Source of the DNA: a phage
Length of the DNA stretch: 64,000 nucleotides
Reading direction: 5' to 3' (one strand)
Sequence record: NC_101838.1
A model generated the notes under the pieces. The model was not told where the DNA came from. It saw only the letters and a list, made by a program, of their open reading frames with translations, and searched no databases. Made by a program: the position numbers and the translations under genes. Below are positions 1 through 64,000 of this stretch, piece by piece (position 1 is the first letter of the stretch; each line of letters starts with the position of its first letter).

Positions 1-584
1 CAGAACGTGTATTTCAATCTGTTGCAATTGGTGGTGGTGCTAAAATAAAGAGAAAAGAAACTATCGAGAAGTCAAAGAAAGATAGGGATAAGGTCTATGT
101 ACATCCAAATGAGGATATTGAAGGATTTTATATCGCAAATGGTAGGCAAATGGTCTTTTACTCCAATAGGCTTTTGGAAATTGACGGGAAAATGCAACCT
201 GCGGAACTAATAACTGATGTTTGGACAGACATTAGTTGGAATGGAATAGCAAATGAAGGCGGCGTTAGTTTCAAAAATGGGAAAAAACCAGAAGCGCTTT
301 TGAAGCGGATTTTCGAAATGTGTACGCGAGAAGGTGATTTGGTATTGGATTCATTTGGTGGTTCGGGAACTACTGCTGCTGTAGCTCACAAGATGAAAAG
401 ACGTTGGATCTCAATCGAGCTAGGTGATCATTGTCATACCCATATTATTCCGCGCTTGGAAAAAGTGATCGATGGTGAAGATCAAGGTGGTATTTCTAAG
501 TCTGTAAACTGGCAAGGTGGTGGTGGTTTCCGTTATTACAAACTTACCCCGACCTTAATTGCGAAAGATAAGTCTGATCAATAA
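1..584 (+). CDS. DNA N6-adenine/N4-cytosine methyltransferase (beta-class), C-terminal part; 5' end lies outside window
   Basis: Frame open from window start; SAM-binding motif DSFGGSGTT near C-terminus. Confidence 0.7.
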   Translation, partial: ERVFQSVAIGGGAKIKRKETIEKSKKDRDKVYVHPNEDIEGFYIANGRQMVFYSNRLLEIDGKMQPAELITDVWTDISWNGIANEGGVSFKNGKKPEALLKRIFEMCTREGDLVLDSFGGSGTTAAVAHKMKRRWISIELGDHCHTHIIPRLEKVIDGEDQGGISKSVNWQGGGGFRYYKLTPTLIAKDKSDQ

Positions 585-597
585 AGAGTACAATCAA

Positions 598-903
598 ATG
601 ATGAAACGTTATAAACCATACACTTTTGAAATCGATTTCGAACTTGACGATATGTTCACTGTGGAAGCTCAGGCAGTTGTCCAGTTGCCAGACCCAGAGT
701 GCCGTGATTCTGATGTTGACTATTATGGATTTAGACAGATCACTGATGTACATGTTTACCACAACGGCGAAGAGATTGACTTCCACCAACTGCCAAACGC
801 TGTGCGCCACTCAATTTACAAACGTGCAGCCCGTGAACTAGAGTCCTATCTGGATGCAGCTACAACAGCGGCTGCATTTGCTGAAGAAGTAGGAGGTTTC
901 TGA
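598..903 (+). CDS. hypothetical protein
   Basis: ORF track 559..903; internal ATG chosen; start uncertain. Confidence 0.4.
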   Translation: MMKRYKPYTFEIDFELDDMFTVEAQAVVQLPDPECRDSDVDYYGFRQITDVHVYHNGEEIDFHQLPNAVRHSIYKRAARELESYLDAATTAAAFAEEVGGF

Positions 904-1298
904 TGATTACAGGTGTGAAGGTTATCCAATACCACTTAACCAAATTGGAAGATGCTGAAAAAGAGCTTGCAGAAGTTCTGAACAGCGGGTATACTTTTCT
1001 ATCATGCGCCTGCTCAGACACCTACGTTGTGTGGACACTTATCCGGAAGGAAGAGCCTGCAGGGATCTTGGTGCCAAATCCTAAGATTATTAGTGAGGTG
1101 GATGACTACTCTCAGGACGGCCTGCCAGAAGGTTGGGAAGTATGGGAAGGTGGTGAAAACCCTGCACCAGGTAAGTGGGTAAAATACAAACTACGTAGCG
1201 GTGCACAGTACGCTGACTACTCTGATGACCTAGACTGGAGTCATTCTTCACCAGGATCATCTGCAAGTTCATATGATATCGTAGCTTTTCAGGAATAA
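903..1298 (+). CDS. hypothetical protein
   Basis: ORF with AGGAGG RBS upstream; ATGA overlap with previous stop. Confidence 0.55.
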   Translation: MITGVKVIQYHLTKLEDAEKELAEVLNSGYTFLSCACSDTYVVWTLIRKEEPAGILVPNPKIISEVDDYSQDGLPEGWEVWEGGENPAPGKWVKYKLRSGAQYADYSDDLDWSHSSPGSSASSYDIVAFQE

Positions 1299-1310
1299 GG
1301 AGAAGAAGGT

Positions 1311-1793
1311 ATGTCAGATTTTATGTGGAAAGTAGGTTACGCAACCCCTGAAATGTGTGAGGCTTGCTTTGTTAAAATAGGCCGCGAGGATATCGACAAA
1401 GTGATCCTTAAGTTTCGTGATGTGGCTGTGATCGGCAACCGAGTGCTTAAGCACTTAAAGAATCTGAAGCTCACCAAAAAGAAGTTCTTCGGACTTTTCG
1501 AAGAGAAGGTTGATGCTTGGACTCATTGCATTCAGGAAGCCAAATCCCACTACAGTGCCATCGTTACTCCAGAACGGGTAGCAAAGATGGAAGGATTCAT
1601 CAACAGCACAGAATTTGAGTGCCTAAAGGCTGCCCTTGATAGCTATCCAAAGTGCCTCAAACACCTTGACAAGTATGCAGAAAAGGATGGTGAAATGTAT
1701 CTCACCCTGGACGCATATTATGAGATGCAAGAAATTTTAAATTTAGATTTGACATTGGTATCCACCGAGTATACAATAGGTATCCGGGTTTAA
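1311..1793 (+). CDS. hypothetical protein
   Basis: ORF with AAGGAG RBS; followed by intrinsic terminator. Confidence 0.55.
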   Translation: MSDFMWKVGYATPEMCEACFVKIGREDIDKVILKFRDVAVIGNRVLKHLKNLKLTKKKFFGLFEEKVDAWTHCIQEAKSHYSAIVTPERVAKMEGFINSTEFECLKAALDSYPKCLKHLDKYAEKDGEMYLTLDAYYEMQEILNLDLTLVSTEYTIGIRV

Positions 1794-1801
1794 CACTAGG
1801 C

Positions 1802-1826
1802 CCTGCCCGAAAGGGTGGGGCTTTTT
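1802..1826 (+). terminator. rho-independent terminator
   Basis: Hairpin CCCTGCCC-GAAA-GGGTGGGG followed by TTTTT directly after stop at 1793. Confidence 0.6.
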
Positions 1827-1844
1827 GCATTAGGAGACAGCAAA

Positions 1845-2609
1845 TTGAAATTTATCTACAAAGAACACTACCACAAAGGTGTTGTGTGGAGTCTATTTGA
1901 CGGGTCTGGTGGTGCAGTCATTGACTGGGCAAAAGCTGGGTACCTGTGCCTGTGCTTTAATGCAGAAGGTGCTGATCACGGCAGTTATGCAGAGGTTATA
2001 ACCGATCATCCCAACATTCACTATGTGGATTATTGGATTGACCCATGGTTCCCTCAGGAAACTTTTTGCATGTACCCAGCTCCAGACTTTATTCTTGCAT
2101 TTCCTCCGTGCACGCATTTAGCGGTATCAGGTGCTGCACATTTTAAGAAAAAGCTGGCTAAGGACCCCATGATCCAAATTAATGCTGTAAAGGATGCTCG
2201 GGTTGCGGAAGAGCTGGGAGAGATTTACGATTGCCCGTGGCATGTAGAGAATCCTGTGGGTGTTATGTCCACACTGTGGCGTAAACCTGATTACCGTTTT
2301 CATCCTTCTGACTATGGTGGGTATTTACCGGAGGATGATGTAAACCCTTGGTTTCCTGAATTTATAGCTCCACGTGATGCCTATCCAAAAATAACTTGCG
2401 GCTGGATAGGTAATGGATTTATAATCCCGCCCACAAAACCTGTCCCGCAAATAGTTGACGCGGTTAGCGGGTATTCCATGCAACACGCCAAGCTGGGTGG
2501 GAAGAGTGCAAGAACGAAGATGATCCGAAGCCTCACACCACGTGGCTGGGCAAAAGCTGTATTCTTAGCAAACGAGCCTGTAGTAAGGAGCAGAATTAAT
2601 GGGAAGTAA
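1845..2609 (+). CDS. DNA cytosine-C5 methyltransferase-like protein (short form)
   Basis: Motifs LFDGSGG (motif I-like), FPPC (PC motif), ENPVG (ENV-like); no ATG, probable TTG start after AGGAG RBS. Confidence 0.45.
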   Translation: MKFIYKEHYHKGVVWSLFDGSGGAVIDWAKAGYLCLCFNAEGADHGSYAEVITDHPNIHYVDYWIDPWFPQETFCMYPAPDFILAFPPCTHLAVSGAAHFKKKLAKDPMIQINAVKDARVAEELGEIYDCPWHVENPVGVMSTLWRKPDYRFHPSDYGGYLPEDDVNPWFPEFIAPRDAYPKITCGWIGNGFIIPPTKPVPQIVDAVSGYSMQHAKLGGKSARTKMIRSLTPRGWAKAVFLANEPVVRSRINGK

Positions 2610-4677
2610 ATTTATGGCATCTGCATACAACCGTTTCGGTGAGCCAAACCCGAAAGCAACTAAGTATAAAAGCGGGGGAAGTGTGAAACGAGACTATCGT
2701 GATGAAAAAGAAGTTGAAACTGTAGAGACTGTTTTAGAAAATACTAAAATTGTCCCTGTCCCACAACAAAATATCGGTCTGATGGCTGCACAATATTTTG
2801 GTGTGCGATCAGCATTGTCCCAAGAAGACGGTGTGACAGTCACTGCAACATATTTCCCATATTACGACCGCTACGGAAATCTGTCCGGTTTCAAAAAGCG
2901 CGACTGGACGATTCCTAAAGAGCAAAGGGGCCATTTCTCCGTTGTTGGCATAGTAAAGGCTAACTCTCAGATGTTTGGTCAAAAGCTGTGTGCATCTTCC
3001 AACAACCGTAAGCAGATTAACGTTTGTGAGGGAGAAGGTGATGTTATTGCAGCATGGCAGGCTGCATATCAGATACAAGTAAAAGGGATTCTCACCAACG
3101 CTAAAGCCCCGGCAAAGGTGAAGCAGTGGGCTAAAGAGGTCCAGGACGGGATCGACGCAGTTATCAACGGTGGTGATCTGGCAGGAAAACCCTGCCTGCC
3201 TTTTGTTGGAATTAACTGTGGATGTGCAAACGCAGTAGATACTTTTGCAAACAATGAGAAGTTTATCCGCAGCTATGGAACAGTTGTGCTGGCAATGGAT
3301 AACGATGCAGCTAACGAGGTAGAGAAGCAAAAACACGTCATTAAAGGTGTTGAGGCCACGCACAATATCGCAGCATTTTTGATGGCTGATAACGTTTACC
3401 ACGTAGAATACCCTGGTGAAGTAAATGACCCTGACGGGGTAAAAGATATCCGTGACATGCTGAAGGCTAAAAAGCTGGAAGATATTGTCAACATGTTCCG
3501 GCACCCTGTTAAATATGTGCCTGATGCTGTGTCGGATTTAGAAGACTTCTCTATCGAGTCTTTGCGGAAAAAGACTTCCAACGGGGTAGATATCAGCGCA
3601 GAGTTCCCAAAACTGCAAAAAATGCTAAAAGGCTTGCACAAAGGGACACTCGTAATGCTTACAGGGCCATCAGGGGGCGGTAAAACAACTGTAGCTAAAA
3701 AACTGGAACATTGTATTGCAAGATACCTAATGGACCCGACATGCCCGAAGGCTGATGACTATGAAGAGGATGATCGTCTATGTATGATCCATCTTGAGGA
3801 GGACCCAGAGGAAGCAATTAACTCCTTGTATGCAAACCAGTTAGGGTTTGATGTTAAAGAGTTTGTTGAAGATCCTAGCCAGTTTTTAACTGATCAAGAA
3901 CACGCAGAGATTCACCAATCATGGGCAAAAGCTGGAAAAATCAAAGTGTTCAAACATTTCGGATCTATTCCGGTGGACGAGTTGATTACCAAGCTTAAGC
4001 AAATGGTTTGCCTGTACCATTGCCGTTATATTGTGCTGGATCACCTGTCCATGGTAATTTCAGGGCTTAATGTTAAGGATGAGCGAAAAGAACTGGACAT
4101 GGCTATGACTCAGCTGGCTGCGTTTTGTAAGCAGTTTAACGTGTTTATCTTGGTGATCGCTCACCTCAAACGTACAGAGATTGTGCCTCCTAAGGACAAG
4201 GATGGTAACCCGTTACCTTTCTGGTATCCTGTGCGAAAAGAGAATTTGCGAGGATCGGCGGGGCTTGAACAGTTGAGTTGGGTAGTCATAGGTGTCGAGG
4301 CCGAAGAAATGGTGGATCGTTCTCGTGGACGTGTCCGTCTGGTAGGTCTTAAAAACCGTCCAGCAAAAACTCTAGGTATTGCTGACACTTTGGTTATGGA
4401 CCCGCACACAGGTAAGTTCCATGATGCCAGTAATTGGTACTGGGACAAAGAAATGCAAATGTTTACAGACGGAGAAGGTGGGGAGGTTGTTTGGAGACCT
4501 CAGGCTATGTTTGAGGATCAGGAGCATGCAGTTGTAGAAACACCTATGGGCAAGGTTGTGGCTGATAAGGTTGTAACTCCTACTGTTAAGCCTGTTGACA
4601 CGCAGGAAGACCTCCAGTACGATGATCCATCCTCTGACCCGGTCCCTGGTTTTGAGGATGATGAAACGCCTTTTTAA
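2599..4677 (+). CDS. DNA primase/helicase fusion (toprim primase + DnaB-like helicase)
   Basis: Toprim motifs CEGEGD and MDNDAAN; Walker A GPSGGGKTT; Walker B IVLDHL; acidic C-terminal tail EDDETPF. Confidence 0.85.
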   Translation: MGSKFMASAYNRFGEPNPKATKYKSGGSVKRDYRDEKEVETVETVLENTKIVPVPQQNIGLMAAQYFGVRSALSQEDGVTVTATYFPYYDRYGNLSGFKKRDWTIPKEQRGHFSVVGIVKANSQMFGQKLCASSNNRKQINVCEGEGDVIAAWQAAYQIQVKGILTNAKAPAKVKQWAKEVQDGIDAVINGGDLAGKPCLPFVGINCGCANAVDTFANNEKFIRSYGTVVLAMDNDAANEVEKQKHVIKGVEATHNIAAFLMADNVYHVEYPGEVNDPDGVKDIRDMLKAKKLEDIVNMFRHPVKYVPDAVSDLEDFSIESLRKKTSNGVDISAEFPKLQKMLKGLHKGTLVMLTGPSGGGKTTVAKKLEHCIARYLMDPTCPKADDYEEDDRLCMIHLEEDPEEAINSLYANQLGFDVKEFVEDPSQFLTDQEHAEIHQSWAKAGKIKVFKHFGSIPVDELITKLKQMVCLYHCRYIVLDHLSMVISGLNVKDERKELDMAMTQLAAFCKQFNVFILVIAHLKRTEIVPPKDKDGNPLPFWYPVRKENLRGSAGLEQLSWVVIGVEAEEMVDRSRGRVRLVGLKNRPAKTLGIADTLVMDPHTGKFHDASNWYWDKEMQMFTDGEGGEVVWRPQAMFEDQEHAVVETPMGKVVADKVVTPTVKPVDTQEDLQYDDPSSDPVPGFEDDETPF

Positions 4678-4693
4678 TGTTTAACAAAGAGTG

Positions 4694-4724
4694 GGAGGGG
4701 TAGTACAACCGCCTCCCCTTTAAG
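4694..4724 (+). terminator. hairpin between helicase and polymerase genes (weak terminator/attenuator)
   Basis: GGGAGG...CCTCCC stem followed by short T stretch. Confidence 0.3.
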
Positions 4725-4735
4725 GAGAACTGTAT

Positions 4736-7513
4736 ATGAGTATGTGGTCTTTCGATTTTGAGTCATCCGGTTTGCTGGAAGACCCAGATCTTTATTATCA
4801 CTGCGGTCTGTTTAAAGAGCTGAATAAGAACCGTTTTATGCTGTTCCTTCCTCTAAATGACCGCACACACTACTCCGAGGAGGATATAGAAAAGGCTAAG
4901 AACTTCATTCTGGCAAAGAAAACTCTTTATAAAGATTTTGAAGTTCGCATAGCAGATTTTTCGGAGTTGGAAGGTTGGCTTACAGGCAATTCTGACTGGT
5001 CACCAACAGCTTTGAACTGCCATAACTGCTACAGTTATGACTTTATGCTAATGGAAAGATTATCCGGTATTCATTTTGATATGTTCCGTGATCCTAAATG
5101 CATGGGGACTATCAACGACCACCAGGTTAACCTGTTTGATACGTTGGCGATGAGCAGAATCTTGTGGCCTGATCGCCCTTTACCAAAAGGTTGTCCGGAC
5201 TCTGTATTCAACCCGGTTACTAAGAAAATGCAGCCTGTTGGTCCTCACGGCCTTATGGCATGGGGCTACGCCCTTGGTAACCAGAAAGTTCAAATTGATG
5301 ACTGGCGAGATCTTCCGTTGTGGAAGTATGTGGATCGTGTATTCGAGGACGTTATCATCCAGGAGCTGCTCTGGAAAGAGCTGGTAGCGGAATCAAAAGG
5401 TGTATTCTACGGCAAATCTGACATGCAGAACTTTATGTACGATCCAGCCAAAGAGAAGCCGAAAGGGTTCAAGAAAATCACCTGGAAGAACGCATTACGC
5501 CGAGGCATGCTGCAGCACTTCCTGATGGAGCTGCAGGCCCGTCAGGGTGTGTATTTCGACATAGATGGGGCTATTGCTTTACGTGACCGTTGCGATGCGT
5601 GGATGAAAGAGATCGCTGATCGTGTTGAACCTCAACTTCCTTTAAAAGAGTTGTCAATGTCTCAGCGGCCCAAGTTCCCTGAAAAGCCGTTTAACCAAGA
5701 TGGGACAATCTCCAATAATGGTTGGAAATGGTTAAAAGATAAGCTTGGCTATCCTGTAGACATGAGCGCTTTAGAATTCAAAGCCCCGCCTAAGCGAGCA
5801 TTTACCTCCACAGGAGATGTCAGCAAGATGGGGATAAAATGGTGCGAAGAGATGGGCTGCAAAGACCCCGACAAGATGGCTGATTTCTTGAGAGGTTATA
5901 TTAAGGGCACCTCCACACCACAACCTTTACCTAAAGAGCTGATGGATCAGGCAATAAGTGATCTGCAGCAGAAGCGAATGCCTGACTGCAAGATACCTAT
6001 GAAAATCAGCAATCAGGACGACATTAAGCGATACCTGATCAGTGCTGGTTGGCTTCCGACAATGTGGAGAACTAAGGATGTAACTAAGGACAGCAAGAAG
6101 AAAGCTCTACCTGATGCAGATGTTGATGCACGAGTATATGCATACATGGACGAGCTTTTAGAGTCAGAGTATTGTGACCTAATTATCAACTTCTGGAACA
6201 AAACTGATGCTAAGTTTCAGACAACAGTGCACAAGTTCCGAAGCTTTCCTAACTCCGAAAGGATTAAAAAGGAAGTGTTCGGGAAAATACGCAGAAAAGC
6301 CAGGGCACTTATTACTTCTCCGCAACTGAAAGATACGTTTGGACACCTATGTCCGAATCTTGAAAAATTGAACGGAGAGATGGCTAAAGATATCGTCTTG
6401 TGGTTATCATTGCGAAACCGCAGATCGGTCCTTGATCCAATCAAGGAGGATAAGGTTGATACTGGTCTTCTTAATCACCCACGTTTGAAGATTGACCATA
6501 AGCTTCCTGCTAAAAGCTCTGGATTAACAAACACTTCCCGACAGAAACACAGTATTTGTGCAAACATGCCTAAACCATCTCCTAAAGTGGTTATGGGTAA
6601 AGAGATGCGTAGCTTGTGGGGTGTTCCTCCTGGATATTTTGAGATCGGTATTGACGGGTCCAACTTAGAGCAGCTTATCGGGGCTTGGGGTGCCTTTGAG
6701 TTCGACAACGGCTTGTACTATGATGTTGTAAGTAACGGAGACGCACACCAAAACAATGCTGAGGCATATACAAAAGTAGCAGGCAGAGAGGTGTCTCGTA
6801 ACGACGGTAAACCTATCACGTATGGGGTTATGTACGGGGCACAAAAAGATAAAGTTGCAGATATGCTGGATATCTCCCCAGAGTTGGGGCAAAGGGTGAT
6901 CGATGCACTTTGGGATGCCAACCCCGGTCTTAAGGGGCGCAAAGAGGATCTGGAGAAATTCTGGGAAGCAACAGGTAAGAAGTTTATCTACTCTTTTGAT
7001 GGTCATGCTATCTGGACCCGATCTAAACACTCTTTACTTAATGCATACCAACAAAATGGTGGTGCATCGCTGTGTGACTTAGTTGGGATACTCATGCACC
7101 ACCAAATGGTGAAGCGTGGGTGGTACGATGAAGGTGTCCGTCGTATTATCTATTACCATGACGAATATCAGCTTCAAGTGCCTGACACACCGAAGTATAA
7201 GACTGTGTACACCTTCGACACAATTGAAGAACTGGAAGCATTTAAGGCAGAGCAGGAAGCCAAACTTCATGTGTTCGACGGTCATAAGTACAAAAAGGCA
7301 CGCAAGGATGAGGACGGAAACGAAGTGGTTGACAGAGACGGAAACACGGTGTACGATCCTATCCTGAACGATGACGGAAAGCTTGAACTTATCTGGAGCC
7401 CTGTGGGTGAAATGGTGGTGCATTGCTTCTGGCAAGCTTCTAAAATGATGGGAGTCCCGTTCCAGATCACAGGTGAATACTTGTGTGGTCGTAACTGGGG
7501 TGATTGTCACTAA
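4736..7513 (+). CDS. DNA polymerase, family A (Pol I-like) with 3'-5' exonuclease domain
   Basis: Exo I motif FDFESSG; Pol A motif B KPITYGVMYGAQ; motif C YHDEYQ; AAGGAGA RBS. Confidence 0.9.
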   Translation: MSMWSFDFESSGLLEDPDLYYHCGLFKELNKNRFMLFLPLNDRTHYSEEDIEKAKNFILAKKTLYKDFEVRIADFSELEGWLTGNSDWSPTALNCHNCYSYDFMLMERLSGIHFDMFRDPKCMGTINDHQVNLFDTLAMSRILWPDRPLPKGCPDSVFNPVTKKMQPVGPHGLMAWGYALGNQKVQIDDWRDLPLWKYVDRVFEDVIIQELLWKELVAESKGVFYGKSDMQNFMYDPAKEKPKGFKKITWKNALRRGMLQHFLMELQARQGVYFDIDGAIALRDRCDAWMKEIADRVEPQLPLKELSMSQRPKFPEKPFNQDGTISNNGWKWLKDKLGYPVDMSALEFKAPPKRAFTSTGDVSKMGIKWCEEMGCKDPDKMADFLRGYIKGTSTPQPLPKELMDQAISDLQQKRMPDCKIPMKISNQDDIKRYLISAGWLPTMWRTKDVTKDSKKKALPDADVDARVYAYMDELLESEYCDLIINFWNKTDAKFQTTVHKFRSFPNSERIKKEVFGKIRRKARALITSPQLKDTFGHLCPNLEKLNGEMAKDIVLWLSLRNRRSVLDPIKEDKVDTGLLNHPRLKIDHKLPAKSSGLTNTSRQKHSICANMPKPSPKVVMGKEMRSLWGVPPGYFEIGIDGSNLEQLIGAWGAFEFDNGLYYDVVSNGDAHQNNAEAYTKVAGREVSRNDGKPITYGVMYGAQKDKVADMLDISPELGQRVIDALWDANPGLKGRKEDLEKFWEATGKKFIYSFDGHAIWTRSKHSLLNAYQQNGGASLCDLVGILMHHQMVKRGWYDEGVRRIIYYHDEYQLQVPDTPKYKTVYTFDTIEELEAFKAEQEAKLHVFDGHKYKKARKDEDGNEVVDRDGNTVYDPILNDDGKLELIWSPVGEMVVHCFWQASKMMGVPFQITGEYLCGRNWGDCH

Positions 7514-7562
7514 TGTAAACTATCAGCACAGGGAGGTGCTGTTGAGCAAAGAGGAGACTTTT

Positions 7563-7847
7563 ATGGTAGTAGAGCCAACAAAAACATTTACATCCATGAC
7601 CATTCCTGTTATTATGCAGGTGGAGTGTGTTCAGGTATCTCAAGTGTGGCCTGGCACCAAAATCCCAACAGGGCCTGATTTCTTTCAGGTTGGGAAAGTG
7701 TACAATGTCTGGAAGGCACCAGATTGTTACCCTTTCATTAAAGATGACCGTGGGATGCTGTGGTATCTTGGAAATGACTTGACACTGCACCTTGGGAATG
7801 CTATTATTGCAGTATTCAGACTTAACAAGAAGGAGACCGATCAATGA
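7563..7847 (+). CDS. hypothetical protein
   Basis: Internal ATG with GAGGAG RBS chosen over track start 7473. Confidence 0.45.
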   Translation: MVVEPTKTFTSMTIPVIMQVECVQVSQVWPGTKIPTGPDFFQVGKVYNVWKAPDCYPFIKDDRGMLWYLGNDLTLHLGNAIIAVFRLNKKETDQ

Positions 7848-8071
7848 CGACTTTGGTTAAAGCTACCTTTGTAGAAGAAAAGATGACAGACCTGTCATTC
7901 TTTAAAGAAGGAAAGACCTACGAGGTTTATTACGATAAAGCTCGTGCAAACAAAATGATTAAAGACGAGGAAGGGGTTGCCTGGTATATCTCTCACCTGG
8001 CAAACGGTGAGTATCATATCTACGGAACCACTTTGCTTGCCAAGTTTGTAGTTGTTGAAGAGGACCTATGA
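7844..8071 (+). CDS. hypothetical protein
   Basis: ORF, ATGA overlap with upstream gene. Confidence 0.45.
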   Translation: MTTLVKATFVEEKMTDLSFFKEGKTYEVYYDKARANKMIKDEEGVAWYISHLANGEYHIYGTTLLAKFVVVEEDL

Positions 8072-8262
8072 AAGTAAAGTATCTTGCTGAAGGTATGAAT
8101 AGGTATTTTACCCTTGGGGAAGAATATTGGCCCTTTACAAACAACGGTGATGTCTACGTGAAAGATAATTTCGGCACGCCGTGGTTTCTGCACTCTAATG
8201 GGCTGGGATACTCCATTTACTGCGGTGCAGTGAACAACACAACTCTTGCAGAGTTCGTTTAG
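8068..8262 (+). CDS. hypothetical protein
   Basis: ORF, ATGA overlap with upstream gene. Confidence 0.4.
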   Translation: MKVKYLAEGMNRYFTLGEEYWPFTNNGDVYVKDNFGTPWFLHSNGLGYSIYCGAVNNTTLAEFV

Positions 8263-8272
8263 AGGAGGTAGG

Positions 8273-8644
8273 ATGTTAGTAAAAGGTACCCACACAGTCA
8301 AACAACGTATTGAAGTTGAGATTGATGATTGTGAGCTGAAGCATATTTTACGGTCATGCTCCAACGTTTTGCTCCTTAGTATTCTTCAGGAGCGAGCGGA
8401 GAACGAGTTCTTAAATGCATTGGCAGGCCGTCCCGGTGACTTCTGTGTGCGTAAGCGTGGTGACAACAAGTCATGGTTGTGGGAAATCGATGCCGACTGG
8501 GATTACCACAAAAATGAAGGTATAGATGAGCCTATTCGTGAACTGACTGACAAAGAGATTCAGATGTACAATGAAGTTTGTCATTGGGCAACACGCCAAC
8601 AAATTTACCTAGACCCTGTGTGGCTGATTGAAAATAGCCATTGA
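8273..8644 (+). CDS. hypothetical protein
   Basis: ATG after AGAGGAGG RBS (track start 8246). Confidence 0.45.
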   Translation: MLVKGTHTVKQRIEVEIDDCELKHILRSCSNVLLLSILQERAENEFLNALAGRPGDFCVRKRGDNKSWLWEIDADWDYHKNEGIDEPIRELTDKEIQMYNEVCHWATRQQIYLDPVWLIENSH

Positions 8645-8669
8645 CAAGAAGTAAGATTAGATATAAGAT
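8641..8669 (+). promoter_or_regulatory. sigma70-like promoter
   Basis: TTGACA then TATAAG/ATAAGA -10. Confidence 0.45.
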
Positions 8670-8720
8670 GCTTCGCACAAACAGAGTGTTGATTTTTAAA
8701 TAACTAAGGAGACTGCTAAG

Positions 8721-8975
8721 ATGAAAATTACTTTGAAGTCAGAATGCGTTGCAAATGACCGAGCTTTTAAAGATTGCACAGTCGGTGCAATTTATGAAGC
8801 AGAGTTTTGTGAGAACCCTCTGGTAAAAGCCCTCCTGGAAGAAGGGGCCCCTTTATCACAAGAAGAGATCGATGAGCTGGAAAACTCAGCACAGTGCCTT
8901 ACCTTTAAAGATGATGAAGGAGACTCTGTATGGTGCACTGTTAATGAAGTAGTTTTTGTAAAACCTGAACATTAA
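8721..8975 (+). CDS. hypothetical protein, Cys-motif family (paralog of 9039..9299)
   Basis: AAGGAG RBS; motifs DRAFKDCT and GDSVWCT shared with next gene. Confidence 0.55.
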   Translation: MKITLKSECVANDRAFKDCTVGAIYEAEFCENPLVKALLEEGAPLSQEEIDELENSAQCLTFKDDEGDSVWCTVNEVVFVKPEH

Positions 8976-8978
8976 TAC

Positions 8979-9007
8979 TTGACAACAGTGATGGGGCCTA
9001 ATATAAT
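8979..9007 (+). promoter_or_regulatory. sigma70 promoter
   Basis: TTGACA-N17-TATAAT. Confidence 0.55.
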
Positions 9008-9038
9008 GGCCCTATCAAAACGAAAGGGGACCACAGCA

Positions 9039-9299
9039 ATGACCAAACAATACCAACGAATTAAAGCCAAGGTTAAGCCAGACTATCTGGAGAAAGACTC
9101 TGCTTTTCGGGACTGCACAGCCGACAAAGTTTACACAGGGACTGTCCTGTTGAACGATAAACTTGAAGTAGATGTGCTGGGTAAAGAGGCCGTTATCGAG
9201 GATGACAACGGTGACTGTGTTTTCTGCACCACACGGGAGCTAGAAGTCTTAGAATACTTCGGTGAAATCTTCAACTCTTTAGACGACGAGGAAGCGTGA
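9039..9299 (+). CDS. hypothetical protein, Cys-motif family (paralog of 8721..8975)
   Basis: ATG downstream of promoter; motifs DSAFRDCT and GDCVFCT. Confidence 0.5.
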   Translation: MTKQYQRIKAKVKPDYLEKDSAFRDCTADKVYTGTVLLNDKLEVDVLGKEAVIEDDNGDCVFCTTRELEVLEYFGEIFNSLDDEEA

Positions 9300-9688
9300 T
9301 GAAAAATATTTGGGATATTGATATCTTTGAAGCCTCTAAGCTTGACGGTGCTGATGGAGTTATTATGGTGTCTGATGGCAAGGCAACACTAACTTCCGGA
9401 GATATCATCTATGCCTTGGACGAGCTGGCGCTTCTGAAATCTACCGGTAACACTTTAGAGGAGCGTCTTCAAGGCTTCGCCTTCAAAGAAGGTACAAATA
9501 CCGCCATGATGTGCACCACACGGACAGTTCAGGTTGGTAACGGTGTCTATATGATCATTGCGGTGTGTTATAAATTCAGCAACGTCAATAAAGATGATGC
9601 TGACGCTGTCAACGATGTGGTTGTTCTCTTCGTAGGTGACGCTATGGCAGACCTGATGAATGCAGGAGAAGCGGCAAATGAAGACTGA
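9296..9688 (+). CDS. hypothetical protein
   Basis: ORF, overlap-coupled. Confidence 0.5.
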   Translation: MMKNIWDIDIFEASKLDGADGVIMVSDGKATLTSGDIIYALDELALLKSTGNTLEERLQGFAFKEGTNTAMMCTTRTVQVGNGVYMIIAVCYKFSNVNKDDADAVNDVVVLFVGDAMADLMNAGEAANED

Positions 9689-9980
9689 AAACATTACCCC
9701 AGCAGGGTTCTTAAAAGTATACCGTGAACTGCTATATACTACAGAGGACAGTGTTCTAGAGTATCCAGAATATCTTTTGCTGTATAAGTATCTGCAGGAG
9801 GCTGGTGAAAATCTGCCAGTTAGTGCAGAAGGTGGTCCGAACTGGATATACAGCGCATGGAGAAAGGTTGACATTCTCCCAGATCCAGGTAAAGATATGG
9901 TAGTTTGGCAGCTTATCAACAACATTGGGATTCCAATCTTTGATGAAGCTGTTAAAATCTATTTTGAACTTGACGATTAA
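9678..9980 (+). CDS. hypothetical protein
   Basis: ATG after AGGAGAAG RBS (track start 9660). Confidence 0.45.
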   Translation: MKTENITPAGFLKVYRELLYTTEDSVLEYPEYLLLYKYLQEAGENLPVSAEGGPNWIYSAWRKVDILPDPGKDMVVWQLINNIGIPIFDEAVKIYFELDD

Positions 9981-9997
9981 TATCAGGAGACCTTAAG

Positions 9998-10243
9998 ATG
10001 ACTGAAGTAGTTGCTCGCGCAGGACAGAAAGTACGTTGTGTTGAAGTAGGTTTTGGTGGCAAAGGGTGTCAAAACTTGACTCAAGGTAAGGAATACGCTG
10101 TTATTTCTGGTGGTGGCGACGAAAGTATTGTGTTCGAGGGCCACATCCTGGATGCTGAAAACTTTGAAATCTTTGACGACGATGGGGATCCAATCACCTG
10201 CCTGCTGGACGGGAATTGGGGAACTTTCGAAGTGATTGGCTAA
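9998..10243 (+). CDS. hypothetical protein
   Basis: ORF with CAGGAGA RBS. Confidence 0.5.
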   Translation: MTEVVARAGQKVRCVEVGFGGKGCQNLTQGKEYAVISGGGDESIVFEGHILDAENFEIFDDDGDPITCLLDGNWGTFEVIG

Positions 10244-10326
10244 CAAATACCTATTGTAATTTGCAGAAGGGGATGCTAAAATAGTGTCTCCTTCTATGTT
10301 GTTCAAATAAAATCGGAGATTCCATA

Positions 10327-10692
10327 ATGGAACAAATGAACGATCAAGCGTCGGTTGCGATGAACGAGCAAGAACAACCTCAAGAATTTTTCTTAGGGTT
10401 AAGTAAAGATCAAGTGTCTCTTCTACTAGTGCTTTCTTCTTTCATGGGAAGACTTCAGGAGCTCACACAACAACCAGAGGCTGAACAATTATTTCAAGCT
10501 CTGCGTGAAGAAGAAAAATATCGTCGTTTGGACTATGCCTTAGGTTGGGTAGCTCAACAACGAGATATGCTGATGGCCCTCTCTGGGACCACAAGTTTTG
10601 CAATGGGGCTGTTGGCTCAAGTTCAGGACAAATTAATTCAAGCAGGGTTTGCACACACGGCAAACACTAACGAAGAACAAGGAGACAAATAA
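10327..10692 (+). CDS. hypothetical protein
   Basis: ORF with GGAG RBS. Confidence 0.5.
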   Translation: MEQMNDQASVAMNEQEQPQEFFLGLSKDQVSLLLVLSSFMGRLQELTQQPEAEQLFQALREEEKYRRLDYALGWVAQQRDMLMALSGTTSFAMGLLAQVQDKLIQAGFAHTANTNEEQGDK

Positions 10693-11918
10693 TGAGCGTT
10701 ATTCAACAATTCGCTAACCCGATGAATCCGCGTGAAACTGTTTTACTGGCTCACGGCATGATTAAACGTGTCAGCATCAAGCCTATCAAAGGTGCTGATC
10801 CTACAACAGGTATTAAAACCACTGTGTGGCAAGGTAAGAAAATTGAATCCAGCCACACCATCTCTTTACTGATTTCTGAACTGGATTCCTCTGATAACCT
10901 GCTTCAAGGTGGTGAAGAAGTTTGGATCAGCATGGGTGATAAGCTGCTTAAACCTGGTCATCAAGACTCTGTCTCTGTTAAAATTGATGACAAGTGGGAA
11001 ACCGTAACGCCGGGATGGATCGTAAATATCCCTTTGAAGGCAAACGAGCATAACGGTAAGACCTATTACAAAGGCTCACTGGCTAAGATGGTCAAGCTGG
11101 GTGCAGGAGAGGCTCCAGCAGCGACTCAGCAGCAAAAACAGCAACAAGGTGCACAATCACAAGGCCAGAAGCAGAAACCTCAGCAGAATGCCAATCAGGA
11201 CGTTTTACGCATCTATGGCGATGTGACTCAGATTGTTGGCAACGTGGTTACTGTTAATGACCACAAGATTGGCGAAGGTGCTATGGTTGTAACTGATGAG
11301 CAGCTTAAAGACCTGGTGGTAGGTGGTCGTGTTGCAGCCATTGTTGACAAAGACACCGGAAACATTATCAGTGGTTTCAAAGCCTATCCCCCTAAGGCAG
11401 AGAACGGCACTCAAGGCTCCGGTGGCAAGCGTAAATCCTCTTACGACCCTATCGGTGTGGAAACGGGGCATAGCATCAATGCGTTGCAGATCATCCTGGA
11501 TCGCGGGTTTAAGGTAGACGACCCACTGGGCGTGGCTAAAACACTGCACGTAGTCACCATTGAGCTTAAGAAAGAGTATGCTCAAGCCACCAACCGAACT
11601 GAAGATGAAGTAGGTGCCAGTGTCGGTAATGCGGTGTTGAACGCTTGTCGCCGTATTGACAAGAAAACGAAAGTTGATGATTTTGCAGCGGCAATTACTG
11701 CAGAAGCAAAAGATGTCTTGACTAATCTGGCTGAACCGTTGTACGATTGGATCAAGAACGGTGCTGGGTCAACTGACTATCAAGAACCCCAGGCTGCCAA
11801 ACAGGAAGCAGCTCCACAGCAAAACACTGTAGACGCTCCTCCTGTAAATGATGAGGAAGATGACCCAATGGATCAGAATCCAGCACAGTACACCTTTGAT
11901 GATGACATCCCTTTTTAA
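10692..11918 (+). CDS. putative ssDNA-binding protein (SSB-like C-terminal tail)
   Basis: Gln-rich linker and C-terminal DDDIPF identical to the canonical bacterial SSB tail; N-terminal fold not verified. Confidence 0.45.
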   Translation: MSVIQQFANPMNPRETVLLAHGMIKRVSIKPIKGADPTTGIKTTVWQGKKIESSHTISLLISELDSSDNLLQGGEEVWISMGDKLLKPGHQDSVSVKIDDKWETVTPGWIVNIPLKANEHNGKTYYKGSLAKMVKLGAGEAPAATQQQKQQQGAQSQGQKQKPQQNANQDVLRIYGDVTQIVGNVVTVNDHKIGEGAMVVTDEQLKDLVVGGRVAAIVDKDTGNIISGFKAYPPKAENGTQGSGGKRKSSYDPIGVETGHSINALQIILDRGFKVDDPLGVAKTLHVVTIELKKEYAQATNRTEDEVGASVGNAVLNACRRIDKKTKVDDFAAAITAEAKDVLTNLAEPLYDWIKNGAGSTDYQEPQAAKQEAAPQQNTVDAPPVNDEEDDPMDQNPAQYTFDDDIPF

Positions 11919-11934
11919 CATCTAGTTAACATAG

Positions 11935-11961
11935 CCCTGCCCGAAAGGGTGGGGCATTTTT
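11935..11961 (+). terminator. rho-independent terminator
   Basis: Same hairpin as at 1802 (CCCTGCCC-GAAA-GGGTGGGG) followed by T-run. Confidence 0.6.
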
Positions 11962-11980
11962 GTATAAGGAGATCTGAAAA

Positions 11981-12397
11981 ATGACATTAGAAGATATCAT
12001 TGTTAAGCCTGAGAACTATGACCAATACAACCTGTCAACTCAATCTGTAGACCTTGGATGCGCCACGGTCAGTGCGTGGCTGGTTAACGGAAAAGAGCTG
12101 GATAAATGCTTAGAAGCTCACATGTCTATTAACAAGTTTCTGGATGAAAATACTCACTGGCTTGAGGGTGCAGGCGTATATGCTTCATGGTTGGATAGTA
12201 TGGGATTCGACTACCAATCTGAAGAGGGGTGGTGGAGCTATTTAGCTATCTGTCCAGAGACGCTACAATGCTTCATGAAATATTCTGAAGATTTGGAGTA
12301 CCGGGCGGTGGTTGATAGTGCTATTGCCCGTTATAGCCGTAAACCTTTTTCCCACGACATTAAAACTGTGGAAGAATTTGTTGAAGTTTTCTGTTGA
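11981..12397 (+). CDS. hypothetical protein
   Basis: ORF with AAGGAGA RBS. Confidence 0.5.
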   Translation: MTLEDIIVKPENYDQYNLSTQSVDLGCATVSAWLVNGKELDKCLEAHMSINKFLDENTHWLEGAGVYASWLDSMGFDYQSEEGWWSYLAICPETLQCFMKYSEDLEYRAVVDSAIARYSRKPFSHDIKTVEEFVEVFC

Positions 12398-12425
12398 CAC
12401 AGATTGAAAGGTGTGCAATTATAAC
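12394..12425 (+). promoter_or_regulatory. sigma70-like promoter
   Basis: TTGACA with AT-rich -10 (ATTATA). Confidence 0.4.
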
Positions 12426-12493
12426 TTCATAGAACGGGAGGACGTGATGAACGAAGAAAACTGGGATGTATAACTAACAGGAGGCCACTGCCC

Positions 12494-12691
12494 ATGATTT
12501 ATCGAATCCGTGTAAGAGAAGATGCACCAGGCTGTTACTTTGACTGGCGTGGGTGGTGGTTTATCCACCCAATGGATGGACTCACAGATAGAATGCTGGA
12601 TGCTGCCCTTTACACAGATACCGACATAGAATATAATCTCTATCTGAAGGACGGTATAGATAACGGCCTGTTTGAAGCAATTCCTGTGTAA
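12494..12691 (+). CDS. hypothetical protein
   Basis: ORF with CAGGAGG RBS. Confidence 0.45.
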   Translation: MIYRIRVREDAPGCYFDWRGWWFIHPMDGLTDRMLDAALYTDTDIEYNLYLKDGIDNGLFEAIPV

Positions 12692-12759
12692 GAGACTGTG
12701 ATAGCTATGTTTTATGATCTTCCTGTAGCGCCACCACCTGTTGAACCAGGAGAACTAAG

Positions 12760-13185
12760 ATGATCTATGAAATGCCAAAACTGATTCGTGACGATGCCCA
12801 AAACGCTCACACCATTATTATGGGCAAACGCATGGATATTATTTGTCATAAAGATTTCTGGGAAGGAAGTTACTTCACAGAGTATTTTGGTAAACTGGAC
12901 AATGGTCTGCTGATCCAGTTCTACACCGATGCGGAAAACAACATTCCCTGGGAGTTCGAAACTGAAGATGTCCATAAACTTTTCACCTTCCTCGGTATTA
13001 AGGTTAAGGCCAAGTTTGAAGAAGGTGAGTGCGACGATTGTGGATTTTATGAGGTAACAGATTTCTACCTTCCTAGCGGTAAGAACCTTTACTATGAAAG
13101 CCACTTCGGTAACTCCAATATGCCACAGTGCTGGACTGAGTTTTTTGAAATTGCGGAAGAGGAGCTGGCTTACCGTGATTATTGA
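12760..13185 (+). CDS. hypothetical protein
   Basis: ORF with CAGGAGA RBS. Confidence 0.5.
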   Translation: MIYEMPKLIRDDAQNAHTIIMGKRMDIICHKDFWEGSYFTEYFGKLDNGLLIQFYTDAENNIPWEFETEDVHKLFTFLGIKVKAKFEEGECDDCGFYEVTDFYLPSGKNLYYESHFGNSNMPQCWTEFFEIAEEELAYRDY

Positions 13186-13633
13186 TACTGTAGAGGGAGA
13201 TTTAATCTCCCTTTTTAAGAGCGGTGCTGGTCACCTGATCCACGGTTGTAACTGCTTCCACACAATGGGCAAGGGTATAGCAAAACAGATTGCCCGTGAG
13301 TTTCCTCAAGCACTGTCAGCCGACAAAGAGACTAGATACGGTTGCCTAAGTAAACTGGGTGCGTTCTCCCGATGGGAGCACTTATCTCCGGTAGGTATTG
13401 TCTACGGAATCAATCTATATACCCAGTTCTACCCAGGACCTAATGCTGAGTATTTCTCAATCCTGAAAGGCTTTGAGCTAGTCAATGAAGTATTCAGCGG
13501 ATCGACTTTACCATTCTACATCCCTAAGATCGGGTGCGGCATAGGCGGTTTGAAGTGGGAACACGTAGAGGACGTTATTAACCTTGCCACTTTCGACATA
13601 GATATTGTCGTGGTGGAGTACAAAAAGTGTTGA
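13175..13633 (+). CDS. macro-domain protein (ADP-ribose binding/processing-like)
   Basis: Motifs LIHGCNCFHTMGKGIA and IPKIGCGIGG resemble macro-domain signatures; probable GTG start overlapping upstream stop. Confidence 0.5.
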   Translation: MIIDTVEGDLISLFKSGAGHLIHGCNCFHTMGKGIAKQIAREFPQALSADKETRYGCLSKLGAFSRWEHLSPVGIVYGINLYTQFYPGPNAEYFSILKGFELVNEVFSGSTLPFYIPKIGCGIGGLKWEHVEDVINLATFDIDIVVVEYKKC

Positions 13634-13658
13634 CGACCATCTTCTGAGGTGATATAGT
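13630..13658 (+). promoter_or_regulatory. sigma70-like promoter
   Basis: TTGACG-N17-TATAGT. Confidence 0.45.
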
Positions 13659-13687
13659 TTCCACGACAACTAAGAGAGGAGAGCACT

Positions 13688-13858
13688 GTGGAGACTAAAA
13701 TCTTAATTCTTGCTGTGGTAGATACAACCGAAGGAGCTATATTCGAATCTGCAGGAGGGTATTTCTACCTACCATACGGAAAAAGAACTTCCGAGCCAGG
13801 TAAAGATTCAATCCTCAAAGTGTTCCCGTGTGCTTTCTGGCTGGAGATTTTGGTATAA
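13688..13858 (+). CDS. small hypothetical protein (not in ORF track)
   Basis: GTG start after AAGAGAGGAG RBS, 56 codons. Confidence 0.3.
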   Translation: METKILILAVVDTTEGAIFESAGGYFYLPYGKRTSEPGKDSILKVFPCAFWLEILV

Positions 13859-13884
13859 GATTGCAGAGGATTTGGGAGAGAATT

Positions 13885-14079
13885 ATGAGAAACAAGAAAG
13901 AACTTTACTCCGGTGAGTGGATCAACGATCAACAGGTGGGAGAGGTAACCTGCTTCCGATGTTTTACCAGGTACAATCTTAAAACTGCACCAAAAAGTGT
14001 TCCAAAGACTGACGGTTACTACATAAAAGAACCTCATTGCCCAAAATGTAAATGCCGATTGTACTGGAGCAATCTGTAA
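13885..14079 (+). CDS. small zinc-ribbon protein
   Basis: CxxC...CxxC pairs; ATG after GGAGAG RBS. Confidence 0.45.
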   Translation: MRNKKELYSGEWINDQQVGEVTCFRCFTRYNLKTAPKSVPKTDGYYIKEPHCPKCKCRLYWSNL

Positions 14080-14083
14080 GAGG

Positions 14084-14111
14084 TTGACATCTGAAAACTG
14101 CAGTGTATAAT
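14084..14111 (+). promoter_or_regulatory. sigma70 promoter
   Basis: TTGACA-N16-TATAAT. Confidence 0.6.
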
Positions 14112-14142
14112 ATACGCATAAACTAACAGAGGGTGATGTATT

Positions 14143-14334
14143 ATGGTAATTTTTAACCGGGATGGTATCATAGTTAGACAGCACCCGTTCCTTGAATACT
14201 ATCAAATTGAGCAATGGTGCTACGGGGATTGCAGTCACTCCTATGGGCAAAGTTGGGGATATCGTACAGTTTTTGAATCCACAGACCTTGACAAAGTAAA
14301 ACAGAAAGTTTTAGAACTTCTTAACAACAAGTGA
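14143..14334 (+). CDS. hypothetical protein
   Basis: ORF downstream of consensus promoter. Confidence 0.45.
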   Translation: MVIFNRDGIIVRQHPFLEYYQIEQWCYGDCSHSYGQSWGYRTVFESTDLDKVKQKVLELLNNK

Positions 14335-14344
14335 GTATCGTGCC

Positions 14345-14677
14345 ATGGTAACATTGGAAAGACGTAAAGCTATTGCCGCCACACTGGCAGACATCTTTTG
14401 GGATTGTAATTTAAAATCTACCCGAAATTGTGGTGCATCTGTAGATGTATTATTCCCACGGCCTACTATTGTTGCAATGGGCAACCTGCTCGATGTGGTA
14501 TATGGAGCATGGGACAAGGAAGGTGGATTCTATATCTGGCAACCTGACTACGGGACTTGGAAAGAGGTTAGTGGTTCTTCGGACTTCACTCCTGCAGTGG
14601 CTAAAATGGATGGCTGGAAAATCTATGTCGGTAACGACATGGAACTGAAAGGCGAAATTGTTTACTGGTTACCTTAA
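14345..14677 (+). CDS. hypothetical protein
   Basis: ORF. Confidence 0.45.
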   Translation: MVTLERRKAIAATLADIFWDCNLKSTRNCGASVDVLFPRPTIVAMGNLLDVVYGAWDKEGGFYIWQPDYGTWKEVSGSSDFTPAVAKMDGWKIYVGNDMELKGEIVYWLP

Positions 14678-14698
14678 GAAAGTCCAGGAGATAAAGTT

Positions 14699-14944
14699 AT
14701 GAACAAAGGGTGGACATTTGTAGACGGCGTTAAAAACATGCCTCTAGGAAAGTATATTGTAGCCATGGCAGATGAGAATGGCAAGGTTGATTTCGGAGTT
14801 TGCGAGGTTGTTCTTGCAGGATCTGGTGACTATGCTCACAAAACTGGGATAATTAACGGTCATTTCTACTTTGATTACAACCCTGTTGTGGCGTATATGG
14901 CTATGCCAGAGTTCGAGCTCCCAAAGGAAGGTGCAGATGTTTAA
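14699..14944 (+). CDS. hypothetical protein
   Basis: ORF with CAGGAGA RBS. Confidence 0.5.
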   Translation: MNKGWTFVDGVKNMPLGKYIVAMADENGKVDFGVCEVVLAGSGDYAHKTGIINGHFYFDYNPVVAYMAMPEFELPKEGADV

Positions 14945-15134
14945 GCTTAAATCTGCATGGAACATCGCTGTGGGGGACGAGATCCGTATCCCAGGTGGAA
15001 AGACCATTATGAAAATATCTCGTATCGAGTACGAAGGTGATCGTGTATTTCATATCTTTGCAGAAGATGGTCGAGAAATTTATATACAGGCAGGCTCTCA
15101 CATCTATATTCGTAAGAAAGGGGAGGACAAATGA
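14937..15134 (+). CDS. hypothetical protein
   Basis: Internal ATG after AAGGAAGG (track start 14871). Confidence 0.4.
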   Translation: MFKLKSAWNIAVGDEIRIPGGKTIMKISRIEYEGDRVFHIFAEDGREIYIQAGSHIYIRKKGEDK

Positions 15135-15460
15135 CAGAGATCATCATTTCAACTGCAGGGTATGTATTCCTGACAATCATTGCGCTGGCTATTCTGGTGG
15201 CGGTGTATGGATTTGTTATCCTTCCTATCCTTGAGACATTTAGTTTGTGTCGGTGTTGGAGAAAAGCTTACGGTCCACAACCATGGAAGGACTGGCCCCA
15301 CCTGGTGCGCTTAGCGTTCTCTTATGCTTACGATCACTCCAGTAGTGCATGCATAACCGGATACCACGCCCACAACTGGAGCTGGGAAGGGTTGAGGAAA
15401 TGGAATGTTACAAAGACCATACCTCTGCGCATGTACAAACCTAAAAACAAAGACAACTGA
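15131..15460 (+). CDS. membrane protein (N-terminal transmembrane helix)
   Basis: Hydrophobic N-terminus; GGGGAGG RBS. Confidence 0.5.
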   Translation: MTEIIISTAGYVFLTIIALAILVAVYGFVILPILETFSLCRCWRKAYGPQPWKDWPHLVRLAFSYAYDHSSSACITGYHAHNWSWEGLRKWNVTKTIPLRMYKPKNKDN

Positions 15461-15499
15461 TACTTGAAAATTCCTGGCATATCAAGTATAAGGGGGATT

Positions 15500-15960
15500 T
15501 CTAAAATGGATTTCCTCCTTTTGATATTTCACCGGGCTGGATATTTTAAAATTCTTAGAAAATCAGAAAATGGATCGAAAACTAAAATGGATTTTTCAGA
15601 GTAGGCGCGACAAGCTGAATAACTCATCCTATCGTTTGCACCATATTCCAGGCCACCATTATAGATTTCCCACACATGCTAACCTCCCTCTACTAGAACT
15701 TCCTCCACTTACCCTTGACCTTCTATGGTAACAATCTAACCGCTATCTTGAAGTTGCGGTGCAGCTTTCCAGGTACTCGATCTACTTTTCATTTCAGGGC
15801 TTGGATTTTCTGAAAATTTTTCTCGATAAATTTCTCAGTACTCGATCTGTTTTTCGTTTTCTGAATCGGATTTTCTGGAAATCGTTCCGGCTCTCAACCT
15901 GAAATTTTTGGGGACGAAATCGATTTTTCGTTTTCAGAAATGGATTTTTAAAATTTCTAT
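15500..15960. repeat. iteron-like direct repeat cluster (candidate replication origin or packaging-related site)
   Basis: Repeated AAATGGATTT, GGATTTTCTGRAAAT and ACTCGATCT...TTTTCRTTT units in a non-coding region. Confidence 0.55.
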
Positions 15961-16065
15961 ATGGGAATATTTTAGTGGATACTATTTTATAGTAAATTGT
16001 TACGGAGGGTAATTAGCGTGCTAATTAAATTTATTAAATGCGAGGAGTTCTCATTTAGAATCTTG

Positions 16066-16084
16066 AATGATAATCATTCTCGTT
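16066..16084. promoter_or_regulatory. Fur-box-like site
   Basis: GAATGATAATCATTCTC closely matches Fur consensus GATAATGATAATCATTATC. Confidence 0.45.
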
Positions 16085-16197
16085 TGCAGAATAACGGGCA
16101 GGCCCGGTGATTGTCTCCCGGCCCCTGTTGCCCCGGCTTGTTATTATAGTATCACACAGGACAAAGAAAGCAAGGATTTTTTGCATAAATTTTTAAA

Positions 16198-16216
16198 TGA
16201 TAATGATAACCGTTCT
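16198..16216. promoter_or_regulatory. Fur-box-like site (second copy)
   Basis: GATAATGATAACCGTTCTC; about 130 bp downstream of the first. Confidence 0.4.
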
Positions 16217-16473
16217 CATTTTATGCAGCGCTCATCCCTGGTGGTTGTCTCCCCCGTCACCGGTGCCTGCCGTCCTTTCGATAGGTATATTGTGCCACCT
16301 GTCGGGGCCGCTGTCAACACTTTTCAAAAAATTTTTCTAACCTGATGCGCTAACCGCTGCAACCTGGCGGGGCCAGCCTGGCAGGACCTAACTGACCAGG
16401 TGGGAGAGGGTGAAATCTTGCAAACCTGGTAGGCCCATGCTGTAGGGTAAACAATTGAAGAGGAGGTACAAAA

Positions 16474-16611
16474 ATGAAAGGTAATGCTACTCACCTGGGA
16501 AATGTAGTGATTAATGATACAGAAGCGCGGGAACATAAAGAAGAGTACGAAAAAATGGTGGTTAACCTGGCGGGGGGGCGGCAGGTGGATTCTATCATAA
16601 AAATAATTTAA
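16474..16611 (+). CDS. small hypothetical protein (45 aa, not in ORF track)
   Basis: ATG after GAAGAGGAGG RBS. Confidence 0.3.
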   Translation: MKGNATHLGNVVINDTEAREHKEEYEKMVVNLAGGRQVDSIIKII

Positions 16612-16619
16612 AATAATCG

Positions 16620-16649
16620 TTGACAACAAGGTTAATCATGGTATTATTA
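16620..16649 (+). promoter_or_regulatory. sigma70 promoter
   Basis: TTGACA-N17/18-TATTAT. Confidence 0.55.
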
Positions 16650-16697
16650 CCCTACAAGGTGAACAACACCGCACTAACCAGTAAAGAGGATAAATTT

Positions 16698-16895
16698 ATG
16701 AACGCATACGGGATCAAAGTACGTCGCAACACTCGCCAGGTGGTCACCGATCAAATGGTTTGCCAGGTGGACGTAACCATCAACAACGGGCAAGGCCTTT
16801 ATAAATTCCGTCGCGGTCAGAGCTATACCCGGCAACAGCTTAATCGTTGCGCCCTGACAAAAGGACAGATCAACCACTGGTTTAATAAAAAATAA
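16698..16895 (+). CDS. hypothetical small basic protein
   Basis: ATG after AAGAGGA RBS (track start 16620 lies inside the promoter). Confidence 0.5.
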   Translation: MNAYGIKVRRNTRQVVTDQMVCQVDVTINNGQGLYKFRRGQSYTRQQLNRCALTKGQINHWFNKK

Positions 16896-16898
16896 GTA

Positions 16899-16927
16899 TT
16901 GACATATAGTCCGACACCAAATACACT
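16899..16927 (+). promoter_or_regulatory. sigma70-like promoter
   Basis: TTGACA-N17-TACACT. Confidence 0.5.
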
Positions 16928-16959
16928 AAAAGCACAAAAGACACTAAGAGGATAAAATC

Positions 16960-17358
16960 ATGAAAACCACTACCTTTAATTTTGATAATGCGGACTTTTC
17001 TTTTTCTGATGTCAAGAACTGCCGCCGTGATCGTGGATTTTACAAGGCTTATAATCTGGTGGGCCTGGACGATGACAATAATTTGCACGAAGTAGCTGAG
17101 ATCCGGTATTATGCCGCCGTCAGCGGGAACACTCACTACTGCGTGTTTTGGATTCACGACAACAAGAACAATAAGTACGGTTATACTGGCGGCAAGGCGA
17201 GCGGTCACGGTTACGATAAAGCTAACGCAGCACTTGAGAGCGCATTAAATGCTATGGGGATCACTGCCGACGGCTGGATCTACGAAGAAGAGTTTTTGTC
17301 GGCACTTGCTGACCACCTGGGCTATAAAAAACACATTGTAACATGCGCCCACGAATAA
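16960..17358 (+). CDS. hypothetical protein
   Basis: AAGAGGA RBS. Confidence 0.55.
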   Translation: MKTTTFNFDNADFSFSDVKNCRRDRGFYKAYNLVGLDDDNNLHEVAEIRYYAAVSGNTHYCVFWIHDNKNNKYGYTGGKASGHGYDKANAALESALNAMGITADGWIYEEEFLSALADHLGYKKHIVTCAHE

Positions 17359-17364
17359 AAATCA

Positions 17365-17392
17365 TTGACACGCTGCAAAATTTAAGTAAACT
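17365..17392 (+). promoter_or_regulatory. sigma70-like promoter
   Basis: TTGACA-N16-TAAACT. Confidence 0.5.
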
Positions 17393-17440
17393 AGACACAA
17401 AAGGCGGGAATGTTTCCCGCCAGCACAAAGGAAAAAGATC

Positions 17441-17836
17441 ATGAATAAGAACGTACGCCGCATCATGAACGAACTGGCAAACGATGAAAAAATTATTGAT
17501 ATGCATTTGGTCAACATTTGCCGCCGTTGTGTAACATATAACAACCGCGCCGCAAAAGCGCGTGAGATGAACGCAAAAGGCACCTTAAAGCCCTTTCAGG
17601 TGGTTGTAAAATCTATAACTAGCGCAGCAGGCCAGGCGCAGGACCACAACAACGAGAGCGCTAATATTGATCCGTCTTACGTAATGAAACGGATCCGGAC
17701 TTGCAAGAATAAAGAGCAGGTATATAACGTCATAGATTGGCTGGACTCCCTGGGCGATGTGGTTTACAATAGGTTTTCTGCAGCTATCGAGATCCAGCTT
17801 GACAGATTGGACGGGAAAGTACTAAAAACTTATTGA
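17441..17836 (+). CDS. hypothetical protein
   Basis: AAAGGA RBS. Confidence 0.55.
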   Translation: MNKNVRRIMNELANDEKIIDMHLVNICRRCVTYNNRAAKAREMNAKGTLKPFQVVVKSITSAAGQAQDHNNESANIDPSYVMKRIRTCKNKEQVYNVIDWLDSLGDVVYNRFSAAIEIQLDRLDGKVLKTY

Positions 17837-17837
17837 G

Positions 17838-17883
17838 TTTATTTTTAGATGGCCTTGACACCAGGGCCATCAATAAAGTAAAC
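17838..17883 (+). promoter_or_regulatory. repeated palindrome/promoter element, copy 1
   Basis: TTATTTTTAGATGGCCTTGACACCAGGGCCATCAATAAAGTAAAC; palindrome GATGGCC/GGCCATC flanks a TTGACA box. Confidence 0.5.
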
Positions 17884-17916
17884 TAACCACAGTTGAGCGG
17901 AAAAGGAGGCTTAAAG

Positions 17917-18036
17917 ATGAGCACTACACGCCAGCACACAAAGGTAACCATCATCGTTTGCATCATTGGGTACATCCTGGCGCAAATGTTGATGGGTAGC
18001 GCCAACGGTGTCGCAAAATTTTTCTTAAACTTTTAA
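17917..18036 (+). CDS. small membrane peptide (39 aa, not in ORF track)
   Basis: ATG after AAAGGAGG RBS; hydrophobic core. Confidence 0.3.
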   Translation: MSTTRQHTKVTIIVCIIGYILAQMLMGSANGVAKFFLNF

Positions 18037-18064
18037 TTGACAAGCTAACTTAAATCGATATAAT
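18037..18064 (+). promoter_or_regulatory. sigma70 promoter
   Basis: TTGACA-N16-TATAAT. Confidence 0.6.
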
Positions 18065-18115
18065 AAGCACATAAACGGGAAAACTTCCCAGAACACACAA
18101 AAGGAGAAAAACACC

Positions 18116-18457
18116 ATGACTACTATGACCGCCTCAGAAAAAGCTATGCAGATCGCTGAACTGAAAAAACAGATCGCAGACCTTGAGAATAAGATCGATA
18201 ACTTTGAAATCGACGAGGACAAGTACGACGAAAACTATGATGAATGGTTAGACGAGATCTACGGCGAAATTATGATCGGAAACATTTCTTTTCTTCCGTC
18301 GCGTATCCTCAAGGAGCTAGATCCTATCGCTTACCGCTGCGGATTTAGCGACTACATCGACAGCCTGGATATTGAGGACGATGAAGAATACCAGGAATTA
18401 CAGACAGAGTTAGAAGAAGCAAAAGAAGAGCTTGCGGAGCTGGAAGAAAACGAGTAA
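18116..18457 (+). CDS. highly acidic coiled-coil protein
   Basis: AAAGGAGA RBS; Asp/Glu-rich sequence. Confidence 0.55.
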   Translation: MTTMTASEKAMQIAELKKQIADLENKIDNFEIDEDKYDENYDEWLDEIYGEIMIGNISFLPSRILKELDPIAYRCGFSDYIDSLDIEDDEEYQELQTELEEAKEELAELEENE

Positions 18458-18503
18458 GCTTATTTTTAGATGGCCTTGACACCAGGGCCATCAATAAAGT
18501 AAA
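18458..18503 (+). promoter_or_regulatory. repeated palindrome/promoter element, copy 2
   Basis: Same 46-bp element as 17838..17883. Confidence 0.5.
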
Positions 18504-18546
18504 CTTTATACTGTTAACACTGAACTAATGCATAGGAGTTAAAACC

Positions 18547-18792
18547 ATGGCAGCACTAATCACCAAATATTATGCCCCTACCAACACCAAAAGCGCCCGT
18601 ATCATGGTAAAAGGCTTCGGACGTAAAAAGGTGTACACCTGGGATTATGCCTTAGACATGGAAGACAACTACACCAACGCAATGACCGATTTTATTAATG
18701 AACTAAATAAGCAGATCTTGACAAGTTATAAAGTGACCGATATTGCTTATATAGGTGAAGGCGGGATCTGTTTTGTAGGCATTGTGAAATAG
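18547..18792 (+). CDS. hypothetical protein
   Basis: ATAGGAG RBS. Confidence 0.55.
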   Translation: MAALITKYYAPTNTKSARIMVKGFGRKKVYTWDYALDMEDNYTNAMTDFINELNKQILTSYKVTDIAYIGEGGICFVGIVK

Positions 18793-18840
18793 TTATTTTT
18801 TCGGTGGTCCTGGCTGCAGGGCCATCTATAAAGATAATTT
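18793..18840 (+). promoter_or_regulatory. degenerate variant of the palindrome/promoter element
   Basis: TTTTTTCGGTGGTCCTGGCTGCAGGGCCATCTATAAAGATAA. Confidence 0.35.
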
Positions 18841-18866
18841 ATCAACACCATGAAAGGAGAAAGTAC

Positions 18867-19220
18867 ATGATCAGCGGGGCTAGTTTTATTATTGGCGCTA
18901 TTGCTACGGCTTTAATTGTAAACAAGATCCAATCTAAAAACGAAAAAGATAGCAACGCGCTCACAGAATACCCATTTTGGGTATTCAACGACAACGAAGA
19001 CTACATAATCAAGTACAAAGATGAGAGAGGCGACCAGGTAACACCGCGACCGATCCCAGCTTACAAGATGCAGGAAACACTATACCGCCTAAAGGCCGGA
19101 GGCGCAAAGATCGTAGACTTTTGGGGATATGATTGCAAGGATCAGGAGGTCATAAAACGTCGTATCCGGGCGATTCAGGCAAATATTGAAATTAGTAAAG
19201 GGGAAATTTATGAAAATTAA
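18867..19220 (+). CDS. membrane-anchored hypothetical protein
   Basis: ATG after GAAAGGAGA RBS; hydrophobic N-terminus. Confidence 0.5.
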   Translation: MISGASFIIGAIATALIVNKIQSKNEKDSNALTEYPFWVFNDNEDYIIKYKDERGDQVTPRPIPAYKMQETLYRLKAGGAKIVDFWGYDCKDQEVIKRRIRAIQANIEISKGEIYEN

Positions 19221-19407
19221 TTTCGAAAAAATTGTAAAGCGCCCCCACGATTCCGAAGAGCTGCCGGAACGCCGCCAGCGTAACAATAAACTGAATAAAC
19301 CGAAAAGGTTCGGGAAGATCTGGAGGAATCACTATGATCGCAAATTACCGGGCCTGCTTTTGGAACGTGAACGACAGGCGGAACGATACCGCCACAAAGG
19401 CAAATAA
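19210..19407 (+). CDS. small basic protein
   Basis: ATG after AAAGGGG; Arg/Lys-rich. Confidence 0.4.
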   Translation: MKINFEKIVKRPHDSEELPERRQRNNKLNKPKRFGKIWRNHYDRKLPGLLLERERQAERYRHKGK

Positions 19408-19423
19408 CAACCAACGCCCCGCC

Positions 19424-19452
19424 ATTGTGCGGGGCTTTTTATTTCTATCCTA
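19424..19452 (+). terminator. rho-independent terminator
   Basis: CGCCCCGC-loop-GCGGGGC followed by TTTTT. Confidence 0.65.
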
Positions 19453-19577
19453 CGAATAGCGCCCCTGGTTGGCCCCACAAACGCCACAAAAGCCCCTACC
19501 TATGCAATCCCCTTTCTTAGCCTGAAAACATCACCCAGGACCGTTTTATGGTGTTAAAAATATCTTTTATTTAAAGC

Positions 19578-19606
19578 TTGACACCTTGGAATCGCCTGGA
19601 TATACT
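19578..19606 (+). promoter_or_regulatory. sigma70 promoter
   Basis: TTGACA-N17-TATACT. Confidence 0.55.
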
Positions 19607-19641
19607 AACCACATCAAAGCAAGAAGAAAGGAGTAAACGCC

Positions 19642-19902
19642 ATGCGTAAATTAAAAAATTTTGATAAAGTCGATGTTGTCCTGAATAATTTTTACTACTG
19701 CAATAATAAGGCCGTTTGGTGGCGTGATAGTTCCACCGATAAAGTTAAAGCGCGCTTTCTCCAGGGGCACTGGCAAGGCCGCCCAGTGATTAAGATCCGG
19801 GGGCAATTGGTAGCGTTTAAAAATTGCCGCCGTGTTGATGACGTTGAAGAGATTCTAAACATTTTACGCCACAATAATTTAAAAAATAGTGTTGACAAGT
19901 AA
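19642..19902 (+). CDS. hypothetical protein
   Basis: AAAGGAG RBS. Confidence 0.55.
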   Translation: MRKLKNFDKVDVVLNNFYYCNNKAVWWRDSSTDKVKARFLQGHWQGRPVIKIRGQLVAFKNCRRVDDVEEILNILRHNNLKNSVDK

Positions 19903-19920
19903 GCCTCAATAAGTATACTT
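19893..19920 (+). promoter_or_regulatory. sigma70 promoter
   Basis: TTGACA-N16-TATACT. Confidence 0.55.
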
Positions 19921-19976
19921 AAACACACAGGCGGGAAAACTTCCCGCCACTAACAAAGAAAATAGGAGAAAATATC

Positions 19977-20600
19977 ATGACCACCGTTAACATTACCGCA
20001 GGTTACAATTTATCTTTCGACGTGCTGACCGACGAACAAAAAGAAAAAGCCGTTGAAATGGTCCGCGAAAGAGAAGAACACAGCGGGGATAACTTTTTTG
20101 CAGAAAGTGTAATTGAATACTATAAAGAATATGTTTTTCCAGAGTATGGCCTTGAAGATACCGAAGTACATTGGTCAGGCTTTTGGTGCCAGGGTGACGG
20201 CGCGTCAATCAGTGCTGAAAACGTGGATTTAGAAAAATTTTTGCGTAAAGTAAAGGCCCTGACCAAGTTCCGATCAATTCGTCACTTGTTCGGCACAATG
20301 CACGATGGCGAGTTATCAGCCAGTGTTGAGCGTGATCCATATAGCCGCTATAGTCACGAAAACACTGTAAGCGGATACATTGATACCACCTGGCTAGATC
20401 TGACCGCCAAACAAGAAAACAAAGTGGAAGACCTGGAAGAGCTGATCACCGAGACGGTACGGGAGCTATCCCGCAAGGTTTACGTAGACCTGGAGGAGGC
20501 CTATCTTGAACAGTTTACTACCGAAAACCTGATCGGCCTTATTGAGGCCAATGATTGGCGGTTTGATGTGGATGAATATGGCGAGATGACTTTTTCATAA
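19977..20600 (+). CDS. hypothetical acidic protein
   Basis: ATAGGAGA RBS. Confidence 0.55.
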   Translation: MTTVNITAGYNLSFDVLTDEQKEKAVEMVREREEHSGDNFFAESVIEYYKEYVFPEYGLEDTEVHWSGFWCQGDGASISAENVDLEKFLRKVKALTKFRSIRHLFGTMHDGELSASVERDPYSRYSHENTVSGYIDTTWLDLTAKQENKVEDLEELITETVRELSRKVYVDLEEAYLEQFTTENLIGLIEANDWRFDVDEYGEMTFS

Positions 20601-20689
20601 ATAAAGTGTTGCAATAACCTAAAAACCTGCTATATTAAAACTCAAGGGGGCAAGACGTTTGCCCCACACAAAACAAAGAGGAAAACATT

Positions 20690-21070
20690 ATGAAAAACAC
20701 TACCAAGGCTATTGACACCGTTATGTTTAACCTGGTTACATTCCGTGAAGATATGAAAGATCTTCCACGTGAAACAGTGTGCGATCACATTGAAAACTAT
20801 CGCAAACTAATCAAAGAGTTGCCCCTAAAACGTGACCAGTATGCGGCTAACGCTATGCTCAACGCCATGATCAAAAAGATGATCCAGTGTGATTTAACCC
20901 TGGCCTATGACTATGCGGGTGGTCGTTTTGCAGTATACAATCAGCCCGTGCCTGGTATGGGCACCACCGAAGAATTGCACGCGCTCAATCTAAAACAAGA
21001 CGTATGGGATAACATGCCCCGCGTGGTGGTGTGGGCAGAAAGCGGAAAGATTTACGGCGATAATTTTTAA
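20690..21070 (+). CDS. hypothetical protein
   Basis: AAGAGGA RBS. Confidence 0.55.
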   Translation: MKNTTKAIDTVMFNLVTFREDMKDLPRETVCDHIENYRKLIKELPLKRDQYAANAMLNAMIKKMIQCDLTLAYDYAGGRFAVYNQPVPGMGTTEELHALNLKQDVWDNMPRVVVWAESGKIYGDNF

Positions 21071-21079
21071 TCAGGTAAC

Positions 21080-21103
21080 AGGCGGCAAATATGCCGCCTT
21101 ATT
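21080..21103 (+). terminator. weak intrinsic terminator hairpin
   Basis: GGCGGCA-loop-TGCCGCC followed by TTATTGTT. Confidence 0.35.
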
Positions 21104-21134
21104 GTTAAACAGAACTGCAAAAGAGGTACATAGA

Positions 21135-21506
21135 ATGGAATTTATTATTTTGGCTGTAGTAGTTGCCTTGTTCAACGCCTGGATCGCTGGCAAGATGGGT
21201 AGATCCGCCTTTTTATGGTTTATTATATCTATTTTCCTGGGGGTGGTTGCAACTATTGTACTTGTTATCCTTGCAATTGTTGACAAGGGGAATAATAGAA
21301 AGGGTAAAGTATTTTCAGACCTGTACGACGCTCAAACGTTTGTCAACGCCTATTATAGTGATCTTCCAGTCTCCCTACGCTGCAGCCTGGCACAACAAGT
21401 TTTCGATGAGGCTAAAACCAGAGATCAAGCCCATGAGATATGTTTAACTGAGGCGGATCGCCTATTTGAGAGGAATAGAAAATATGTGGGCCAACCGTTT
21501 AAATAA
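21135..21506 (+). CDS. membrane protein (two predicted transmembrane helices)
   Basis: ATG after AAAGAGG RBS; hydrophobic segments. Confidence 0.5.
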   Translation: MEFIILAVVVALFNAWIAGKMGRSAFLWFIISIFLGVVATIVLVILAIVDKGNNRKGKVFSDLYDAQTFVNAYYSDLPVSLRCSLAQQVFDEAKTRDQAHEICLTEADRLFERNRKYVGQPFK

Positions 21507-21705
21507 TGCCACGTTAATTAATCCCTTTAGTGAAGATTTGAAGCCAGCCGCCTGGCGTGATGGATTCAATAACGAACGCTTTATTTTCAAGCCTGATCTT
21601 GAGGAATTTTATAACAATGGATCGAACAACGACAGAGATAATTTTTCTTGTGGTGTGCGTAGTGATGGTACTCCTGGGGGCCATTGTAAACCACGTCACT
21701 ACTAA
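21484..21705 (+). CDS. hypothetical protein
   Basis: ORF overlapping the end of the previous gene. Confidence 0.35.
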   Translation: MWANRLNNATLINPFSEDLKPAAWRDGFNNERFIFKPDLEEFYNNGSNNDRDNFSCGVRSDGTPGGHCKPRHY

Positions 21706-21725
21706 CAGGGGGAAAGGGGGAGACG

Positions 21726-21845
21726 ATGACACCCAAGGATAAGCCCCGCACCGATAAGGCGCGCCGTGTTATGGTATGGCTTGAGATCATCGCCCTTGAA
21801 ATATTGTTAGGGGTAGGGATGTACTTTATCGCTGTAAGTAACTAA
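21726..21845 (+). CDS. small membrane peptide (39 aa, not in ORF track)
   Basis: ATG after AAGGGGGAG RBS; hydrophobic C-terminal half. Confidence 0.3.
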   Translation: MTPKDKPRTDKARRVMVWLEIIALEILLGVGMYFIAVSN

Positions 21846-21849
21846 GAAC

Positions 21850-21878
21850 GGCCCCCCGATCATGGGGGCCTATCTTTT
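21850..21878 (+). terminator. rho-independent terminator
   Basis: GGCCCCCC-GATCAT-GGGGGCC followed by T-rich run. Confidence 0.6.
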
Positions 21879-21904
21879 AAAAAAAAAAAAAATTCTTCCG
21901 GGGT

Positions 21905-21933
21905 GTTGCAATCCGGTCCGGAATGTGGATAAT
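21905..21933 (+). promoter_or_regulatory. sigma70-like promoter
   Basis: TTGCAA-N17-ATAATA. Confidence 0.45.
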
Positions 21934-21989
21934 AACAATCAACGGGGAGCTAATCCCCACCACCACAAAAACCAGAAAGGAGAAACAAA

Positions 21990-22190
21990 ATGAGCAACAA
22001 TATCCGCGTTATTAACTTCAAAAAAGAAGAAAAAATTGCCGTGCTGATTGACGGTCAAGAAATCTTCAAGGGCGACTATGAAGATCATCAAACGGCGATT
22101 AGTATCACTCGCGTGATTGGTTACCATAATTTTTACCCCCAAGGCGCTGAGGCAGCGGTTAAACGAATCAAAGAGATTGTAGGCCTGTAA
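21990..22190 (+). CDS. hypothetical protein
   Basis: AAAGGAGA RBS. Confidence 0.55.
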   Translation: MSNNIRVINFKKEEKIAVLIDGQEIFKGDYEDHQTAISITRVIGYHNFYPQGAEAAVKRIKEIVGL

Positions 22191-22193
22191 AAT

Positions 22194-22238
22194 TTATTTT
22201 TAGATGGCCTTGACTCCAGGGCCATCAATAAAGTAAAT
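22194..22238 (+). promoter_or_regulatory. repeated palindrome/promoter element, copy 3
   Basis: Same element as 17838 with TTGACT in place of TTGACA. Confidence 0.5.
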
Positions 22239-22284
22239 TTAAACCCTGTTAAAAATACCACGCAGTTAACAAGGAGTGATAGAC

Positions 22285-22584
22285 ATGTTTATCCAGGCTA
22301 ATAATCTTTATTTCTTTGATGGTCAGATCGTAGACGGTGTGGAAGTGGAGATCACCGGGTGCCCTGGCGGTCAGGCTATGACTTTTCGGAATAATGCCTT
22401 TGATGATTCTCATATCGTTATGAGAATGGAAGTTACGAAGCTGGACGACAAGAAAACACTTATTGACTATTCTGTGAAAGATCATCCAGACTACCGCATG
22501 ATCCATGGCGATTTGTGCATTGTTGACCGTGACAAGGTGGGCGGCATTGTGATCGCTATTGTGAACGATGTTTTCTCAAACTAA
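22285..22584 (+). CDS. hypothetical protein
   Basis: ATG after AAGGAG RBS. Confidence 0.5.
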   Translation: MFIQANNLYFFDGQIVDGVEVEITGCPGGQAMTFRNNAFDDSHIVMRMEVTKLDDKKTLIDYSVKDHPDYRMIHGDLCIVDRDKVGGIVIAIVNDVFSN

Positions 22585-22601
22585 TTTCAGCAGGTGATTT
22601 T

Positions 22602-22952
22602 ATGAAAGTCAAACTATATTACCTTAATGAGCTTAACCCCCTTGCCCAGGTCCGCGCCCTAGCTAATACCTTGATTTGTGAGAAATCTGCATATTGTGTT
22701 GAGCTTAACGCCATGCGTGAACGTCTCAAAGGGGGTTACTTTGACATCCATGCTGCAATCAACGGCCTGAATATGGAATTTATACGCTTACGTAACAGCC
22801 GCCGGAATCTGGCAAGAATGGAACAAGATCCGGCCCACCTTCGTAAGCTGGTTATTGAAAATCATCTGATGTTTAATGCCGAGGGTGATTATTACCATTT
22901 TCACCGCAAACGCTGGTACCGTGGCGGCAATACAGGCAAGAATGCAAAATAA
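22602..22952 (+). CDS. hypothetical protein
   Basis: ORF. Confidence 0.5.
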   Translation: MKVKLYYLNELNPLAQVRALANTLICEKSAYCVELNAMRERLKGGYFDIHAAINGLNMEFIRLRNSRRNLARMEQDPAHLRKLVIENHLMFNAEGDYYHFHRKRWYRGGNTGKNAK

Positions 22953-22990
22953 GGCCCCAGGCAGGGCCTGCAGCGATATAATCACATAAA

Positions 22991-23021
22991 GGCTATGCGG
23001 TTGCATGGCCTTTATTATTTT
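22991..23021 (+). terminator. intrinsic terminator
   Basis: GGCTATGC-loop-GCATGGCC followed by TTTATTATTTT. Confidence 0.5.
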
Positions 23022-23072
23022 AGCGTTACAGCGGCCCCAAGGCGCTTAAAAAAAAAATTTTTAAAGAAGTAC

Positions 23073-23101
23073 TTGCATCAAGTCCTACAATATGGATAAT
23101 A
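23073..23101 (+). promoter_or_regulatory. sigma70-like promoter
   Basis: TTGCAT-N17-ATAATA. Confidence 0.45.
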
Positions 23102-23157
23102 GGACGTGTCAGGGGGGCGGCCCCCAATCATTAACCGGATAGATAGGAGTTAAAATC

Positions 23158-23442
23158 ATGACTATTGTCACCGTTGGCGATGTAGTGGAAATGGAAGCAA
23201 AATACTTAAAAGCGGGTATGCATATCCTACGGAATGATCAAGAATTGTTATTAACGATGGTAGACTATAATCCCGGCCAGGATTATCCAAGCATCGACTA
23301 CTTTTTTGAGTATGTTGATGAAGAATTGAAAGAGGATGAGGCTTATCAGGGTGAATTCTGCAATTTCTTTTGCCCTGATGAGGTTGTAAAAGTTATCTAT
23401 CAACCTGGAGTACCTTTCCCGCTGCACGCTATCAATAAATAA
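23158..23442 (+). CDS. hypothetical protein
   Basis: ATAGGAG RBS. Confidence 0.55.
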   Translation: MTIVTVGDVVEMEAKYLKAGMHILRNDQELLLTMVDYNPGQDYPSIDYFFEYVDEELKEDEAYQGEFCNFFCPDEVVKVIYQPGVPFPLHAINK

Positions 23443-23496
23443 ACCTGGTGGGGCCGAAAAGGCCCCAATTATGAAAATAAAGAGAGGTAAATCATC

Positions 23497-23730
23497 ATGA
23501 TGGAACAAATTAAACGCGCTGAGTCTATTAATGGCAATGTGATCTATTTTGTCAGCAAAAACGAAAAAGGCGTACCATATGCGGCGGTAATAGTACAACC
23601 TGACGGCGATTATTGGTTTACTGTATACGGATCTTATTCTTTCGGGCGTCCGGTTCATGATAGAATTTTGAAAGTAGCAAATCCGACCGGGAAAAATATC
23701 ACAGCAGAAAAATTTTTTGAAAATAGTTGA
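23497..23730 (+). CDS. hypothetical protein
   Basis: AAGAGAGG RBS. Confidence 0.5.
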   Translation: MMEQIKRAESINGNVIYFVSKNEKGVPYAAVIVQPDGDYWFTVYGSYSFGRPVHDRILKVANPTGKNITAEKFFENS

Positions 23731-23756
23731 CATGACCATATAAGACTGTAATATAT
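23728..23756 (+). promoter_or_regulatory. sigma70 promoter
   Basis: TTGACA-N16-TAATAT. Confidence 0.55.
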
Positions 23757-23807
23757 AAATCAAAGGGGGGGCAACAAGCCCCACCAACCACAAAGAGGAT
23801 AAAAATC

Positions 23808-23987
23808 ATGGCTATTATTGCAAAGACTGAGATCGTAGGCTTAGATTCTATTCTCCTCGCATATGAGGAAGCTATAGAAATGTATGTGGTTTCCTATGGT
23901 GAGTATATTCGTGAATATAAATCTATTGATCTGGCTTTTGAATGTTATATTCGCCAGGTTAATAAAGCGTACGATGATTATCGTTAA
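23808..23987 (+). CDS. small hypothetical protein (59 aa, not in ORF track)
   Basis: ATG after AAGAGGA RBS. Confidence 0.4.
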   Translation: MAIIAKTEIVGLDSILLAYEEAIEMYVVSYGEYIREYKSIDLAFECYIRQVNKAYDDYR

Positions 23988-24077
23988 AATAGTTTGACAA
24001 CAAACAACCATCTAACAAAGCATAATACATAAGGCGGTGGAATGGTCCGCCACCTGGAACAAGAAGAGGAAAACAAG

Positions 24078-24182
24078 ATGAAACAGAAATTAATTGATGC
24101 GGTGATCCTGGTTATTGCCCTGGGTATTGGCCTGATTGCAACCATGGCTAATATGATCTTGTCTTCCAACGGTATCGGGTGA
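24078..24182 (+). CDS. small membrane peptide (34 aa, not in ORF track)
   Basis: ATG after GAGGAAAA; hydrophobic. Confidence 0.3.
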   Translation: MKQKLIDAVILVIALGIGLIATMANMILSSNGIG

Positions 24183-24191
24183 GGTTGGCAA

Positions 24192-24407
24192 ATGATCACT
24201 AACAAAACAGGCAAAACAGAATTTTTACGCAACTTACAGATCGGTAAGTCTGAGATCTGGTATTGCACTAAAACACCCCGTGACGAAATGAAAGACTTCA
24301 CCGCCACGCTGCAACGGGTAAAGATATCCATCACGCAGAAAAAGGCCTTACTAGTGGTGGAAGGTGAGATCCCCCAAACCGTTGTTATAGTTGAGCGTAC
24401 AGCATAG
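24192..24407 (+). CDS. hypothetical protein
   Basis: ORF. Confidence 0.45.
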   Translation: MITNKTGKTEFLRNLQIGKSEIWYCTKTPRDEMKDFTATLQRVKISITQKKALLVVEGEIPQTVVIVERTA

Positions 24408-24498
24408 TTTAATTTATACAGATACCTTAAAATTAACCAACAAAGCATAAACAGGCGGTTACCGCCGCCTTAAACGTAGCAGAAAGAGGATAGACACA

Positions 24499-24783
24499 AT
24501 GAAAAAGATGATCGCAGTTGTTGCCCTGGTTGTTGGACTTAATGCGCCTGTAATGGCTAAAGAGCTGGCAAAAGAGGTTAATCTAACGGATATTCATGCC
24601 GTCAATCAAATAGGGGTTACTTATCGCTTATGCCTTGCCGCTAAAACTTTTAAGGACGGCACAACAGAGTACTACGGCTTCGAGGGTGTCCGGTGCGGTG
24701 AACTTGCTCGCGACCTTAAAGAAGATCCAGACCTGGAAGATCTGCCCATCACCGTAAATGGTAAAGCTTACGTAAACCGTTAA
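24499..24783 (+). CDS. secreted protein with N-terminal signal peptide
   Basis: AAAGAGGA RBS; N-terminus MKKMIAVVALVVGLNAPVMA. Confidence 0.55.
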   Translation: MKKMIAVVALVVGLNAPVMAKELAKEVNLTDIHAVNQIGVTYRLCLAAKTFKDGTTEYYGFEGVRCGELARDLKEDPDLEDLPITVNGKAYVNR

Positions 24784-24785
24784 CC

Positions 24786-24920
24786 ATGAGAAAGATAATC
24801 ATCACCTTGGGGATTGTGGCGGGATCGCTGGCGCTCTTTCTCCTTATGGTTAGGTATGTGCTGATCGGTATTGTCCTGGTAGTCAGCGATCTGTTGGAAA
24901 CGGTTGGCACCTTGTTTTAA
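24786..24920 (+). CDS. small membrane peptide (44 aa, not in ORF track)
   Basis: ATG 2 nt after upstream stop; hydrophobic. Confidence 0.35.
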   Translation: MRKIIITLGIVAGSLALFLLMVRYVLIGIVLVVSDLLETVGTLF

Positions 24921-24932
24921 AGAGCGGTAAAA

Positions 24933-25124
24933 ATGAATATCGAACAAGTTAGAAAGGTATTGGCGGTACTGCGTTATCATAATCATAGAAAGGTCATAGA
25001 CGATCCTGATTATGTCGATTCAAGCCTGGAAGGGGATACACTACAAGCCATAAGTAACATGCAAGAATTGCTAAAGCGCATGACAGAGAAAAACCGACCG
25101 GACTACATAGGCGAAAAAATATAA
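24933..25124 (+). CDS. hypothetical protein
   Basis: ORF. Confidence 0.45.
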   Translation: MNIEQVRKVLAVLRYHNHRKVIDDPDYVDSSLEGDTLQAISNMQELLKRMTEKNRPDYIGEKI

Positions 25125-25140
25125 TCCTTATAAACTACAA

Positions 25141-25172
25141 AACAGGGCTTGCAATGGTCCTGTTTTTTGTTA
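25141..25172 (+). terminator. rho-independent terminator
   Basis: AACAGGGC-loop-GTCCTGTT followed by TTTTTGTT. Confidence 0.6.
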
Positions 25173-25255
25173 TACTTGTTTCACGGCAGGCACCTGGCGA
25201 CGGGGGGGGGAGACAATCACCGGGTGTGCCTGCTATATAAAAACTATAAAAACCG

Positions 25256-25284
25256 TTGACATCTGCCAGGTGGTGGGGTAGCAT
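25256..25284 (+). promoter_or_regulatory. sigma70-like promoter
   Basis: TTGACA-N17-TAGCAT. Confidence 0.45.
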
Positions 25285-25339
25285 TTATCTCGAAGGGGGC
25301 AAAAGCGCCCACACAACAACTGGAAGAGAGGAAAACGCC

Positions 25340-25612
25340 ATGTTAAGCTGGATTAACCAAGAAGTTGAATCACGTTTTAATGCTATTTGGGATCTCATCG
25401 AAAAAGAGGACGGAACATCAAGCCCTTATCTCAATAATCTTGAATTCCATTTCGTGGAAGCGATGAACGCAGAACATGATCACGAAGGTGGTGCGGATGA
25501 ATTCGCTAAAGGATATGGCTTCAACAATGCCAACGAAATGATCGAGGCGGTTGTACTCCAGGCTGAGGAAGATTATCAATTAAAAACGCTTGAATTCTGC
25601 CGCCGTAAGTAA
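25340..25612 (+). CDS. hypothetical protein
   Basis: ATG after GAGAGGAAAA RBS (track start 25256). Confidence 0.5.
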   Translation: MLSWINQEVESRFNAIWDLIEKEDGTSSPYLNNLEFHFVEAMNAEHDHEGGADEFAKGYGFNNANEMIEAVVLQAEEDYQLKTLEFCRRK

Positions 25613-25674
25613 TAAGATAATGACACGGGCCAAAAGGCCCACTAAACAAAAACCACATAAAGAGGAAAAACATC

Positions 25675-25938
25675 ATGAAACGCCTTGATCAGCTCAAATT
25701 AGTTCAATATATGGCTTATCGTGTTCTTGAAGTCCAGAAAGGTAGCAAAAAAGAGGTTTGCGAGAAAGCTTATAAGATCTTCACTCGCAAAAAAGATGAC
25801 TGGATGCTGCGCCAGACTAAAAAGGCTGACATCTTGGGGTACCTGGAAGAAGAGATCCGCCTTGAAGAGCAAGAAGAGATCCGCCGTAGTGAGGCAGATT
25901 ATCAGGCAGCTTGGGAAAACTGGATGAGCAACAAATAA
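25675..25938 (+). CDS. hypothetical protein
   Basis: AAAGAGGA RBS. Confidence 0.55.
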   Translation: MKRLDQLKLVQYMAYRVLEVQKGSKKEVCEKAYKIFTRKKDDWMLRQTKKADILGYLEEEIRLEEQEEIRRSEADYQAAWENWMSNK

Positions 25939-26003
25939 TACAACAAGTTACGGTCAGGGGGTAATAAAGCCCCTTGATCACATAAAAATTATGCTATCCC
26001 TGG

Positions 26004-26032
26004 TTGACAGGGATCGGCAGTTTTGCTATATT
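26004..26032 (+). promoter_or_regulatory. sigma70 promoter
   Basis: TTGACA-N17-TATATT. Confidence 0.55.
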
Positions 26033-26081
26033 CTTTTTTGAAGGGAAGTTGTAAGAAAATTAACTAAGAGGTAAAAACACC

Positions 26082-26501
26082 ATGAACATTAAATCTAATA
26101 ATCCGGCATATAGCTTTGATAACGCTTTTTGTCACGGTCCGGCGGCGAAAGGATTCGAAATCGATGGTAAACTAATTATTGTCAATGTTGACGGGGAAGA
26201 GGTTGCAGTATATCCGGTGGCAGACGTAAAAAGCCGTTTACAATGCCGCATGGATGTTACCGCCTATCAGCTTGATCCGGTTCGCATAGTTGCCCTGGTC
26301 CTGGAAGAAGAAATTAAAGCCATGCACCATAGCAACAGGTTTATTGGTGACGCTCAGGATAATATGAAGGTGTGCCGCCATAAAGTTAATGAAGTGCTTA
26401 AAGAGTACGGCTATAAAGATCTTATGATCAAACGTGATGAAAAATTCCGCTACCGTAACGACCTGGCAAATCGGATTTTTGAAATATACGAATCATTATA
26501 A
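26082..26501 (+). CDS. hypothetical protein
   Basis: AAGAGG RBS. Confidence 0.55.
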   Translation: MNIKSNNPAYSFDNAFCHGPAAKGFEIDGKLIIVNVDGEEVAVYPVADVKSRLQCRMDVTAYQLDPVRIVALVLEEEIKAMHHSNRFIGDAQDNMKVCRHKVNEVLKEYGYKDLMIKRDEKFRYRNDLANRIFEIYESL

Positions 26502-26519
26502 TTTTTTAACTGAATTATC

Positions 26520-26546
26520 AAGGGGCTTAGCCCCTTTCTTTTTGTC
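26520..26546 (+). terminator. rho-independent terminator closing the plus-strand block
   Basis: AAGGGGC-TTA-GCCCCTT followed by TCTTTTT. Confidence 0.65.
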
Positions 26547-27464
26547 TGCTCTTCCCCCTACCATAAACGGCCCTACCTGGAAAGTGGAATAATTGACGAG
26601 CCATCAATCCCACACACTGTACAAACATACATGTAAAATAGCTATTGCATAACCTTTCATTGTGTGGTAGCGGTGCTATTTTTTACCAGTTTTCCTTCCA
26701 AAATTGCACGTAATGCAGCTATTGCATAAATTTTAACCTGATGCATATCTTCAATATCTTGTCAACAAATAAAAATTCTTATAAGTCATACACTTATACC
26801 CCCACAAAAGCGTTCTCTACGTGAAAAATCGGGCATAACTATAGCCGCCAGATCTCAGAATTTACGTACGCTCGCCATTCTATAGCCTGCTAAGTATTTA
26901 TTCCAACCATAGAATAATGGAATAGTCAATACCTGAATAAAATAATTATTCGTTTAAACTGCATAACATAAATCAGCTCAGGTGTCAACATTTTTCGTAA
27001 ACAGTCTTAAATTGTCACTGTGAGTTATCATAAACAGAGAAATCTTTAGTCGTCTAATGTTTACTGTACGTTACTATACTGACTGGAATCATTAGATGAC
27101 TAATAGAAAGATAAGAAATAATTAACGATACAATTATTTTACCTGTAACAATAAGGCAACTATGCAAACGAATGGCATGGCGCGACGGAGTCGCGACATA
27201 ATATAAAAGCAGTAACCATCACCCCCGTGATAGTTTGTCTGCAAACTATTAATCAGATCATAGTTGCCTTGTATTTAGTTAATCATGACATAACAAGCAA
27301 GGCAACTATAGATCTTCTAATAGTTGCCCTGCTTTTATATTATGTCATGCTAATTATAATCAGTGCGATTATTGTCATGCAAACGAATGGCATGGCTTAT
27401 CATCTCTGTGTAAACAATCTATGCGTGAACAGTGAAACATGAAATAATAACAGTCGTTATTGTG

Positions 27465-27520
27465 TCAAGTATTCCGATTGTGTCACCATTGTGTCTAAAG
27501 TGTCATATTGTGTCAGACAA
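27465..27520. repeat. four closely spaced ATTGTGTCA-type direct repeats
   Basis: ttattgtgtcaag, attgtgtcacc, attgtgtctaa, tattgtgtcagac in tandem. Confidence 0.5.
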
Positions 27521-27969
27521 GTTTTTCTCCTCTTTGTCAAGTGCTGCATGAAAAATTTACAAACTGGTATGGTAGCATTTTTGCGGACCTGTTTACATTC
27601 AGGAGTGTATGTATAATCCTTGTTGTGTGGGCGTTTATACGTCTGGACGGTCAGAAGTCTGCAGGTTAATATCTAATCTATTGGCTGCTAACTATATCCC
27701 ACACAAATGATAAGAAATATAATTGTTATATGCGTAAACTGTAACTCATGTTATCAATCCCTGTATGGATCGCCAGTGGTGCGCATAATGGGTATTATGT
27801 TAAATTGCCCGTAATGATAAAGGTTCTCACAATGATAGGTATTCTCATTCACCCTCACAAAATAGATTGCAAATGTTGTGCCACTGTGTGAACGGCCTCA
27901 CCTATTAATTTGCCTCACTGCCTCGATATTTGAGAATTATTATAAGAATGAGAAGTATTCCCATTCCGT

Positions 27970-28330
27970 CCGCCTGGCAGCACTCCTGTAGGTCCTGCAA
28001 GGACTCTAGCTTTCAGCTAGACCCTTCGGGCCTCCCTGTAGGTCAGGTCAAAATCGGGGTAGAATTGGGCCTATTCAGATATTTCTGGCTGACTCTTCAG
28101 GTCTGTGTGGGAAAAGCCAACCTCTCCGGCGGGGCAGGGGGATATCTGCGGGAAAATTGCAGGTCAATTAAAAAATTTACGTGGTATATGAAGCGCTCTT
28201 CAGGTAAGGCATGTATTATGGGATGAAACCCTCTTCAGGCAATGATATTTGTGGGTGTGATATTTGCTGGAAAGCCAGATATGACGGGACTCCCGGCGGG
28301 GCAGGGGTGGTACAGACAGGGAAAATATGA
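27970..28330. repeat. degenerate repeat cluster in non-coding DNA
   Basis: Recurring CCTGTAGGTC (x2), CCGGCGGGGCAGGGG (x2) and CTCTTCAGG units. Confidence 0.45.
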
Positions 28331-29005
28331 AGGATGTGGTTGGGTAGATTGATCAGACAGGTAGAGTATGGAATATGTTACAAGTATGTTAAATATGGAG
28401 GTTGAATATCTGTAGGATTTGTGTGTAAAATCAAAGACTTAAGTGGTGTTGTGGTATTTTCTATAAATAATTCAAGTTTAATAGGCAATATTTGTCTCTA
28501 TCCGCTTTGTGTGGTAAACAGATTCAGATTAGATTGGTTTACAAGTGTATACATAATATACAAATTAAAGATACAAGAAACCCCCCCTCCCCCCTTCGGC
28601 TACCATTCACCTTTTCCTCTGACTGGTACTTAAACACTTATTCAGACTCTTCAGGTTATCACCCATATATCATATGGCAGTGACTGGTGTCCTCCGGCCC
28701 CTCTTTCGTCACCCGTCCGCTTCGCCATGCTAATGCCATAGCTAATGGTTCGGTTGTTCACCCTGTTCACTCAGGTGTATCTCTATACCCCTTCAAACCG
28801 AAGAGAACAGAAAACCCGAATTACTCGGTAAAAGAAAAGAGAAGAACTTAATTTTATCAGGATAGGCAAGAATGTCAAGGTATGACTGCTCACTAAACAA
28901 GCAAACAGTCATGTGTGGGAGGTAAGTGATTGTGGTGGTAGGAAATTTAGTTGAAAGATGTGTTATAGGTGCTTCCAGCACTTTAGCCGGGCAGCTAATT
29001 GTGTG

Positions 29006-29221
29006 TCAGTCCAGCGGTTCATCCTCTACTTCACTGAAATCAATGTTCATGGTCTCTTCCCAACCATCGATCTCAGCACAAGAGTGGAGTTCTTTAGGGT
29101 TTACTCCCAAAGCCTCAGCAACAGAGTCTATATTTAACACCTCTGGCAGGTATGATTCATCGAATTCAAGGTAAATCAGGCCACGAGTGTTGTCAGCTCC
29201 ACCAAATATCTCTATCTTCAT
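29006..29221 (-). CDS. hypothetical acidic protein
   Basis: AGAGGAGA RBS. Confidence 0.45.
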   Translation of the reverse strand: MKIEIFGGADNTRGLIYLEFDESYLPEVLNIDSVAEALGVNPKELHSCAEIDGWEETMNIDFSEVEDEPLD

Positions 29222-29342
29222 AAAATCTCCTCTGGGAATGAAAGTGTGAACAGGGTTTTATACGTTCTAATGCACAGGAATTATACACGTTTGCCTCTTC
29301 AGGCCATGCTTTAGCATGAGGAACCTGTGTGGGCTCGGTGCT

Positions 29343-29555
29343 TCATAGTCTACCACCTCTGAACTCTTCGTGCTCAGGCATAATAGAGAACCAGATATCT
29401 ACGATGTCTTCCCACGTTAGGTCATCAGCCTCAGGATCTACCTGGAGCGAAGATGGAGAATCTTCAGAATCTAAGTTTTCCTCTTTCACTGGCTCAGCCA
29501 AGGGACATATAGTCACTCCTTTGGATGTCTCTTCAGATGCATGTGTGTTTATCAT
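29343..29555 (-). CDS. hypothetical acidic protein
   Basis: ORF. Confidence 0.4.
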   Translation of the reverse strand: MINTHASEETSKGVTICPLAEPVKEENLDSEDSPSSLQVDPEADDLTWEDIVDIWFSIMPEHEEFRGGRL

Positions 29556-29653
29556 GTTCCACCCGTGAGTATTCCGGCAACAGCCGCTATGGACGTAATG
29601 ATCATCAGGATCACCACTAAAACTTCGGACAATGTTCTCATTGTGTACTCCAT
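29552..29653 (-). CDS. small membrane peptide (33 aa, not in ORF track)
   Basis: ATG downstream of promoter; hydrophobic core; stop overlaps next start. Confidence 0.3.
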   Translation of the reverse strand: MEYTMRTLSEVLVVILMIITSIAAVAGILTGGT

Positions 29654-29668
29654 ATTCTACAAACTATG

Positions 29669-29699
29669 TGTGGATACTATCACTGGATCGGTAATGTGT
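29669..29699 (-). promoter_or_regulatory. sigma70 promoter for the last minus-strand genes
   Basis: On minus strand TTGACA-N17-TAGTAT; the -35 lies inside a tandem 17-bp direct repeat. Confidence 0.5.
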
Positions 29700-29883
29700 C
29701 AACAGTCGGTAATGTGTCAACAGAAACGCCGCGAGGGTTTGGTTAAAATCCGAGCGTATGGTGATTTGGGTCAAAACGGACGTGCGTTCTCGCTACGCTC
29801 GAAATATGGAGTTGTTTGTAGGGAGCTCTTAAACGCTCTGTAATGAGATTAACTGCCCAAGGTATGCAATCGTGCACCAGATA

Positions 29884-29912
29884 AAGAAAAGGACGCCACA
29901 GAGCGTCCTAGG
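29884..29912 (-). terminator. rho-independent terminator (minus strand)
   Basis: GGACGC-loop-GCGTCC followed on minus strand by TTTTCTTTAT. Confidence 0.5.
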
Positions 29913-29933
29913 TGTCTTAAATTTGATATTTTG

Positions 29934-30245
29934 CTATACCCACGAGGGCTTATCAAGGTTGGAGTAGCTGAAAGGTGTCAAAAGGTGACTGTCAAAATCT
30001 CTCAAACTATCCAAATCTTTTTCCTCGTCCTGACACCATCTGTGCCTACATTTGTTGTTGTAGTGCATGGAATGCATAGCGTTCTGCAACTTAACAGGCA
30101 CAAGTGATTCAGGAGTAGATAGTATTGTTGGGTATGCCAGAACCACCTCAAACAGTGGAAACACATCGAAACTAAAGTCTACCTCTGCAGAGGTTGATGG
30201 CATGTAGGAGTATTTAGCCGCCTTTGTAGACATAATCCACCTCAC
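29934..30245 (-). CDS. hypothetical protein
   Basis: ORF, overlap-coupled. Confidence 0.45.
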   Translation of the reverse strand: MRWIMSTKAAKYSYMPSTSAEVDFSFDVFPLFEVVLAYPTILSTPESLVPVKLQNAMHSMHYNNKCRHRWCQDEEKDLDSLRDFDSHLLTPFSYSNLDKPSWV

Positions 30246-30574
30246 ACAGGTTTGATAATACCTTCACCGAATAGCTCTTCGTATCTAATCTTGTCCGGAT
30301 CCCACTCCTGGATAATTTCGAAGACAATATCCAACCCAGGGACAATCACTTCTCCAGTGTCAAGCTTAGCAAGAACAAAACCGGAAGGTTGAATGGTTTC
30401 CCAGTTACGGCGATCAGAATAAAATACTTCGAAAATATCACCAACCTCAATCCGTTTCTGTTGCTCAAGATGCTCAAGGTTCTCTTTCATACGGATGCAG
30501 CGTATTTTTCGTGCAGGCCATAGACCACCTGCATCACGTTCATTCAATTCTTTTACAGTGATCGGTATACCCAT
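30242..30574 (-). CDS. hypothetical protein
   Basis: ORF. Confidence 0.5.
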   Translation of the reverse strand: MGIPITVKELNERDAGGLWPARKIRCIRMKENLEHLEQQKRIEVGDIFEVFYSDRRNWETIQPSGFVLAKLDTGEVIVPGLDIVFEIIQEWDPDKIRYEELFGEGIIKPV

Positions 30575-30629
30575 CTCAAATCTCCTTCATAGATAGTAAA
30601 AAGAGGGGCCCAAGCCCCTCTATTTGTCA

Positions 30630-30935
30630 TTATTCTACAGAGCGTTTGAACAGAATGTCTGCCTCGGACATGTGCTCAACCTCTTCTTCGATTTTAGCTC
30701 GACGTTTTTCAGCCTCATAGCGAATATCGAACTCGGTAGCCACCAGAGATTTGATGAATTTAGGAGAATACAGGTGATCCTGCTTCTCAACGAGAATGAT
30801 ATCCTTAATGGCATCTTTCAGATCTTTAATCTGAAGTTGGAGTTCCACCAGTTCTTCGATTGTCTTGCGAAGGCGATCACGCTCTGCAGTGTCAGAAGGA
30901 AGAGAGGTGAACAGTTCAACTTTAGATTTAGCCAT
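30630..30935 (-). CDS. coiled-coil protein
   Basis: Charged heptad-like sequence. Confidence 0.5.
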   Translation of the reverse strand: MAKSKVELFTSLPSDTAERDRLRKTIEELVELQLQIKDLKDAIKDIILVEKQDHLYSPKFIKSLVATEFDIRYEAEKRRAKIEEEVEHMSEADILFKRSVE

Positions 30936-30963
30936 AGTAAGAGTCTCCTTATGTTGTTTTAAA

Positions 30964-31215
30964 TTAACGTTCTACAAAAATACCGTTCAGTTCAATAACC
31001 AGGAATTTCTGGTCTTCACTGTCGTCTCGTGCCAGCACCTCACAGACGTATCGGTCATCTCCATCATCATCGCAGTCAAATACAAGACTGAGGACTTTAT
31101 CATGATAAACCTTCGCCACTACCGCCTCGTAAGTATTGCCGATTGTGAATCCAAGATAATCTCCGATGCATTTGACAACAACATGGTCGCCAGCATTCAA
31201 GTCAATCTTCGTCAT
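30964..31215 (-). CDS. hypothetical protein
   Basis: Internal ATG after AAGGAG RBS (track 30964..31281). Confidence 0.45.
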   Translation of the reverse strand: MTKIDLNAGDHVVVKCIGDYLGFTIGNTYEAVVAKVYHDKVLSLVFDCDDDGDDRYVCEVLARDDSEDQKFLVIELNGIFVER

Positions 31216-31370
31216 TACTGCGCTCCTTGGGTAATAATACTGTATGTAAAACTTTAACCAGAGATGTGAATAACGCCCCAAAACACACCGATAGCGCTAA
31301 AACAGACAAGGCCATCATTAAAGCTTCAGTAAAATCAGTCACTCCTCACCTCTTGTTAGTCACTATACTG

Positions 31371-31634
31371 TCATTTATCCTTGCCGTCAAGAACTTTTTT
31401 AAATCTTTCAGGGATATCGCCTGTTCTTAGATAGCTCATGACCTCACAAGGTTCCCACTTGAATTTCTTACAAAGCAGGGCGGCTGAGATTGTTTCATTG
31501 CGAAAAGAAAGGATATTAATATCCCATTCTGAGAACCCCAACTTCCGAAGGGTAGCTACAGAAATCCTCACCGCAACCCAGCAGCAAAAACATGCAACAA
31601 ACGCCACTGCTATAACCCACATCAGGATGTTCAT
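31371..31634 (-). CDS. membrane protein
   Basis: Hydrophobic N-terminal helix. Confidence 0.5.
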   Translation of the reverse strand: MNILMWVIAVAFVACFCCWVAVRISVATLRKLGFSEWDINILSFRNETISAALLCKKFKWEPCEVMSYLRTGDIPERFKKVLDGKDK

Positions 31635-31723
31635 ACAAGCACCTCACTGAAATACAAGACACAGTGTTAAGGTTACAGACCAGCAAATAATTAACAGTGC
31701 CGTTGCAACCTTGGCAAGATTTA

Positions 31724-32011
31724 TCATAGTGCCTCTAAGATTTCATATCCTTCGGGTCGGAATACAAGCCACTCCGTGGCTCCGTTTGGTCGATACGCTT
31801 TATACAGAACAACCTGATCTCGGCACATGCACATAGCTACATAGTTTTCATCCACACCTGCAGCCTGCATTGCAGCTTCTTCTCCGGCAACTGCTTTGCT
31901 TACAACCTCCTTAGTAGGCAGGTGTGCGATCAGCTCGTCACCATCATTAATTCCAAAATGGCTGAGTTCTCCATTGGTATCTTTAATCTTAATCTTAACC
32001 AGATCTTTCAT
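31724..32011 (-). CDS. hypothetical protein
   Basis: ORF. Confidence 0.5.
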   Translation of the reverse strand: MKDLVKIKIKDTNGELSHFGINDGDELIAHLPTKEVVSKAVAGEEAAMQAAGVDENYVAMCMCRDQVVLYKAYRPNGATEWLVFRPEGYEILEAL

Positions 32012-32340
32012 TAGTCTTCCTCCAGGTTCAAAGGCCCTAAGATTTCATATGCCAGATTAGAAGTTACCAGAGGGTCTTCTGCATCTTTAGTATTATACCA
32101 CCCGTGAATAACCAGAGTCCCACTCTGTTTCATATCTAACTGGAACTGTTCTGCAGTTTCCTCATCCATCTCTAAGATCTCCATAAGGTACTTGATGTTA
32201 GGAAGGTATGCAGCTGTTACAGTTCCCTCTACCAGACCTTCGGGCCAACCTACATCCGGATGACAAGTAGGAACCAGGTTGGTCAGCTTAATGGTGTACG
32301 CTTTTTCTGCACGAGCCTTCAGTAACTGGTCAATCTTCAT
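32011..32340 (-). CDS. hypothetical protein
   Basis: ORF, stop/start overlap. Confidence 0.5.
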   Translation of the reverse strand: MKIDQLLKARAEKAYTIKLTNLVPTCHPDVGWPEGLVEGTVTAAYLPNIKYLMEILEMDEETAEQFQLDMKQSGTLVIHGWYNTKDAEDPLVTSNLAYEILGPLNLEED

Positions 32341-32690
32341 TATTCGTCCTCCTCTTCGGTGCCTGCTTCCAGTAATAAGTTAAGAATATCTTCTGCACAA
32401 GGCTCATAGAACTCTTGGCCTTCATTATCGATGATTTTGTAGTCATCTCCGCGAATAATCAGAGGATCACTCTCAAAATTATCGAGACCTTTAACAACGA
32501 CAACACGATCGATTGCCATCATTGTAAGAACTTTATCGACATCTTCCTCTGCTACACCATACTGCAGCAGAATGTCTTTGGTAGGAGGAACAGCATCCAC
32601 CACAACACCGTTACCAAAACCTTCCGGTAAGTTAGCTAAAATATCTTCCGGAACCACACTAACATCAAAACCAGTAATTTCTACTTTCAT
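32340..32690 (-). CDS. hypothetical acidic protein
   Basis: ORF, stop/start overlap. Confidence 0.5.
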   Translation of the reverse strand: MKVEITGFDVSVVPEDILANLPEGFGNGVVVDAVPPTKDILLQYGVAEEDVDKVLTMMAIDRVVVVKGLDNFESDPLIIRGDDYKIIDNEGQEFYEPCAEDILNLLLEAGTEEEDE

Positions 32691-32951
32691 TTACAGCACC
32701 TCTTCGTCAACTACTTCATAAAAATGGCCTGGGATTGCAATAGCGTTCTCACCTTCACCTACAAACACAGTTCCGTCAAGAATCAACATCATAAGAGTTT
32801 CTGGAATATCCTCTTCCTGAACGTTGCCAAAACCTTTAATCAGCTCGTAGGTTGGAAGATTTACCTCTAAGATGTCACCATCTTTAGAGCGGAAATCAAC
32901 ACCATCCTGAATCTCTGCCATTTCAAGGTTTTTCAGTTTAATCTTCATCAA
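32691..32951 (-). CDS. hypothetical acidic protein
   Basis: ORF. Confidence 0.5.
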   Translation of the reverse strand: MMKIKLKNLEMAEIQDGVDFRSKDGDILEVNLPTYELIKGFGNVQEEDIPETLMMLILDGTVFVGEGENAIAIPGHFYEVVDEEVL

Positions 32952-33027
32952 TCAGTCTCCCGTCTTGTTAAGATGAAGGTATTATTTCACACAGGGTTGG
33001 CGTTGTCAACACCTGTGTGCAAGAAAA

Positions 33028-33423
33028 TTACTGAAACAGTGCGGATAAATTACCTTCTGGTGGGAACTTATCTGCCAAAAACGGTGTTAGCACAGTAGCC
33101 TTCTGAAGATCTGGGGTCCACTCGTTGTTCAGAACATCCCAGTAGTACGCAATGTTGCTGTGTGGGTGCCGCATTACGAACTTTTTCCCTTCGTAGTCAT
33201 CTGAAACCTCTACAGAAGAAATAACAACAGAATCTTCAAGGGTTTCTTCATAGAAAGATCCACCTTCAAATTTCCAACGAGATGCAAGAGCTCCTGCCTT
33301 GAACGCTGCAGATAACGGACTGTCGGCAAGAACATACATTTCTTGCACTCTGTCGCTGCGATCTTTGCTTCTTACGTTGTATACAGTATCTGAGCTATAC
33401 TCAACACGGTATAGGCTTACCAT
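33028..33423 (-). CDS. hypothetical protein, paralog of 35230..35628
   Basis: Shared motif HPxS..YW..W.TWTP. Confidence 0.5.
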   Translation of the reverse strand: MVSLYRVEYSSDTVYNVRSKDRSDRVQEMYVLADSPLSAAFKAGALASRWKFEGGSFYEETLEDSVVISSVEVSDDYEGKKFVMRHPHSNIAYYWDVLNNEWTPDLQKATVLTPFLADKFPPEGNLSALFQ

Positions 33424-33782
33424 TACCGCACCTCCTCAATAACTTCCACATCTGAGCCCACCACAAATGCAAAAGGACAGGTTTCATGAAAGACATCCGG
33501 ATCGCCGCCAAGCTTGCTAACAATCTCTCCACCACTAATAAACACAAGCTCACCGATATTCATCAGATTGCTGAAATAGTACCCATAATGATTAAAGAAT
33601 GCAGCAGGGTCAGGTAGACTAGTAGCCTCAAGCACTACATCAGTTGAGGTTACTTTCTTATCATAACCTCTCGCCTTTTGAGATGCAAGATCTGCAGAAT
33701 CCTCAGGCGACCGGAGATGCACAGGAATTGTTTCACCAATAAAGCGTACTTTCATATTATCACCCAACAACCATAGCTTCAA
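33423..33782 (-). CDS. hypothetical protein
   Basis: ORF. Confidence 0.45.
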   Translation of the reverse strand: MKLWLLGDNMKVRFIGETIPVHLRSPEDSADLASQKARGYDKKVTSTDVVLEATSLPDPAAFFNHYGYYFSNLMNIGELVFISGGEIVSKLGGDPDVFHETCPFAFVVGSDVEVIEEVR

Positions 33783-34023
33783 AAGGGGTCATGAACGAAT
33801 AAACGGCATCATCATCTGCTTCAGGGAATGCTCCCAAAGACTTCATGTCTGAGCCCTTGACAAATACAAGGTTTTGATCAAAAGCTTCTTGAGGATCAAT
33901 CCGATACATATTTCGTAGAATATCGCCTACCTCCTCATCAAGAGGTGAGTATGCTGTGCACGTTTTTCCGATCAAGCTTTGAGAATCAGGGTATCCACCT
34001 GAAGTTTTAAAATAAACAATCAT
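33760..34023 (-). CDS. hypothetical protein
   Basis: ORF. Confidence 0.45.
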   Translation of the reverse strand: MIVYFKTSGGYPDSQSLIGKTCTAYSPLDEEVGDILRNMYRIDPQEAFDQNLVFVKGSDMKSLGAFPEADDDAVYSFMTPFEAMVVG

Positions 34024-34114
34024 ATAGTATCACCTCTGGTAAGAGATTGGGATTCCTTTCCCACAAATAATTACAAACCTTCCTTATCGAGGAAGTATGC
34101 TAATCCAAGCAGGA

Positions 34115-34384
34115 TTATTCCTCTACAATCTCATACACATCCGGAGTTACAATCAACTCTTCTCCGTTACCCGGTGCAACAAACACCACCATGCCTTCAG
34201 GTGTGTGCTTTTTAGCCATCTCGATAACATCTTCTCGCAGAGCTGGCTCCATCAGATCAAAACCTTCACCCAGGGCATCACGAACCACCTTCATATAGTC
34301 AACTGGTTGTGCTTCGACAATCATACCTTCAACCAGTCCACAGTTTTTGTCTGCCAGCTCAGTTTTGAATAATTTAATTTTCAT
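34115..34384 (-). CDS. hypothetical acidic protein
   Basis: ORF. Confidence 0.5.
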   Translation of the reverse strand: MKIKLFKTELADKNCGLVEGMIVEAQPVDYMKVVRDALGEGFDLMEPALREDVIEMAKKHTPEGMVVFVAPGNGEELIVTPDVYEIVEE

Positions 34385-34521
34385 TTAGAGGTCTCCTCAA
34401 TTATTTGATATTAATAGCCGTAACCTAACACATTAACTACAACTGCGATTGCAAACATAATTTCAAAGCATGCAATCTCTACATTTGGGACTAATTTCTT
34501 GATCACACCCATTGTAGCACC

Positions 34522-34839
34522 TCATTCTCTAAAGTCAATCTTTACTTTGCCTTTCCCCTTACCTTTCTTTCCACCGCATTTAGCCAGTTGACGTGCTGCA
34601 ACATCTACCATACGGTCAGTTGCCTCGTAAGCATCACTGCCTTTAGCTTTGGCAATAACTTCTTTTCCAGAATTGTCAAAAATGAACGCCATAACTTCCT
34701 GGTGATCATTTTCAACTTTTACACTCACACGTGCATAGTTGGCAGAGGGATGCAAACGCTCCAGCTTAGACATTTTGTGGGAAATGAAAGACACCATACC
34801 TTCAGTGATTTCTACGTTGCCAGTGATTTCAATTTGCAT
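34522..34839 (-). CDS. hpf: ribosome hibernation promoting factor / RaiA (YfiA) family protein
   Basis: N-terminus MQIEITGNVEITEGM and overall pattern resemble bacterial HPF/RaiA; basic C-terminal tail. Confidence 0.6.
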   Translation of the reverse strand: MQIEITGNVEITEGMVSFISHKMSKLERLHPSANYARVSVKVENDHQEVMAFIFDNSGKEVIAKAKGSDAYEATDRMVDVAARQLAKCGGKKGKGKGKVKIDFRE

Positions 34840-34921
34840 AACGTGTTCCTTTTAAAGAAGAGGGAACCAAACCCTCTTTGAAAACAATGATACTAAATCT
34901 GAAGCGTTGTGTCAACAGTTT

Positions 34922-35212
34922 TTACAGATTGTTGTCGATAGTTTTTAAAATATCCACAGCAAGATCTGCCATTTTTCGAACATACTCTGCAAACTCAACA
35001 GGATCCTTGATCAAAGAATTCACAGGGTCGTACCCTAGAGCGTTCAAAATGGCTGCAGCATCTACAACCTTCTCATCATTTGCGAAGATCTCTCCATCAA
35101 ACTTGTAGGTCCATTTTGAGTCAATCTTGGCAGGGAATGATTGGTCAACGCTTGTTACACCATCCTTTTTAAACGCTCCGGTGTTATCAGTGTCTAGAAC
35201 TAAATCCATCAT
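34922..35212 (-). CDS. hypothetical protein
   Basis: ORF. Confidence 0.5.
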   Translation of the reverse strand: MMDLVLDTDNTGAFKKDGVTSVDQSFPAKIDSKWTYKFDGEIFANDEKVVDAAAILNALGYDPVNSLIKDPVEFAEYVRKMADLAVDILKTIDNNL

Positions 35213-35229
35213 GTTAGTACCTCACCGTT

Positions 35230-35628
35230 TCAGTTTAGCTTTTCTTCAACAACCCCATAGCTCGGGACAGAGTCAAGAGCTTTCTGGTTTAAAAGTGGTG
35301 TAGCAGAATCTGCAAACGGTGTCCAAGTTTTTGTTCTGGCATTCCAGTAATGCTTCACTCTGGAATCTGGATGCACTATAACAAAAACTTTTTCACTTGT
35401 CAACACATTAATTTCTTCTACACCCTTGCTGATAATTTCTCCGTCATAGCCACCAGTCTGGTATCCTTCGTACCAGGTTCTTGCATATGCATAGCCAGCC
35501 TGCCAGCATGCAGCCTCCTCCGAGGTGGAGACTACGTAGAAGTCTTTCTCAAATTCTGGGATACGCCCTTGCTTTACGCTCCAAGCTCCGCGAATTTTCA
35601 TTGTAACTTTGAACAGTTTATTTTTCAC
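35230..35628 (-). CDS. hypothetical protein, paralog of 33028..33423
   Basis: Shared motif VIVHPDSRVKHYWN..TKTWTP. Confidence 0.5.
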   Translation of the reverse strand: MKNKLFKVTMKIRGAWSVKQGRIPEFEKDFYVVSTSEEAACWQAGYAYARTWYEGYQTGGYDGEIISKGVEEINVLTSEKVFVIVHPDSRVKHYWNARTKTWTPFADSATPLLNQKALDSVPSYGVVEEKLN

Positions 35629-35640
35629 AACGGTTACCCA

Positions 35641-35895
35641 TCACAGCTCTACAATCTCTGCATCTGACCCTGCCCCAAAGGCATAATAGGATTCTTCCCC
35701 GAAATAATATTCCGGTGCACCAGCAGCGATCAGGTCTGATCCCAAGATAAACACCACGTTGTGGCCTACATAACTGTGATGTTGCCGCACAGGATCATCC
35801 CACGGCAACCCTTCAAAGTATACCGCAGGAACGACCTTTCCCTTCAGGAAGGATTGTCCCAAGTAGACGTTAGAATCAAGAATTTTAACCTTCAT
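35641..35895 (-). CDS. small protein, MKVK family member
   Basis: MKVKILDSNVYLGQ...DLIAAGA; paralogous to 35885..36112 and 39525..39758. Confidence 0.5.
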   Translation of the reverse strand: MKVKILDSNVYLGQSFLKGKVVPAVYFEGLPWDDPVRQHHSYVGHNVVFILGSDLIAAGAPEYYFGEESYYAFGAGSDAEIVEL

Positions 35896-36112
35896 TCTCG
35901 TCCTCCACTATCTCTACATCCTCACCAAGGGCAAAGTTGTAGGTCCACTGGCTGTCAAAGCAGTCCTGAGATGCACCAGCGGAAATAAGATCTGCACCTT
36001 TTATTTTTAAAAGGTCAGGATAATCTTCGTTAGGGATAGCGGTAAACACTTTCCCCACTAAGGGCTCCTGACCAATATAGAAGCTTGAATCTAAAACTTT
36101 AACTTTCATCAA
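35885..36112 (-). CDS. small protein, MKVK family member
   Basis: MMKVKVLDSSFYIGQ...DLISAGA. Confidence 0.5.
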   Translation of the reverse strand: MMKVKVLDSSFYIGQEPLVGKVFTAIPNEDYPDLLKIKGADLISAGASQDCFDSQWTYNFALGEDVEIVEDENEG

Positions 36113-36396
36113 CGGTCTCCCTCAGGCGGTTGTGGGACGTAAACACTGTTACGAATATCGTCAGCAGTGTAGTAATAAGTGGTTCCAACCCTATCTCGGG
36201 CTGCAATGTACTCTGCTATACCAATAAGTGCCATTGATTTGGTGGCGTATCTTCCCCACTCGTTAGCTCCCCAGTAGAATTTAGACCAGTAGGGAATAAT
36301 ACCGAACAAATATACCTTTTGACGAACTTCCCAGTAAGTGCCTTTTCCGACAAGTTTAAACTCTACTTCACTACTGTTAATCTTTTTCATTATCAA
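36109..36396 (-). CDS. hypothetical protein
   Basis: ORF. Confidence 0.45.
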   Translation of the reverse strand: MIMKKINSSEVEFKLVGKGTYWEVRQKVYLFGIIPYWSKFYWGANEWGRYATKSMALIGIAEYIAARDRVGTTYYYTADDIRNSVYVPQPPEGDR

Positions 36397-36689
36397 TCTC
36401 CCTCTACCGTGGTCGGATTGTCAGTAAGAAATTGAGCATTGGCTGGAGGCACGCCTGACATTTTCCACACAACCATAAGTTTGTAACCAGGAACTCTATT
36501 AAGTGCAGATCGAGTAGAGTTTGTGCACGTATACTTTCGCTTTCCAAACCCGTTCTCCATCATAATCCAGTACCCAGTATCTTTGTCACCAGGTATCGGT
36601 AGACCACCTTCATCAACCCACTGAATGGACCACGGCACGATGGCTACAGCTTTATATTTAAACTTTTTAAACCACTCAAAAAGTTTCAT
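36393..36689 (-). CDS. hypothetical protein
   Basis: ORF. Confidence 0.45.
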   Translation of the reverse strand: MKLFEWFKKFKYKAVAIVPWSIQWVDEGGLPIPGDKDTGYWIMMENGFGKRKYTCTNSTRSALNRVPGYKLMVVWKMSGVPPANAQFLTDNPTTVEGD

Positions 36690-36784
36690 AATTCAGCCTC
36701 GCATAGACATAATCACTATAAACAGGCAAACAATGAATCCGAATGCCACGCCACCCATAAACGTTAATATTGATGCAATCATAG

Positions 36785-36970
36785 TCAATCAGCCTCGCTT
36801 GGCAACTCTTCTACCTTAACATGCCGAAAAGTGTTACCGTAATGGTTGATCCATGACATCAGCTCGCTTTCTTGCTCTTCCTCTGGGATGAACTCTCGAA
36901 TGCTGACAAGTTTTAAGAAAACCCAATCACAATCTGCACCCATTCTACCAGACAGGCAATAGTGCTTCAT
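36785..36970 (-). CDS. hypothetical protein
   Basis: Internal ATG after GGGAGG RBS. Confidence 0.4.
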   Translation of the reverse strand: MKHYCLSGRMGADCDWVFLKLVSIREFIPEEEQESELMSWINHYGNTFRHVKVEELPSEAD

Positions 36971-36987
36971 AAAACCTCCCACCTGGT

Positions 36988-37182
36988 TTAGAATATTGCT
37001 TCTTCCATTGCACCTGAGAGCAACAAAGAGGTGATCTGGCTAACATTCATCTCAGACTCTACTTCCTCCCCTTTGAAAGGTTCGCGGCAGAATAGGACTG
37101 TTTCAGGACTTTTACTTCGAACAATATAATACAAATCATTCAATGTGTTGTAGTAATAAGTGTTAAAACGTAAGTTTTTCAT
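36988..37182 (-). CDS. hypothetical protein
   Basis: ORF. Confidence 0.4.
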   Translation of the reverse strand: MKNLRFNTYYYNTLNDLYYIVRSKSPETVLFCREPFKGEEVESEMNVSQITSLLLSGAMEEAIF

Positions 37183-37466
37183 TTTCTAGTCCCCTTCTTA
37201 GATTTTTGTGTAGAAACGCTTTCTGCAATACGAGACAAACGTTCTTCTGAAGCCTTGCCTATTCCAGGTTTTTTGAGTGGGTTATCTTTATGACCACACT
37301 CCAATTGGATATTGGATACCTCTCCAACCTTGTAAGTCAATTCTAGCAAAAGGTTGTCGTCCTTGTCAAATGTTCTTACGATAAATTTTTTATCGTTCTC
37401 CTGAACTTCGTATCGGGTACCCGCAGTATACAGCATGGTGCCATCCGCATAGGATATCCAGATCAT
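37179..37466 (-). CDS. hypothetical protein
   Basis: ORF. Confidence 0.45.
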   Translation of the reverse strand: MIWISYADGTMLYTAGTRYEVQENDKKFIVRTFDKDDNLLLELTYKVGEVSNIQLECGHKDNPLKKPGIGKASEERLSRIAESVSTQKSKKGTRK

Positions 37467-37810
37467 TGAACCTCCTTCTGCTGCAACAGCATTAACTCTT
37501 TGTTGGAGATTTTTACTGCTGTTTTTATTGTTCCATCTTCACGAAACCACGACCAGAACTCTACAGTGTCCCCACTGTCAAGCAAAGCATACCCGTGGTA
37601 GAAGTCTTTGTCCTTAGACAGTTTCTCATCTATGTCTGCATCGACACATTCGTGATCCATAGCATTTTGCCTGAATGCATCGGTTATACCAATGCACGCC
37701 TTGCTCTCAAGACTGGTATATCCGATATCTTTTAATTCAGTTTCCCAAGTCCAGTACCCTATAAAAGCTAAAACAGCTACCCACATTAATAACGTTTTAA
37801 TCTTTGGCAT
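37463..37810 (-). CDS. membrane or secreted protein (N-terminal hydrophobic segment)
   Basis: N-terminus LLMWVAVLAFIGYW. Confidence 0.5.
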   Translation of the reverse strand: MPKIKTLLMWVAVLAFIGYWTWETELKDIGYTSLESKACIGITDAFRQNAMDHECVDADIDEKLSKDKDFYHGYALLDSGDTVEFWSWFREDGTIKTAVKISNKELMLLQQKEVQ

Positions 37811-37872
37811 TCTCTCTACCTCTTTCTTAGTTTATTTCACTATGGCACATCCTTTGTGCCATATCTCAACCA

Positions 37873-38334
37873 CTACTTAAATAGTAGTCCAAAATAGTGC
37901 AAAATTAACAGAAGTTGAACTACACCTAGTGCAACGGCGAGTATGTTAATCTTAGAATCGAAAAACTTCTTAACTTTTACTCTAAAAGGTTCCTTAATGT
38001 CCTTTACGATCCTATTTATAGATGATTTCATATCCCTGATTACCATCCTAAACATTAGAGACGGATCTTCCTTCTCTGTAATAGAATCGAAAACATACTC
38101 TCTTCGGTCATAAGGGCCTCCAGATCTGCGTATTAACCTCTCCACAGAGACCTCGTACGACACACCTGTAACGTAATCATCTATGATAAGTAGTGACGGG
38201 TCTTTATCGTCCAAGGGTATTAAAGTTATCTTTCCAGATTTTGTTAAAATTTCTCCTTTTTCAAGCAAGGTGTACCAATGCTCTCTACCAAGATTGTTGA
38301 GGCACGTTTTTACATATTTAACAAACATCGTCAC
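37873..38334 (-). CDS. C-terminally membrane-anchored protein
   Basis: C-terminal hydrophobic helix ILAVALGVVQLLLILHYFGLLF. Confidence 0.5.
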   Translation of the reverse strand: MTMFVKYVKTCLNNLGREHWYTLLEKGEILTKSGKITLIPLDDKDPSLLIIDDYVTGVSYEVSVERLIRRSGGPYDRREYVFDSITEKEDPSLMFRMVIRDMKSSINRIVKDIKEPFRVKVKKFFDSKINILAVALGVVQLLLILHYFGLLFK

Positions 38335-38534
38335 CCCTCATCGCACGTCTGATATAACCACTCTATGAAATCTTGATACCATTCGCCCTCTGAGCGCTCC
38401 GTAGGCCAATAATCTTCACCCTCTCGTGCATTAAAATCTGAGTATTCAACTTTCCACTCCTTTACCAGCTCGTGGAGAAGGTTTTCAGCCTGCTCTAAAG
38501 ATTTATTTTTTGCCATTGCTGTCTCCTTTTTCAA
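38331..38534 (-). CDS. hypothetical acidic protein
   Basis: ORF. Confidence 0.45.
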   Translation of the reverse strand: MKKETAMAKNKSLEQAENLLHELVKEWKVEYSDFNAREGEDYWPTERSEGEWYQDFIEWLYQTCDEG

Positions 38535-38735
38535 GATAGTTATACATCAGAACTGCACCACCTAAGATGGCTACCAGTAACAATATCCCAGATAGCATCT
38601 CAATAAACATGGCTTGAAACACTGGAAGGTCTCCCTAAATTAACGCACCATTTTAAATACATGCTCTTTTCCCATAAAGGTGCCTGGCTAAGATCTGCGT
38701 AGAACGCAATCTCTTTAAGAACAGTATAGATAGTT

Positions 38736-38963
38736 TTAGGTGCGGTCTCCATCCCTACTCTCCTTCCTGATATTCTTGTAGTAATCAACTAGGCACATTA
38801 TTACGATGAAGATAACAACAGGCCAAAAAGGTGCAGCAGTGATGATGGTGATAAAATCATCAAACTTCACCCTTCGTCTGGACACGATGCATACACCTGT
38901 CAAGAATACCGCTGTTATAACGGACATTACCAGGTAACCTATTAGCACAACATTTATACTCAT
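38736..38963 (-). CDS. membrane protein (two hydrophobic helices)
   Basis: Internal ATG chosen; hydrophobic segments. Confidence 0.4.
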   Translation of the reverse strand: MSINVVLIGYLVMSVITAVFLTGVCIVSRRRVKFDDFITIITAAPFWPVVIFIVIMCLVDYYKNIRKESRDGDRT

Positions 38964-38994
38964 TGGTCCTCCCCTTTGTAGGTTAAATTGTATA

Positions 38995-39528
38995 CTACAA
39001 ATGGTCGCTGAGGGTGTCAAGAAAATTATCCCGTTCTTTCTCAGAGTTTTCATGTGTGTAGCTGAAAAACATATCGAGAATAACCTTATTGATATATTCC
39101 AGCTCCTCTGTGTTCAGATGCTTAGCAGGATCTACAATGACATCCCAAATATCATACAGACCACACTCATGATACCCATAACGCCACTCAATTGTCAAGC
39201 TGAGCGGCAAATCTTTACCTTCACAAACAACCTTCCATCTACATATGTTGGTATCTGGTCGTACCTGTGCACGGTAAACCTGCACAAAATCCAATTTGAA
39301 TTTGAGGTACTCGTCATACAATTTAAGCACAAAGCTCTCGATTTGTGGAGACACTTTTGCAGCAAACTGTGCGTATTTGTACTTGCACTGGATGATCTTT
39401 CTGCGTTTTGCAGTTAAATTTTTTGCCGCCAGTTGTTCTTCAGTGTATCTCCACCTACGATCAACAAACGCAACAGGGTCTTTGTCCCCATAGAGGTCTT
39501 CCCAGTTAATCAGAAGCATACCTGTCAC
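38995..39528 (-). CDS. hypothetical protein
   Basis: ORF. Confidence 0.5.
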   Translation of the reverse strand: MTGMLLINWEDLYGDKDPVAFVDRRWRYTEEQLAAKNLTAKRRKIIQCKYKYAQFAAKVSPQIESFVLKLYDEYLKFKLDFVQVYRAQVRPDTNICRWKVVCEGKDLPLSLTIEWRYGYHECGLYDIWDVIVDPAKHLNTEELEYINKVILDMFFSYTHENSEKERDNFLDTLSDHL

Positions 39529-39758
39529 TCCTCCACAACTTCAAGGCCTTTACCGCCTCGCTCTGGCAGATTACTTAAAGATAGGTAATACATATAATCA
39601 GGAGAGATCCTGCCAGACTCTGCACCTGCAGCTAGTAAATCCTTCCCTTTAACCAGGACAACATTCTCGTTTGCAGATAGCCGTTTTGCTTCCACAATTT
39701 TACCAACACAGTCAACCAAGGAAGGGTACCCTAAATCTGTAAGAAATTTAACTTTCAT
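39525..39758 (-). CDS. small protein, MKVK family member
   Basis: MKVKFLTDLGY...DLLAAGA. Confidence 0.5.
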   Translation of the reverse strand: MKVKFLTDLGYPSLVDCVGKIVEAKRLSANENVVLVKGKDLLAAGAESGRISPDYMYYLSLSNLPERGGKGLEVVEE

Positions 39759-39795
39759 GCTACCTCCTACCTACCGTCCCTGGTAAGATAAATTA

Positions 39796-40194
39796 TTACT
39801 GAACAGAGCGCGGTGCTGGGAAGGATAACTCTTCTAAAGAGAAGATTTCATTTCCTACCACCCAAGTTGCTGGGTCATCTGGATCAACAGGTTGGATAAT
39901 CATTACCTCATCCGCCTCGCACACACGTTTCCCACCCATAGTAGCGTCAGCCACTAACATACGCGGCTCTTCAGAAATGCACAGGTAGCCACCTCGGCCC
40001 ACTGTTCCTTCCACGGGATCCTGCCCTTTGACCACAATGAATACCTTCTCTCCTGTGGAGATATTACTTTTCACACTAACAGTTTGACCAACTTTAGATG
40101 TACCGATCTTGGTGGCTTCAAACATTAAATCCCGAATTACTGTTGCATAGTTGCCGGACACTTTCTTACCTTCTTTAGTAATCTCAATCTTCAT
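39796..40194 (-). CDS. hypothetical protein
   Basis: ORF. Confidence 0.5.
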   Translation of the reverse strand: MKIEITKEGKKVSGNYATVIRDLMFEATKIGTSKVGQTVSVKSNISTGEKVFIVVKGQDPVEGTVGRGGYLCISEEPRMLVADATMGGKRVCEADEVMIIQPVDPDDPATWVVGNEIFSLEELSFPAPRSVQ

Positions 40195-40463
40195 AATCTA
40201 GGCTCCTTAAATGAATCTATGTAATCAATTAAATCCCAAGCATCCCTATGACCTGTCAGAGGGTATACTTCTCCAAGAGGGATCATAGCAATAAGTCTAT
40301 CAAAAACCCAATCTGGACGCAACATTTTATGGTGATACTCCCACTCACCTTCTACAGACTTTTTCTGAGTGATCAGGATCTCTGTGTAGTGTTTCGCCTG
40401 TCTTGAGTAGATTGAGAATGACTTGTACATAAATGGCCCCCTCTTGTTGAAAACAAAATACAC
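40191..40463 (-). CDS. hypothetical protein
   Basis: ORF. Confidence 0.45.
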   Translation of the reverse strand: MYFVFNKRGPFMYKSFSIYSRQAKHYTEILITQKKSVEGEWEYHHKMLRPDWVFDRLIAMIPLGEVYPLTGHRDAWDLIDYIDSFKEPRL

Positions 40464-40465
40464 TA

Positions 40466-40750
40466 CTACCAGGTCACTGTCAAGTAGGCAACTGTGTTAT
40501 TTTTCTCCGGAGAGATGCCAACAACATCCACCTGCAGACCTCCTGCCCTCAAATCCCCAACAATGTGTGGGAAGTAGTCTGAGAGGTGTGATGGGAGATT
40601 TATCGAAAATCCACATCCCAGAAAGCCTGCTAACGCTTTATTTTGTATCTCCCCAACAATCGCATCATAAATAGAGTTAAGCTCGTCAGGAAGCGTTACA
40701 GGACGTTTTAGCGCTAACTGGTGTAATTTGTCCTTAGCACTCATTTTCAT
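40466..40750 (-). CDS. hypothetical protein
   Basis: Internal ATG giving ATGA overlap with upstream stop. Confidence 0.4.
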   Translation of the reverse strand: MKMSAKDKLHQLALKRPVTLPDELNSIYDAIVGEIQNKALAGFLGCGFSINLPSHLSDYFPHIVGDLRAGGLQVDVVGISPEKNNTVAYLTVTW

Positions 40751-41280
40751 TTCAGGTCTACCTCTGGTGGTGCCAACCACATAAATGGCGGCAAGTCTAG
40801 ACGGTTTTTCTTGTCCCATACAAAATATGCATATGCCTGCCCATCCGTTCTACCATTAGATTGGAATGACGGACGCTTAGATATTGTGATCACAGTGGTA
40901 GGTGCATTATCAAGCCACCATTCAAATCTGGCCTTGCTTTCCAGAAAATTAAGACGCAAAAGCATAATAACTACGTCGGCATCTTTCAACGCCTTGTCCA
41001 CAAACTCACGAGCCAGGCTGTACGGCGGGTTGGTGATAATACAGTCAACATGGTTGTATTCTGTATTCAGATAGTCAACACCTTCTTGGATTTCTCCCCA
41101 TGCAGATCCTAACGGCATACGGGAGTAGAACACACCTGAGGCACTATTCCTGCAAGGCTCTAAGTAGGTCCAGTCTTCTGGGAACGGAATAAGGTCATAC
41201 AGCCCTTCTGCACACCACTCCGGTGTCACATACTCATCGTAGGCGTTACGTTGTTCATCAGGTTTTCTAGCACAAGTCAT
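40747..41280 (-). CDS. dam: DNA N6-adenine methyltransferase (phage Dam-like)
   Basis: Catalytic motif IITNPPY. Confidence 0.7.
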   Translation of the reverse strand: MTCARKPDEQRNAYDEYVTPEWCAEGLYDLIPFPEDWTYLEPCRNSASGVFYSRMPLGSAWGEIQEGVDYLNTEYNHVDCIITNPPYSLAREFVDKALKDADVVIMLLRLNFLESKARFEWWLDNAPTTVITISKRPSFQSNGRTDGQAYAYFVWDKKNRLDLPPFMWLAPPEVDLK

Positions 41281-41331
41281 GCAAATCTCCAGATCATAAA
41301 AGCCCTCCGAAGAGGGCTTTAGAATTAATGT

Positions 41332-42381
41332 TTAAGCTTCTTCGACAATTCCTGCACCCAGGATTTTTTCATTGAGCTCTTTTGCTGTTTTAATAATATT
41401 GTCCACCAGACGCTTGCGAGTCTTATCTTTCACCTTAACCTCTTCACCTCCGTTCAGAGTAGTCTTCAATTGAGACAGAATATCCTGAAGTTCAACGACA
41501 GAGAATCTCTGCAGATCTTCTGAAGTAATCTCACTCAGGGCAATTCTGACGGTCTCGCCACTTTCCATCTGCAGATTCAGGAACACAGTGTGAACATCAC
41601 CTTTCGAACCACCCGCTTTTGCAGATTCAACAGCATGAACTAACTCATCTAAAGATGTGCACTGGTGAATCTCCGGAAGACCTGCTTCACCTAACACGCC
41701 TTCTTCATCACCTTTTGCCAGAAGCTTTTTCGGTTTTTGTCCGTTCTGGATGCGTTGTATGTTGCCTTCATCCAGAATAATAGCTCCAGTGCGTGCTGCC
41801 AGCTCTTCTCCGTCCAACCACACTTCGCCACCAGCTGTGATGGATGCGATCTCATCTTCTGTCAGCACCCCACCGTAGTATTTTTCGATCAGGCGTTCAA
41901 AACGTTTTTTCCAGTAGCTGACCTGAGTATTCATGTTCACACCGTTACCATAAGTGCCACCTTGATAGTAGTGGAACATAAACTCTGTGTCCGGAGCCAC
42001 AGTACGTTCTTTACAACCAAGCCATAAGATTGTTCCAGCAGAGCAGCACATCCCTTCAGCATGTGCAACAACGCTTGCCTGAGACTCTCGGAATGCCTGC
42101 AGATAAGCCATTGCAATGTGCACGCAACCCCCAGGGCTATTGATGATCACCCGAATGCTCTCTTCCGGCTGAGCCATACGGATCGTCTGCAGACGAGACA
42201 TATGATCTTGTAAGTCTTCCAAATCGTCGATATAAAGAACGTGGTCAACAACAGGTGTTGGGTAGCTGTATGTTTCCATGATACCGCCCGGCATACCAAA
42301 CATTTTATTACTCATAGGTTCGAAACCGTTCTGTTTTTCTTTCATGCCGTGTACCATGGTTCTGCGAGGTGTTAAATTCAT
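41332..42381 (-). CDS. ClpP-family (S14) serine protease-like protein with C-terminal extension
   Basis: INSPGGCVHIAMAYLQAF resembles ClpP signature; candidate Ser in GMCCSAG. Confidence 0.65.
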   Translation of the reverse strand: MNLTPRRTMVHGMKEKQNGFEPMSNKMFGMPGGIMETYSYPTPVVDHVLYIDDLEDLQDHMSRLQTIRMAQPEESIRVIINSPGGCVHIAMAYLQAFRESQASVVAHAEGMCCSAGTILWLGCKERTVAPDTEFMFHYYQGGTYGNGVNMNTQVSYWKKRFERLIEKYYGGVLTEDEIASITAGGEVWLDGEELAARTGAIILDEGNIQRIQNGQKPKKLLAKGDEEGVLGEAGLPEIHQCTSLDELVHAVESAKAGGSKGDVHTVFLNLQMESGETVRIALSEITSEDLQRFSVVELQDILSQLKTTLNGGEEVKVKDKTRKRLVDNIIKTAKELNEKILGAGIVEEA

Positions 42382-42441
42382 GAGAAATCCTTAATATTGG
42401 AAGTTGAAAGCTATTTATTTAAACCTGATTCACATTTACCT

Positions 42442-42753
42442 TTATTTAGCAATCACTATGGAATACTTACGATTGTCAGAAGCATCACAACTCAATGATT
42501 GCCAGTCTACCACATACCACGTATCATTGTCAACAATTACTTTATCGCCTGTTCTGTAGCAAGTGCTGCTTTCAATAATTCGAGACTCGATAAAGAATCT
42601 GTGTCGGCGCTCACGTAGCAACGCTAAGTTAATTATATTACCACCGCTGTCCTTGGTCCACACATTCTTGGATCCCTTATTTGCCAAAATTGTCTCGCCG
42701 TTATAGACAAACAGGCAGTATATTTTATTCAGTTTCTCTTGTATTGTAGCCAT
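42442..42753 (-). CDS. hypothetical protein
   Basis: Internal ATG chosen. Confidence 0.4.
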   Translation of the reverse strand: MATIQEKLNKIYCLFVYNGETILANKGSKNVWTKDSGGNIINLALLRERRHRFFIESRIIESSTCYRTGDKVIVDNDTWYVVDWQSLSCDASDNRKYSIVIAK

Positions 42754-42854
42754 ACTGTCCTTCTCTCTGTTTTGTCCGATAATAATATCTAAAGCTTGCC
42801 TATTTGTCAACAACTGTTTTAGATATTTAAGGGTGGAATAACCACCCTTCTGTA

Positions 42855-43643
42855 TTACTCGGAAACAGGGGTCCAAATATGATTTGCACGATCCTCAATA
42901 AGATTGAGTGCGATTTGACGACCCAACCCGGAACGAACGACATCGTCTGGACTATCAAAGCTGATCATTCCAACCTCAGGATCTGGATGACGAGTAAAGA
43001 AATCCGTCACCCATGCAAGGCCAGATTTACCAGGGATGTCACGTTGGCTATTATCACCCATAATTACAAGGGTGGCTTGATCAGAGATCCTTGTGATAAT
43101 TGACAACATTTCTTCAGGGTTAGTTTGCTGTGCCTCGTCAATCAGGACAAAGCATCGCTCATCGAAACTACGACCACGAATGCTTTCAACTTCACAAATC
43201 TCGATACGACTGTTCTGACCGTCTCCCAGCATTGCGGCAAAAGCACCTTTGCCAACACGACGACAAATCGTGTCCATCATGCTTCGAAGATAGGGCCACA
43301 GTTTCTGCATTGCATTTCCGGGTTTAAATCCTGAAGTCTTTCCTGTCTGGACGTAAGGACGTGCAACAATGATCTTATCAATCTCGTTCTTACGCAGAAG
43401 ATCACCTGCATATGCAGATGCCATAAATGTCTTACCGGATCCAAACACACCGTTTACAATAATAATCTTACGTGACCCTAGATAATCAAGATACTTTTGC
43501 TGCTTCTTATTCATTGGTCGGAGAGCTGGAGCGGTGTGCTCTCTTTCGTCAGCAAATTTCTCAGCAGCCTTACGCAGGCGATCAGATTTGCGAGCCTCTC
43601 TAGCTTCATCACGCATGCGTTTTGTTTCTTTAGCTCGACCCAT
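42855..43643 (-). CDS. phoH: PhoH-like ATPase
   Basis: Walker A GVFGSGKT; Walker B FVLIDEAQQ. Confidence 0.8.
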   Translation of the reverse strand: MGRAKETKRMRDEAREARKSDRLRKAAEKFADEREHTAPALRPMNKKQQKYLDYLGSRKIIIVNGVFGSGKTFMASAYAGDLLRKNEIDKIIVARPYVQTGKTSGFKPGNAMQKLWPYLRSMMDTICRRVGKGAFAAMLGDGQNSRIEICEVESIRGRSFDERCFVLIDEAQQTNPEEMLSIITRISDQATLVIMGDNSQRDIPGKSGLAWVTDFFTRHPDPEVGMISFDSPDDVVRSGLGRQIALNLIEDRANHIWTPVSE

Positions 43644-43681
43644 GTTGGGACTCCTTTCAGATTGAGATGTGCCAAGTACTT

Positions 43682-44032
43682 TTACTGCAACAGTTTTTCA
43701 ATAGCCGCTTCCATGCTGCTTGCAACAGCCTGAACTCGGATATTCATCTCTTCTTGGTGGATCAGCTCCTTAAGCTCTTTAATGGTAAATTCTTTAGAGA
43801 AACCTTCCACCATAATCTTGTGCAAGGCTTCTTGCGTGTCTACTTGCAAGAACTTTTCCAGTTTGTTGGCAGAGGCTTCTAAATCAGCCCGAATACGAGG
43901 GTCATCTGTGCGATTCAGCATTAGGCGTAAGCCATCAAGATTAGTAGAAATAGCATCTGCATGTTGAGTAACTAACCGTGGCAAAATGAGATCTACAAAC
44001 TTATTAGCCAAATCGATACGTTCTTGTGTCAC
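43682..44032 (-). CDS. hypothetical protein
   Basis: ORF (GTG start in track). Confidence 0.45.
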   Translation of the reverse strand: MTQERIDLANKFVDLILPRLVTQHADAISTNLDGLRLMLNRTDDPRIRADLEASANKLEKFLQVDTQEALHKIMVEGFSKEFTIKELKELIHQEEMNIRVQAVASSMEAAIEKLLQ

Positions 44033-44204
44033 TGTTGCACCCCCTCTTCATCTTCATGATGTTTCTTTTCACGCTTGTGTTTTTTCTTAAGCTCAAGCGC
44101 AATCTCTTTCTTGTACGCCTTCTTCAAGGCTTTTTTAGCCATTTGGCACCTCCTCTGCTTTCATTACGACAATTATAACCGACTTAACAAAGCTTTGTCA
44201 ACGA

Positions 44205-44678
44205 TTAGTCAACCTGAACCCAACCATCTGCTACCTTTTTAAACATTCTTTGGTTATCACTGCCTCTAAAGGGTTTTTTGGTGGGGTTATCTTTTTCGTA
44301 CTTACCGTCCATAATGTAATCAACACTATCTTTAATGTAATCGGGGACTTCTTCAAACAAATACCCTGTGTACACCCAGATAGTTTTTGTGTTGCCGAAG
44401 TGTTCACGGATAGCGCGAATGATCGAGTACATACCATCAATATTGTAAGGCGCTAAAGGTTCGCCACCGCATAATGTAACGCCAGTAATGTGTTTCGGCT
44501 TTATAGAGTGAAGTATACTCTCAATAGTGTCATTTGTTAACGGTTCCCCTTTAGCTGGTGACCAAACACTTTTGTTTTGGCAACCGACGCAGTGATGTGG
44601 GCAACCAGAACAGAACACCGTTGTCCTAATGCCTGGGCCGTCAACCATGCTACACTCTATAATATTAACAACATTCAT
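44205..44678 (-). CDS. nrdG: anaerobic ribonucleotide reductase activating protein NrdG (radical SAM)
   Basis: VDGPGIRTTVFCSGCPHHCVGCQN: CxxxCxxC cluster typical of NrdG. Confidence 0.8.
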   Translation of the reverse strand: MNVVNIIECSMVDGPGIRTTVFCSGCPHHCVGCQNKSVWSPAKGEPLTNDTIESILHSIKPKHITGVTLCGGEPLAPYNIDGMYSIIRAIREHFGNTKTIWVYTGYLFEEVPDYIKDSVDYIMDGKYEKDNPTKKPFRGSDNQRMFKKVADGWVQVD

Positions 44679-44911
44679 TCCTTATCCTCTTTTAGGTAAG
44701 GATATTCAGGCCCACAATAAGCTCTATCCAAGAAAACAGCTTCTTCCCCTCTGGAATCAGTAGATCTATAATACCCATCACCATGGTAACTAACGAACCA
44801 GTGGCACCCATCATCGCTTTCTACTGTTGTGGCTCTGTCCGAATGAAAGATAATTTCGTAATCCTTACCGAATGTAAACCATCTGTTAGCTTTTACACAG
44901 ACACCTATCAT
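44675..44911 (-). CDS. hypothetical protein
   Basis: ORF. Confidence 0.5.
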   Translation of the reverse strand: MIGVCVKANRWFTFGKDYEIIFHSDRATTVESDDGCHWFVSYHGDGYYRSTDSRGEEAVFLDRAYCGPEYPYLKEDKE

Positions 44912-45231
44912 AAGGAACCTCTCTTCTGTGATGTGCTTCTATTCAAGATAAACCTATAAAAGTCCATTTGATGAAGCCGTATAACTTTTTATACTTACGC
45001 TTCAGTGCTAACAATTTTATCTTGATTTTCTTGATAGATTTCCGCATTTCGACCCCTTATGCTTATAAGTACTCCGCATCGCATTCAGGGCAATGCCAAA
45101 TAAAATCGTCCAGTGCCTTGCACCAACGAAGATTGCAACGACAACCACACTTGCAAATTTTATAAATACCTGATGACATACTGCACCTCCTTAGTTAATA
45201 GCATGTTTAAGATATGCATATCTTTCTACAA

Positions 45232-46164
45232 TCATTTACCACAAATCTTCTTGTATACCTCTTCTACCGTGTCAAACACTTCAGGCCTGTAGTAGAAAAA
45301 CTCAGTGCTACCGTCAAATTTTACAGGAAAGTTTATTTTATACTTGCTCAAGGCCTTATGCACAGATTTTTCTAAATCTACCATGTTTTGAGTTGATCCG
45401 CTCCATGTTTTTACTACGTGAAGAGTGTGGACACCTGCGCCAGATTTACGAGCACTGTTAAGCACCTCATTTTTCCTCCTGTGCATTTTAACGCATACAC
45501 CGATTTTCATAAGTGTTGGCACTTCTAAGTCATCAACCATAATGTAGAGTTTACCGTACTCATGAGATAAGAATCCATTTTGTGCGCATTTACAGCAGCC
45601 ACGACCACTTTTTAGGTTATTAGGTTTAGCAGACCACTTATACCCACAAATTTTGCACCTACATTGCACTTTTGTGTTATCATTGGCAATTTTCTCTAAT
45701 ATTTCTATGTCTGGGTTGGCTTTGTGGATAATTGCAGCGTGCTCCTTATGGGTTAACGCTTGACTTTGCCCACGTCTTAAGTCATAGCACTCTGGGCAGC
45801 CGTTTCTTTGGTATAAGTGGTTTTCAGGGTATTGTTCAAACACACCGTGTTCAGGGCAAACAATTTTTACAGGCGTTCTCATGTTCGCATATTTGACTAA
45901 TGAGTAATCGTACTTGTCCCCATGAACAGCCATAGCCTCTTTTATGAACTCTTCAGTGTTCTTTTTCGCTGACCCACCACACCTTGGACAACCATGATTC
46001 TTGAAAGCATGTGCCACAGGGGTTTGCCAGAACTCACCGTGCTCAGGACAAATTATACACACAGGTGTCTTGTTGTTTTTATACTCCACTTTGAAGTAAT
46101 CATATTTGTCACCATGTATAGTCTGAGCTTTTTCTATAAACTCTTCGGTTGTTAGTCTTCTCAT
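45232..46164 (-). CDS. free-standing homing-endonuclease-like protein (duplicated zinc-binding module plus T5orf172-like domain)
   Basis: Two repeats of HGDKYDY...CPEHG...GCP(R/E)C; C-terminal KIGVC...GSTEFF resembles T5orf172-type domain; own promoter. Confidence 0.55.
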   Translation of the reverse strand: MRRLTTEEFIEKAQTIHGDKYDYFKVEYKNNKTPVCIICPEHGEFWQTPVAHAFKNHGCPRCGGSAKKNTEEFIKEAMAVHGDKYDYSLVKYANMRTPVKIVCPEHGVFEQYPENHLYQRNGCPECYDLRRGQSQALTHKEHAAIIHKANPDIEILEKIANDNTKVQCRCKICGYKWSAKPNNLKSGRGCCKCAQNGFLSHEYGKLYIMVDDLEVPTLMKIGVCVKMHRRKNEVLNSARKSGAGVHTLHVVKTWSGSTQNMVDLEKSVHKALSKYKINFPVKFDGSTEFFYYRPEVFDTVEEVYKKICGK

Positions 46165-46236
46165 TACCAGACCAGACCCTTCCGCTATTCACTTTATATT
46201 GCATACTATAGAAAAGAGGAATAGAAGTCAATAAAA

Positions 46237-46275
46237 ACAAAAAAAAAAATGAGAGCATCCTTGCTCTCCACCTCT
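46237..46275 (-). terminator. rho-independent terminator after nrdD (minus strand)
   Basis: GAGAGCAAGGATGCTCTC hairpin followed on minus strand by a long T-run. Confidence 0.6.
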
Positions 46276-46279
46276 TTCC

Positions 46280-47557
46280 TTATTTACTCAACGGACAACA
46301 GTCTACATTCCCAACATGTTTAACACGTTCGATAACCTCTGCTTGTTTACCTGTGTTATACGGCCTACTGTTCGGGCTGGAGAGATAGCCAGACACTCTT
46401 CGGATCACTGAGATATATTGTTCATCGTGGCATCCGCACGCAGGGCAGCAGAACCCTTTAGCTGTTGCACTGAACTCACCAGAGAAACCACACTTGAGAC
46501 ATTTATCCACAGGTTGGTTAATACCAAAATACATAATGTGTTTATACCCGAAGTCAACAAGAGCCTCTAAAGCATCAAGGTTGTTTTTCAGGTTAGGTGT
46601 CTCTACGTATCCGATGTTGCCACCGGAGGAGATCATAGCAAAACCTTCCTCATACTCCCACTTATCAAAAGGAGAGCTATTGATCCATACTGGCTGATGG
46701 AAACTGTTGGTGAGATATTCATGCTCGTGCTTTAACACTTCTGGATATTCACGATCCAGACAGGTTGCAGCTTTATAGCATAGACTCTCAGAAGGAGTGC
46801 CGTACAAGCTAAATGCTAGTCTACTTTCCTTCTTGTATCGCTCACAAGCATCTCTCATGTGCTGAAGGATTCCAAGAGCTAAAGCCTTGTCACCTTCTCT
46901 GCCCAAAATCTGACAGGTTTCATACACACCAATGTACCCAATGCTGATGGAAGCGTACCCGTCATAGAAGAGTTTATCAATACTTTCTTCAGGATCCAGG
47001 CGAGCAAGAGCGCCTTCACACCACATGATGGGGTTCTGCCCTGCCTTTGTTCCTTTTAGACGGTTAACCCTTACAAGGTGAGCCTCGTATGCAAGATCCA
47101 AGTATTCGTCAAGAACTGCAAAGAAATCAACACCTTCCGTCTTAGCTTTTGCCGCAATCATTGGCAGGTTAAGGCTAACAACGCCTAAGTTAAATCTGCC
47201 AAGGTATTTCTCCTCGCCTGTTTCCAAGTCATTGTATTTGCTAAGAAAACTCCGGCAACCCATGCTCGTTACTTTGCCATCTGTCGAGCCTGTCACTTTT
47301 CTATTTAGTGGTACAGATACGAAGTCAGGATAGATACGTTCTGCACAGCATTCCAGAGCTAATCGTTTCAAATCATAGTTAGGATCTCCAGGGTTCATGT
47401 TGACACCCTCTTCTAGGAAGAACAGCACTTTAGGGAACACAGGTGTGATCCGTTCTTCACCAAGACCCATTTTGTGGACTTTCAAGTAATTTTTGGTAAT
47501 CATTCTACCAAAGACCGAGGTATCCAGTCCTAAACTTAATGTGATGAATGGAGTCTG
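46280..47557 (-). CDS. nrdD: anaerobic ribonucleoside-triphosphate reductase NrdD, exon 2
   Basis: Begins QTPFITLS, continuing exon 1; CCPACGCH zinc site; glycyl-radical motif RRVSGY near C-terminus. Confidence 0.8.
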   Translation of the reverse strand, partial: QTPFITLSLGLDTSVFGRMITKNYLKVHKMGLGEERITPVFPKVLFFLEEGVNMNPGDPNYDLKRLALECCAERIYPDFVSVPLNRKVTGSTDGKVTSMGCRSFLSKYNDLETGEEKYLGRFNLGVVSLNLPMIAAKAKTEGVDFFAVLDEYLDLAYEAHLVRVNRLKGTKAGQNPIMWCEGALARLDPEESIDKLFYDGYASISIGYIGVYETCQILGREGDKALALGILQHMRDACERYKKESRLAFSLYGTPSESLCYKAATCLDREYPEVLKHEHEYLTNSFHQPVWINSSPFDKWEYEEGFAMISSGGNIGYVETPNLKNNLDALEALVDFGYKHIMYFGINQPVDKCLKCGFSGEFSATAKGFCCPACGCHDEQYISVIRRVSGYLSSPNSRPYNTGKQAEVIERVKHVGNVDCCPLSK

Positions 47558-48354
47558 CTGTCTCCTCCCTGTGTTTCCACAGGGCCAGACTATCTCTTAC
47601 TCTACTTCAATAAGATAATAACCCTTTATTGTGAGATGCTTACCTTCGGCATTTCCTTCGATAGCCCTATGAACGTTACCTACGTTCAAATTTAAGGCTT
47701 TTGCACAGGCATAGAGTGAAGGATATTCACCCACCAAGGTTTTCCCTTTGTATGCCTGCACTTTCCTATAGCACTTACCTGGACAAAGTCCTGTTCGGAA
47801 AGCATGTCTCTTATTATCTTCCGGCAAAACCCACTCTAGGTTAGACGGATGATCATTCAATGTATTGCCATCTTTATGATTCACTTCCCAGTTTTCAGGG
47901 TCTTCTGGGACATCCGGCAAACAATACAAGGCAACAATCCTTGAGGTTTGGATTCGAATCTTTTTACCTTTGTGGTTGAAAGAGTACATATAACGGCGTT
48001 TAACATGCTTGTTACCTTTTCCATAACCTCCCCACAATATTGGGTGTAGCATTCCACGTTTCCCGTATACGTTTCCAACCTCATCAATCACATAGTTTGA
48101 TTCTTCACCATTAAGAATGATCTTTTTCATAGAGCCTCTCCATTTCGAAGTTAGTATTTCAACTAACCCCTACACTACTTGGTTCAGAAATGTTTGTCAA
48201 GCATCTCTGCCTTTCGTTAGTCGTTACAACCGTTCCAACTCCTGTAAGAACTAGTCACGGGATTGGCATAGCTTTCGCCTTAGCGTTCCCCGTTAGCCGG
48301 ATTTACCGACCCCTCTTATGAGGTTAGGAGAGTTTTACAACGGCCAGTTTGTTA
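47558..48354 (-). mobile_element. group I intron interrupting nrdD
   Basis: In-frame stop right after exon 1; conserved NrdD sequence resumes at 47557; core-like elements ACGGGGAAC and CAATCCCGTG; exon 1 ends in U, intron ends in G. Confidence 0.7.
47597..48130 (-). CDS. HNH homing endonuclease (intron-encoded)
   Basis: EVNHKDGNTLNDHPSNLEWV HNH motif; GGAGAGG RBS inside intron. Confidence 0.8.
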   Translation of the reverse strand: MKKIILNGEESNYVIDEVGNVYGKRGMLHPILWGGYGKGNKHVKRRYMYSFNHKGKKIRIQTSRIVALYCLPDVPEDPENWEVNHKDGNTLNDHPSNLEWVLPEDNKRHAFRTGLCPGKCYRKVQAYKGKTLVGEYPSLYACAKALNLNVGNVHRAIEGNAEGKHLTIKGYYLIEVE

Positions 48355-49215
48355 ACCGTTGACAGAAGTTAACGTATTGATTTGATAGAGCAAAGTCTGC
48401 ATGCTGTCAAATACGTCTTTATCTGTCATTTGCATTGCAACAGTCTCAGCATCTGGCAACCAATGTTCCTGGCAAAATTTAAGGTTCTTCTCATAGGTCG
48501 CTTCAGCATACTGTGCCAGATAATGATCAATATGGCTCATAGTCTGACCCCCATATTGAGCACTAGCTACTGCACTAGAGATTTGGCTAAGGATTGTTGT
48601 TGCAACCCCTATTGACTTAGGCTTACTGACATGGGCGTTACCAATGTTGAATCCGTTTTCCAACATATCTGGATAATTTACCAAACAACAGTTTGTTAAC
48701 GGACTGATCAAGTAGTCAAGATCATGCACATGGATGAAGCCTCTATTGTGCTCTTCTGAGACACGGTCTGGCAGGATCTGTGTTGATGCAAGGTGTTTGC
48801 TAAGAATGCCTGCAAGCAGGTCACGATGAGTGTGTACATGATTGGTAGGCTTATTTGCGTTTTCTTTTGTAAATTCATCACAAGTGCGATCCAAGAAGCC
48901 ACTAATATCTGCAAGCAGTTTTCCACCTGCCTCTCTGTTATTATCTCTTGTCTGCCTATACTGGATGTATTCTCTGGCTGCACATTTTAAACCCATATCC
49001 ATAAGAGCGTCTTCAACAAGGATATGGATATTTTTTACAGAGATCGTGCACTGGTCGGTTGGTAGATTGTTAGCAACAACTTCATTAACCGCGCAGGCGA
49101 TCCGGTAAGCTTCTTCTTCAGTATGTCCAGACTCAAGTAAGGCGGACTCTGCCGCCTTGATCACCTTAATTCCGTTATAGACCTCTTCTCTACCGTCCCG
49201 TTTTACAACTTTCAC
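48355..49215 (-). CDS. nrdD: anaerobic ribonucleoside-triphosphate reductase NrdD, exon 1
   Basis: ATP-cone start MKVVKRDGREE; NrdD blocks GFIHVHDLDY, TNCCLV, MLENGFNIGNA, PKSIGVAT, QYGG. Confidence 0.85.
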
Positions 49216-49490
49216 TTTTTCTCTCCAAAACCATTCTTAACAAAAGAGATGAAATCGTCGGCACCGCCTATATGGACACTTTCAAGATTACTTTCTAAGA
49301 AGATCTGCGGCAACGTTCTGGGTACGATTGGACTGCACTTCTCAATAAGCTCTTCTTTTGTGTAACCCTCGCCAAGTGTCTTATATACAAAAGGCAGACC
49401 TTTACTGACTGCAAATTCTTTTGCTCTTACACAATGTGGGCAGTTATCTTTACCGTAAATAATAAAGAAAAAAGATTTTTCACAGCTCAT
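49212..49490 (-). CDS. glutaredoxin-like protein
   Basis: CPHC active site in glutaredoxin-like context. Confidence 0.75.
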   Translation of the reverse strand: MSCEKSFFFIIYGKDNCPHCVRAKEFAVSKGLPFVYKTLGEGYTKEELIEKCSPIVPRTLPQIFLESNLESVHIGGADDFISFVKNGFGEKK

Positions 49491-49493
49491 GTA

Positions 49494-50582
49494 TTAAAAC
49501 TCCCAAATTTCTTCTTCAGCGTCATTAACAGTTGTGTTGACGCGGTAGTCAGTGTTCGACATTTCTTGGTTCGCCGTCTGTTGCAATGAAGGTTTCATCC
49601 ACACCTGCATAAACGGTAGAGGGTCCTTTGTTGGCGGCACAAAGTCTTTGTCGATGCCGTAGTAATCATAAATCGGTGAGCAGTTATAGTCAACCCATTC
49701 TTTAAGCAACGGTGAGTTAAGACCTATAATCGCTCTTCCTTCGCTGAAAATATAGTCACTCCAACCGTACTCTTTGGTTCGTACTTCATCAAGAATCTCT
49801 TTTAACTCCCCCTTTATCTCAAGGAAGCTTTTCTCCCATGCGGGATCGTTAAGCAAGATATCAATGATGGCAAAATCACCTTTCGAATGTAGCATTTCGT
49901 CAAGCATGATTTTTTGAACAAGCTGCGCCACCTGAACAAAAATACCCTGTTCAGCTACTGCGAAAGTGCATGCAAAACTTGCAATAAACTCAATACTTTC
50001 CAGGGCTAAAAGTGCAAAAAGCGCTCTAAGAATGCATTTCCGCACAATATCTTCTTCAACACTAGAAGGATCCAGGCGGTATTTTGCACCAATAACCTCA
50101 AGCTCTTGCATGTATTTGACAATAACGCCGGATCTGCTCAGAACGTTTTGGTTTTCCTGAATCTCTTCTATAATCTCACGGGCATTGGGGAGGCATTGTC
50201 TAACAATCTCTGAGTAAGTTAGTGCGTGAAGAACTTCAATCTCTGACTGTTTCATCAATAGAGTGAAAAGCTCACTATTAGTGATGAATGGTGAAAAGAG
50301 GCAGATGATCGATCTTGCCGCAACGCTATCAGCCTCCCATTGCCACATCAAGGTCTGCACCATCACGTCATAAGTTGACTTTGAGCATGTTACAAAATCT
50401 GAAATAGATTGCGACAAATCCACTTCATCCTCTGCCCAATCTTGCTCTTTTTGTTTTTTGTATAGTTCAAACAGTTGTGGATATTTTTTGTTGATAGAGT
50501 CGTACATACCCATTTGCTGTCCCAGAAACAGCGGATAGTCACCAGTTTTATGAGCGGTGTTCTCAGCATTAAATACAGCCAT
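49494..50582 (-). CDS. nrdB: ribonucleotide reductase class I small subunit
   Basis: Di-iron ligand ExxH motifs; acidic C-terminal tail EEEIWEF. Confidence 0.85.
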   Translation of the reverse strand: MAVFNAENTAHKTGDYPLFLGQQMGMYDSINKKYPQLFELYKKQKEQDWAEDEVDLSQSISDFVTCSKSTYDVMVQTLMWQWEADSVAARSIICLFSPFITNSELFTLLMKQSEIEVLHALTYSEIVRQCLPNAREIIEEIQENQNVLSRSGVIVKYMQELEVIGAKYRLDPSSVEEDIVRKCILRALFALLALESIEFIASFACTFAVAEQGIFVQVAQLVQKIMLDEMLHSKGDFAIIDILLNDPAWEKSFLEIKGELKEILDEVRTKEYGWSDYIFSEGRAIIGLNSPLLKEWVDYNCSPIYDYYGIDKDFVPPTKDPLPFMQVWMKPSLQQTANQEMSNTDYRVNTTVNDAEEEIWEF

Positions 50583-50621
50583 TATTCTAACCTCTAAAAT
50601 GGGGCCGAAGCCCCTTTAAAA

Positions 50622-52937
50622 TTATAGTGCACAACTTTCGCAATACTGATCTTCAACTGAACTATCTGCATTCAAAGGATAGTTCTTTCTGGTTTCATCT
50701 TCAGCCTGTTTCTTGGCATGAAGTTCCTCTGCCAAGGAGTCGCCAGCACCAACCCTAGAGTTTAAATAATACCATGTCTTCATTCCGAATTTAGTGGCAC
50801 GGATAAGGTACCCTAGCTGCTCCTTCATTGAAATTTTACCATCTTTCAACTTGGTGTAGTCTATGTACAAATCCGCGCTGATTGCCTGACCTGTGAATTT
50901 TTGAATCACAGCATACATATCGATCATGTCGTTAGTATCAACGTCCCAAGCCGAAGTGTAATACTCTTTCAACTCATCATAGTCAGGAACGATAAACAGC
51001 ACCTGCCCTTGTGGCGACTTTTTAAAGATAATGTGCTCACGGACAGGATAAACCCCGTTAGTGGTGTTTGTTGCCAGCGAAGAGCTTTCATTAGGCATAT
51101 ATGCTTCAAGAACGCTATTACGTAGCCCACCATTCTCAATGATTTCTTTACGTAACCCTTCCCAATCCTGTTTAAGAGAAGGATCTTTCACCACGCTATC
51201 GACCTCTTTGTTATAGGTGTCGATTGGTAACCAACCTTCTGGATATTTTGTTTTATGCATCCACTCGCAGACACCACGCTCTTTTGCCAACCGTAAACTT
51301 GCCTTATGCAAGCTGTAGCTGTGAAGTTCTGCAAGATCGTGAACGAGCTGTTTACTTTCAGGAGACCCGTAAGTAACCTTGTGGCTGGCAATAAAATGTG
51401 CAACATTGGTAAGGCCAACCCCGATGGATCTGCGTTTTTTAACTGTGCTTTCCATATTTTCATACGGATATGTCATGATTTCCATAACATTGTCAATCAT
51501 AAGCACCGTATAGTATGCAACATCCTCATACTCCTCTGGAGTAACCCTCCCAGCTACAAGAGATGACAGGAAGCACAATGCAACCTCTCCATCATCAGCA
51601 TCGTACTTGAAGATATTACGCATATCTGAATAGCCTTTTGTCGGGAGGGCTATTTCTGCACACAGGTTGCTTGAATAGATCACATCTTTAAAAGGTGTAT
51701 GTCTATTCATCTCATCTGTCCAGTATACGTACAGCCTTCCCACCTCAGTGCGCTGCGTGATCAGTTCAACAGCAAGATCTCTAGCTCGGATCCATGTTTT
51801 AGGAATACTGTCATCTTTAGCAATACGATCAACCTCTGCATCAAACTCCTCCATAGACATGGTGAAGATACCCTCATGCAGTTGAGGCGCGTGCTTATAA
51901 GAAACAAGCATCCAATCTAAATTCTTAGCCACACGGTTGATAAACGACCTATTAATACCGATGGAGTAGTCCATGGTGTTGATTCTTTTTGAAGCAACAG
52001 TCATAGGGTTTCTCAAACGGATTAGCTCATCAATCTGCGGGTCCAGTGCAAGGAATGATACTGTTGCAGAACCACCACGTGATTGTTGTCTGTTCTCCTT
52101 AACCCCAGCATCAATACCTCGATAATATGGAATCTTACCCATATGTTTAATAGTGTTACCACGAACACCATCGCCTGCAGATCTTGAGGATAAGTAGTAG
52201 CCGATACCTGCTTGGTTAACCGTCATTGTGTACGCAACTTCACGTGCCACACCAATAGATTTTGCTGTATCGTCAGCTTTTATTACACAACAAGATGCAT
52301 ACCCTGTCTTACCTGTGCGCAGCCCGTTTAAGTACGGTGTTGGGGCATTGATCTTTAAGTCGGACAGATAAGTGTATAATTTTACAACATCGTTGATACG
52401 ACGTTCTTTCGGCATATTCTTCATGACAGCCATTGCTATCCCCATAAACATCATCTGGGGAGATTCAAACAAGGTGTCTTTAAGAGTATCCTTGATCCCG
52501 TATTTGTCGCGAAACTGTTTAAGGACTGCATAGCCATAACCGAGATCTTTACTGTGGTCAATAACAGCGTCTAAAGTGTTTAGCTCGGTAAAGCTATAAC
52601 CCATATCCTCCCAATAACCTTTCTCAACCATGTCATTGTAAAATGATGGTAAGGAAGGGATCTTTGTAAACCCTCCAAAAGCCTCTTTATAGATCTGACC
52701 AATAAGAACACGACCAGCCATACGGGAATGTGCTTCGTCTTTACGGCTAACACAAGAGTCTATAATAGCTTGGTTAACTTCTTTGGTTGTACATCCATCA
52801 TACAACCGCTTGTAGGCATCCAGTGCAATATGTGACCAATTGCCGTTACCATCGTCACCGAAAATAGCTGCCTTATTTAAACGTTCTGGATCGAATGCCA
52901 CTTCACATCCGTTGCTTTTAATTACCTTGGTGATCAA
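50622..52937 (-). CDS. nrdA: ribonucleotide reductase class I large subunit
   Basis: N-terminal ATP-cone; active-site motif SNLCAEI. Confidence 0.9.
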   Translation of the reverse strand: MITKVIKSNGCEVAFDPERLNKAAIFGDDGNGNWSHIALDAYKRLYDGCTTKEVNQAIIDSCVSRKDEAHSRMAGRVLIGQIYKEAFGGFTKIPSLPSFYNDMVEKGYWEDMGYSFTELNTLDAVIDHSKDLGYGYAVLKQFRDKYGIKDTLKDTLFESPQMMFMGIAMAVMKNMPKERRINDVVKLYTYLSDLKINAPTPYLNGLRTGKTGYASCCVIKADDTAKSIGVAREVAYTMTVNQAGIGYYLSSRSAGDGVRGNTIKHMGKIPYYRGIDAGVKENRQQSRGGSATVSFLALDPQIDELIRLRNPMTVASKRINTMDYSIGINRSFINRVAKNLDWMLVSYKHAPQLHEGIFTMSMEEFDAEVDRIAKDDSIPKTWIRARDLAVELITQRTEVGRLYVYWTDEMNRHTPFKDVIYSSNLCAEIALPTKGYSDMRNIFKYDADDGEVALCFLSSLVAGRVTPEEYEDVAYYTVLMIDNVMEIMTYPYENMESTVKKRRSIGVGLTNVAHFIASHKVTYGSPESKQLVHDLAELHSYSLHKASLRLAKERGVCEWMHKTKYPEGWLPIDTYNKEVDSVVKDPSLKQDWEGLRKEIIENGGLRNSVLEAYMPNESSSLATNTTNGVYPVREHIIFKKSPQGQVLFIVPDYDELKEYYTSAWDVDTNDMIDMYAVIQKFTGQAISADLYIDYTKLKDGKISMKEQLGYLIRATKFGMKTWYYLNSRVGAGDSLAEELHAKKQAEDETRKNYPLNADSSVEDQYCESCAL

Positions 52938-53164
52938 TTTGCTTCCTCCACTTCACTAACGTATTTATCAAGGCAGGTATCAGTATCTTGCTGGATAAAA
53001 GTATCCTCTTCTACAGAGATATTTATAATTTTACCTGTATACTCGTCATAATAGACATCATCATACATTTTAATATCGTTTGTCAGGCCATTGAACCAAA
53101 GCCAACCAACATACTCTGCCCGACTTGCAAAACCAAGATCCTTCCACTTGGAGTTATGACTCAT
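52934..53164 (-). CDS. hypothetical protein
   Basis: Internal ATG chosen (track 52934..53242). Confidence 0.4.
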   Translation of the reverse strand: MSHNSKWKDLGFASRAEYVGWLWFNGLTNDIKMYDDVYYDEYTGKIINISVEEDTFIQQDTDTCLDKYVSEVEEAN

Positions 53165-53174
53165 CTTCACCACC

Positions 53175-53675
53175 TTAGCTTTCAATACCGAATAATTTTT
53201 CCAGGCGATGCAGATCTTCAAAATTGAAAGGTTCATCAACAATATGAATATCTTCAGCCTTTTCAGATTGTTTTGTATACTTTCTTACATTAACACGATC
53301 CTCTACAGGGATATCATACGGGAGATTTTGAACAAGCATTGCCTCACCAGGTGCTTTATCTACATCTAAAATATCTACACCGTTATACATTTGTGGGTAT
53401 CTAAAGTCTGCACGCATGACACCAGCAAATACATCTGCCTTTCGATAATGTGTTGGCTTATTTTTGCATCGAACGTTTTTTCCACGAAGAACATCAATAC
53501 TTTTTAAATCAAACCCTACGGCAAAGAGTGCAGCTCGGAGACCGTTTCGTGTGCGAACGTTAAACCCGGGGACGGTAGATAGAAAATCTAAAGTAACTGA
53601 AATAAATGTCTTTTTAGGAATCATAACATTACTCATATCTGTCTCCATTTCTGGCTCACCAACAAAGTGAGCCAT
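53175..53675 (-). CDS. hypothetical protein
   Basis: ORF. Confidence 0.45.
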   Translation of the reverse strand: MAHFVGEPEMETDMSNVMIPKKTFISVTLDFLSTVPGFNVRTRNGLRAALFAVGFDLKSIDVLRGKNVRCKNKPTHYRKADVFAGVMRADFRYPQMYNGVDILDVDKAPGEAMLVQNLPYDIPVEDRVNVRKYTKQSEKAEDIHIVDEPFNFEDLHRLEKLFGIES

Positions 53676-53734
53676 TATTATAGATTATCTAATACTATTA
53701 GTCAACACAAAAGTTACCTATCGCTGTGATAGGA

Positions 53735-54718
53735 TTAACCTTTCACGAAGTGGTTATTAAGCAGTTGTCTGTGCTGAACCCACCCACAAAAGTTGGCAGA
53801 CCAGAATTTACCATCACGGTCTTGATGGGTTACACCTTCCTGCCAAGTACTGATGTCTTGTGTGATTTCACATGAAGACAGGTAGTAGTTTAAACGTTCC
53901 ATTGCGTTATCGTGATCCATAGGTGTTGCCTGGTGCTCGTAAGGGCTTGCATGAATACGATCCCCACCAATCAATTTTTTAGCCACACTATCTGCCTTTT
54001 CAAACGTGCTGTCAATATTTCGATAAGATACTTGTGCACAGCAACTAGCACTGATAGACAGAGCTTCTTTAGTATCGAGAATGCAGAGCTTTCCTTCTGT
54101 GTCACGTACAGCGTAGTTAAACTCTCCGTCCAAATAAACGTGCTCTACATATGGGGTGTGCCATTGACCCGGTTTAAGGATTTCAGGAGTGCTATTCTCA
54201 AGAGCCTCCCACATACAATTAGCTAACATCTGAATCGTAGGATCCGCATCGTGCCAGCAACGGAGGTGGAAAAAATTATTCCACTCGGTGCTTGTTACAA
54301 CTGTTTTCATGCGCTGGAACGGCTCCACTAAGCGGTTACATACTTGCTTATGGTAACCAGCAAGGGCGAACTTCTCTGCATGCCAAGCGGCGTTTTTTGC
54401 AGCTTCTTTCCAAAACTCTTCAGGAGTTAGCTCCATGTCAGTGTACTCTACACGGATCTTTTGATCGTGTTCCCCACCATCTTCCATTCCTCGCTTATTT
54501 ACACCGAAGCGAACTGGCATTGCCGGATTCTCCACAATCTGTTGCAGCATCTTGCCGACAGGTACTGCACGGGAAGACATGGCGTTTCGGCTGAACACTC
54601 GGTGCGTCATAAGCTCTGAGTGAATAATTCGAGGATACTCTAGTTCAAAAGTGGTGATACGCTTACCTTTCTCGGAAATGCTGTCAGCAATAATCTTTGC
54701 AGTGCACAGTTTTAGCAT
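53735..54718 (-). CDS. thyX: flavin-dependent thymidylate synthase (ThyX-like)
   Basis: THRVFSRNAMSS fits ThyX signature (R)HRx7S. Confidence 0.65.
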   Translation of the reverse strand: MLKLCTAKIIADSISEKGKRITTFELEYPRIIHSELMTHRVFSRNAMSSRAVPVGKMLQQIVENPAMPVRFGVNKRGMEDGGEHDQKIRVEYTDMELTPEEFWKEAAKNAAWHAEKFALAGYHKQVCNRLVEPFQRMKTVVTSTEWNNFFHLRCWHDADPTIQMLANCMWEALENSTPEILKPGQWHTPYVEHVYLDGEFNYAVRDTEGKLCILDTKEALSISASCCAQVSYRNIDSTFEKADSVAKKLIGGDRIHASPYEHQATPMDHDNAMERLNYYLSSCEITQDISTWQEGVTHQDRDGKFWSANFCGWVQHRQLLNNHFVKG

Positions 54719-54918
54719 TATTTAGCTCTCCTTGTTTTAATTTTGGAAATTTCGTCTGGGTTTATGTTGGCCTTAAATGCAAGGTATCTGTTGAACATGT
54801 CAGAGCACATATCTTGGGTGATCCTAGAGGCATACACTAGCTTACCTCCTAGATCATACACCTCTAGCCAGTCACCGTATCTGACTACAGGATCGCCACC
54901 TTTAGAACATCTGCCCAT
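54718..54918 (-). CDS. hypothetical protein
   Basis: ORF. Confidence 0.45.
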   Translation of the reverse strand: MGRCSKGGDPVVRYGDWLEVYDLGGKLVYASRITQDMCSDMFNRYLAFKANINPDEISKIKTRRAK

Positions 54919-54919
54919 T

Positions 54920-55513
54920 TCAAATACCTTCTAAAAATTTTCCTATTTTATACCAGCTATTAGCGGTATAGTCAACACTGACCTTTAACTCCTCGAATTG
55001 CTCATAAGGCGTATCTTTTAGGATTTTAATAACTTCAGGTCGTGAAGCGAATTGGTTCAGGTATTCATGCCTGTCGTCAATTATAACATCTACAGCCACA
55101 TTCCCTTTGAAATGTATGGCGTAGAAGCCGTGGCCCTGGGTGTGATCGTCCAGATCCATAAAATCACTGGTCCAACGCTTTAAGAACCTTGATTTAGATG
55201 CAAGGTGACCTTTCTTGCATACCGAGATAAATGCAAGCTTGTGACCACGAGCCACCAAATCTTTCATAACCTCAATAGCCCCCTCTTCAGGCTTAAGGAA
55301 GTCGTAGAGGAACGGATCACTCCAGAAATCAAAAGGTCCTATGATGTTTTCTTTGGGACGATCAGGCCAATACTTTGACAGATCGTAATACATTAGCCCA
55401 TTAGAAGGTTTAGCTACTGTCTTACTGGCTGGACCATACAAACGCTCCAACCACTCCCACCATGCTGTTCCTGAATCTACCAGTGTCAGATCTACATCAA
55501 TTCCGATTAACAT
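54920..55513 (-). CDS. HAD-superfamily phosphatase, probable 5'-deoxynucleotidase
   Basis: HAD motif I DVDLT at N-terminus; C-terminal DDR. Confidence 0.5.
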   Translation of the reverse strand: MLIGIDVDLTLVDSGTAWWEWLERLYGPASKTVAKPSNGLMYYDLSKYWPDRPKENIIGPFDFWSDPFLYDFLKPEEGAIEVMKDLVARGHKLAFISVCKKGHLASKSRFLKRWTSDFMDLDDHTQGHGFYAIHFKGNVAVDVIIDDRHEYLNQFASRPEVIKILKDTPYEQFEELKVSVDYTANSWYKIGKFLEGI

Positions 55514-56121
55514 TCTTCTTGGGCCTCTTTAGCATCAATATACTTGCACACAATCTCCGATGCACACTCCCAAGGTGCACCTTCAGGGTTTACAACATCA
55601 AACTCAACCCCTTTTATTCCGTTCTTTTCCAGACTTAGATAGGTTCTGGAATCATTTCCCCAGTCATATCCTACACGGTGAATACGGAACAACAACAGAT
55701 CTCCACCTGTGCTGTATGCGTACTCGCTAAGGCATGCCAGTTCCTCTTTGAATCCACCATCGGAGTAAACAATAACCCCTTTACTTTCAGGAAAATCTTT
55801 CTTCAAAGATGCGACTGCGGCTTTACCGAAAGCATCTTCACCAAAGATAGGTTTAATCAGATTTTCACTACAATGGATCATCCATTCTCGCGGAGAAACA
55901 TGCTTGCCGTCTATCATTAAGAAAGGGCAAGGCTCTTCTTTGTAGTGGCGGTCATAAAGTGCATTCCAGAGTTGAGGAGTTACACCAGCTGCCTTAATTG
56001 CCACGCTGAAGAGCATTTCCTTAACCTCGCGGTGGTGTGAGTTAGGAATAGCTTCCAACAAGAGATCTGCAATGTGATCCTTACCACTGCTGGGCGGGGC
56101 GTTAAGAACAATAATATCCAT
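55507..56121 (-). CDS. P-loop nucleotide kinase, probable deoxynucleoside monophosphate kinase
   Basis: N-terminal P-loop NAPPSSGKD. Confidence 0.55.
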   Translation of the reverse strand: MDIIVLNAPPSSGKDHIADLLLEAIPNSHHREVKEMLFSVAIKAAGVTPQLWNALYDRHYKEEPCPFLMIDGKHVSPREWMIHCSENLIKPIFGEDAFGKAAVASLKKDFPESKGVIVYSDGGFKEELACLSEYAYSTGGDLLLFRIHRVGYDWGNDSRTYLSLEKNGIKGVEFDVVNPEGAPWECASEIVCKYIDAKEAQEEC

Positions 56122-56324
56122 TAAAAACCTCCGTGGTATTCTTCAACTGCATCAATAATACTTTTACACTTATCTACCAGCTCGTTAGCCACTACAGCAT
56201 CGTCTTCCCAAACAGCCTCCTCAATCTGATCAAGCAATGATCGCATCTTACTCATCATTTCTGGGATAAAGTTTTCTGAAAAGCTGTCTGGAATTGTTAA
56301 CTCTAGTGTCATTTCGGTCTCCAA
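56121..56324 (-). CDS. hypothetical acidic protein
   Basis: ORF. Confidence 0.45.
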   Translation of the reverse strand: METEMTLELTIPDSFSENFIPEMMSKMRSLLDQIEEAVWEDDAVVANELVDKCKSIIDAVEEYHGGF

Positions 56325-56339
56325 TCATACTATACGTTA

Positions 56340-56798
56340 TTAGAAGTTTGTTTTTACACGTCCCTTTTCATCAACCTCGTTGTTAGCTAAAAGCGTTACA
56401 AAGTCTGTGAAACGAACATGAAGAACCCTTTTCTTATCAAGGTATCCTAAAGCCACCCCTGAGAAATTTAGCATCAAAGGGGCTAAAGAAGCTCTGGCAC
56501 TGAAATGCTGTTGTTCTACCCTTCCAACACCCTTAGTGTAGGATGGGTTAAGATTGTAAGTTCTGAATCCCAGTTTTGTTGGAGCTTTAGAATTAAAAAC
56601 GACTTTATAGCGTTTCTTACTCAACTTATGTTCCAGGATAAGCATTCCCTTATCACCTTTGATAAGTTGAAAATCTGTAAAGTGCTCTTTTAAGACGAAA
56701 GGTAGTGCCAGTCCCATCGCCTGTCCTCTTTGTACCGCTGTCTCACCAAAAGCTTTTGCATCAGTAAGTTCTTTGGTCAAGTCTATGCTTTTGATCAT
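56340..56798 (-). CDS. hypothetical protein
   Basis: ORF. Confidence 0.5.
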   Translation of the reverse strand: MIKSIDLTKELTDAKAFGETAVQRGQAMGLALPFVLKEHFTDFQLIKGDKGMLILEHKLSKKRYKVVFNSKAPTKLGFRTYNLNPSYTKGVGRVEQQHFSARASLAPLMLNFSGVALGYLDKKRVLHVRFTDFVTLLANNEVDEKGRVKTNF

Positions 56799-57609
56799 AC
56801 CTGGTCTCCAAAATGTATTGTAGTTCTTTCTTACCTATACTCTTCATTCCAGCAGTCTTACCTGCTTCTTCTTGAAAAGAAGAATAGCATTCAGCAAACA
56901 CTCTGTCAACACCGTCAACTAAAGATTTTATGAAATATGTAGATTCTTCAGATTTTGGGTCATCCTCCCCCAATACTTTTCCAGCATTATACCCAACACG
57001 TCTTACACAGAAGTCGTAGTCATCTGGTGTGCTAAAAGAAAATAACTTATTCTCTCCAATCTCTACAGGATCCCTATTGCACGCCTTTTTCTCCCAAATT
57101 TGGAAAACACATGGCACGTCATAAGGTTTGCCATTAAGTAAAAACGAGTTCTTAGGGCACCTTTCGCTGTAGACAAGGTGCATCGACATGTCCAATTTGT
57201 TTGCAAAAAATATTTTTTCAAATGTCCGTGGCAAGATGAAGGCTATAGCCCCTCCAAGCTCTAGCAATGATGCACAATGGTTAAAGAATTTGCAAGCTAA
57301 GGATGAATTCTTGCCAAATGGTGGGTTACCTATGAAGACATCTGCCTTGGGATGCACCTCTAAGAAGTTTGCCTGAATGCACGGTGTTGGTCCTTCAAAT
57401 TCAGGATCTGGTACTAAATCGTACGACAGTATCTCTGAAAATAGTTTTGAAAAAGAACCCCTTCCAGCAGAAGGCTCAACGTATGCACAATTCCCATACC
57501 TATCTTTTACTTTACCAACAAGATATTCTGCATACTCAGGGTTTGTGTAATATTTGTCGTTGGACTCTTTCTTGCTCAAAGTGCCTCCAAAAGGAAAAGG
57601 GAGGCGCAA
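56761..57609 (-). CDS. DNA adenine methyltransferase
   Basis: SAM motif EPSAGRGSF; catalytic motif GNPPFG. Confidence 0.65.
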   Translation of the reverse strand: MRLPFPFGGTLSKKESNDKYYTNPEYAEYLVGKVKDRYGNCAYVEPSAGRGSFSKLFSEILSYDLVPDPEFEGPTPCIQANFLEVHPKADVFIGNPPFGKNSSLACKFFNHCASLLELGGAIAFILPRTFEKIFFANKLDMSMHLVYSERCPKNSFLLNGKPYDVPCVFQIWEKKACNRDPVEIGENKLFSFSTPDDYDFCVRRVGYNAGKVLGEDDPKSEESTYFIKSLVDGVDRVFAECYSSFQEEAGKTAGMKSIGKKELQYILETRYDQKHRLDQRTY

Positions 57610-57624
57610 GCCTCCCTATAGTTG

Positions 57625-58608
57625 TTAGATTATCTGAATCAGGGTGTTTTTCATTTCTTCTCTGGTGCGGATGTTGTTACGGTCACGAACAACAGATCCA
57701 CAACCTTCGCAGCGGTATGTTTTAAATGCACTCAGTTGAGTATACGCCAAAGCTTCTTCCTCGTGAAGGTGTTCTCCACCACAGCGTGGACAACGAACTT
57801 TTGGCTCCTCGTCTTGATAGTACAATGACATGTTTGGGTGCTGCTTAGCAAACGGGCGAGCCAGCAAATACAGGCCTTCCAGAGACAAGATATCACCAAC
57901 ATTGTACTCCCGCATCTGTTTAAACGCCTCAAGGTCACCGTGAACACACTTGATCCACATTTCAAATGTGTGGTCAATCAGTTTCTGTCGGGCAAGTTGG
58001 AAGTATTTGCATGCATACTCCAAAGTGTTTGCATTCAAACGGAATGCCTTCTTGATCATTTTAAGGGTGTCAACCTCTTTGTAGGGGCTTGTTGGAGGCA
58101 ACCCGTGAAATGCAAATCGTTGGTTGGCCCACCCACAGTCAAAACCTGAATTGTGGGCTACTGCGACATCACATTTATCCAGATAATACCACAAATCCTG
58201 AATCAATTCGAGATCATTGTGAATATCCTCATCCCACATTTTGTAATCGGGAAGAGCGCAGTCAACCACACTAGGACTGTCTAACCACTTACCTGCGAAA
58301 GTTAGCATGTAGGGCATAATTTCAATACCGCAGGTTTGAATGTTGGTCTTATAGTGCCCAAAGAACCAGCCGTTTGTTGGAGATGTCTCTGTATCATACA
58401 CCCAAACTTTAGCACCTTTGTGCTCTTCAAGGAAGCGCTCCGTTGCTTCTCCTACAATCTCTGACATATTCTCCTGTGCACGTTTAAGCTGTAGTCGGAT
58501 CCAGCTCTCACGTGACTCACGGCCTAAAAATTCACGAGCAATTTGTCTATTAGTGTATCCCTGTTGCTTTAGTGTTAAAATTTGCTCAAGAGTTAACTTT
58601 GTCATCAT
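57625..58608 (-). CDS. DnaQ-like (DEDD) 3'-5' exonuclease with N-terminal HTH and C-terminal zinc ribbon
   Basis: Exo I VYDTETS; Exo II AHNSGFD; Exo III YNVGD; CPRCGG...CEGCG. Confidence 0.7.
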   Translation of the reverse strand: MMTKLTLEQILTLKQQGYTNRQIAREFLGRESRESWIRLQLKRAQENMSEIVGEATERFLEEHKGAKVWVYDTETSPTNGWFFGHYKTNIQTCGIEIMPYMLTFAGKWLDSPSVVDCALPDYKMWDEDIHNDLELIQDLWYYLDKCDVAVAHNSGFDCGWANQRFAFHGLPPTSPYKEVDTLKMIKKAFRLNANTLEYACKYFQLARQKLIDHTFEMWIKCVHGDLEAFKQMREYNVGDILSLEGLYLLARPFAKQHPNMSLYYQDEEPKVRCPRCGGEHLHEEEALAYTQLSAFKTYRCEGCGSVVRDRNNIRTREEMKNTLIQII

Positions 58609-58620
58609 CGTTAAGATTCC

Positions 58621-58842
58621 TTAGTAAAACTGAAGAATGTCTTTTAAAGCGAAGTCACGATATTCGCCCTTGTCTACATCGAAGGCACGCATCAACCACT
58701 GCTCTTCTTTATGATACTCTGTAGAGCCAAACCATAAATTAGGCTCAGTAACGCAGCGATCTGCAACAACACCTTTCCAGTTACGGTATTTCATCCTGAT
58801 CAGGACTGAGTCGCAAGGATTGAATACCTTTTTCATCCCCAT
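58621..58842 (-). CDS. hypothetical protein
   Basis: ORF. Confidence 0.45.
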   Translation of the reverse strand: MGMKKVFNPCDSVLIRMKYRNWKGVVADRCVTEPNLWFGSTEYHKEEQWLMRAFDVDKGEYRDFALKDILQFY

Positions 58843-59386
58843 AGAAATCTCTCTCCTCAGTTTTCTTTATAAACTCTTGCATGTAGAACTCAATAGCCTC
58901 ATGCTTGGTGCACTCTGGATTAATGACAATATTGAGATCTGATTCTGCTCGTGCAATGATCGTAGCTTTAGAGCATCTCCTCAAGAACTTTGTCATATCA
59001 TCTCTGTAGTTTTTGTGGAGCGGGAAGTCGCTGTAGTCTTTCTCCAAATAGTCAGCCATCCGGCGCAACGCCTCTGATAAACTGCAATCTGTATACTCGT
59101 TACAGTATTTCATCCAGTATTTAAGCACATACCCCTCAAAGGTATTAGTGCACTGAGACAAAACACCCCTGCAACGACCAGTCAGATGATCATGATCTAA
59201 ACAAGGCTTACGAAGTGGCTCGCACAAGATCGGATCAAGACCATCCTGCTCCTCTGACAATTCTTTTCGAAAGTTGGCTATGTCCTTAGAATCTTTTAAC
59301 CACCCGTTATGAACGGGGGCTTTGACAGCTTTCTTTCTTATTTTACGCTTTGCGATAATCCCTCCAGATGCGCCCTGCCTATCCAA
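58781..59386 (-). CDS. endonuclease VII-like Holliday junction resolvase
   Basis: CEPLRKPCLDHDHLTGRCRGVLSQCTNTFEG matches T4 endo VII core. Confidence 0.7.
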   Translation of the reverse strand: MDRQGASGGIIAKRKIRKKAVKAPVHNGWLKDSKDIANFRKELSEEQDGLDPILCEPLRKPCLDHDHLTGRCRGVLSQCTNTFEGYVLKYWMKYCNEYTDCSLSEALRRMADYLEKDYSDFPLHKNYRDDMTKFLRRCSKATIIARAESDLNIVINPECTKHEAIEFYMQEFIKKTEERDFYGDEKGIQSLRLSPDQDEIP

Positions 59387-59967
59387 TAAGCATCTGCGAG
59401 ATCGGCCTTACCTTGTACCAAATTGATCCCATCTAGGAACCCAGGTTCAGATACTTCGCAGGCCTTAACCATCAACTTTTTATCCATCGTAACAGGTTTC
59501 TTCACAGTATGCTCTTTACCTGTCTTTTTGTCAAGCTTTTTCTTCTCCTCGAAAGCAAGTTCCTCAGGAAGATGACCACGAGCAAACTTTTTGGCAGTTG
59601 TTGGTGTCACTGTGTGGACCTTAAACAGGCCGTCATTTTCACAATCAGCTAAGGCATCCCAAAGCATAACTTCAAGACCGTAAAACAACCCAGCCAGTTC
59701 ACGTGTGGCATCCCCGCGTGATCCAAAGGAAAGCCCTTCCATAACTACAGTGTCAACGCCGTGCGTGTGGATATAATATCTGACCTGTTTGCAGATCCAG
59801 TCAATACGCTCAGCAGCTGTTGCAAAAGAAACCGTCCCTGGTTTCTTCTCTTTTGCAGATGAGCTTTGAGTTCGTAACACAACCTTATGAACAGGCTTTC
59901 CATCGTCCCATACAACGCAAGCTGTGTGTGTCAACGACTGGTCTATGGATAATAGACGCTCTCTCAT
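59338..59967 (-). CDS. putative RuvC/YqgF-like (RNase H-fold) nuclease
   Basis: N-terminal LSIDQSLTHTACVV resembles RuvC/YqgF first motif; weak. Confidence 0.35.
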   Translation of the reverse strand: MRERLLSIDQSLTHTACVVWDDGKPVHKVVLRTQSSSAKEKKPGTVSFATAAERIDWICKQVRYYIHTHGVDTVVMEGLSFGSRGDATRELAGLFYGLEVMLWDALADCENDGLFKVHTVTPTTAKKFARGHLPEELAFEEKKKLDKKTGKEHTVKKPVTMDKKLMVKACEVSEPGFLDGINLVQGKADLADAYWIGRAHLEGLSQSVK

Positions 59968-60299
59968 GCTTCCTCATCCTCCTCTCCTTCATCAGGAGCA
60001 TAAGCCTTATCTTTGAACAATACGAGAGAGCAAAGCTTAACATCTGTTTCCACACTGGTGAACATGCATAACCGCTCGCCCTCAATCAGCTCACAATCCT
60101 CTTTTAAAACAGCAGACCATACACGGTCATCTGCGTAATCATCCGTGTACAGGATGTATGAAATGGTGTCATCTTCATACAACCGCCACATACCTGTGGC
60201 AACAACGAATGTATTTTTTGTTTTAAGTGTCCCTGTTGTGTGATCATCCTCAAAAACAGCTTCCATAATTGCGTTATCTACAGAATTTTTAGTCATCAA
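59964..60299 (-). CDS. hypothetical acidic protein
   Basis: ORF. Confidence 0.5.
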   Translation of the reverse strand: MMTKNSVDNAIMEAVFEDDHTTGTLKTKNTFVVATGMWRLYEDDTISYILYTDDYADDRVWSAVLKEDCELIEGERLCMFTSVETDVKLCSLVLFKDKAYAPDEGEEDEEA

Positions 60300-61435
60300 A
60301 TTGCTCCAACATTTCTAAGAACGTTAACAAGTTTTGTTTGATCATTGAATGTTCGCTTCATATACAAACAGTCAAAAATTATACTCATCCATTGACCTAC
60401 GGAGATTCTACGATCAATACCATTGAAGTCAGTATACTTAACAACACCTTTCGGGAACCACTTCTTGTACTGATCAATAATAGCCACCCACATCTCCTTT
60501 GGAGTGCTGCACTGAGACAGTAGGTAGAATGCTGAGGCATCTCCGAACTTACCCTTACCGATAAGTCCTTGATACGGCTTGATATTGTCAGCAGAGTCAC
60601 CACACAGCATTTGGTATCCGAAGAACAGCATTCCGTAACCACCAACCTCTCCATTAGGCTTCATGAAGATGTTTCCCATACCGTTATCGATCAGCATAGG
60701 GGTTTCCCTTACAAAATCTCCCTTATCGTTTCGCATGGGATCGAACACAAGCCCCGGTAGTGTTCTTTGGTCCTTATCAATAGAGATAATAAACTTGTTG
60801 AACTTACCTGTTTTTTGGTAGTGGTTCCAACCTTCAAATTGCTGGATAGCTAACCAGTCGTCAGCCTCGATACCGTTGATCACTTGAGCATTATACTGCT
60901 TTTGGAGATACTGTCTTGCATCTCCAAGCAGCAGTGGTCGAAGAGTATTGTTACGGTTGGCTTTGTATCTTTCCGGCATGGGAAGATCTAGTCTGAAATT
61001 ACCTGTGCCTCCAAGTACCCCCACGCACCGATCTTCCGGAATACCGAGATAATTAAGGACTGCATTAGCTTTACACTTAATTGTGTGCAAGCAGTTCTCT
61101 ACAGGATCAGGGGTTTGGATATCCAAGACATCGAAATCTTCTCGTGTCCACGGAATAAACTCCTTGCCAGCCTTTTTACATGCAGCTTCACGGTTGGTAT
61201 TCTCAGCTTTTAACCAACCACCAACGGTGTTCTTCTGCCGCCCCCAGAACTCTGTTCGTGTTTTAAACATCTTCTTACGTCCGGAGGCTTTGTGTGTTAC
61301 CTCAATTGTCCTTTTTTCACAACTTGCTGCAGCTTGATATGCAACCTGATCGAAGTCATAATAAACTATAGCGTCAGGTTCAAGAAGATCAGCCAGACAA
61401 TCTATGGACTCAATAAGTGGATATTCTCTACTCAA
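60296..61435 (-). CDS. 5'-3' exonuclease / flap endonuclease (FEN family)
   Basis: GIEADDWLA and ISIDKDQRTL match FEN motifs. Confidence 0.75.
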   Translation of the reverse strand: MSREYPLIESIDCLADLLEPDAIVYYDFDQVAYQAAASCEKRTIEVTHKASGRKKMFKTRTEFWGRQKNTVGGWLKAENTNREAACKKAGKEFIPWTREDFDVLDIQTPDPVENCLHTIKCKANAVLNYLGIPEDRCVGVLGGTGNFRLDLPMPERYKANRNNTLRPLLLGDARQYLQKQYNAQVINGIEADDWLAIQQFEGWNHYQKTGKFNKFIISIDKDQRTLPGLVFDPMRNDKGDFVRETPMLIDNGMGNIFMKPNGEVGGYGMLFFGYQMLCGDSADNIKPYQGLIGKGKFGDASAFYLLSQCSTPKEMWVAIIDQYKKWFPKGVVKYTDFNGIDRRISVGQWMSIIFDCLYMKRTFNDQTKLVNVLRNVGAI

Positions 61436-61736
61436 AGACCCTCCTGTTAGTTATTCTGCAAGATGGTTGGATGCTGTAATGGAAGGCATCATCACTCTCT
61501 GCAATAAGTGACTCAACATCCCAATACTTTTCAAAAAGGAACGGATTAGACCCCCAGTGGTGGGTTATTTTCATCAAGGAGTCTGGTATCATATAACCAC
61601 AGATCTTAATTACATCGCCAGGTTGAATTGTGTTTTCATGAAGGTTGCTTGCCTTCTTCAGAATCATACCTTTATGATTCTCGTTTGCATACAACTGGAC
61701 AATATCTTTATCTTCAACAATAAAAATTTTAAGCAT
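61428..61736 (-). CDS. hypothetical protein
   Basis: ORF. Confidence 0.45.
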   Translation of the reverse strand: MLKIFIVEDKDIVQLYANENHKGMILKKASNLHENTIQPGDVIKICGYMIPDSLMKITHHWGSNPFLFEKYWDVESLIAESDDAFHYSIQPSCRITNRRVFE

Positions 61737-61795
61737 ATCTAGTTCTCCTAGTTTATAGATATCTTACCGATAATATCAGATTAATAACACTTTTG

Positions 61796-62089
61796 TCAAG
61801 ACTCTTTAGTCTTTCTTGGAGAGCTTTTTGTTGATCTTTTCCTTTTGTGGTAGATTCCAAGTGCAGCGTTTTCTTGGGCGCACGTTTTAACAGTTCTCAG
61901 ACAAGAACTTTCAGCTTTAGGCAGGTTTAACTCCCACCAACCAAGCCAGTAAAGTTCTGATTCAGACAACTGCTCAGATTCAGCCTTCCGATACAAGGCT
62001 TGCATACCTCTGATGATATCGTCCAGAGGTGTATCGAATACAAAAGCTGTCTTATCGAATTTCTCTTTTACAGGTTTCTTAGCCATCAA
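61796..62089 (-). CDS. hypothetical protein
   Basis: ORF. Confidence 0.45.
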   Translation of the reverse strand: MMAKKPVKEKFDKTAFVFDTPLDDIIRGMQALYRKAESEQLSESELYWLGWWELNLPKAESSCLRTVKTCAQENAALGIYHKRKRSTKSSPRKTKES

Positions 62090-62543
62090 GGTAACCCTCT
62101 ATCCACGAAAAGTCAGTCTTCCACTCTGGAACTTTACTAAGCTCACGCCACTCTGCAAAGCAGTCTCGGTAATACGCCTCTGCCATACCTTTGGTGATCT
62201 TATTCACCTTAGCCAACTGATTAACTGCCTGAGCATACTTTCCACGAATATTTGCTAACCCAGGATGCACCGATGTGTGACAATCTGGGCACAACGCTAT
62301 CAGTCCGACAAGCCGGATCACTCCCTCTTCGAAAGTGTAAAGTTCATGACACTCCACTGGATGTTTGCTGCCTTTACCGCCGCACACCTCACAGGTGTAG
62401 TTGGCTTCTCTATAGCACTTCTTGCGGATCTTATCCCACTCACTCTTCTTTACAGCGTTTCGGAGGTTATTATACCAAGCTGTTTCTGGGATCAGTTGCA
62501 CAATAAGCCTGCGTTCAGACTTCATTAAACGTCCGTCTTCCAC
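62079..62543 (-). CDS. zinc-binding protein, possible HNH-type nuclease
   Basis: CEVCGG...ECHE...CPDCH arrangement. Confidence 0.4.
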   Translation of the reverse strand: MEDGRLMKSERRLIVQLIPETAWYNNLRNAVKKSEWDKIRKKCYREANYTCEVCGGKGSKHPVECHELYTFEEGVIRLVGLIALCPDCHTSVHPGLANIRGKYAQAVNQLAKVNKITKGMAEAYYRDCFAEWRELSKVPEWKTDFSWIEGYLDG

Positions 62544-62552
62544 GTATCCTCC

Positions 62553-62759
62553 TCATTCAAAGAAATGGGTGCGAGGGCAGGAACCTGCCTCTCCTTGTTT
62601 CACAAGTTCGTAGAGCTCACCTTGGCTTGTCTCATAAAGGCAAATACGTTTACCATTGTCCCGATATACATCGACAAGATACGCTGTTTCACCTGCAAAC
62701 ACTACACCACAGGCCAGACATGCCGCCATGAACAAAATTGCCAACAGAAAATCTTTCAT
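62553..62759 (-). CDS. small secreted or lipoprotein-like protein
   Basis: Hydrophobic N-terminus with Cys residues (LAILFMAACLACG); directly downstream of endolysin. Confidence 0.45.
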   Translation of the reverse strand: MKDFLLAILFMAACLACGVVFAGETAYLVDVYRDNGKRICLYETSQGELYELVKQGEAGSCPRTHFFE

Positions 62760-62822
62760 GGTTAAACCCTCTCAAACATTTTATGAGGTGACAATACCAC
62801 GTCCGTGTGGTTATGTCAATGA

Positions 62823-63293
62823 TCAATCCAGGGCAACACCGCCTGCCTTTTTAAACACCTCGATCAACTTCTCGATCTTCTGTTCATGCTGACCATATCC
62901 AGCGCCGGGTAACGAAGCCCAGCGGGAACGGCATTTGCGGATAGCTTCGTGGATACGCCCTTCGTCAATGTCGGCGAGAGCCTTGCACTCACGGATCAGT
63001 TGCAACGCAATCTTGTCCTGACTGGCAGGGCCAAAATCTGGTAATCCTAACTGTTTCATGTAGTGTTTAGCAAACTTCTCCAAAACCTGGTAACGACCAG
63101 CAGCGGAGGAGGTAAGTTTAGCATTTAGCTTAACGTAAACACCTGGATGCTTGCTGTAATCGCTGAACAGCTTGCCGCCGACTATGACATCGTACCCCCG
63201 ATCCTTGGTAGGTTGTCTACCATTATCTGTTCCTTCCGAATATGCGATCATATCCAAGAAAGCTTTTCGTTGAACATTTTTATCAAGTTTCAT
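62823..63293 (-). CDS. endolysin, lambda R-like lytic transglycosylase
   Basis: QRKAFLDMIAYSEGTDNGRQ...GYDVIVGG...WASLPGAGYGQ closely parallels lambda R. Confidence 0.9.
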   Translation of the reverse strand: MKLDKNVQRKAFLDMIAYSEGTDNGRQPTKDRGYDVIVGGKLFSDYSKHPGVYVKLNAKLTSSAAGRYQVLEKFAKHYMKQLGLPDFGPASQDKIALQLIRECKALADIDEGRIHEAIRKCRSRWASLPGAGYGQHEQKIEKLIEVFKKAGGVALD

Positions 63294-63417
63294 TTTTCAT
63301 ACTCTCCAGTTTGCTCATAACTAACCCGATCAACAACACTGCATAGTGTGGTTATGTAGGTGCCAATTGAAAAACCATCATTCAATTGGCTACCGTTACC
63401 TACTAAACCATCCTACA

Positions 63418-64000
63418 TCATTCCAGAACCTCCCAAGTGTCTGGGTTAACATTTCGGACGCAGATACCGACAGGGAATTGGTAGTTGTTGTCTTCTGTCC
63501 TTGCTTGATATTTGAAGGTGACAAACTTGCCGATCATTTCCTGCATCCTGTCATAGCTACGCTCCTCGTGCGTGCCTTTCATCTTCATTTTAACAACAAC
63601 ACCTTCCTTGTCAACACAGATAAGAACACCTTCATCATTCTTATCTTTCTCAACGTCAATAACTTTCACCTCTGCGTCGTTGAACTTTTTCCATTTCAAT
63701 GCTTCAGATGTTCGCTGACCATACTCATATTTACCGCAGAAGTTACGCATAATGGTACCTTCATATCCTTCAGACATAAATATACCAACAGACTCTTCGC
63801 ACCGATCAACCGTATATGCAAGCTCTGCATCAACAACCTTAATATGATCAAGCATCAAAGAAGTAATAGCACCGTTTGCCTCCATAAGATCCTTACAGCG
63901 ACCAGACTCTGTTTCAGGATCCCACCACACCTTATCGCTAGGGATATCGAAAATATGATACTCTAGGTCGTAGCTGCAGTACCCACCGTAACGCAAATCA
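63418..64000 (-). CDS. ATP-dependent DNA ligase-like protein, C-terminal part; N-terminus lies beyond window end
   Basis: Frame open to window edge; motif IV-like EGYEGTIMRN; motif V-like ALKWKKF. Confidence 0.5.
   Translation of the reverse strand, partial: DLRYGGYCSYDLEYHIFDIPSDKVWWDPETESGRCKDLMEANGAITSLMLDHIKVVDAELAYTVDRCEESVGIFMSEGYEGTIMRNFCGKYEYGQRTSEALKWKKFNDAEVKVIDVEKDKNDEGVLICVDKEGVVVKMKMKGTHEERSYDRMQEMIGKFVTFKYQARTEDNNYQFPVGICVRNVNPDTWEVLE

Follow-up and report, generated by a model that had tools for sequence, protein, structure and literature searches.

Organization of the small-gene block

The window analyzed here (64,000 nucleotides, record NC_101838.1) comes from a Vequintavirus (rV5-like) phage of E. 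coli and shares 99.5% nucleotide identity with phage ime. Region 29934-40463 forms the distal end (10.5 kb) of the long gene cluster that runs leftward in this Vequintavirus. It lies downstream of the ClpP and adenine methyltransferase genes, and in this position matches rV5-like genomes in nucleotide identity and gene order. At least 80% of it is covered by 115 of 122 records, and its genes agree one for one with those of Bas56, APECc02, Pr121LW and Bas54. The region is an already known small-gene block of the genus, made of about 36 tiny accessory genes.

Relying on the start codons annotated in close relatives, 36 genes were counted between 29934 and 40430, all on the minus strand (Table 1). 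The region is about 94% coding, and 20 of the 35 junctions are tight, with 12 overlaps and 8 gaps of 0-10 nt. An earlier description, made from the letters of the window only (the sequence-only reading), of an array of about 10 kb with 30 or more tightly coupled small genes is thus confirmed. Its statement that nearly all genes have 60-180 codons holds for 31 of the 36, the other five being shorter than 60 codons (range 29-174 aa, median 91 aa). The proteins are mostly acidic, with a pI of 4.1-5.4 in most cases. The pooled dN/dS of the array genes was 0.12 (ClpP, 0.08), which shows that they are under purifying selection; the open reading frames are therefore real genes.

Table 1. Genes and other features of region 29934-40463, in order of position.
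Feature	Position	Strand	Evidence or remark
Last array gene, 99 aa	29934-30233	-	ortholog of bas54_0140; phrog_12072, unknown function
Singleton	30242-30574	-	ORF and annotation
Strong GC-rich hairpin, bidirectional terminator-like	30602-30621		inside the array; T-runs on both strands
PHROG "transcriptional regulator"	30630-30935	-	phrog_639, E=1e-21
Singleton	30964-31215	-	ORF and annotation
Predicted membrane proteins	31202-31342, 31371-31634	-	hydropathy
Four family B genes in tandem	31724-32948	-	leave-one-out HMM: 31724-32011, E=5e-6; 32011-32340, 5e-4; 32340-32690, 1.3e-8; 32691-32948, 4.6e-6
Sigma70-like promoter	32981-33009	-	TTGACA-17-AATAAT with TG extension; 33 nt ahead of the family B tandem
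Cassette 1	33028-34023	-	family membership; transcription order 33760-34023 (A), 33423-33755 (A), 33028-33423 (C)
Fifth family B gene	34115-34384	-	leave-one-out HMM E=3.8e-3
Short HPF/RaiA-type ribosome hibernation factor	34522-34839	-	PF02482; phrog_8990, E=1.5e-6
Sigma70-like promoter	34915-34887	-	ahead of the HPF gene
Acidic singleton, 96 aa	34922-35212	-	phrog_12029; dN/dS 0.11
Cassette 2	35230-36109	-	35885-36109 (A), 35641-35895 (A), 35230-35628 (C; GTG start, or ATG at 35601)
Basic singleton, 93 aa	36109-36390	-	phrog_12340
Seven-gene sub-block, indel cassette	36393-38328	-	no Bas54 orthologs; PHROGs 8932, 2381, 14379, 11938, 11867, 7821
"Virion structural protein" (annotation)	37873-38328	-	within the seven-gene sub-block; hydrophobic C-terminus
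Gene	38331-38516	-
Very short or membrane ORFs	38503-38610, 38600-38752, 38736-38966	-
"Putative glycosidase" in BASEL records, 174 aa	38995-39519	-	no Pfam hit
Solo family A gene, 77 aa	39525-39758	-	E=2e-6 to 35885-36109; phrog_5009
Singletons, promoter-proximal array end	39796-40194 (132 aa), 40191-40430 (79 aa)	-
Sigma70-like site	40483-40455	-	at the promoter-proximal end of the array

Scans for Pfam and Rfam families and for tRNAs, together with sequence searches of the PDB, identified only the HPF gene in the array. That no other gene has an assignable function, as had been stated, remains correct for Pfam; it is outdated for 29934-30233, whose ortholog is reported to counteract the predicted defence system DS-28 (see below), and 30630-30935 matches a transcriptional-regulator PHROG. 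Across the five singletons between 30242 and 31634, dN/dS ranged from 0 to 0.31. Within the seven-gene sub-block, 36988-37182 is strongly diverged in Pr121LW. The 12 strongest sigma70 consensus matches all lie on the coding strand, several of them 20-50 nt upstream of genes. Such sites occur genome-wide, and no enrichment in the array over the rest of the window was found. The array may be expressed from these host-type promoters.

Three families of paralogs

All-vs-all alignment and HMM clustering, the check proposed with the sequence-only reading, yielded three statistically significant families, which together comprise 12 genes, one third of the array.

The recurrence of an MKVK family in three genes with a G.DL..AGA core had been noticed before, and this similarity was significant by blastp in a database of 35 proteins (35641-35895 against 35885-36109, E=6e-15 and 41% identity; 35885-36109 against 39525-39758, E=2e-6). 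For the middle gene, previously given as 35885-36112, membership was upheld and the start is more likely the ATG at 36109. The family, called A here, grew to five members: in leave-one-orthogroup-out HMM searches of 1826 ORFs, 33423-33755 and 33760-34023 joined it with E=2.5e-6 and 1.3e-8, and the best non-member reached only 0.14 or worse. Family C consists of the two 131-aa proteins of the cassettes. Their kinship, also noticed earlier for a family of 131-132 aa, was supported by blastp in the same 35-protein database (E=7e-10, 28% identity), the aligned part including the HPxS..YW...W.TWTP motif.

The acidic C-termini (EIVEE, VVEE) that several genes had been seen to have in common turned out to mark a further family of five genes, here called B. 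Two of these, 32011-32340 and 34115-34384, probably belong to it, judging from their profile scores; the latter is the weakest member (hhalign probability 60%). Profile comparison of A or B with any other array protein gave nothing significant. Between A and B themselves the profile link was not significant either (hhalign probability 5.7-9.5%) and was confined to the MK[VI]K strand at the N-terminus.

In structure prediction, family A proteins were confidently modelled as stand-alone SH3-like small beta-barrels of 74-110 aa (for 35885-36109, AF2 pLDDT was 91.9). Family B proteins were likewise confidently modelled as acidic SH3-like small barrels with a two-helix insertion. The predicted models have a five-stranded topology that can be superposed on SH3/KOW domains, and no array gene scored above the gathering threshold of the Pfam SH3/KOW profiles. 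A and B thus appear to have only a fold class in common, and a single origin is unproven. This class resembles SH3, KOW, PsaE and the C-terminal domain of retroviral integrase. BFVD models of uncharacterized proteins of 65-100 aa from T4-like phages (RB49, Merlin, Sf20, CS01) also superpose, with a TM of 0.7-0.87; these proteins, PHROG 5009 and PHROG 7379 are all of unknown function.

Both C genes are directly preceded by two A genes, so that the order A-A-C, in the direction of transcription, is found twice in the array; we estimate the probability of this arising by chance at about 1e-4. The genes of cassette 1 are separated by 4 nt and by a 1-nt overlap, and the two A genes of cassette 2 overlap by 11 nt. 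No DNA similarity was detected between the two cassettes, and bit scores support positional orthology between them only marginally. Three family A genes fall in PHROG 5009 and both C genes in PHROG 7379. The PHROGs split 33423-33755, 33760-34023 and each family B gene from one another, and capture neither the A-A-C cassette nor the paralogy in its full extent. Altogether, the twelve family genes stem from three old duplications.

Conservation within and outside the genus

The array had been described as fast-evolving. Within the genus this was not borne out: besides the low dN/dS, the spread of identities across some 120 genomes matched that of two other 10.5-kb blocks. In the diverged relative L024, gene content and order are kept at just 29-87% protein identity, 29934-30233 being merely 34% identical. 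Cassette 1 is intact there (40-57% identity), and the C slot of cassette 2 is occupied by a gene unrelated to family C.

No family members were found in the corresponding loci of Seunavirus, Mydovirus and Certrevirus, either with HMMs of the five paralogs or with a richer 33-sequence profile. Because neither type of profile recruited anything in these genera, the families are, by sequence comparison, not subfamily-wide, and the block appears to be genus-specific. Word-indexed searches of 5.8 billion proteins gave matches almost exclusively in Vequintavirus contigs. Only an exhaustive HMM search enlarged family A, to about 40 representatives. Members outside the genus occupy accessory slots, often in two copies (a lambdoid prophage, two other phage contigs and Vibrio phage CHOED). 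P0014 is a natural chimera between the two A genes of cassette 2. The lambdoid-prophage member P0031 (309 member sequences), to which the solo A gene is closest, sits between Q and the lysis genes in E. coli prophages. This lambdoid "moron" slot between the antiterminator and the lysis cassette thus also houses a family A member, in single copy in a temperate phage, as against five copies in this virulent myovirus.

Transposon phenotypes of the Bas54 orthologs

Functional data were taken from the transposon sequencing (HIDEN-SEQ) of phage Bas54 in a preprint (10.1101/2025.11.20.689424), its orthologs of the array genes being 86-100% identical. On E. coli K-12, every ortholog was classified as "Non-essential" or "Intermediate", that of HPF being non-essential (10.1101/2025.11.20.689424). 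On a clinical (uropathogenic) isolate, whose label is ambiguous in the supplementary material (CFE303 on the sheet, 311 in file names), some were required. The first is bas54_0140, non-essential on K-12 and depleted on the isolate with a log2FC of -5.48; it is reported to be required against DS-28, and the knockout was tested against the cloned system (10.1101/2025.11.20.689424). Its counterpart 29934-30233 has 98 of 99 residues identical and the same position.

The three cassette 1 orthologs were depleted even more strongly on the isolate: bas54_0152 (33760-34023), 0151 (33423-33755) and 0150 (33028-33423) had log2FC values of -7.16, -6.17 and -6.77, with an adjusted p of 0 (10.1101/2025.11.20.689424). 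For cassette 2, the C ortholog bas54_0157 (35230-35601) had a log2FC of -2.14 (adjusted p 0), and the A orthologs bas54_0158 and 0159 were unaffected (10.1101/2025.11.20.689424). The change for bas54_0153 (34115-34384, log2FC -2.78) was not significant, and bas54_0166 (39525-39758) had no phenotype (10.1101/2025.11.20.689424). In all, 7 of the 12 family genes had no phenotype on this isolate, the only one with data. Mapping of bas54_0150, 0151, 0152 and 0157 to our genes is at 98-100%. Depletion of cassette 1 and of 35230-35601 sits in a supplementary table and is not discussed in the preprint text, the authors' follow-up being limited to bas54_0063 and bas54_0140 (10.1101/2025.11.20.689424).

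The authors argue against widespread polarity (10.1101/2025.11.20.689424). The genes immediately upstream of the required 0140 and 0157, namely 0141 and 0158, also tolerated insertions, so polarity is weak. These preprint data on near-identical orthologs show that the array is dispensable on K-12 and that some of its genes are required on a clinical isolate.

Discussion

The sequence-only reading had suggested a host-interaction or anti-defence locus. Dispensability on K-12, the reported anti-DS-28 role of bas54_0140 and the strong depletion of the cassette 1 and 35230-35601 orthologs on the isolate all favour this view. The 36 short and translationally coupled genes, most of them with acidic products, are probably host-specific accessory factors, at least partly devoted to counter-defence; the requirement on the isolate could stem from something other than immunity. 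The array resembles the accessory and anti-defence blocks of large virulent coliphages, such as the small non-essential genes of T4 mapped by HIDEN-SEQ: packed genes of fewer than 150 codons, dispensable on K-12, among which individual genes are conditionally essential against particular defence systems, as reported here for the bas54_0140 ortholog. No sequence homology to named T4 anti-defence genes was found. The block is restricted to Vequintavirus. Moreover, the BASEL study reported that Vequintavirinae, unlike T-even phages, are exceptionally sensitive to restriction-modification. The acidity of the proteins led us to consider DNA-mimic anti-restriction (Ocr, ArdA), which we rejected in view of this sensitivity and of the compact beta-barrel fold predicted.

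The small acidic barrels may bind host proteins, for instance defence sensors or effectors, in stoichiometric amounts and so block or sequester them. In this scheme the core of the barrel and the G.DL..AGA turn would stay constant, and the paralog-specific insertions in the loop joining strands 2 and 3 would set target specificity. The A proteins of cassette 1 may act jointly with their family C partner. More tentatively, A-A-C could be a previously undescribed multi-component counter-defence module, with the A, B and C expansions as specificity variants, each directed against a different strain-variable immune system of E. coli. Such specialization would account for the finding that, on one uropathogenic isolate, cassette 1 is indispensable and the other copies remain silent.

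It is rather unlikely that the array is instead a general host take-over module, in which the barrels and the phage HPF retune host translation or transcription by binding the ribosome, RNA polymerase or their factors. An HPF/RaiA gene does lie amid the family genes, barrels of the SH3/KOW type often occur in ribosomal proteins as well as in NusG/Spt5, several units are preceded by sigma70-type promoters, and, according to the proposal in the rV5 paper, the phage relies on host RNA polymerase all through infection. However, all array genes, including HPF, are dispensable on K-12 at little fitness cost, where a core function should show. The strain-specific requirement suggests a strain-variable target, and strong acidity speaks against direct RNA binding.

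Still less probable is that old duplications left behind paralogs that are largely redundant, and that cassette 1 is depleted because the transposon, by polarity or position, disturbs one gene that is needed. This would fit the seven family genes with no phenotype and the joint depletion of three tightly coupled genes. Redundant copies would decay, whereas each paralog has a dN/dS of 0.03-0.23 and is kept in the relative at 29-74% identity; the tolerated upstream insertions and the low polarity reported also argue against it. Finally, chance similarity or spurious ORFs, which the two weak family B links might suggest, are already refuted by the pairwise E-values, the separation of members from 1826 decoy ORFs, the dN/dS, the confident AF2 models and the Tn-seq phenotypes.

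Phages related to rV5 are widely isolated and considered for therapy and biocontrol, and roughly two thirds of their genes lack a known function. One third of a "dark" block now resolves into three families that arose by duplication, and for two of these an SH3-like binder fold is predicted. The families are tied here to existing transposon data that nobody had read family by family. This makes the orthologs of bas54_0150, 0151, 0152 and 0157 the next anti-defence candidates, and provides a testable hypothesis on the ways in which such phages deal with natural strains of E. coli.

Genome context and layout of the array

The window originates from an rV5-like E. coli myovirus of the genus Vequintavirus. 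Region 29934-40463 shares 99.5% identity with Escherichia phage ime, and 115 of 122 matching phage records span 80% or more of it, with identities of 90-99%. GC skew and ORFs indicate convergent transcription, in which plus-strand genes extend to ~26.5 kb and those on the minus strand run from 64 kb to ~29 kb. Therefore the array forms the distal end of a long leftward cluster, which encodes NrdD/G, PhoH, ClpP and an adenine methyltransferase further upstream. With gene starts as annotated in relatives, the array comprises 36 genes (median 91 aa, 94% coding); 12 junctions overlap and 8 more lie within 10 nt, in agreement with the tightly coupled small genes described by the sequence-only reading. 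Scanning the region for tRNAs and Rfam families gave no match.

All of the 12 strongest sigma70-type matches in 27.5-42.5 kb lie on the coding strand, several of them 20-50 nt upstream of genes (the family B tandem, HPF, 40430, 38966 and 31342). Such sites track the coding strand throughout the window, as described in the rV5 genome paper; thus, the array does not stand out here. The same paper does not mention paralogs.

A gene-poor stretch of ~2.5 kb (26502-29005, GC 0.38) separates the convergent clusters. It contains scattered direct and inverted repeats (e.g. 27146-27396), and is 90-95% identical within the genus, which is lower than the array and flanking genes. It is labelled 'non-coding' in the rV5 paper and gave no match in an Rfam scan. 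Its counterpart in phage Bas54 received zero transposon insertions in the HIDEN-SEQ study (bioRxiv 10.1101/2025.11.20.689424), suggesting that a cis element located there is essential. At 29688-29723, an 18-bp unit (TCGGTAATGTGTCAACAG) is perfectly duplicated in tandem (x2); its reverse complement carries TTGACA, so that small gene 29343-29555 has two copies of a sigma70-like -35 box upstream.

Paralogous families

Both families named from the sequence alone proved statistically solid. MKVK gene 35885-36109 matched 35641-35895 with E=6e-15 and 39525-39758 with E=2e-6, and the pair of 131-aa genes (family C) gave E=7e-10. The two A genes of cassette 1 are additional members of the MKVK family (family A), and the genes noticed for their acidic C-termini form a third family, B. 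Since scores against profiles containing the query are circular, membership was assayed by removing each gene and its orthologs, rebuilding the profile and searching 1826 ORFs taken from the window plus four further Vequintavirinae loci. E-values ranged from 1.5e-24 to 2.5e-6 for family A and from 1.3e-8 to 3.8e-3 for family B, and the best non-member was never better than E=0.13. For the two lowest-scoring B genes, 32011-32340 and 34115-34384, membership is only probable. Profile-profile comparison gave no link between families A and B (probability 6-10%). Chance similarity and non-coding ORFs are ruled out as explanations.

Further paralogs were found outside the array: a set at 7844-8071(+), 8068-8262(+) and 44675-44911(-) (phmmer E 2.5e-5 to 1.7e-4) and a pair at 8721-8975(+) and 8979-9299(+) (E=5e-6). 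Small-gene paralogy is therefore general in this genome, also between two oppositely oriented arrays.

Families, cassettes and other features of the array, in order of leftward transcription, with depletion of transposon insertions in Bas54 on the clinical isolate relative to K-12.
Coordinates	Strand	Feature	Bas54 ortholog	log2FC (adjusted p)
39525-39758	-	family A
35885-36109	-	family A, cassette 2, first
35641-35895	-	family A, cassette 2, second
35230-35628	-	family C, cassette 2, third	bas54_0157 (35230-35601)	-2.14 (0)
34522-34839	-	HPF
34115-34384	-	family B
33760-34023	-	family A, cassette 1, first	bas54_0152	-7.16 (0)
33423-33755	-	family A, cassette 1, second	bas54_0151	-6.17 (0)
33028-33423	-	family C, cassette 1, third	bas54_0150	-6.77 (0)
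32691-32948	-	family B
32340-32690	-	family B
32011-32340	-	family B
31724-32011	-	family B
30621-30602		strong terminator
29909-29890		strong terminator

In each of the two cassettes, a pair of A genes directly precedes the C gene; by our own estimate, with five A and two C genes in a set of 36, this arrangement has a chance of ~1e-4. The cassettes are separated by a 96-aa unrelated gene, HPF, a 33-codon ORF and one B gene, and cassette 1 is followed by the other four B genes. No DNA similarity is left between the two cassettes, and an old segmental duplication is their likeliest origin. Two proteins from metagenomic Vequintavirus contigs are chimeric: in P0014, the N-terminal part of 35885-36109 continues into the C-terminal part of 35641-35895, with the junction inside the conserved DLI.AGA motif, and in P0094 the second C gene is fused with 34922-35212, the next gene downstream. 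Unless they are assembly artefacts, they indicate ongoing unequal recombination or deletion.

Predicted proteins

The sequence-only reading found no assignable function except for HPF. This holds for Pfam, where HPF alone is matched, but not for PHROG or published data: 30630-30935 matches a 'transcriptional regulator' (E=1e-21), and a function is reported for the ortholog of bas54_0140. Gene 37873-38328 matches a 'virion structural protein', and the other PHROG matches are to families of 'unknown function', among them phrog_5009 (three A genes) and phrog_7379 (both C genes). Seven genes of the window (36393-38328), including 37873-38328, are missing from Bas54; thus, the product of 37873-38328 cannot be an essential virion component.

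Confident AlphaFold2 models of A gene 35885-36109 (pLDDT 91.9, pTM 0.79) and B gene 32691-32948 (pLDDT 87.8) each show a five-stranded small barrel. In the B model, strands 2 and 3 are separated by two helices, at the position where two A paralogs carry insertions. In BFVD, uncharacterised proteins of 65-100 aa from T4-like and other phages superpose on the A model (TM 0.7-0.87). Array proteins are mostly strongly acidic, and four are predicted to be membrane-anchored.

An exhaustive HMM search of 1.84 billion representatives returned ~40 family A clusters. Most are stand-alone proteins of 63-87 aa that follow the motif MKVKLLNDGGY...GKVV.A...G.ELI.AGA...Y.F...E.EIVEE; one cluster consists of a two-domain fusion. 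Members elsewhere occupy accessory positions and are often paired, as in Vibrio phage CHOED (an adjacent pair) and in small-gene arrays of two other phage contigs (two copies each). The homolog P0031 (309 member sequences) lies among small genes at 8001-8228 of E. coli lambdoid prophages (L010/L011), between antiterminator Q and the holin/lysozyme cassette, which is the classic moron slot.

Conservation

Against phage Pr121LW, pooled dN/dS was 0.12 for the array and 0.08 for ClpP, with 36988-37182 as the sole strongly diverged array gene. Over ~120 genomes, the identity distribution of the array is that of two other 10.5-kb blocks. Judged by these comparisons, the ORFs are real genes, and the proposed fast evolution does not apply within the genus. 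A diverged relative (L024, protein identity 29-87%) keeps gene order, 5/5 A genes, 5/5 B genes and cassette 1, with an unrelated gene in place of the C gene of cassette 2. Gene 29934-30233 is 34% identical to its L024 ortholog (10101-10424), against 61-86% for its neighbours, and at this deeper divergence it ranks among the most rapidly evolving genes in the block.

In Salmonella, Klebsiella and Cronobacter phages, megablast detected the nucleotide-metabolism block but not the array, and families A, B and C were absent from the searched 40-kb loci of Seunavirus, Mydovirus and Certrevirus. The array is conserved inside Vequintavirus and unrecognisable outside. Eighteen to 20 records that carry the name 'Campylobacter phage' and C. 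jejuni as host share 92-98% identity with genomes of E. coli vequintaviruses; this host assignment looks doubtful.

Conditional requirement in Bas54

The HIDEN-SEQ preprint reports transposon sequencing of Bas54, identified here as phage MaxBurger (MZ501093), whose array genes share 86-100% identity with their counterparts in the window. On K-12, all are 'Non-essential' or 'Intermediate' (bioRxiv 10.1101/2025.11.20.689424). The authors report that bas54_0140 (98/99 identical to 29934-30233) and a MoxR ATPase are necessary to overcome DS-28, a predicted two-gene defence system of isolate CFE311. In their resampling table (K-12 vs clinical isolate), four more array genes lose insertions strongly or completely: all of cassette 1 and the C gene of cassette 2. 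These four go unmentioned in the main text, and the remaining array genes are unaffected. The phage tolerates insertions in 0141 and 0158, the immediate upstream neighbours of the required 0140 and 0157; together with the authors' argument that polarity is not widespread, this indicates that all three cassette 1 genes are probably individually required on the clinical isolate. In Extended Data Table 8, sheet Data S6 is titled 'K-12_vs_CFE303' while its command line names '311' files, and the following sheet repeats its numbers unchanged; the stored file therefore seems to lack the CFE303 comparison or to carry it under a wrong label.

Small plus-strand genes beside the gene-poor stretch (~20000-26501, orthologs of bas54_0123-0134) are also depleted on the clinical isolate (log2FC -4.3, -5.2 and -2.9 for bas54_0132, 0133 and 0134), and may form a second conditionally important accessory cluster.

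Interpretation

The block, its genes, their dispensability and the reported function of one gene are already public. What appears to be new is how far the paralogy extends (12 genes, three families), the SH3-like fold predicted for ten of these genes, and the repeated A-A-C cassette together with its match to a conditional-essentiality signal left uninterpreted so far. The main alternative would be a general role in host take-over, linked to HPF; it is weakened by the dispensability of the array on K-12 and by the strain-specific requirement. A host-specific accessory and counter-defence block is the best-supported reading. From fold, charge, gene order and joint phenotype, the A and B barrels would be stoichiometric binders of host proteins, and A-A-C may work as one unit.

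What the first reader, a model, noticed from the sequence alone, without database searches (positions are those of the whole stretch)
34522..34839. Phage-encoded ribosome hibernation factor (HPF/RaiA) homolog
The 105-aa protein starts MQIEITGNVEITEGM and keeps the overall pattern of bacterial HPF/YfiA proteins, ending in a Lys/Gly-rich basic tail. A virulent phage carrying a ribosome-silencing factor suggests manipulation of host translation, or counteraction of a host response. It sits within the array of small uncharacterised genes.
Basis: partly seen in the sequence, partly recalled or inferred. Interest (0 to 1): 0.7.

Follow-up and report, generated by a model that had tools for sequence, protein, structure and literature searches.

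The report
Known HPF homolog of rV5-like coliphages
The gene is a genuine but much-altered copy of the bacterial ribosome hibernation factor HPF, carried by rV5-like E. coli phages; it was annotated and published years ago, and its role in infection is still unknown.

Summary
Window 34522-34839 (minus strand) encodes a 105-aa protein that passes the curated thresholds of Pfam PF02482 and TIGR00741. It is 41-43% identical to E. coli HPF. [quoted passage not shown]

The window is a Vequintavirus (rV5-like) genome, 99.9% identical to phage AlexBoehm. The gene is already known. GenBank records name it sigma-54 modulation factor, hpf or RaiA. Mizuno et al. 2019 listed the rV5 copy and tested it: it did not co-purify with 70S/100S ribosomes washed in 500 mM NH4Cl, and 100S levels did not change.

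New here:
- The gene is under strong purifying selection (dN/dS about 0.05 within the genus). It sits in the same slot in two uncultivated sister lineages (56-64% identity).
- Its GC content matches the phage, so the acquisition is old.
- Five ribosome-contact residues invariant in enterobacterial HPFs (R33, T53, H55, H62, K80) are replaced in all phage lineages. K23, K26, E44, R83 and K87 are kept, and five new basic residues plus a basic tail are gained.
- No RMF partner was found.

Most likely it is a remodelled, salt-labile binder of idle ribosomes that acts more like YfiA than like a 100S promoter. This is inferred, not shown.

The parts
34522..34839 (-). Complete CDS (105 codons + TGA) of the phage HPF homolog. 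It is the ortholog of rV5 ABI79209 and is identical to AlexBoehm bas56_0150 / QXV75701.
   Evidence: ORF listing; Pfam, NCBIfam and PHROG hits; 100% tblastn match to AlexBoehm and others; annotation tables.
34573..34839 (-). HPF/S30AE core domain, residues 1-89. Predicted elements are strand 2-7, helix 13-29, strands 33-43, 46-55 and 60-67, and helix 70-89.
   Evidence: AlphaFold2 model has pLDDT about 91-96 over most of this range and pTM 0.73. Foldseek gives rmsd 0.9-1.1 A to V. cholerae HPF 4hei and to ribosome-bound E. coli HPF 6h4n_x. Between lineages core pN is 0.12-0.24 with synonymous sites saturated.
34525..34572 (-). C-terminal basic tail, residues 90-105 (GKKGKGKGKVKIDFRE). It is predicted disordered and makes the protein 10 residues longer than E. 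coli HPF.
   Evidence: pLDDT <50 for residues 90-105. Net charge of residues 88-105 is +5, against +2 for the HPF end and -4 for the YfiA tail. The tail sequence is conserved within the genus. It is not conserved between lineages, yet stays net +3 in both sister lineages.
34887..34915 (-). Sigma-70-type promoter-like site, TTGACA-17 nt-TATCAT (11 of 12 matches), directly upstream of the gene.
   Evidence: Consensus scan. An independent PhagePromoter annotation sits at the equivalent place in phage Gotham. The -35 TTGACA is kept in the P0004 lineage and the site is absent in the P0047 lineage. Strong sites across the window follow gene orientation. No function has been shown.
34858..34878 (-). 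7-bp stem-loop (AAGAGGG-UUUGGUU-CCCUCUU) at or next to the predicted 5' end of the transcript. The AAGGAA ribosome-binding site follows at 34846-34851.
   Evidence: The RNA fold centroid keeps only this hairpin. The folding energy of the 90-nt stretch as a whole is no better than shuffled sequence (z = 0.87). The hairpin is present only in the window's lineage. A role as mRNA stabiliser or as terminator of the upstream gene is an inference.

Best explanation
The gene encodes a diverged, phage-adapted member of the short-HPF branch of the HPF/YfiA (Ribosomal_S30AE) family. An ancestor of the rV5-like phages captured it long ago from an enterobacterial-type host, and it has been kept under strong purifying selection since. 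That much is shown. The rest is inferred. Host RNA polymerase probably transcribes it early, from its own sigma-70-type promoter. The protein most likely still docks in the tRNA/mRNA channel of vacant 30S/70S ribosomes. For this it would use the retained N-terminal strand, the helix-1 lysines K22/K25 (plus the new R28) and the helix-2 residues R83/K87, which in HPF contact the decoding-centre nucleotides around C1402 and U1498. The contacts to the 30S head (m2G966, the uS9 C-terminus) and the helix-2 lysine K80 have been replaced. A basic, disordered tail has been added where YfiA carries its extension. The phage has no RMF. I therefore expect a salt-labile, YfiA-like binder that parks or protects idle 70S monomers, or competes with host HPF/RMF, rather than a promoter of 100S dimers. 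The benefit to the phage would be control or preservation of the host ribosome pool, for example in starved hosts.
For: Family membership: Pfam PF02482 48.3 bits (GA 23.7) and TIGR00741 45.9 bits (cutoff 40.9). E. coli HPF 2rql E=5e-12, aligned 1-89 to 1-89. [quoted passage not shown] The top 37 PDB fold matches are all HPF/YfiA/pY, with rmsd 1.1 A to ribosome-bound HPF 6h4n_x.

HPF rather than RaiA: 41-43% against 25% identity, and 55.8 against 17.6 bits.

A functional gene: dN/dS has median 0.053 and maximum 0.16 over 38 pairs within the genus. Synonymous sites are saturated (pS 0.78-0.85) while core pN is 0.12-0.24 between three lineages that keep the gene in the same syntenic slot. It is present in 118 of 120 matching phage records.

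Old acquisition: GC is 41.8% against 43% for the window. An exhaustive search found nothing between about 65% and about 45% identity.

Retained and lost contacts: the published contact list (bioRxiv 10.1101/2025.10.07.680626; S. aureus mutagenesis PMC4889938) was mapped on alignment A3. K23, K26, E44, R83 and K87 are kept in all phage lineages. R33, T53, H55, H62 and K80 are replaced in all. R28, R37, K59, K64 and K66 are newly invariant. Core net charge is -2 to +4 against -3 for E. coli HPF, so basic, RNA-binding character is not lost.

Promoter. No RMF in the window or in any of 50,697 phage records.

Published data agree with weak binding and no dimer promotion. The protein was made in E. 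coli, cultures still grew to OD 1, 100S did not change, and the protein was absent after a 500 mM NH4Cl wash. The authors themselves list salt stripping as a possible cause.
Against: The only experiment on this protein found no ribosome association at all (PMC6375957). About half of the invariant ribosome-contact residues of enterobacterial HPF are replaced, including K80. The structural preprint counts K80 among the strictly conserved basic residues, and in S. aureus HPF it is needed for dimerisation. The score is far below NCBI's equivalog cutoff for HPF (55.8 against 125). Expression timing rests on a consensus promoter match only, and that promoter is missing in one sister lineage. No structural model with the ribosome could be made here, and the contact mapping relies on sequence alignment.
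Confidence: 0.5

Rival explanations
1. Canonical hibernation. The phage protein works just like host HPF: together with host RMF it converts ribosomes to inactive 100S dimers, silencing translation late in infection or in starved cells.
For: It is an HPF-branch homolog with the HPF fold. R83, K87, K23 and K26 are retained.
Against: Expressing the rV5 protein did not change the 100S fraction, and the protein was not found in 100S. K80 is replaced in all phage lineages; its equivalent is needed for dimerisation in S. aureus HPF. The head contacts T53/H55 are also replaced in all phage lineages. The added 10-residue tail occupies the position of the YfiA extension, which by established knowledge (Polikanov et al. 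2012) blocks RMF. No phage RMF exists. Silencing ribosomes from an early promoter would also hurt the phage.
Confidence: 0.1
2. Anti-hibernation competitor, as suggested by Mizuno et al. The phage protein displaces or pre-empts host HPF/RMF so that ribosomes are not locked into 100S dimers and stay available for phage mRNAs.
For: This is the hypothesis stated in PMC6375957. The loss of K80, the YfiA-like tail extension and the lack of RMF fit a non-dimerising binder. This rival overlaps with the best explanation; it differs only in the benefit assumed.
Against: 100S did not fall on expression, although very little 100S was present in those exponential-phase cells. A weak binder is unlikely to displace host factors already bound in stationary-phase cells. 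The protein must itself be translated first.
Confidence: 0.2
3. Neofunctionalisation. The HPF fold has been re-used to bind something other than the ribosomal decoding channel, such as another RNA, a phage or host protein, or a defence component.
For: No ribosome co-purification was found. Five invariant contact residues are replaced and five new invariant basic residues gained, all fixed across three lineages under purifying selection. The phage proteins form their own PHROG of unknown function (phrog_12469) and match the S30EA PHROG only weakly. The gene lies among early genes of unknown function of the host-takeover type.
Against: The best-conserved parts shared with bacterial HPF are ribosome-contacting elements: the N-terminal strand (10 of the first 13 residues identical), K22/K25, and R83/K87, which touch modified nucleotides of the decoding centre. 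The high-salt wash makes the negative experiment uninformative.
Confidence: 0.18
4. Decaying or passenger gene with no function for the phage.
For: None beyond the negative ribosome-binding experiment.
Against: dN/dS is about 0.05 within the genus, the tail included. The gene is retained in a syntenic slot in three lineages whose synonymous sites are saturated. It is intact in 118 records. Its composition is fully ameliorated.
Confidence: 0.02

Closest known systems
Short HPF (YhbH) of E. coli and other Enterobacterales (PDB 2rql, 6h4n chain x; NCBIfam PRK10470)
   Same: It is the best sequence relative: 41-43% identity to E. coli HPF and 37-45% to the enterobacterial HPFs compared. The two align collinearly over residues 1-89. 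The fold is the same (rmsd 1.1 A). The N-terminal strand is almost identical (MQ(L/I)xITGN-VEITE). K23, K26, E44, R83 and K87 are conserved.
   Different: The score is below the equivalog cutoff (55.8 against 125 bits). R33, T53, H55, H62 and K80, invariant in 38 enterobacterial HPFs, are replaced. R28, R37, K59, K64 and K66 are gained. One residue is deleted after G7-N8 and one inserted in the beta3-beta4 loop. The tail is 10 residues longer and Lys/Gly-rich instead of ending HKDKLKQH. The gene is carried by a virulent phage, has a phage-like GC content, and has no RMF partner in the phage. The published assay showed no effect on 100S.
YfiA / RaiA / protein Y of E. coli (PDB 1n3g, 4v8i; NCBIfam PRK10324)
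   Same: The fold and family are the same. Both have a C-terminal extension beyond the end of HPF. By established knowledge, in YfiA this extension clashes with RMF and gives 70S monomers instead of 100S. The basic tail residues R95/R96 of YfiA contact 16S rRNA and uS7. RefSeq names the phage protein RaiA.
   Different: Identity is only 25% and the RaiA model gives 17.6 bits against a cutoff of 158. The tails share no sequence: net charge is +5 for the phage against -4 for YfiA, whose tail ends in an acidic run. The resemblance is a functional analogy proposed here, not membership.
HPF-fold proteins of other large phages (Cronobacter phage GAP32, Escherichia phage PBECO4, Xanthomonas phage XaC1)
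   Same: These are also phage-encoded S30AE/HPF-fold proteins of about 110 aa in large myoviruses.
   Different: Identity to the rV5-type protein is only 17-22% in structure-based alignment. They belong to a different PHROG (phrog_8990 against phrog_12469). Mizuno et al. place GAP32 elsewhere in the HPF tree. They are independent acquisitions.
Virus-encoded ribosomal proteins bS21 and bL12 (Mizuno et al. 2019)
   Same: They belong to the same class of 'translation auxiliary genes' that phages took from hosts and keep under purifying selection.
   Different: In the same experiments, bS21 and bL12 were shown to enter E. coli 70S ribosomes. The rV5 HPF homolog was not.

Membership tests
HPF/YfiA family (Pfam PF02482 Ribosomal_S30AE; TIGR00741) | Profile-HMM score above the curated family threshold | tested here: met
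   PF02482 gives 48.3 bits against GA 23.7, covering residues 3-88 of the protein and profile positions 1-83 of 88. TIGR00741 gives 45.9 bits against 40.9.
HPF/YfiA family (Pfam PF02482 Ribosomal_S30AE; TIGR00741) | [quoted passage not shown] | tested here: met
   The AF2 model has E2-7 H13-29 E33-43 E46-55 E60-67 H70-89, mean pLDDT 83 and pTM 0.73. In the Foldseek PDB search the top 37 hits are all HPF/YfiA/pY, with TM-scores normalised to the target up to 0.94. This is a prediction, not a solved structure.
HPF/YfiA family (Pfam PF02482 Ribosomal_S30AE; TIGR00741) | Conserved basic residues on both helices that bind 16S rRNA (E. coli K23/K26 on helix 1, K80/R83/K87 on helix 2) | tested here: inconclusive
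   K22, K25, R83 and K87 are present in all three phage lineages. K80 is replaced by V, T or I. In S. aureus HPF, loss of binding needed mutation of all four equivalent residues; the helix-2 pair alone abolished dimerisation.
HPF/YfiA family (Pfam PF02482 Ribosomal_S30AE; TIGR00741) | Binds the 30S subunit in the A/P-site tRNA-mRNA channel of vacant ribosomes | not testable with these tools
   The only published test found the rV5 protein in the crude extract but not in 70S/100S after a 500 mM NH4Cl sucrose cushion (PMC6375957). This is inconclusive because such washes can strip the factor, as the authors note.
Enterobacterial short HPF, equivalog (NCBIfam PRK10470 / NF007780) | Score above the equivalog cutoff (125 bits), meaning the same function can be assumed | tested here: not met
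   The score is 55.8 bits. Of the contact residues invariant in 38 enterobacterial HPFs, five (R33, T53, H55, H62, K80) are replaced in every phage lineage and E60 is not consistently kept.
Enterobacterial short HPF, equivalog (NCBIfam PRK10470 / NF007780) | Promotes or stabilises RMF-dependent 100S ribosome dimers | not tested
   Not tested here. Mizuno et al. saw no discernible effect on 100S in late-exponential-phase cells (harvested at OD600 of 1) expressing the protein. No RMF gene was found in the window or in any phage record.
RaiA/YfiA equivalog (NCBIfam PRK10324 / NF007654) | Score above the equivalog cutoff (158 bits), with the YfiA-type C-terminal extension | tested here: not met
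   The score is 17.6 bits and identity is 25%. A tail extension exists but its sequence is unrelated and its charge is opposite. The RefSeq name 'RaiA' is therefore a family-level label only.

The most novel reading that the evidence does not exclude
The rV5-type protein is not a hibernation factor in the host's sense. On this reading it is a retargeted ribosome ligand made early in infection. Its rebuilt head-facing surface and basic tail would let it occupy the decoding channel and the 16S 3'-end region of idle ribosomes. There it would either keep them out of RMF/HPF 100S dimers or shield them from host nucleases or ribosome-directed abortive-infection toxins. That would make it a phage counter-measure built from the host's own hibernation factor.
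Probability: 0.2. Interest if true: 0.6.

Novelty: already known. Interest (0 to 1): 0.27.

Why it matters
Phage copies of translation factors show which parts of host physiology a virus needs to control. This one is kept in essentially every rV5-like coliphage, a group widely used for O157 biocontrol and in model collections such as BASEL. It evolves under very strong constraint, yet its role is unknown and the single published assay was negative. The residue map made here gives a concrete reason for that negative result. The decoding-centre contacts are kept, the 30S-head contacts and K80 are lost, and a conserved basic tail is gained. The map also points to cheap follow-ups: low-salt binding, competition with RMF/HPF/YfiA, and a deletion phage on starved hosts. 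As a discovery it is not new.

Tried and rejected
(1) A second 'sigma 54 modulation factor' is annotated two genes downstream (89-aa ORF 34115..34384 in phages naam and APECc02). It has no Pfam hit, no similarity to the HPF homolog (BLASTP E=42) and its own PHROG of unknown function. It is an annotation error, not a second HPF.

(2) RMF partner: tblastn of E. coli RMF against the window gave best E=2.2, and against 50,697 phage records gave no match.

(3) The Rfam gathering search of the whole window and the tRNA scan found nothing.

(4) P0122, a 1160-aa protein with 8 'HPF-like' stretches in the exhaustive search, is a PPC-domain repeat protein. The match is spurious.

(5) IMG/VR scan for further divergent lineages: only two loci, both of the ordinary rV5 type.

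(6) Literature: no transcriptomic or deletion study of this gene was found in the held library. One search was swamped by animal-hibernation papers. Polikanov et al. 2012 is not held, so the statement that the YfiA tail blocks RMF rests on established knowledge.

(7) The word-indexed homolog search with the single sequence saw only the phage family. An alignment seeded with E. coli HPF was needed to reach cellular HPFs.

(8) My first alignment (A1) clipped the initiator Met by trimming the wrong end of a minus-strand reference. I redid it as A2/A3.

(9) The idea that the upstream hairpin is a terminator was not supported by the scan: no T-run follows it. The folding energy of the stretch is no better than shuffled sequence.

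Full report
OBSERVATION. The coordinates 34522..34839 hold an ATG-initiated ORF of 105 codons plus stop, on the minus strand. The finding did not state the strand. The plus-strand translation of the same bases is a stop-free reverse-frame read with no family match. An AAGGAA ribosome-binding site lies 7 nt upstream.

WHAT IT IS. Profile searches place the protein in the HPF/YfiA family, above curated thresholds.
- Pfam PF02482 (Ribosomal_S30AE): E=1.8e-12, 48.3 bits against a gathering score of 23.7.
- TIGR00741: 45.9 bits against a cutoff of 40.9.

The best solved relative is E. coli HPF (2rql/6h4n, E about 5e-12), aligned residue 1-89 to 1-89. The protein belongs to the HPF branch, not the RaiA branch. 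Identity is 41-43% to E. coli HPF against 25% to YfiA. The NCBIfam HPF model gives 55.8 bits and the RaiA model 17.6, both below their equivalog cutoffs.

An AlphaFold2 model was built on an alignment of 41 sequences (mean pLDDT 83, pTM 0.73). It shows strand 2-7, helix 13-29, strands 33-43, 46-55 and 60-67, and helix 70-89. Residues 90-105 are disordered. Against the PDB, the 37 best matches are all HPF/YfiA/pY. The rmsd is 0.9-1.1 A to V. cholerae HPF and to HPF bound in the E. coli 100S ribosome.

WHERE IT COMES FROM, AND PRIOR KNOWLEDGE. The window is a Vequintavirus (rV5-like coliphage). The 4 kb around the gene is 99.9% identical to Escherichia phage AlexBoehm (BASEL Bas56), and 120 phage records match it. 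The protein is 95-100% identical in 116 of the 118 matching records. These records call it 'sigma 54 modulation factor', 'ribosome hibernation factor', 'hpf' or 'RaiA'. A few call it, wrongly, 'ATP-dependent protease La'.

Mizuno et al. 2019 (PMC6375957) listed rV5 ABI79209 as a viral HPF and tested it.
- The protein was expressed from pBAD24 in E. coli NM522 and detected in crude extract.
- It was not detected in 70S or 100S ribosomes purified through a 500 mM NH4Cl cushion.
- The 100S fraction did not change.
- The authors named growth phase, true loss of binding, or salt stripping as possible reasons.

Mathieu et al. 2020 repeat the hpf assignment for five more rV5 phages. I found no later functional work in the held library.

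NEW ANALYSIS 1: THE GENE IS OLD, FIXED AND CONSTRAINED.
- Distribution. Among 50,697 phage records the rV5-type protein occurs only in the genus Vequintavirus. The HPF-fold proteins of GAP32, PBECO4 and XaC1 are only distantly related and are separate acquisitions.
- Sister lineages. Two divergent orthologs, P0004 (64% identity, 103 aa) and P0047 (56%, 104 aa), lie in the same syntenic slot of uncultivated rV5-like contigs of up to 137 kb.
- Selection between lineages. Synonymous sites are saturated (pS 0.78-0.85). The core domain has pN 0.12-0.24 and the tail 0.45-0.58.
- Selection within the genus. Over ten genomes, dN/dS has a median of 0.053 (38 pairs, maximum 0.16), and the KGKGKGK tail is conserved.
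- Isolation and composition. An exhaustive HMMER search of 1.84 billion representatives found nothing between the phage family's own about 65% and the about 45% of cellular HPFs. The closest cellular proteins are enterobacterial short HPFs at 37-45% identity. Gene GC (41.8%, GC3 36.8%) matches the phage (43%).

This argues against the 'relatively recent' transfer suggested in 2019. It supports a single old capture followed by adaptation.

NEW ANALYSIS 2: THE RIBOSOME-CONTACT SURFACE IS PARTLY REBUILT. A 2025 structural preprint lists the essential HPF contacts in Gram-negative ribosomes.
- K26 and Q29 contact the phosphates next to m3U1498.
- T53 and H62 contact m2G966.
- H55 and E60 contact the uS9 C-terminus.
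- The 'strictly conserved' helix-2 residues are K80, R83 (to m4C1402), K87, K89 and K91.

In S. aureus HPF, the equivalents of K23/K26/K80/R83 had to be mutated together to lose binding. The helix-2 pair alone abolished dimerisation.

I mapped these residues on 38 enterobacterial HPFs and the three phage lineages.
- Kept in all phage lineages: K23, K26, E44, R83, K87.
- Replaced in all phage lineages: R33 (to S/T), T53 (F/R), H55 (F), H62 (I/M/L, comparable to V62 of the P. aeruginosa HPF) and K80 (V/T/I).
- E60 is not consistently kept.
- Newly invariant basic residues: R28, R37, K59, K64, K66.
- Core net charge is -2 to +4 against -3 for E. coli HPF.
- The tail is net +5, +3 and +3 in the three lineages, although its sequence is not conserved between them.

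The N-terminal strand is nearly identical to that of bacterial HPF. So the decoding-centre-facing elements persist, while the contacts to the mobile 30S head and the dimerisation-linked lysine are gone.

CONTEXT. The gene lies in a roughly 10-kb run of small minus-strand genes of unknown function, downstream of the nucleotide-metabolism genes.
- A TTGACA-17-TATCAT site (11/12) sits at 34915..34887. A 7-bp hairpin follows at 34878..34858 and then the ribosome-binding site.
- PhagePromoter marks the same place in phage Gotham.
- Strong sigma-70-like sites across the window follow gene orientation, which fits early or middle transcription by host polymerase.
- The -35 element is kept in the P0004 lineage. 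The promoter is absent in the P0047 lineage, and the hairpin is specific to the window's lineage.
- No RMF homolog exists in the window or in any phage record.
- The nearby 89-aa ORF that some records also call 'sigma 54 modulation factor' has no relation to HPF.

MECHANISM. Shown: family membership, fold (predicted), strong constraint and an old origin. Inferred, in three steps:
- Early expression.
- Docking of the core in the tRNA/mRNA channel of vacant ribosomes through the retained helix and N-terminal contacts.
- Weakened or altered head contacts, plus a basic tail in the position of the YfiA extension. These would make a salt-labile, non-dimerising, YfiA-like ligand that parks or protects idle 70S ribosomes, or competes with host HPF/RMF.

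This reading fits three published facts: the protein is not toxic (cultures grew to OD 1), it leaves 100S unchanged, and it is lost in high salt. I give it about 0.5. The rivals are an anti-hibernation competitor (0.2, overlapping with the best explanation), neofunctionalisation away from the ribosome (0.18), canonical 100S promotion (0.1) and a functionless passenger (0.02, contradicted by the selection data).

VERDICT. The feature is already known, both annotated and published, so interest is low to moderate. What remains open is the function. The residue map and the conserved tail offer specific, testable reasons for the earlier negative assay.

Noticed in passing
window 26500-29000: About 2.5 kb has no annotated gene in AlexBoehm and no convincing ORF. 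It lies where the plus-strand small-gene array (about 13.8-26.5 kb) and the minus-strand array (about 29-58 kb) converge. It holds dispersed repeats: the motif ATAGTTGCC(C/T)TG in both orientations at 27146-27337, an exact 20-mer at 27162 and 27377, and CCGGCGGGGCAGGGG at 28126 and 28293. There is no tRNA and no Rfam hit. It may be an origin or a non-coding RNA region.
   Followed up: partly
window 34115-34384 (minus strand): This 89-aa ORF is named 'sigma 54 modulation factor' in phages naam, APECc02 and records derived from them. It has no Pfam hit and no similarity to the HPF homolog, so the name is a propagated annotation error. Conversely, the true HPF gene is named 'ATP-dependent protease La' in the bov and NWU records.
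   Followed up: yes
window 33028-33423 and 35230-35628; 35641-35895, 35885-36112 and 33760-34023 (all minus strand): The small-gene array around the HPF gene contains paralog families. Two proteins of 131 and 132 aa belong to phrog_7379 and flank the HPF region. Two adjacent proteins of 84 and 75 aa belong to phrog_5009, and a third of 87 aa matches that family weakly. All are of unknown function.
   Followed up: partly
L003-L008 (Logan assemblies ERR6997038, ERR4623478, SRR25571739, DRR842907, SRR22580011, SRR23924973): Two uncultivated lineages of rV5-like phages (contigs up to about 126-137 kb) have the same gene order around the HPF gene. Their neighbouring proteins are only about 30-90% identical to the window's, and no isolate in the phage collection matches them closely. 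The best named-phage identity for their HPF is about 65%.
   Followed up: partly
window 34411-34512 (minus strand): A 33-aa hydrophobic ORF (phrog_15151) lies between the HPF gene and the next gene. It is preceded by a promoter-like site (34538..34511) that overlaps the 3' end of the HPF gene. This ORF is missing in the P0004 and P0047 lineages, where the intergenic gap is only about 84 nt.
   Followed up: no
L012 (phage V18) and L013 (phage A6-1), codon 9 of the HPF gene: These two Vequintavirus genomes carry an extra Asn (GNNVE instead of GNVE). This restores the spacing seen in bacterial HPFs. It is probably a secondary codon duplication, since the other genus members and both sister lineages lack it.
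   Followed up: no
phage records MG0656xx ('Campylobacter phage' A142, C15, A12a and others): Eighteen records labelled Campylobacter phage (the one fetched, MG065662 A142, is marked UNVERIFIED) are rV5-like Vequintavirus genomes with an HPF gene 97-99% identical to the coliphage copies. The host label is doubtful.
   Followed up: no
whole window, both strands: Strong sigma-70-like promoter matches (at least 10 of 12) follow gene orientation. There are 28 on the plus strand, concentrated at 4-20 kb where genes are on the plus strand. There are 27 on the minus strand, concentrated at 28-64 kb where genes are on the minus strand. This suggests many host-polymerase promoters spread through both small-gene arrays.
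   Followed up: partly

Follow-up and report, generated by a model that had tools for sequence, protein, structure and literature searches.

What lies between nrdD and nrdG in this phage? The window, by which we mean the whole 64,000-nucleotide stretch of record NC_101838.1, belongs to a Vequintavirus (rV5-like) phage; a search with the locus found 122 phage records that share at least 90% identity with it, every one of them rV5-like. Between the nrdD stop codon (46280-46282) and a resident 38-aa ORF lies an ORF that is outside any intron or intein and interrupts no gene. The initial annotation described it as a 310-aa ORF, and the reading frame is indeed ATG-initiated and of that length. Its reported position between nrdD and nrdG also holds, but nrdG does not adjoin it, and the 38-aa ORF and a 78-aa ORF intervene. 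The features of the locus are as follows.

44205-44678: nrdG
44675-44911: 78-aa ORF, between the nuclease ORF and nrdG
45063..45179, minus strand: resident 38-aa Cys-rich ORF, in the flank and outside the cassette, annotated in A51.2, slur16 and others
45192..45231, minus strand: 3' untranslated end of the cassette, with a hairpin/palindrome, AAGATATGCATATCTT, at 45209-45224
45232..46164, minus strand: free-standing T5orf172-family putative homing endonuclease gene, allele A, ATG start, 310 aa
45241..45558, minus strand: T5orf172 (GIY-YIG superfamily) nuclease domain, aa 203-308
45580..45753, minus strand: zinc-finger module 3, CapR/DUF4379 type (Pfam), CRCKICG...GCCKC, about aa 138-195
45784..45960, minus strand: zinc-finger module 2, DUF723 type (Pfam DUF723), aa 69-127
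45976..46152, minus strand: zinc-finger module 1, DUF723 type (Pfam DUF723), HGDKYDY...CPEHG...GCPRC, aa 5-63
46203..46231, minus strand: sigma-70-like promoter TTGACT-17-TAGTAT, 9/12 match to consensus
46233..46268, minus strand: intrinsic terminator after nrdD, GAGAGCA-AGGA-TGCTCTC plus T run (7-bp stem 46268-46251, then 11 T)
46280..46454, minus strand: co-transferred nrdD 3' end (last ~175 nt), the left cassette arm, encoding the NrdD tail VGNVDCCPLSK
47559..48355, minus strand: nrdD intron with an HNH homing endonuclease ORF (47597-48130; Pfam HNH_3)

The 310-aa protein matches PHROG 681, 'endonuclease', with an E-value of 3.8e-65, and its Pfam matches to T5orf172, DUF723 (twice) and CapR/DUF4379 each exceed the curated cut-off; an NCBIfam search of the protein returned no matches, and no paralog of the gene was found elsewhere in the 64-kb window. 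Some GenBank records already label this gene or its alleles 'T5 ORF172 domain containing', 'putative homing endonuclease' or 'putative GIY-YIG nuclease family protein'. The two tandem zinc-binding modules noticed at the outset are both present as DUF723 modules, and a third, CapR/DUF4379-like module had been missed. Modules 1 and 2 share 33 of 59 residues (56%), and the best DUF723 stretch, aa 86-126, scores 50.2 bits (E 2.4e-13) against a curated cut-off of 20.9. In an alignment of homologs the module 1 residues C39, C59 and C62 are invariant, as are C103 and C126 of module 2, with C123 nearly so; the structure model has a pLDDT of 84-90 at module 1. Module 3 is a treble-clef module whose matches to CapR (E 2.2e-10) and DUF4379 (E 7.5e-10) fall at about aa 150-195, and a profile built from homologs matched a solved DUF4379 zinc-ribbon chain, 6yxx_E2. 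The conserved cysteines of the CapR zinc-finger domain are required for it to bind DNA (PMC8096241).

The suggestion of a C-terminal T5orf172-like region is borne out by the profile search: Pfam PF10544 matches aa 207-307 with an E-value of 6.5e-8 and 33.4 bits against a cut-off of 20, and the match spans profile positions 4-100 of 101. T5orf172 is a subfamily of GIY-YIG, and both nuclease activity and the need for the conserved Glu have been shown for ICP1 Odn (PMC8263062). The C-terminal domain models as a GIY-YIG alpha/beta nuclease fold. The comparison table for the protein lists SLX1 (7.2 and 7.0), At-HIGLE (6.8), the I-TevI catalytic domain (5.0), EF2693 (4.6) and the AtGRXS16 N-domain (4.6); no similarity of the 310-aa protein to any solved GIY-YIG enzyme was found at the sequence level. 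Across 21 aligned homologs Y207, K220, G222, R230, E265, H269 and E288 are invariant, with Y207 set in GKLYIM, K220 and G222 in K-I-G, and E288 in GSTEFF. The conserved catalytic positions are present, namely the Tyr of the first strand (Y207), the Arg of helix 1 (R230) and the distal Glu (E288), and their proposed equivalence to residues of I-TevI or Odn is based on motif order, not on residue-level superposition.

The ORF makes up only part of the mobile unit. The window shows zero differences from slur16, FFH2 and rV5 across 46514-46455; the first difference falls at 46454, and from there to the nrdD stop codon roughly 30% of positions differ. Identity of this nrdD tract to most relatives is ~70%, against about 95-100% upstream of it, and in the whole collection a 154-nt stretch of the tract is 60-80% identical in 105 records and at least 95% identical in 19. 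From the sharp left boundary together with the divergent tract we delimit a mobile unit of 1263 bp, 45192-46454; the interval first assigned to the insertion, 45232-46275, does contain the ORF, but the inserted unit reaches further on both sides. This cassette comprises a donor-type nrdD 3' end, a terminator, a promoter, the ORF and a short 3' end with the hairpin listed above. The NrdD tail VGNVDCCPLSK that it encodes, where the resident tail reads YGSC[GS]C, occurs in eight of eight carriers and in none of the 11 other records examined. The right junction, 45191|45192, lies just ahead of the AGGAGG ribosome-binding site of the 38-aa ORF, whose alignment is continuous across empty and occupied sites, and the junction sequence ...TTAAACATGCTATTAACTA | AGGAGGTGCAG is common to every T5orf172 allele examined.

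The terminator and promoter that had been thought to bracket the ORF were both found, but both lie 5' of it. The G+C-rich hairpin makes a good intrinsic terminator; it is present in all allele-A carriers examined and in two distant metagenome-assembled relatives, L021 and L024, and it is missing from empty sites. The promoter match alone is no better than chance, since a scan of the region gave nine such sites against 5.7 +/- 1.9 expected; it gains support from the conservation of TTGACT and of the surrounding layout in L021 and L024. The native promoter of empty sites, TTGACA-17-TATTAT, is replaced in the cassette by TTGACT-17-TAGTAT. The cassette promoter probably drives the putative nuclease gene and perhaps also the downstream 38-aa ORF and nrdG, for which, with the resident promoter replaced, the cassette probably now supplies transcription. 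Rfam models at gathering thresholds gave no matches within 44000-49500, a stretch that includes the nrdD intron.

How is the gene distributed among rV5-like phages? Allele A, at 98.5% nucleotide identity or more, is found in 18 of about 122 records; eight carry other alleles with a related nuclease domain (64-76% amino acid identity), namely ECML-10, JEP1, Mangalyan, phiWec189, WalterGehring, nom, SophiaRose and O157 typing phage 14; and in the remaining records, about 96, the junction has no T5orf172 gene. These counts are approximate, since several of the carriers are 'Campylobacter phage' records flagged UNVERIFIED and near-duplicates occur among the records; several 'Campylobacter phage' records are mislabelled. 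In slur16, FFH2 and Gotham 176 bp separate the nrdD stop codon from nrdG, and this empty junction contains the native promoter and the 38-aa ORF. The junctions of rV5, Phage 203 and phita32 hold small ORFs and no nuclease gene. The gene is therefore sporadic at this junction and not conserved in all relatives. Further afield, a tblastn search with the nuclease domain found related domains in the lambdoid phages mEp013 and mEp021.

At least six T5orf172 alleles occupy the same nrdD-nrdG junction; their nuclease domains are highly conserved and their zinc-finger arrays differ. Allele A (310 aa) and the WalterGehring allele (330 aa) each have three modules, as does the phiWec189 allele (333 aa), in which all three are HGDxYDY/DUF723-like by alignment inspection; the Mangalyan allele (386 aa) has four, and the unannotated ECML-10 allele (375 aa) has, by inspection, one DUF723-like and four CapR-like modules. 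The JEP1 allele encodes 311 aa. Such 'beads on a string' shuffling has been proposed for the family before; here it is displayed at a single site. With the exception of allele A, the alleles examined (WalterGehring, Mangalyan, ECML-10, phiWec189 and JEP1) keep the resident nrdD tail and the resident -35 box plus hairpin (TTGACAAAAGCCACAAGGATGTGGCA); they start directly after this element, so that just about 22 bp of the empty site is lost.

The genealogy of the cassette is decoupled from that of its flanks. Against seven other carriers, identity is 99.1-100% for the ORF and 98.9-100% for the nrdD tract but drops to 92-98% in the flanks, and two highly dissimilar nrdG alleles occur among carriers. 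Over the 1 kb of nrdD immediately upstream of this tract, the sequence nearest to that of a carrier belongs to a non-carrier of the cassette (nine differences between CM1 and slur16, eight between navn and phita32, 21 between D1 and ECML-10), and carrier differs from carrier at up to 48 positions. Likewise, genomes with the cassette vary in their number of nrdD introns (zero, one or two) and in whether they have the 78-aa ORF. Seven of the nine carrier copies examined are intact. The CM1 copy has a +1 frameshift at nt 794 that removes E288, a single-base change that could be a sequencing error, and the PMBT16 copy has an 11-nt deletion at codon 12; frameshifted copies exist, and the gene is dispensable for the genome that hosts it. 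In Gotham, which has an empty site, and in JEP1, which has a different allele, only the distal part of an A-type nrdD tract is left, with switches at about 46388 and about 46346, respectively. We read these partial tracts as footprints of the loss or replacement of allele A by recombination; 16 records show nrdD-tract identity of this intermediate kind.

Where did allele A come from? The metagenome-assembled genomes L021 (141 kb) and L024 (135 kb) encode homologs 76% and 59% identical to the protein, and across the whole region their identity to the window is only about 70-75%. Both share its collinear layout of NrdD tail, hairpin and T run, TTGACT box, T5orf172 gene and then nrdG, and their NrdD tails end in ...VGNVDCCPLSR or ...VGNVDCCPLNR. 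Given this shared layout, the best explanation for allele A is that rV5-like phages acquired it from a divergent Vequintavirus-like lineage, through recombination whose left endpoint fell inside nrdD. L021 is the best candidate for the donor, yet it is only about 75-85% identical across the cassette, and the true donor is unsampled.

Judging from its sequence, we propose that the ORF most probably encodes a free-standing homing endonuclease that is active or was so until recently, and that belongs to the T5orf172 branch of the GIY-YIG superfamily. The initial annotation had favoured a homing endonuclease, and this interpretation is supported: a nuclease domain is recognised by profile search, and most relatives lack the gene. 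The locus shows what is expected of free-standing homing genes, namely presence and absence at a fixed site with an intact empty counterpart and co-conversion of flanking nrdD sequence. The three N-terminal zinc-finger modules (DUF723, DUF723 and CapR-like) would jointly read a long DNA site, and the C-terminal GIY-YIG-type domain would cut near it. When a carrier and an rV5-like phage that lacks the cassette infect the same cell, the enzyme would cleave the cassette-free nrdD-nrdG junction, and recombinational repair off the carrier genome would copy in the gene together with adjacent nrdD sequence. The target may lie in the nrdD 3' end or the promoter region of cassette-free genomes, the region that is replaced or split in carriers. 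The diverged nrdD tract could in turn shield carriers from self-cleavage, but foreign origin simply explains that divergence, which need not be an immunity polymorphism; with L021 and L024 collinear and equally diverged, foreign origin suffices, and we do not claim selection for cleavage immunity.

The earlier view of the locus as a hotspot for selfish nucleases is upheld by several elements side by side. In addition to the T5orf172 alleles at the junction, the window's nrdD carries the 797-bp intron with its HNH ORF, inserted precisely by comparison with the uninterrupted nrdD of A51.2, and the nrdD of some relatives has a second intron, which contains an ORF as well; in VB-EcoM-WM and JEP1 that ORF is annotated as an HNH homing endonuclease. 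More tentatively, and we regard this as possible but doubtful, the six or more alleles, with three to five differently ordered DUF723/CapR modules, may compete for one ~22-bp point, and allele A may have gained ground through its foreign nrdD end and promoter, which would make its carriers uncuttable both by their own enzyme and by its rivals. If this were true, the allele series with matched target variants would make it possible to work out how these zinc fingers recognise DNA, module by module, and such a recognition code would be the basis for a new programmable nuclease scaffold.

Could the pattern have arisen otherwise? In principle it could follow from homologous recombination of the ordinary kind, acting on a cassette that is neutral or useful, with no nuclease-driven spread. 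An unlikely reading is that the enzyme is a weapon, a site-specific nuclease that cuts competing phages or satellites in the manner of ICP1 Odn, or that excludes the markers of co-infecting relatives, and that the cassette is kept for its benefit to the carrier. Odn, the only T5orf172 protein with demonstrated activity, is just such a weapon; the cassette places a promoter before nrdG and is hence wired into host-phage expression; and the domains in mEp013 and mEp021 fit this reading as well. However, the DNA-binding part here consists of the zinc-finger modules typical of putative homing genes and not of Odn's replication-initiator domain, and no PADLOC defence-system model matches the protein at an E-value of 0.01 or better. 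Moreover, one fixed site, multiple alleles, an empty-site counterpart and frameshifted copies together make up the expected life cycle of a selfish element.

Very unlikely, in our estimate, is that the protein has been domesticated as a DNA-binding protein that no longer cuts and instead regulates transcription of nrdD-nrdG, like CapR or the repressor mode of I-TevI. Module 3 is homologous to CapR, a repressor derived from such genes (PMC8096241), and the insertion point of the non-A alleles coincides with the -10 element of the resident promoter. Against such a role, the nuclease domain is the most conserved part of the protein across alleles, with all candidate catalytic residues invariant, whereas the similarity of CapR to the ICP1 T5orf172 genes is confined to their N-terminal DNA-binding portion; in addition, about 96 of the roughly 122 relatives manage without the gene. 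We give hardly any credence to the idea that this is an ancestral, vertically inherited accessory gene, not mobile, that has been lost many times and is sporadic in appearance only. The homologs at the same position in the distant relatives L021 and L024 would fit such a history, but carriers share the cassette at 99-100% identity even though their flanks diverge by up to about 5% and cluster with different non-carriers, and the empty sites hold an intact native promoter and no deletion scars. The ~30% divergence of the cassette's nrdD tract from resident nrdD and its knife-edge boundary point instead to recent import.

What does a putative homing gene at this junction offer? The biology here is expected, not surprising, and its value lies mainly in a well-defined experimental system. 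So far the T5orf172 family is known mainly from Vibrio phages and through inference, and this locus makes an exceptionally clear test case in E. coli phages that are easy to work with, having an exact empty site, sharp boundaries, closely related carriers and non-carriers that could be crossed, module-swapped alleles, and visible decay and replacement. There are also practical consequences: neither the final ~175 nt of nrdD nor the interval between nrdD and nrdG should serve for Vequintavirus phylogeny or typing, and the 'hypothetical protein' labels that this gene bears in databases can be replaced.

Finally, the element is a well-documented case of an already known family in a typical genomic setting, and known systems frame it on several sides. 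In I-TevI and in the Seg proteins, the free-standing GIY-YIG homing endonucleases of T-even phages, the nuclease domain is N-terminal; here the order is reversed, with the nuclease C-terminal, and the DNA-binding modules differ. Like Odn (ICP1 Gp88), the protein has a nuclease domain of the same family and retains the conserved Arg and Glu, but Odn pairs that domain with a RepA_N DNA-binding domain and targets a satellite replication origin (PMC8263062); the protein described here has zinc-finger modules and, unlike Odn, behaves as a site-bound selfish gene. Similarly, module 3 matches the CapR homology domain, but PLE CapR acts as a repressor and corresponds just to the N-terminal DNA-binding portion of ICP1 T5orf172 genes (PMC8096241), whereas here an intact, conserved nuclease domain follows. 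The closest likeness is to the T5orf172 putative homing genes with repeated CapR, DUF723 and DUF4379 modules, such as ICP1 gp174 and gp165, described by Barth, Dunham and Seed in 2023, for which homing has been inferred in the literature; ribonucleotide reductase genes occurred in 33% of the T5orf172 gene neighbourhoods that they surveyed, and modules were shuffled between genes (PMC10448857). The gene reported here has the same N-terminal zinc-finger repeats and C-terminal T5orf172 domain, is likewise free-standing beside ribonucleotide reductase genes, and belongs to a set of alleles that share a nuclease domain and shuffle their DNA-binding modules. That survey makes no mention of Vequintavirus phages or of nrdD, and the present locus differs from those it describes in that at least six alleles meet at one insertion point, one of them with a foreign nrdD 3' end, a terminator and a promoter.

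Where do T5orf172 genes enter the nrdD-nrdG junction, and what surrounds them there? Two inverted repeats lie in the following regions:

L001 (slur16, an empty site) 1305-1377 and equivalents: native promoter region of cassette-free phages
Window 45209-45224: 16-bp perfect palindrome, AAGATATGCATATCTT, directly after the nuclease gene stop codon

In cassette-free phages, a 6-bp inverted repeat, GCCACA-AGGA-TGTGGC, occupies the space between the -35 and -10 boxes of the native promoter, and the exact 3' edge of this hairpin is the insertion point of all non-A alleles, that is, of every T5orf172 gene at the junction other than allele A, the 310-aa nuclease gene of the window. The AGGA loop is common to the native-promoter hairpin and the allele-A terminator. 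As for the palindrome, its stem differs in other alleles only by G-U-compatible changes (TGTCTT in phiWec189, TATTTT in JEP1) while its loop varies across T5orf172 alleles, and this pattern of substitution is a hint that a hairpin, conserved at the RNA level, forms between the nuclease gene and the ORFs that follow it.

Related nuclease domains are also found outside the Vequintavirus group. The lambdoid temperate coliphages mEp013 (PP180002.1) and mEp021 (MH706966.1) encode nuclease domains that are 67-68% identical to that of allele A at the protein level. Because these domains are as close to allele A's as those of other Vequintavirus alleles, the sequence comparison suggests that the nuclease module has been exchanged between unrelated phage groups. 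Within the genus, one allele comes from a record in which it, nrdG and nrdD all lack annotation:

L005 (ECML-10) 1958-3085: T5orf172 allele (375 aa; five zinc-finger modules)

Some 20 GenBank records labeled "Campylobacter phage" (MG065644, MG065646 and others) have no annotation and carry an UNVERIFIED flag. Their genomes are rV5-like and share 95-99% identity with Vequintavirus phages of E. coli; the "Campylobacter" host label is doubtful.

The neighboring nrdD gene contains an intron with its own ORF:

Window 47559-48355: nrdD intron, 797 bp
Window 47597-48130: HNH_3 / I-HmuI-like ORF inside the intron

This intron is precisely missing from A51.2 and I29, and no Rfam intron family matched it at the gathering score. 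CM1 has an intron at the same nrdD position, with no ORF annotated in it. A further nrdD intron, at another position and with its own ORF, is present in VB-EcoM-WM, navn, phita32 and JEP1; the VB-EcoM-WM and JEP1 records annotate this ORF as an HNH homing endonuclease.

On the other side of the junction, the phages differ in nrdG itself:

Window 44205-45062: nrdG, 78-aa ORF (44675-44911) and spacer
Window 44172-44201, minus strand: perfect (12/12) sigma-70 consensus, TTGACA-18-TATAAT, directly downstream of nrdG

Among phages otherwise ~95-99% identical, there are two very different nrdG alleles, alignable over only ~25% of the gene and ~82% identical there. Phages with the window-type allele also have a 388-bp insert holding the 78-aa ORF, and nrdG starts 501 nt from the start of the 38-aa ORF in the resident flank when the insert is there, versus 113 nt without it. 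This unit has the appearance of another imported cassette, again flanked by diverged sequence, but it contains no nuclease gene. Finally, the sigma-70 site beyond nrdG corresponds in position to the annotated rV5 promoter P118, upstream of ORF118.
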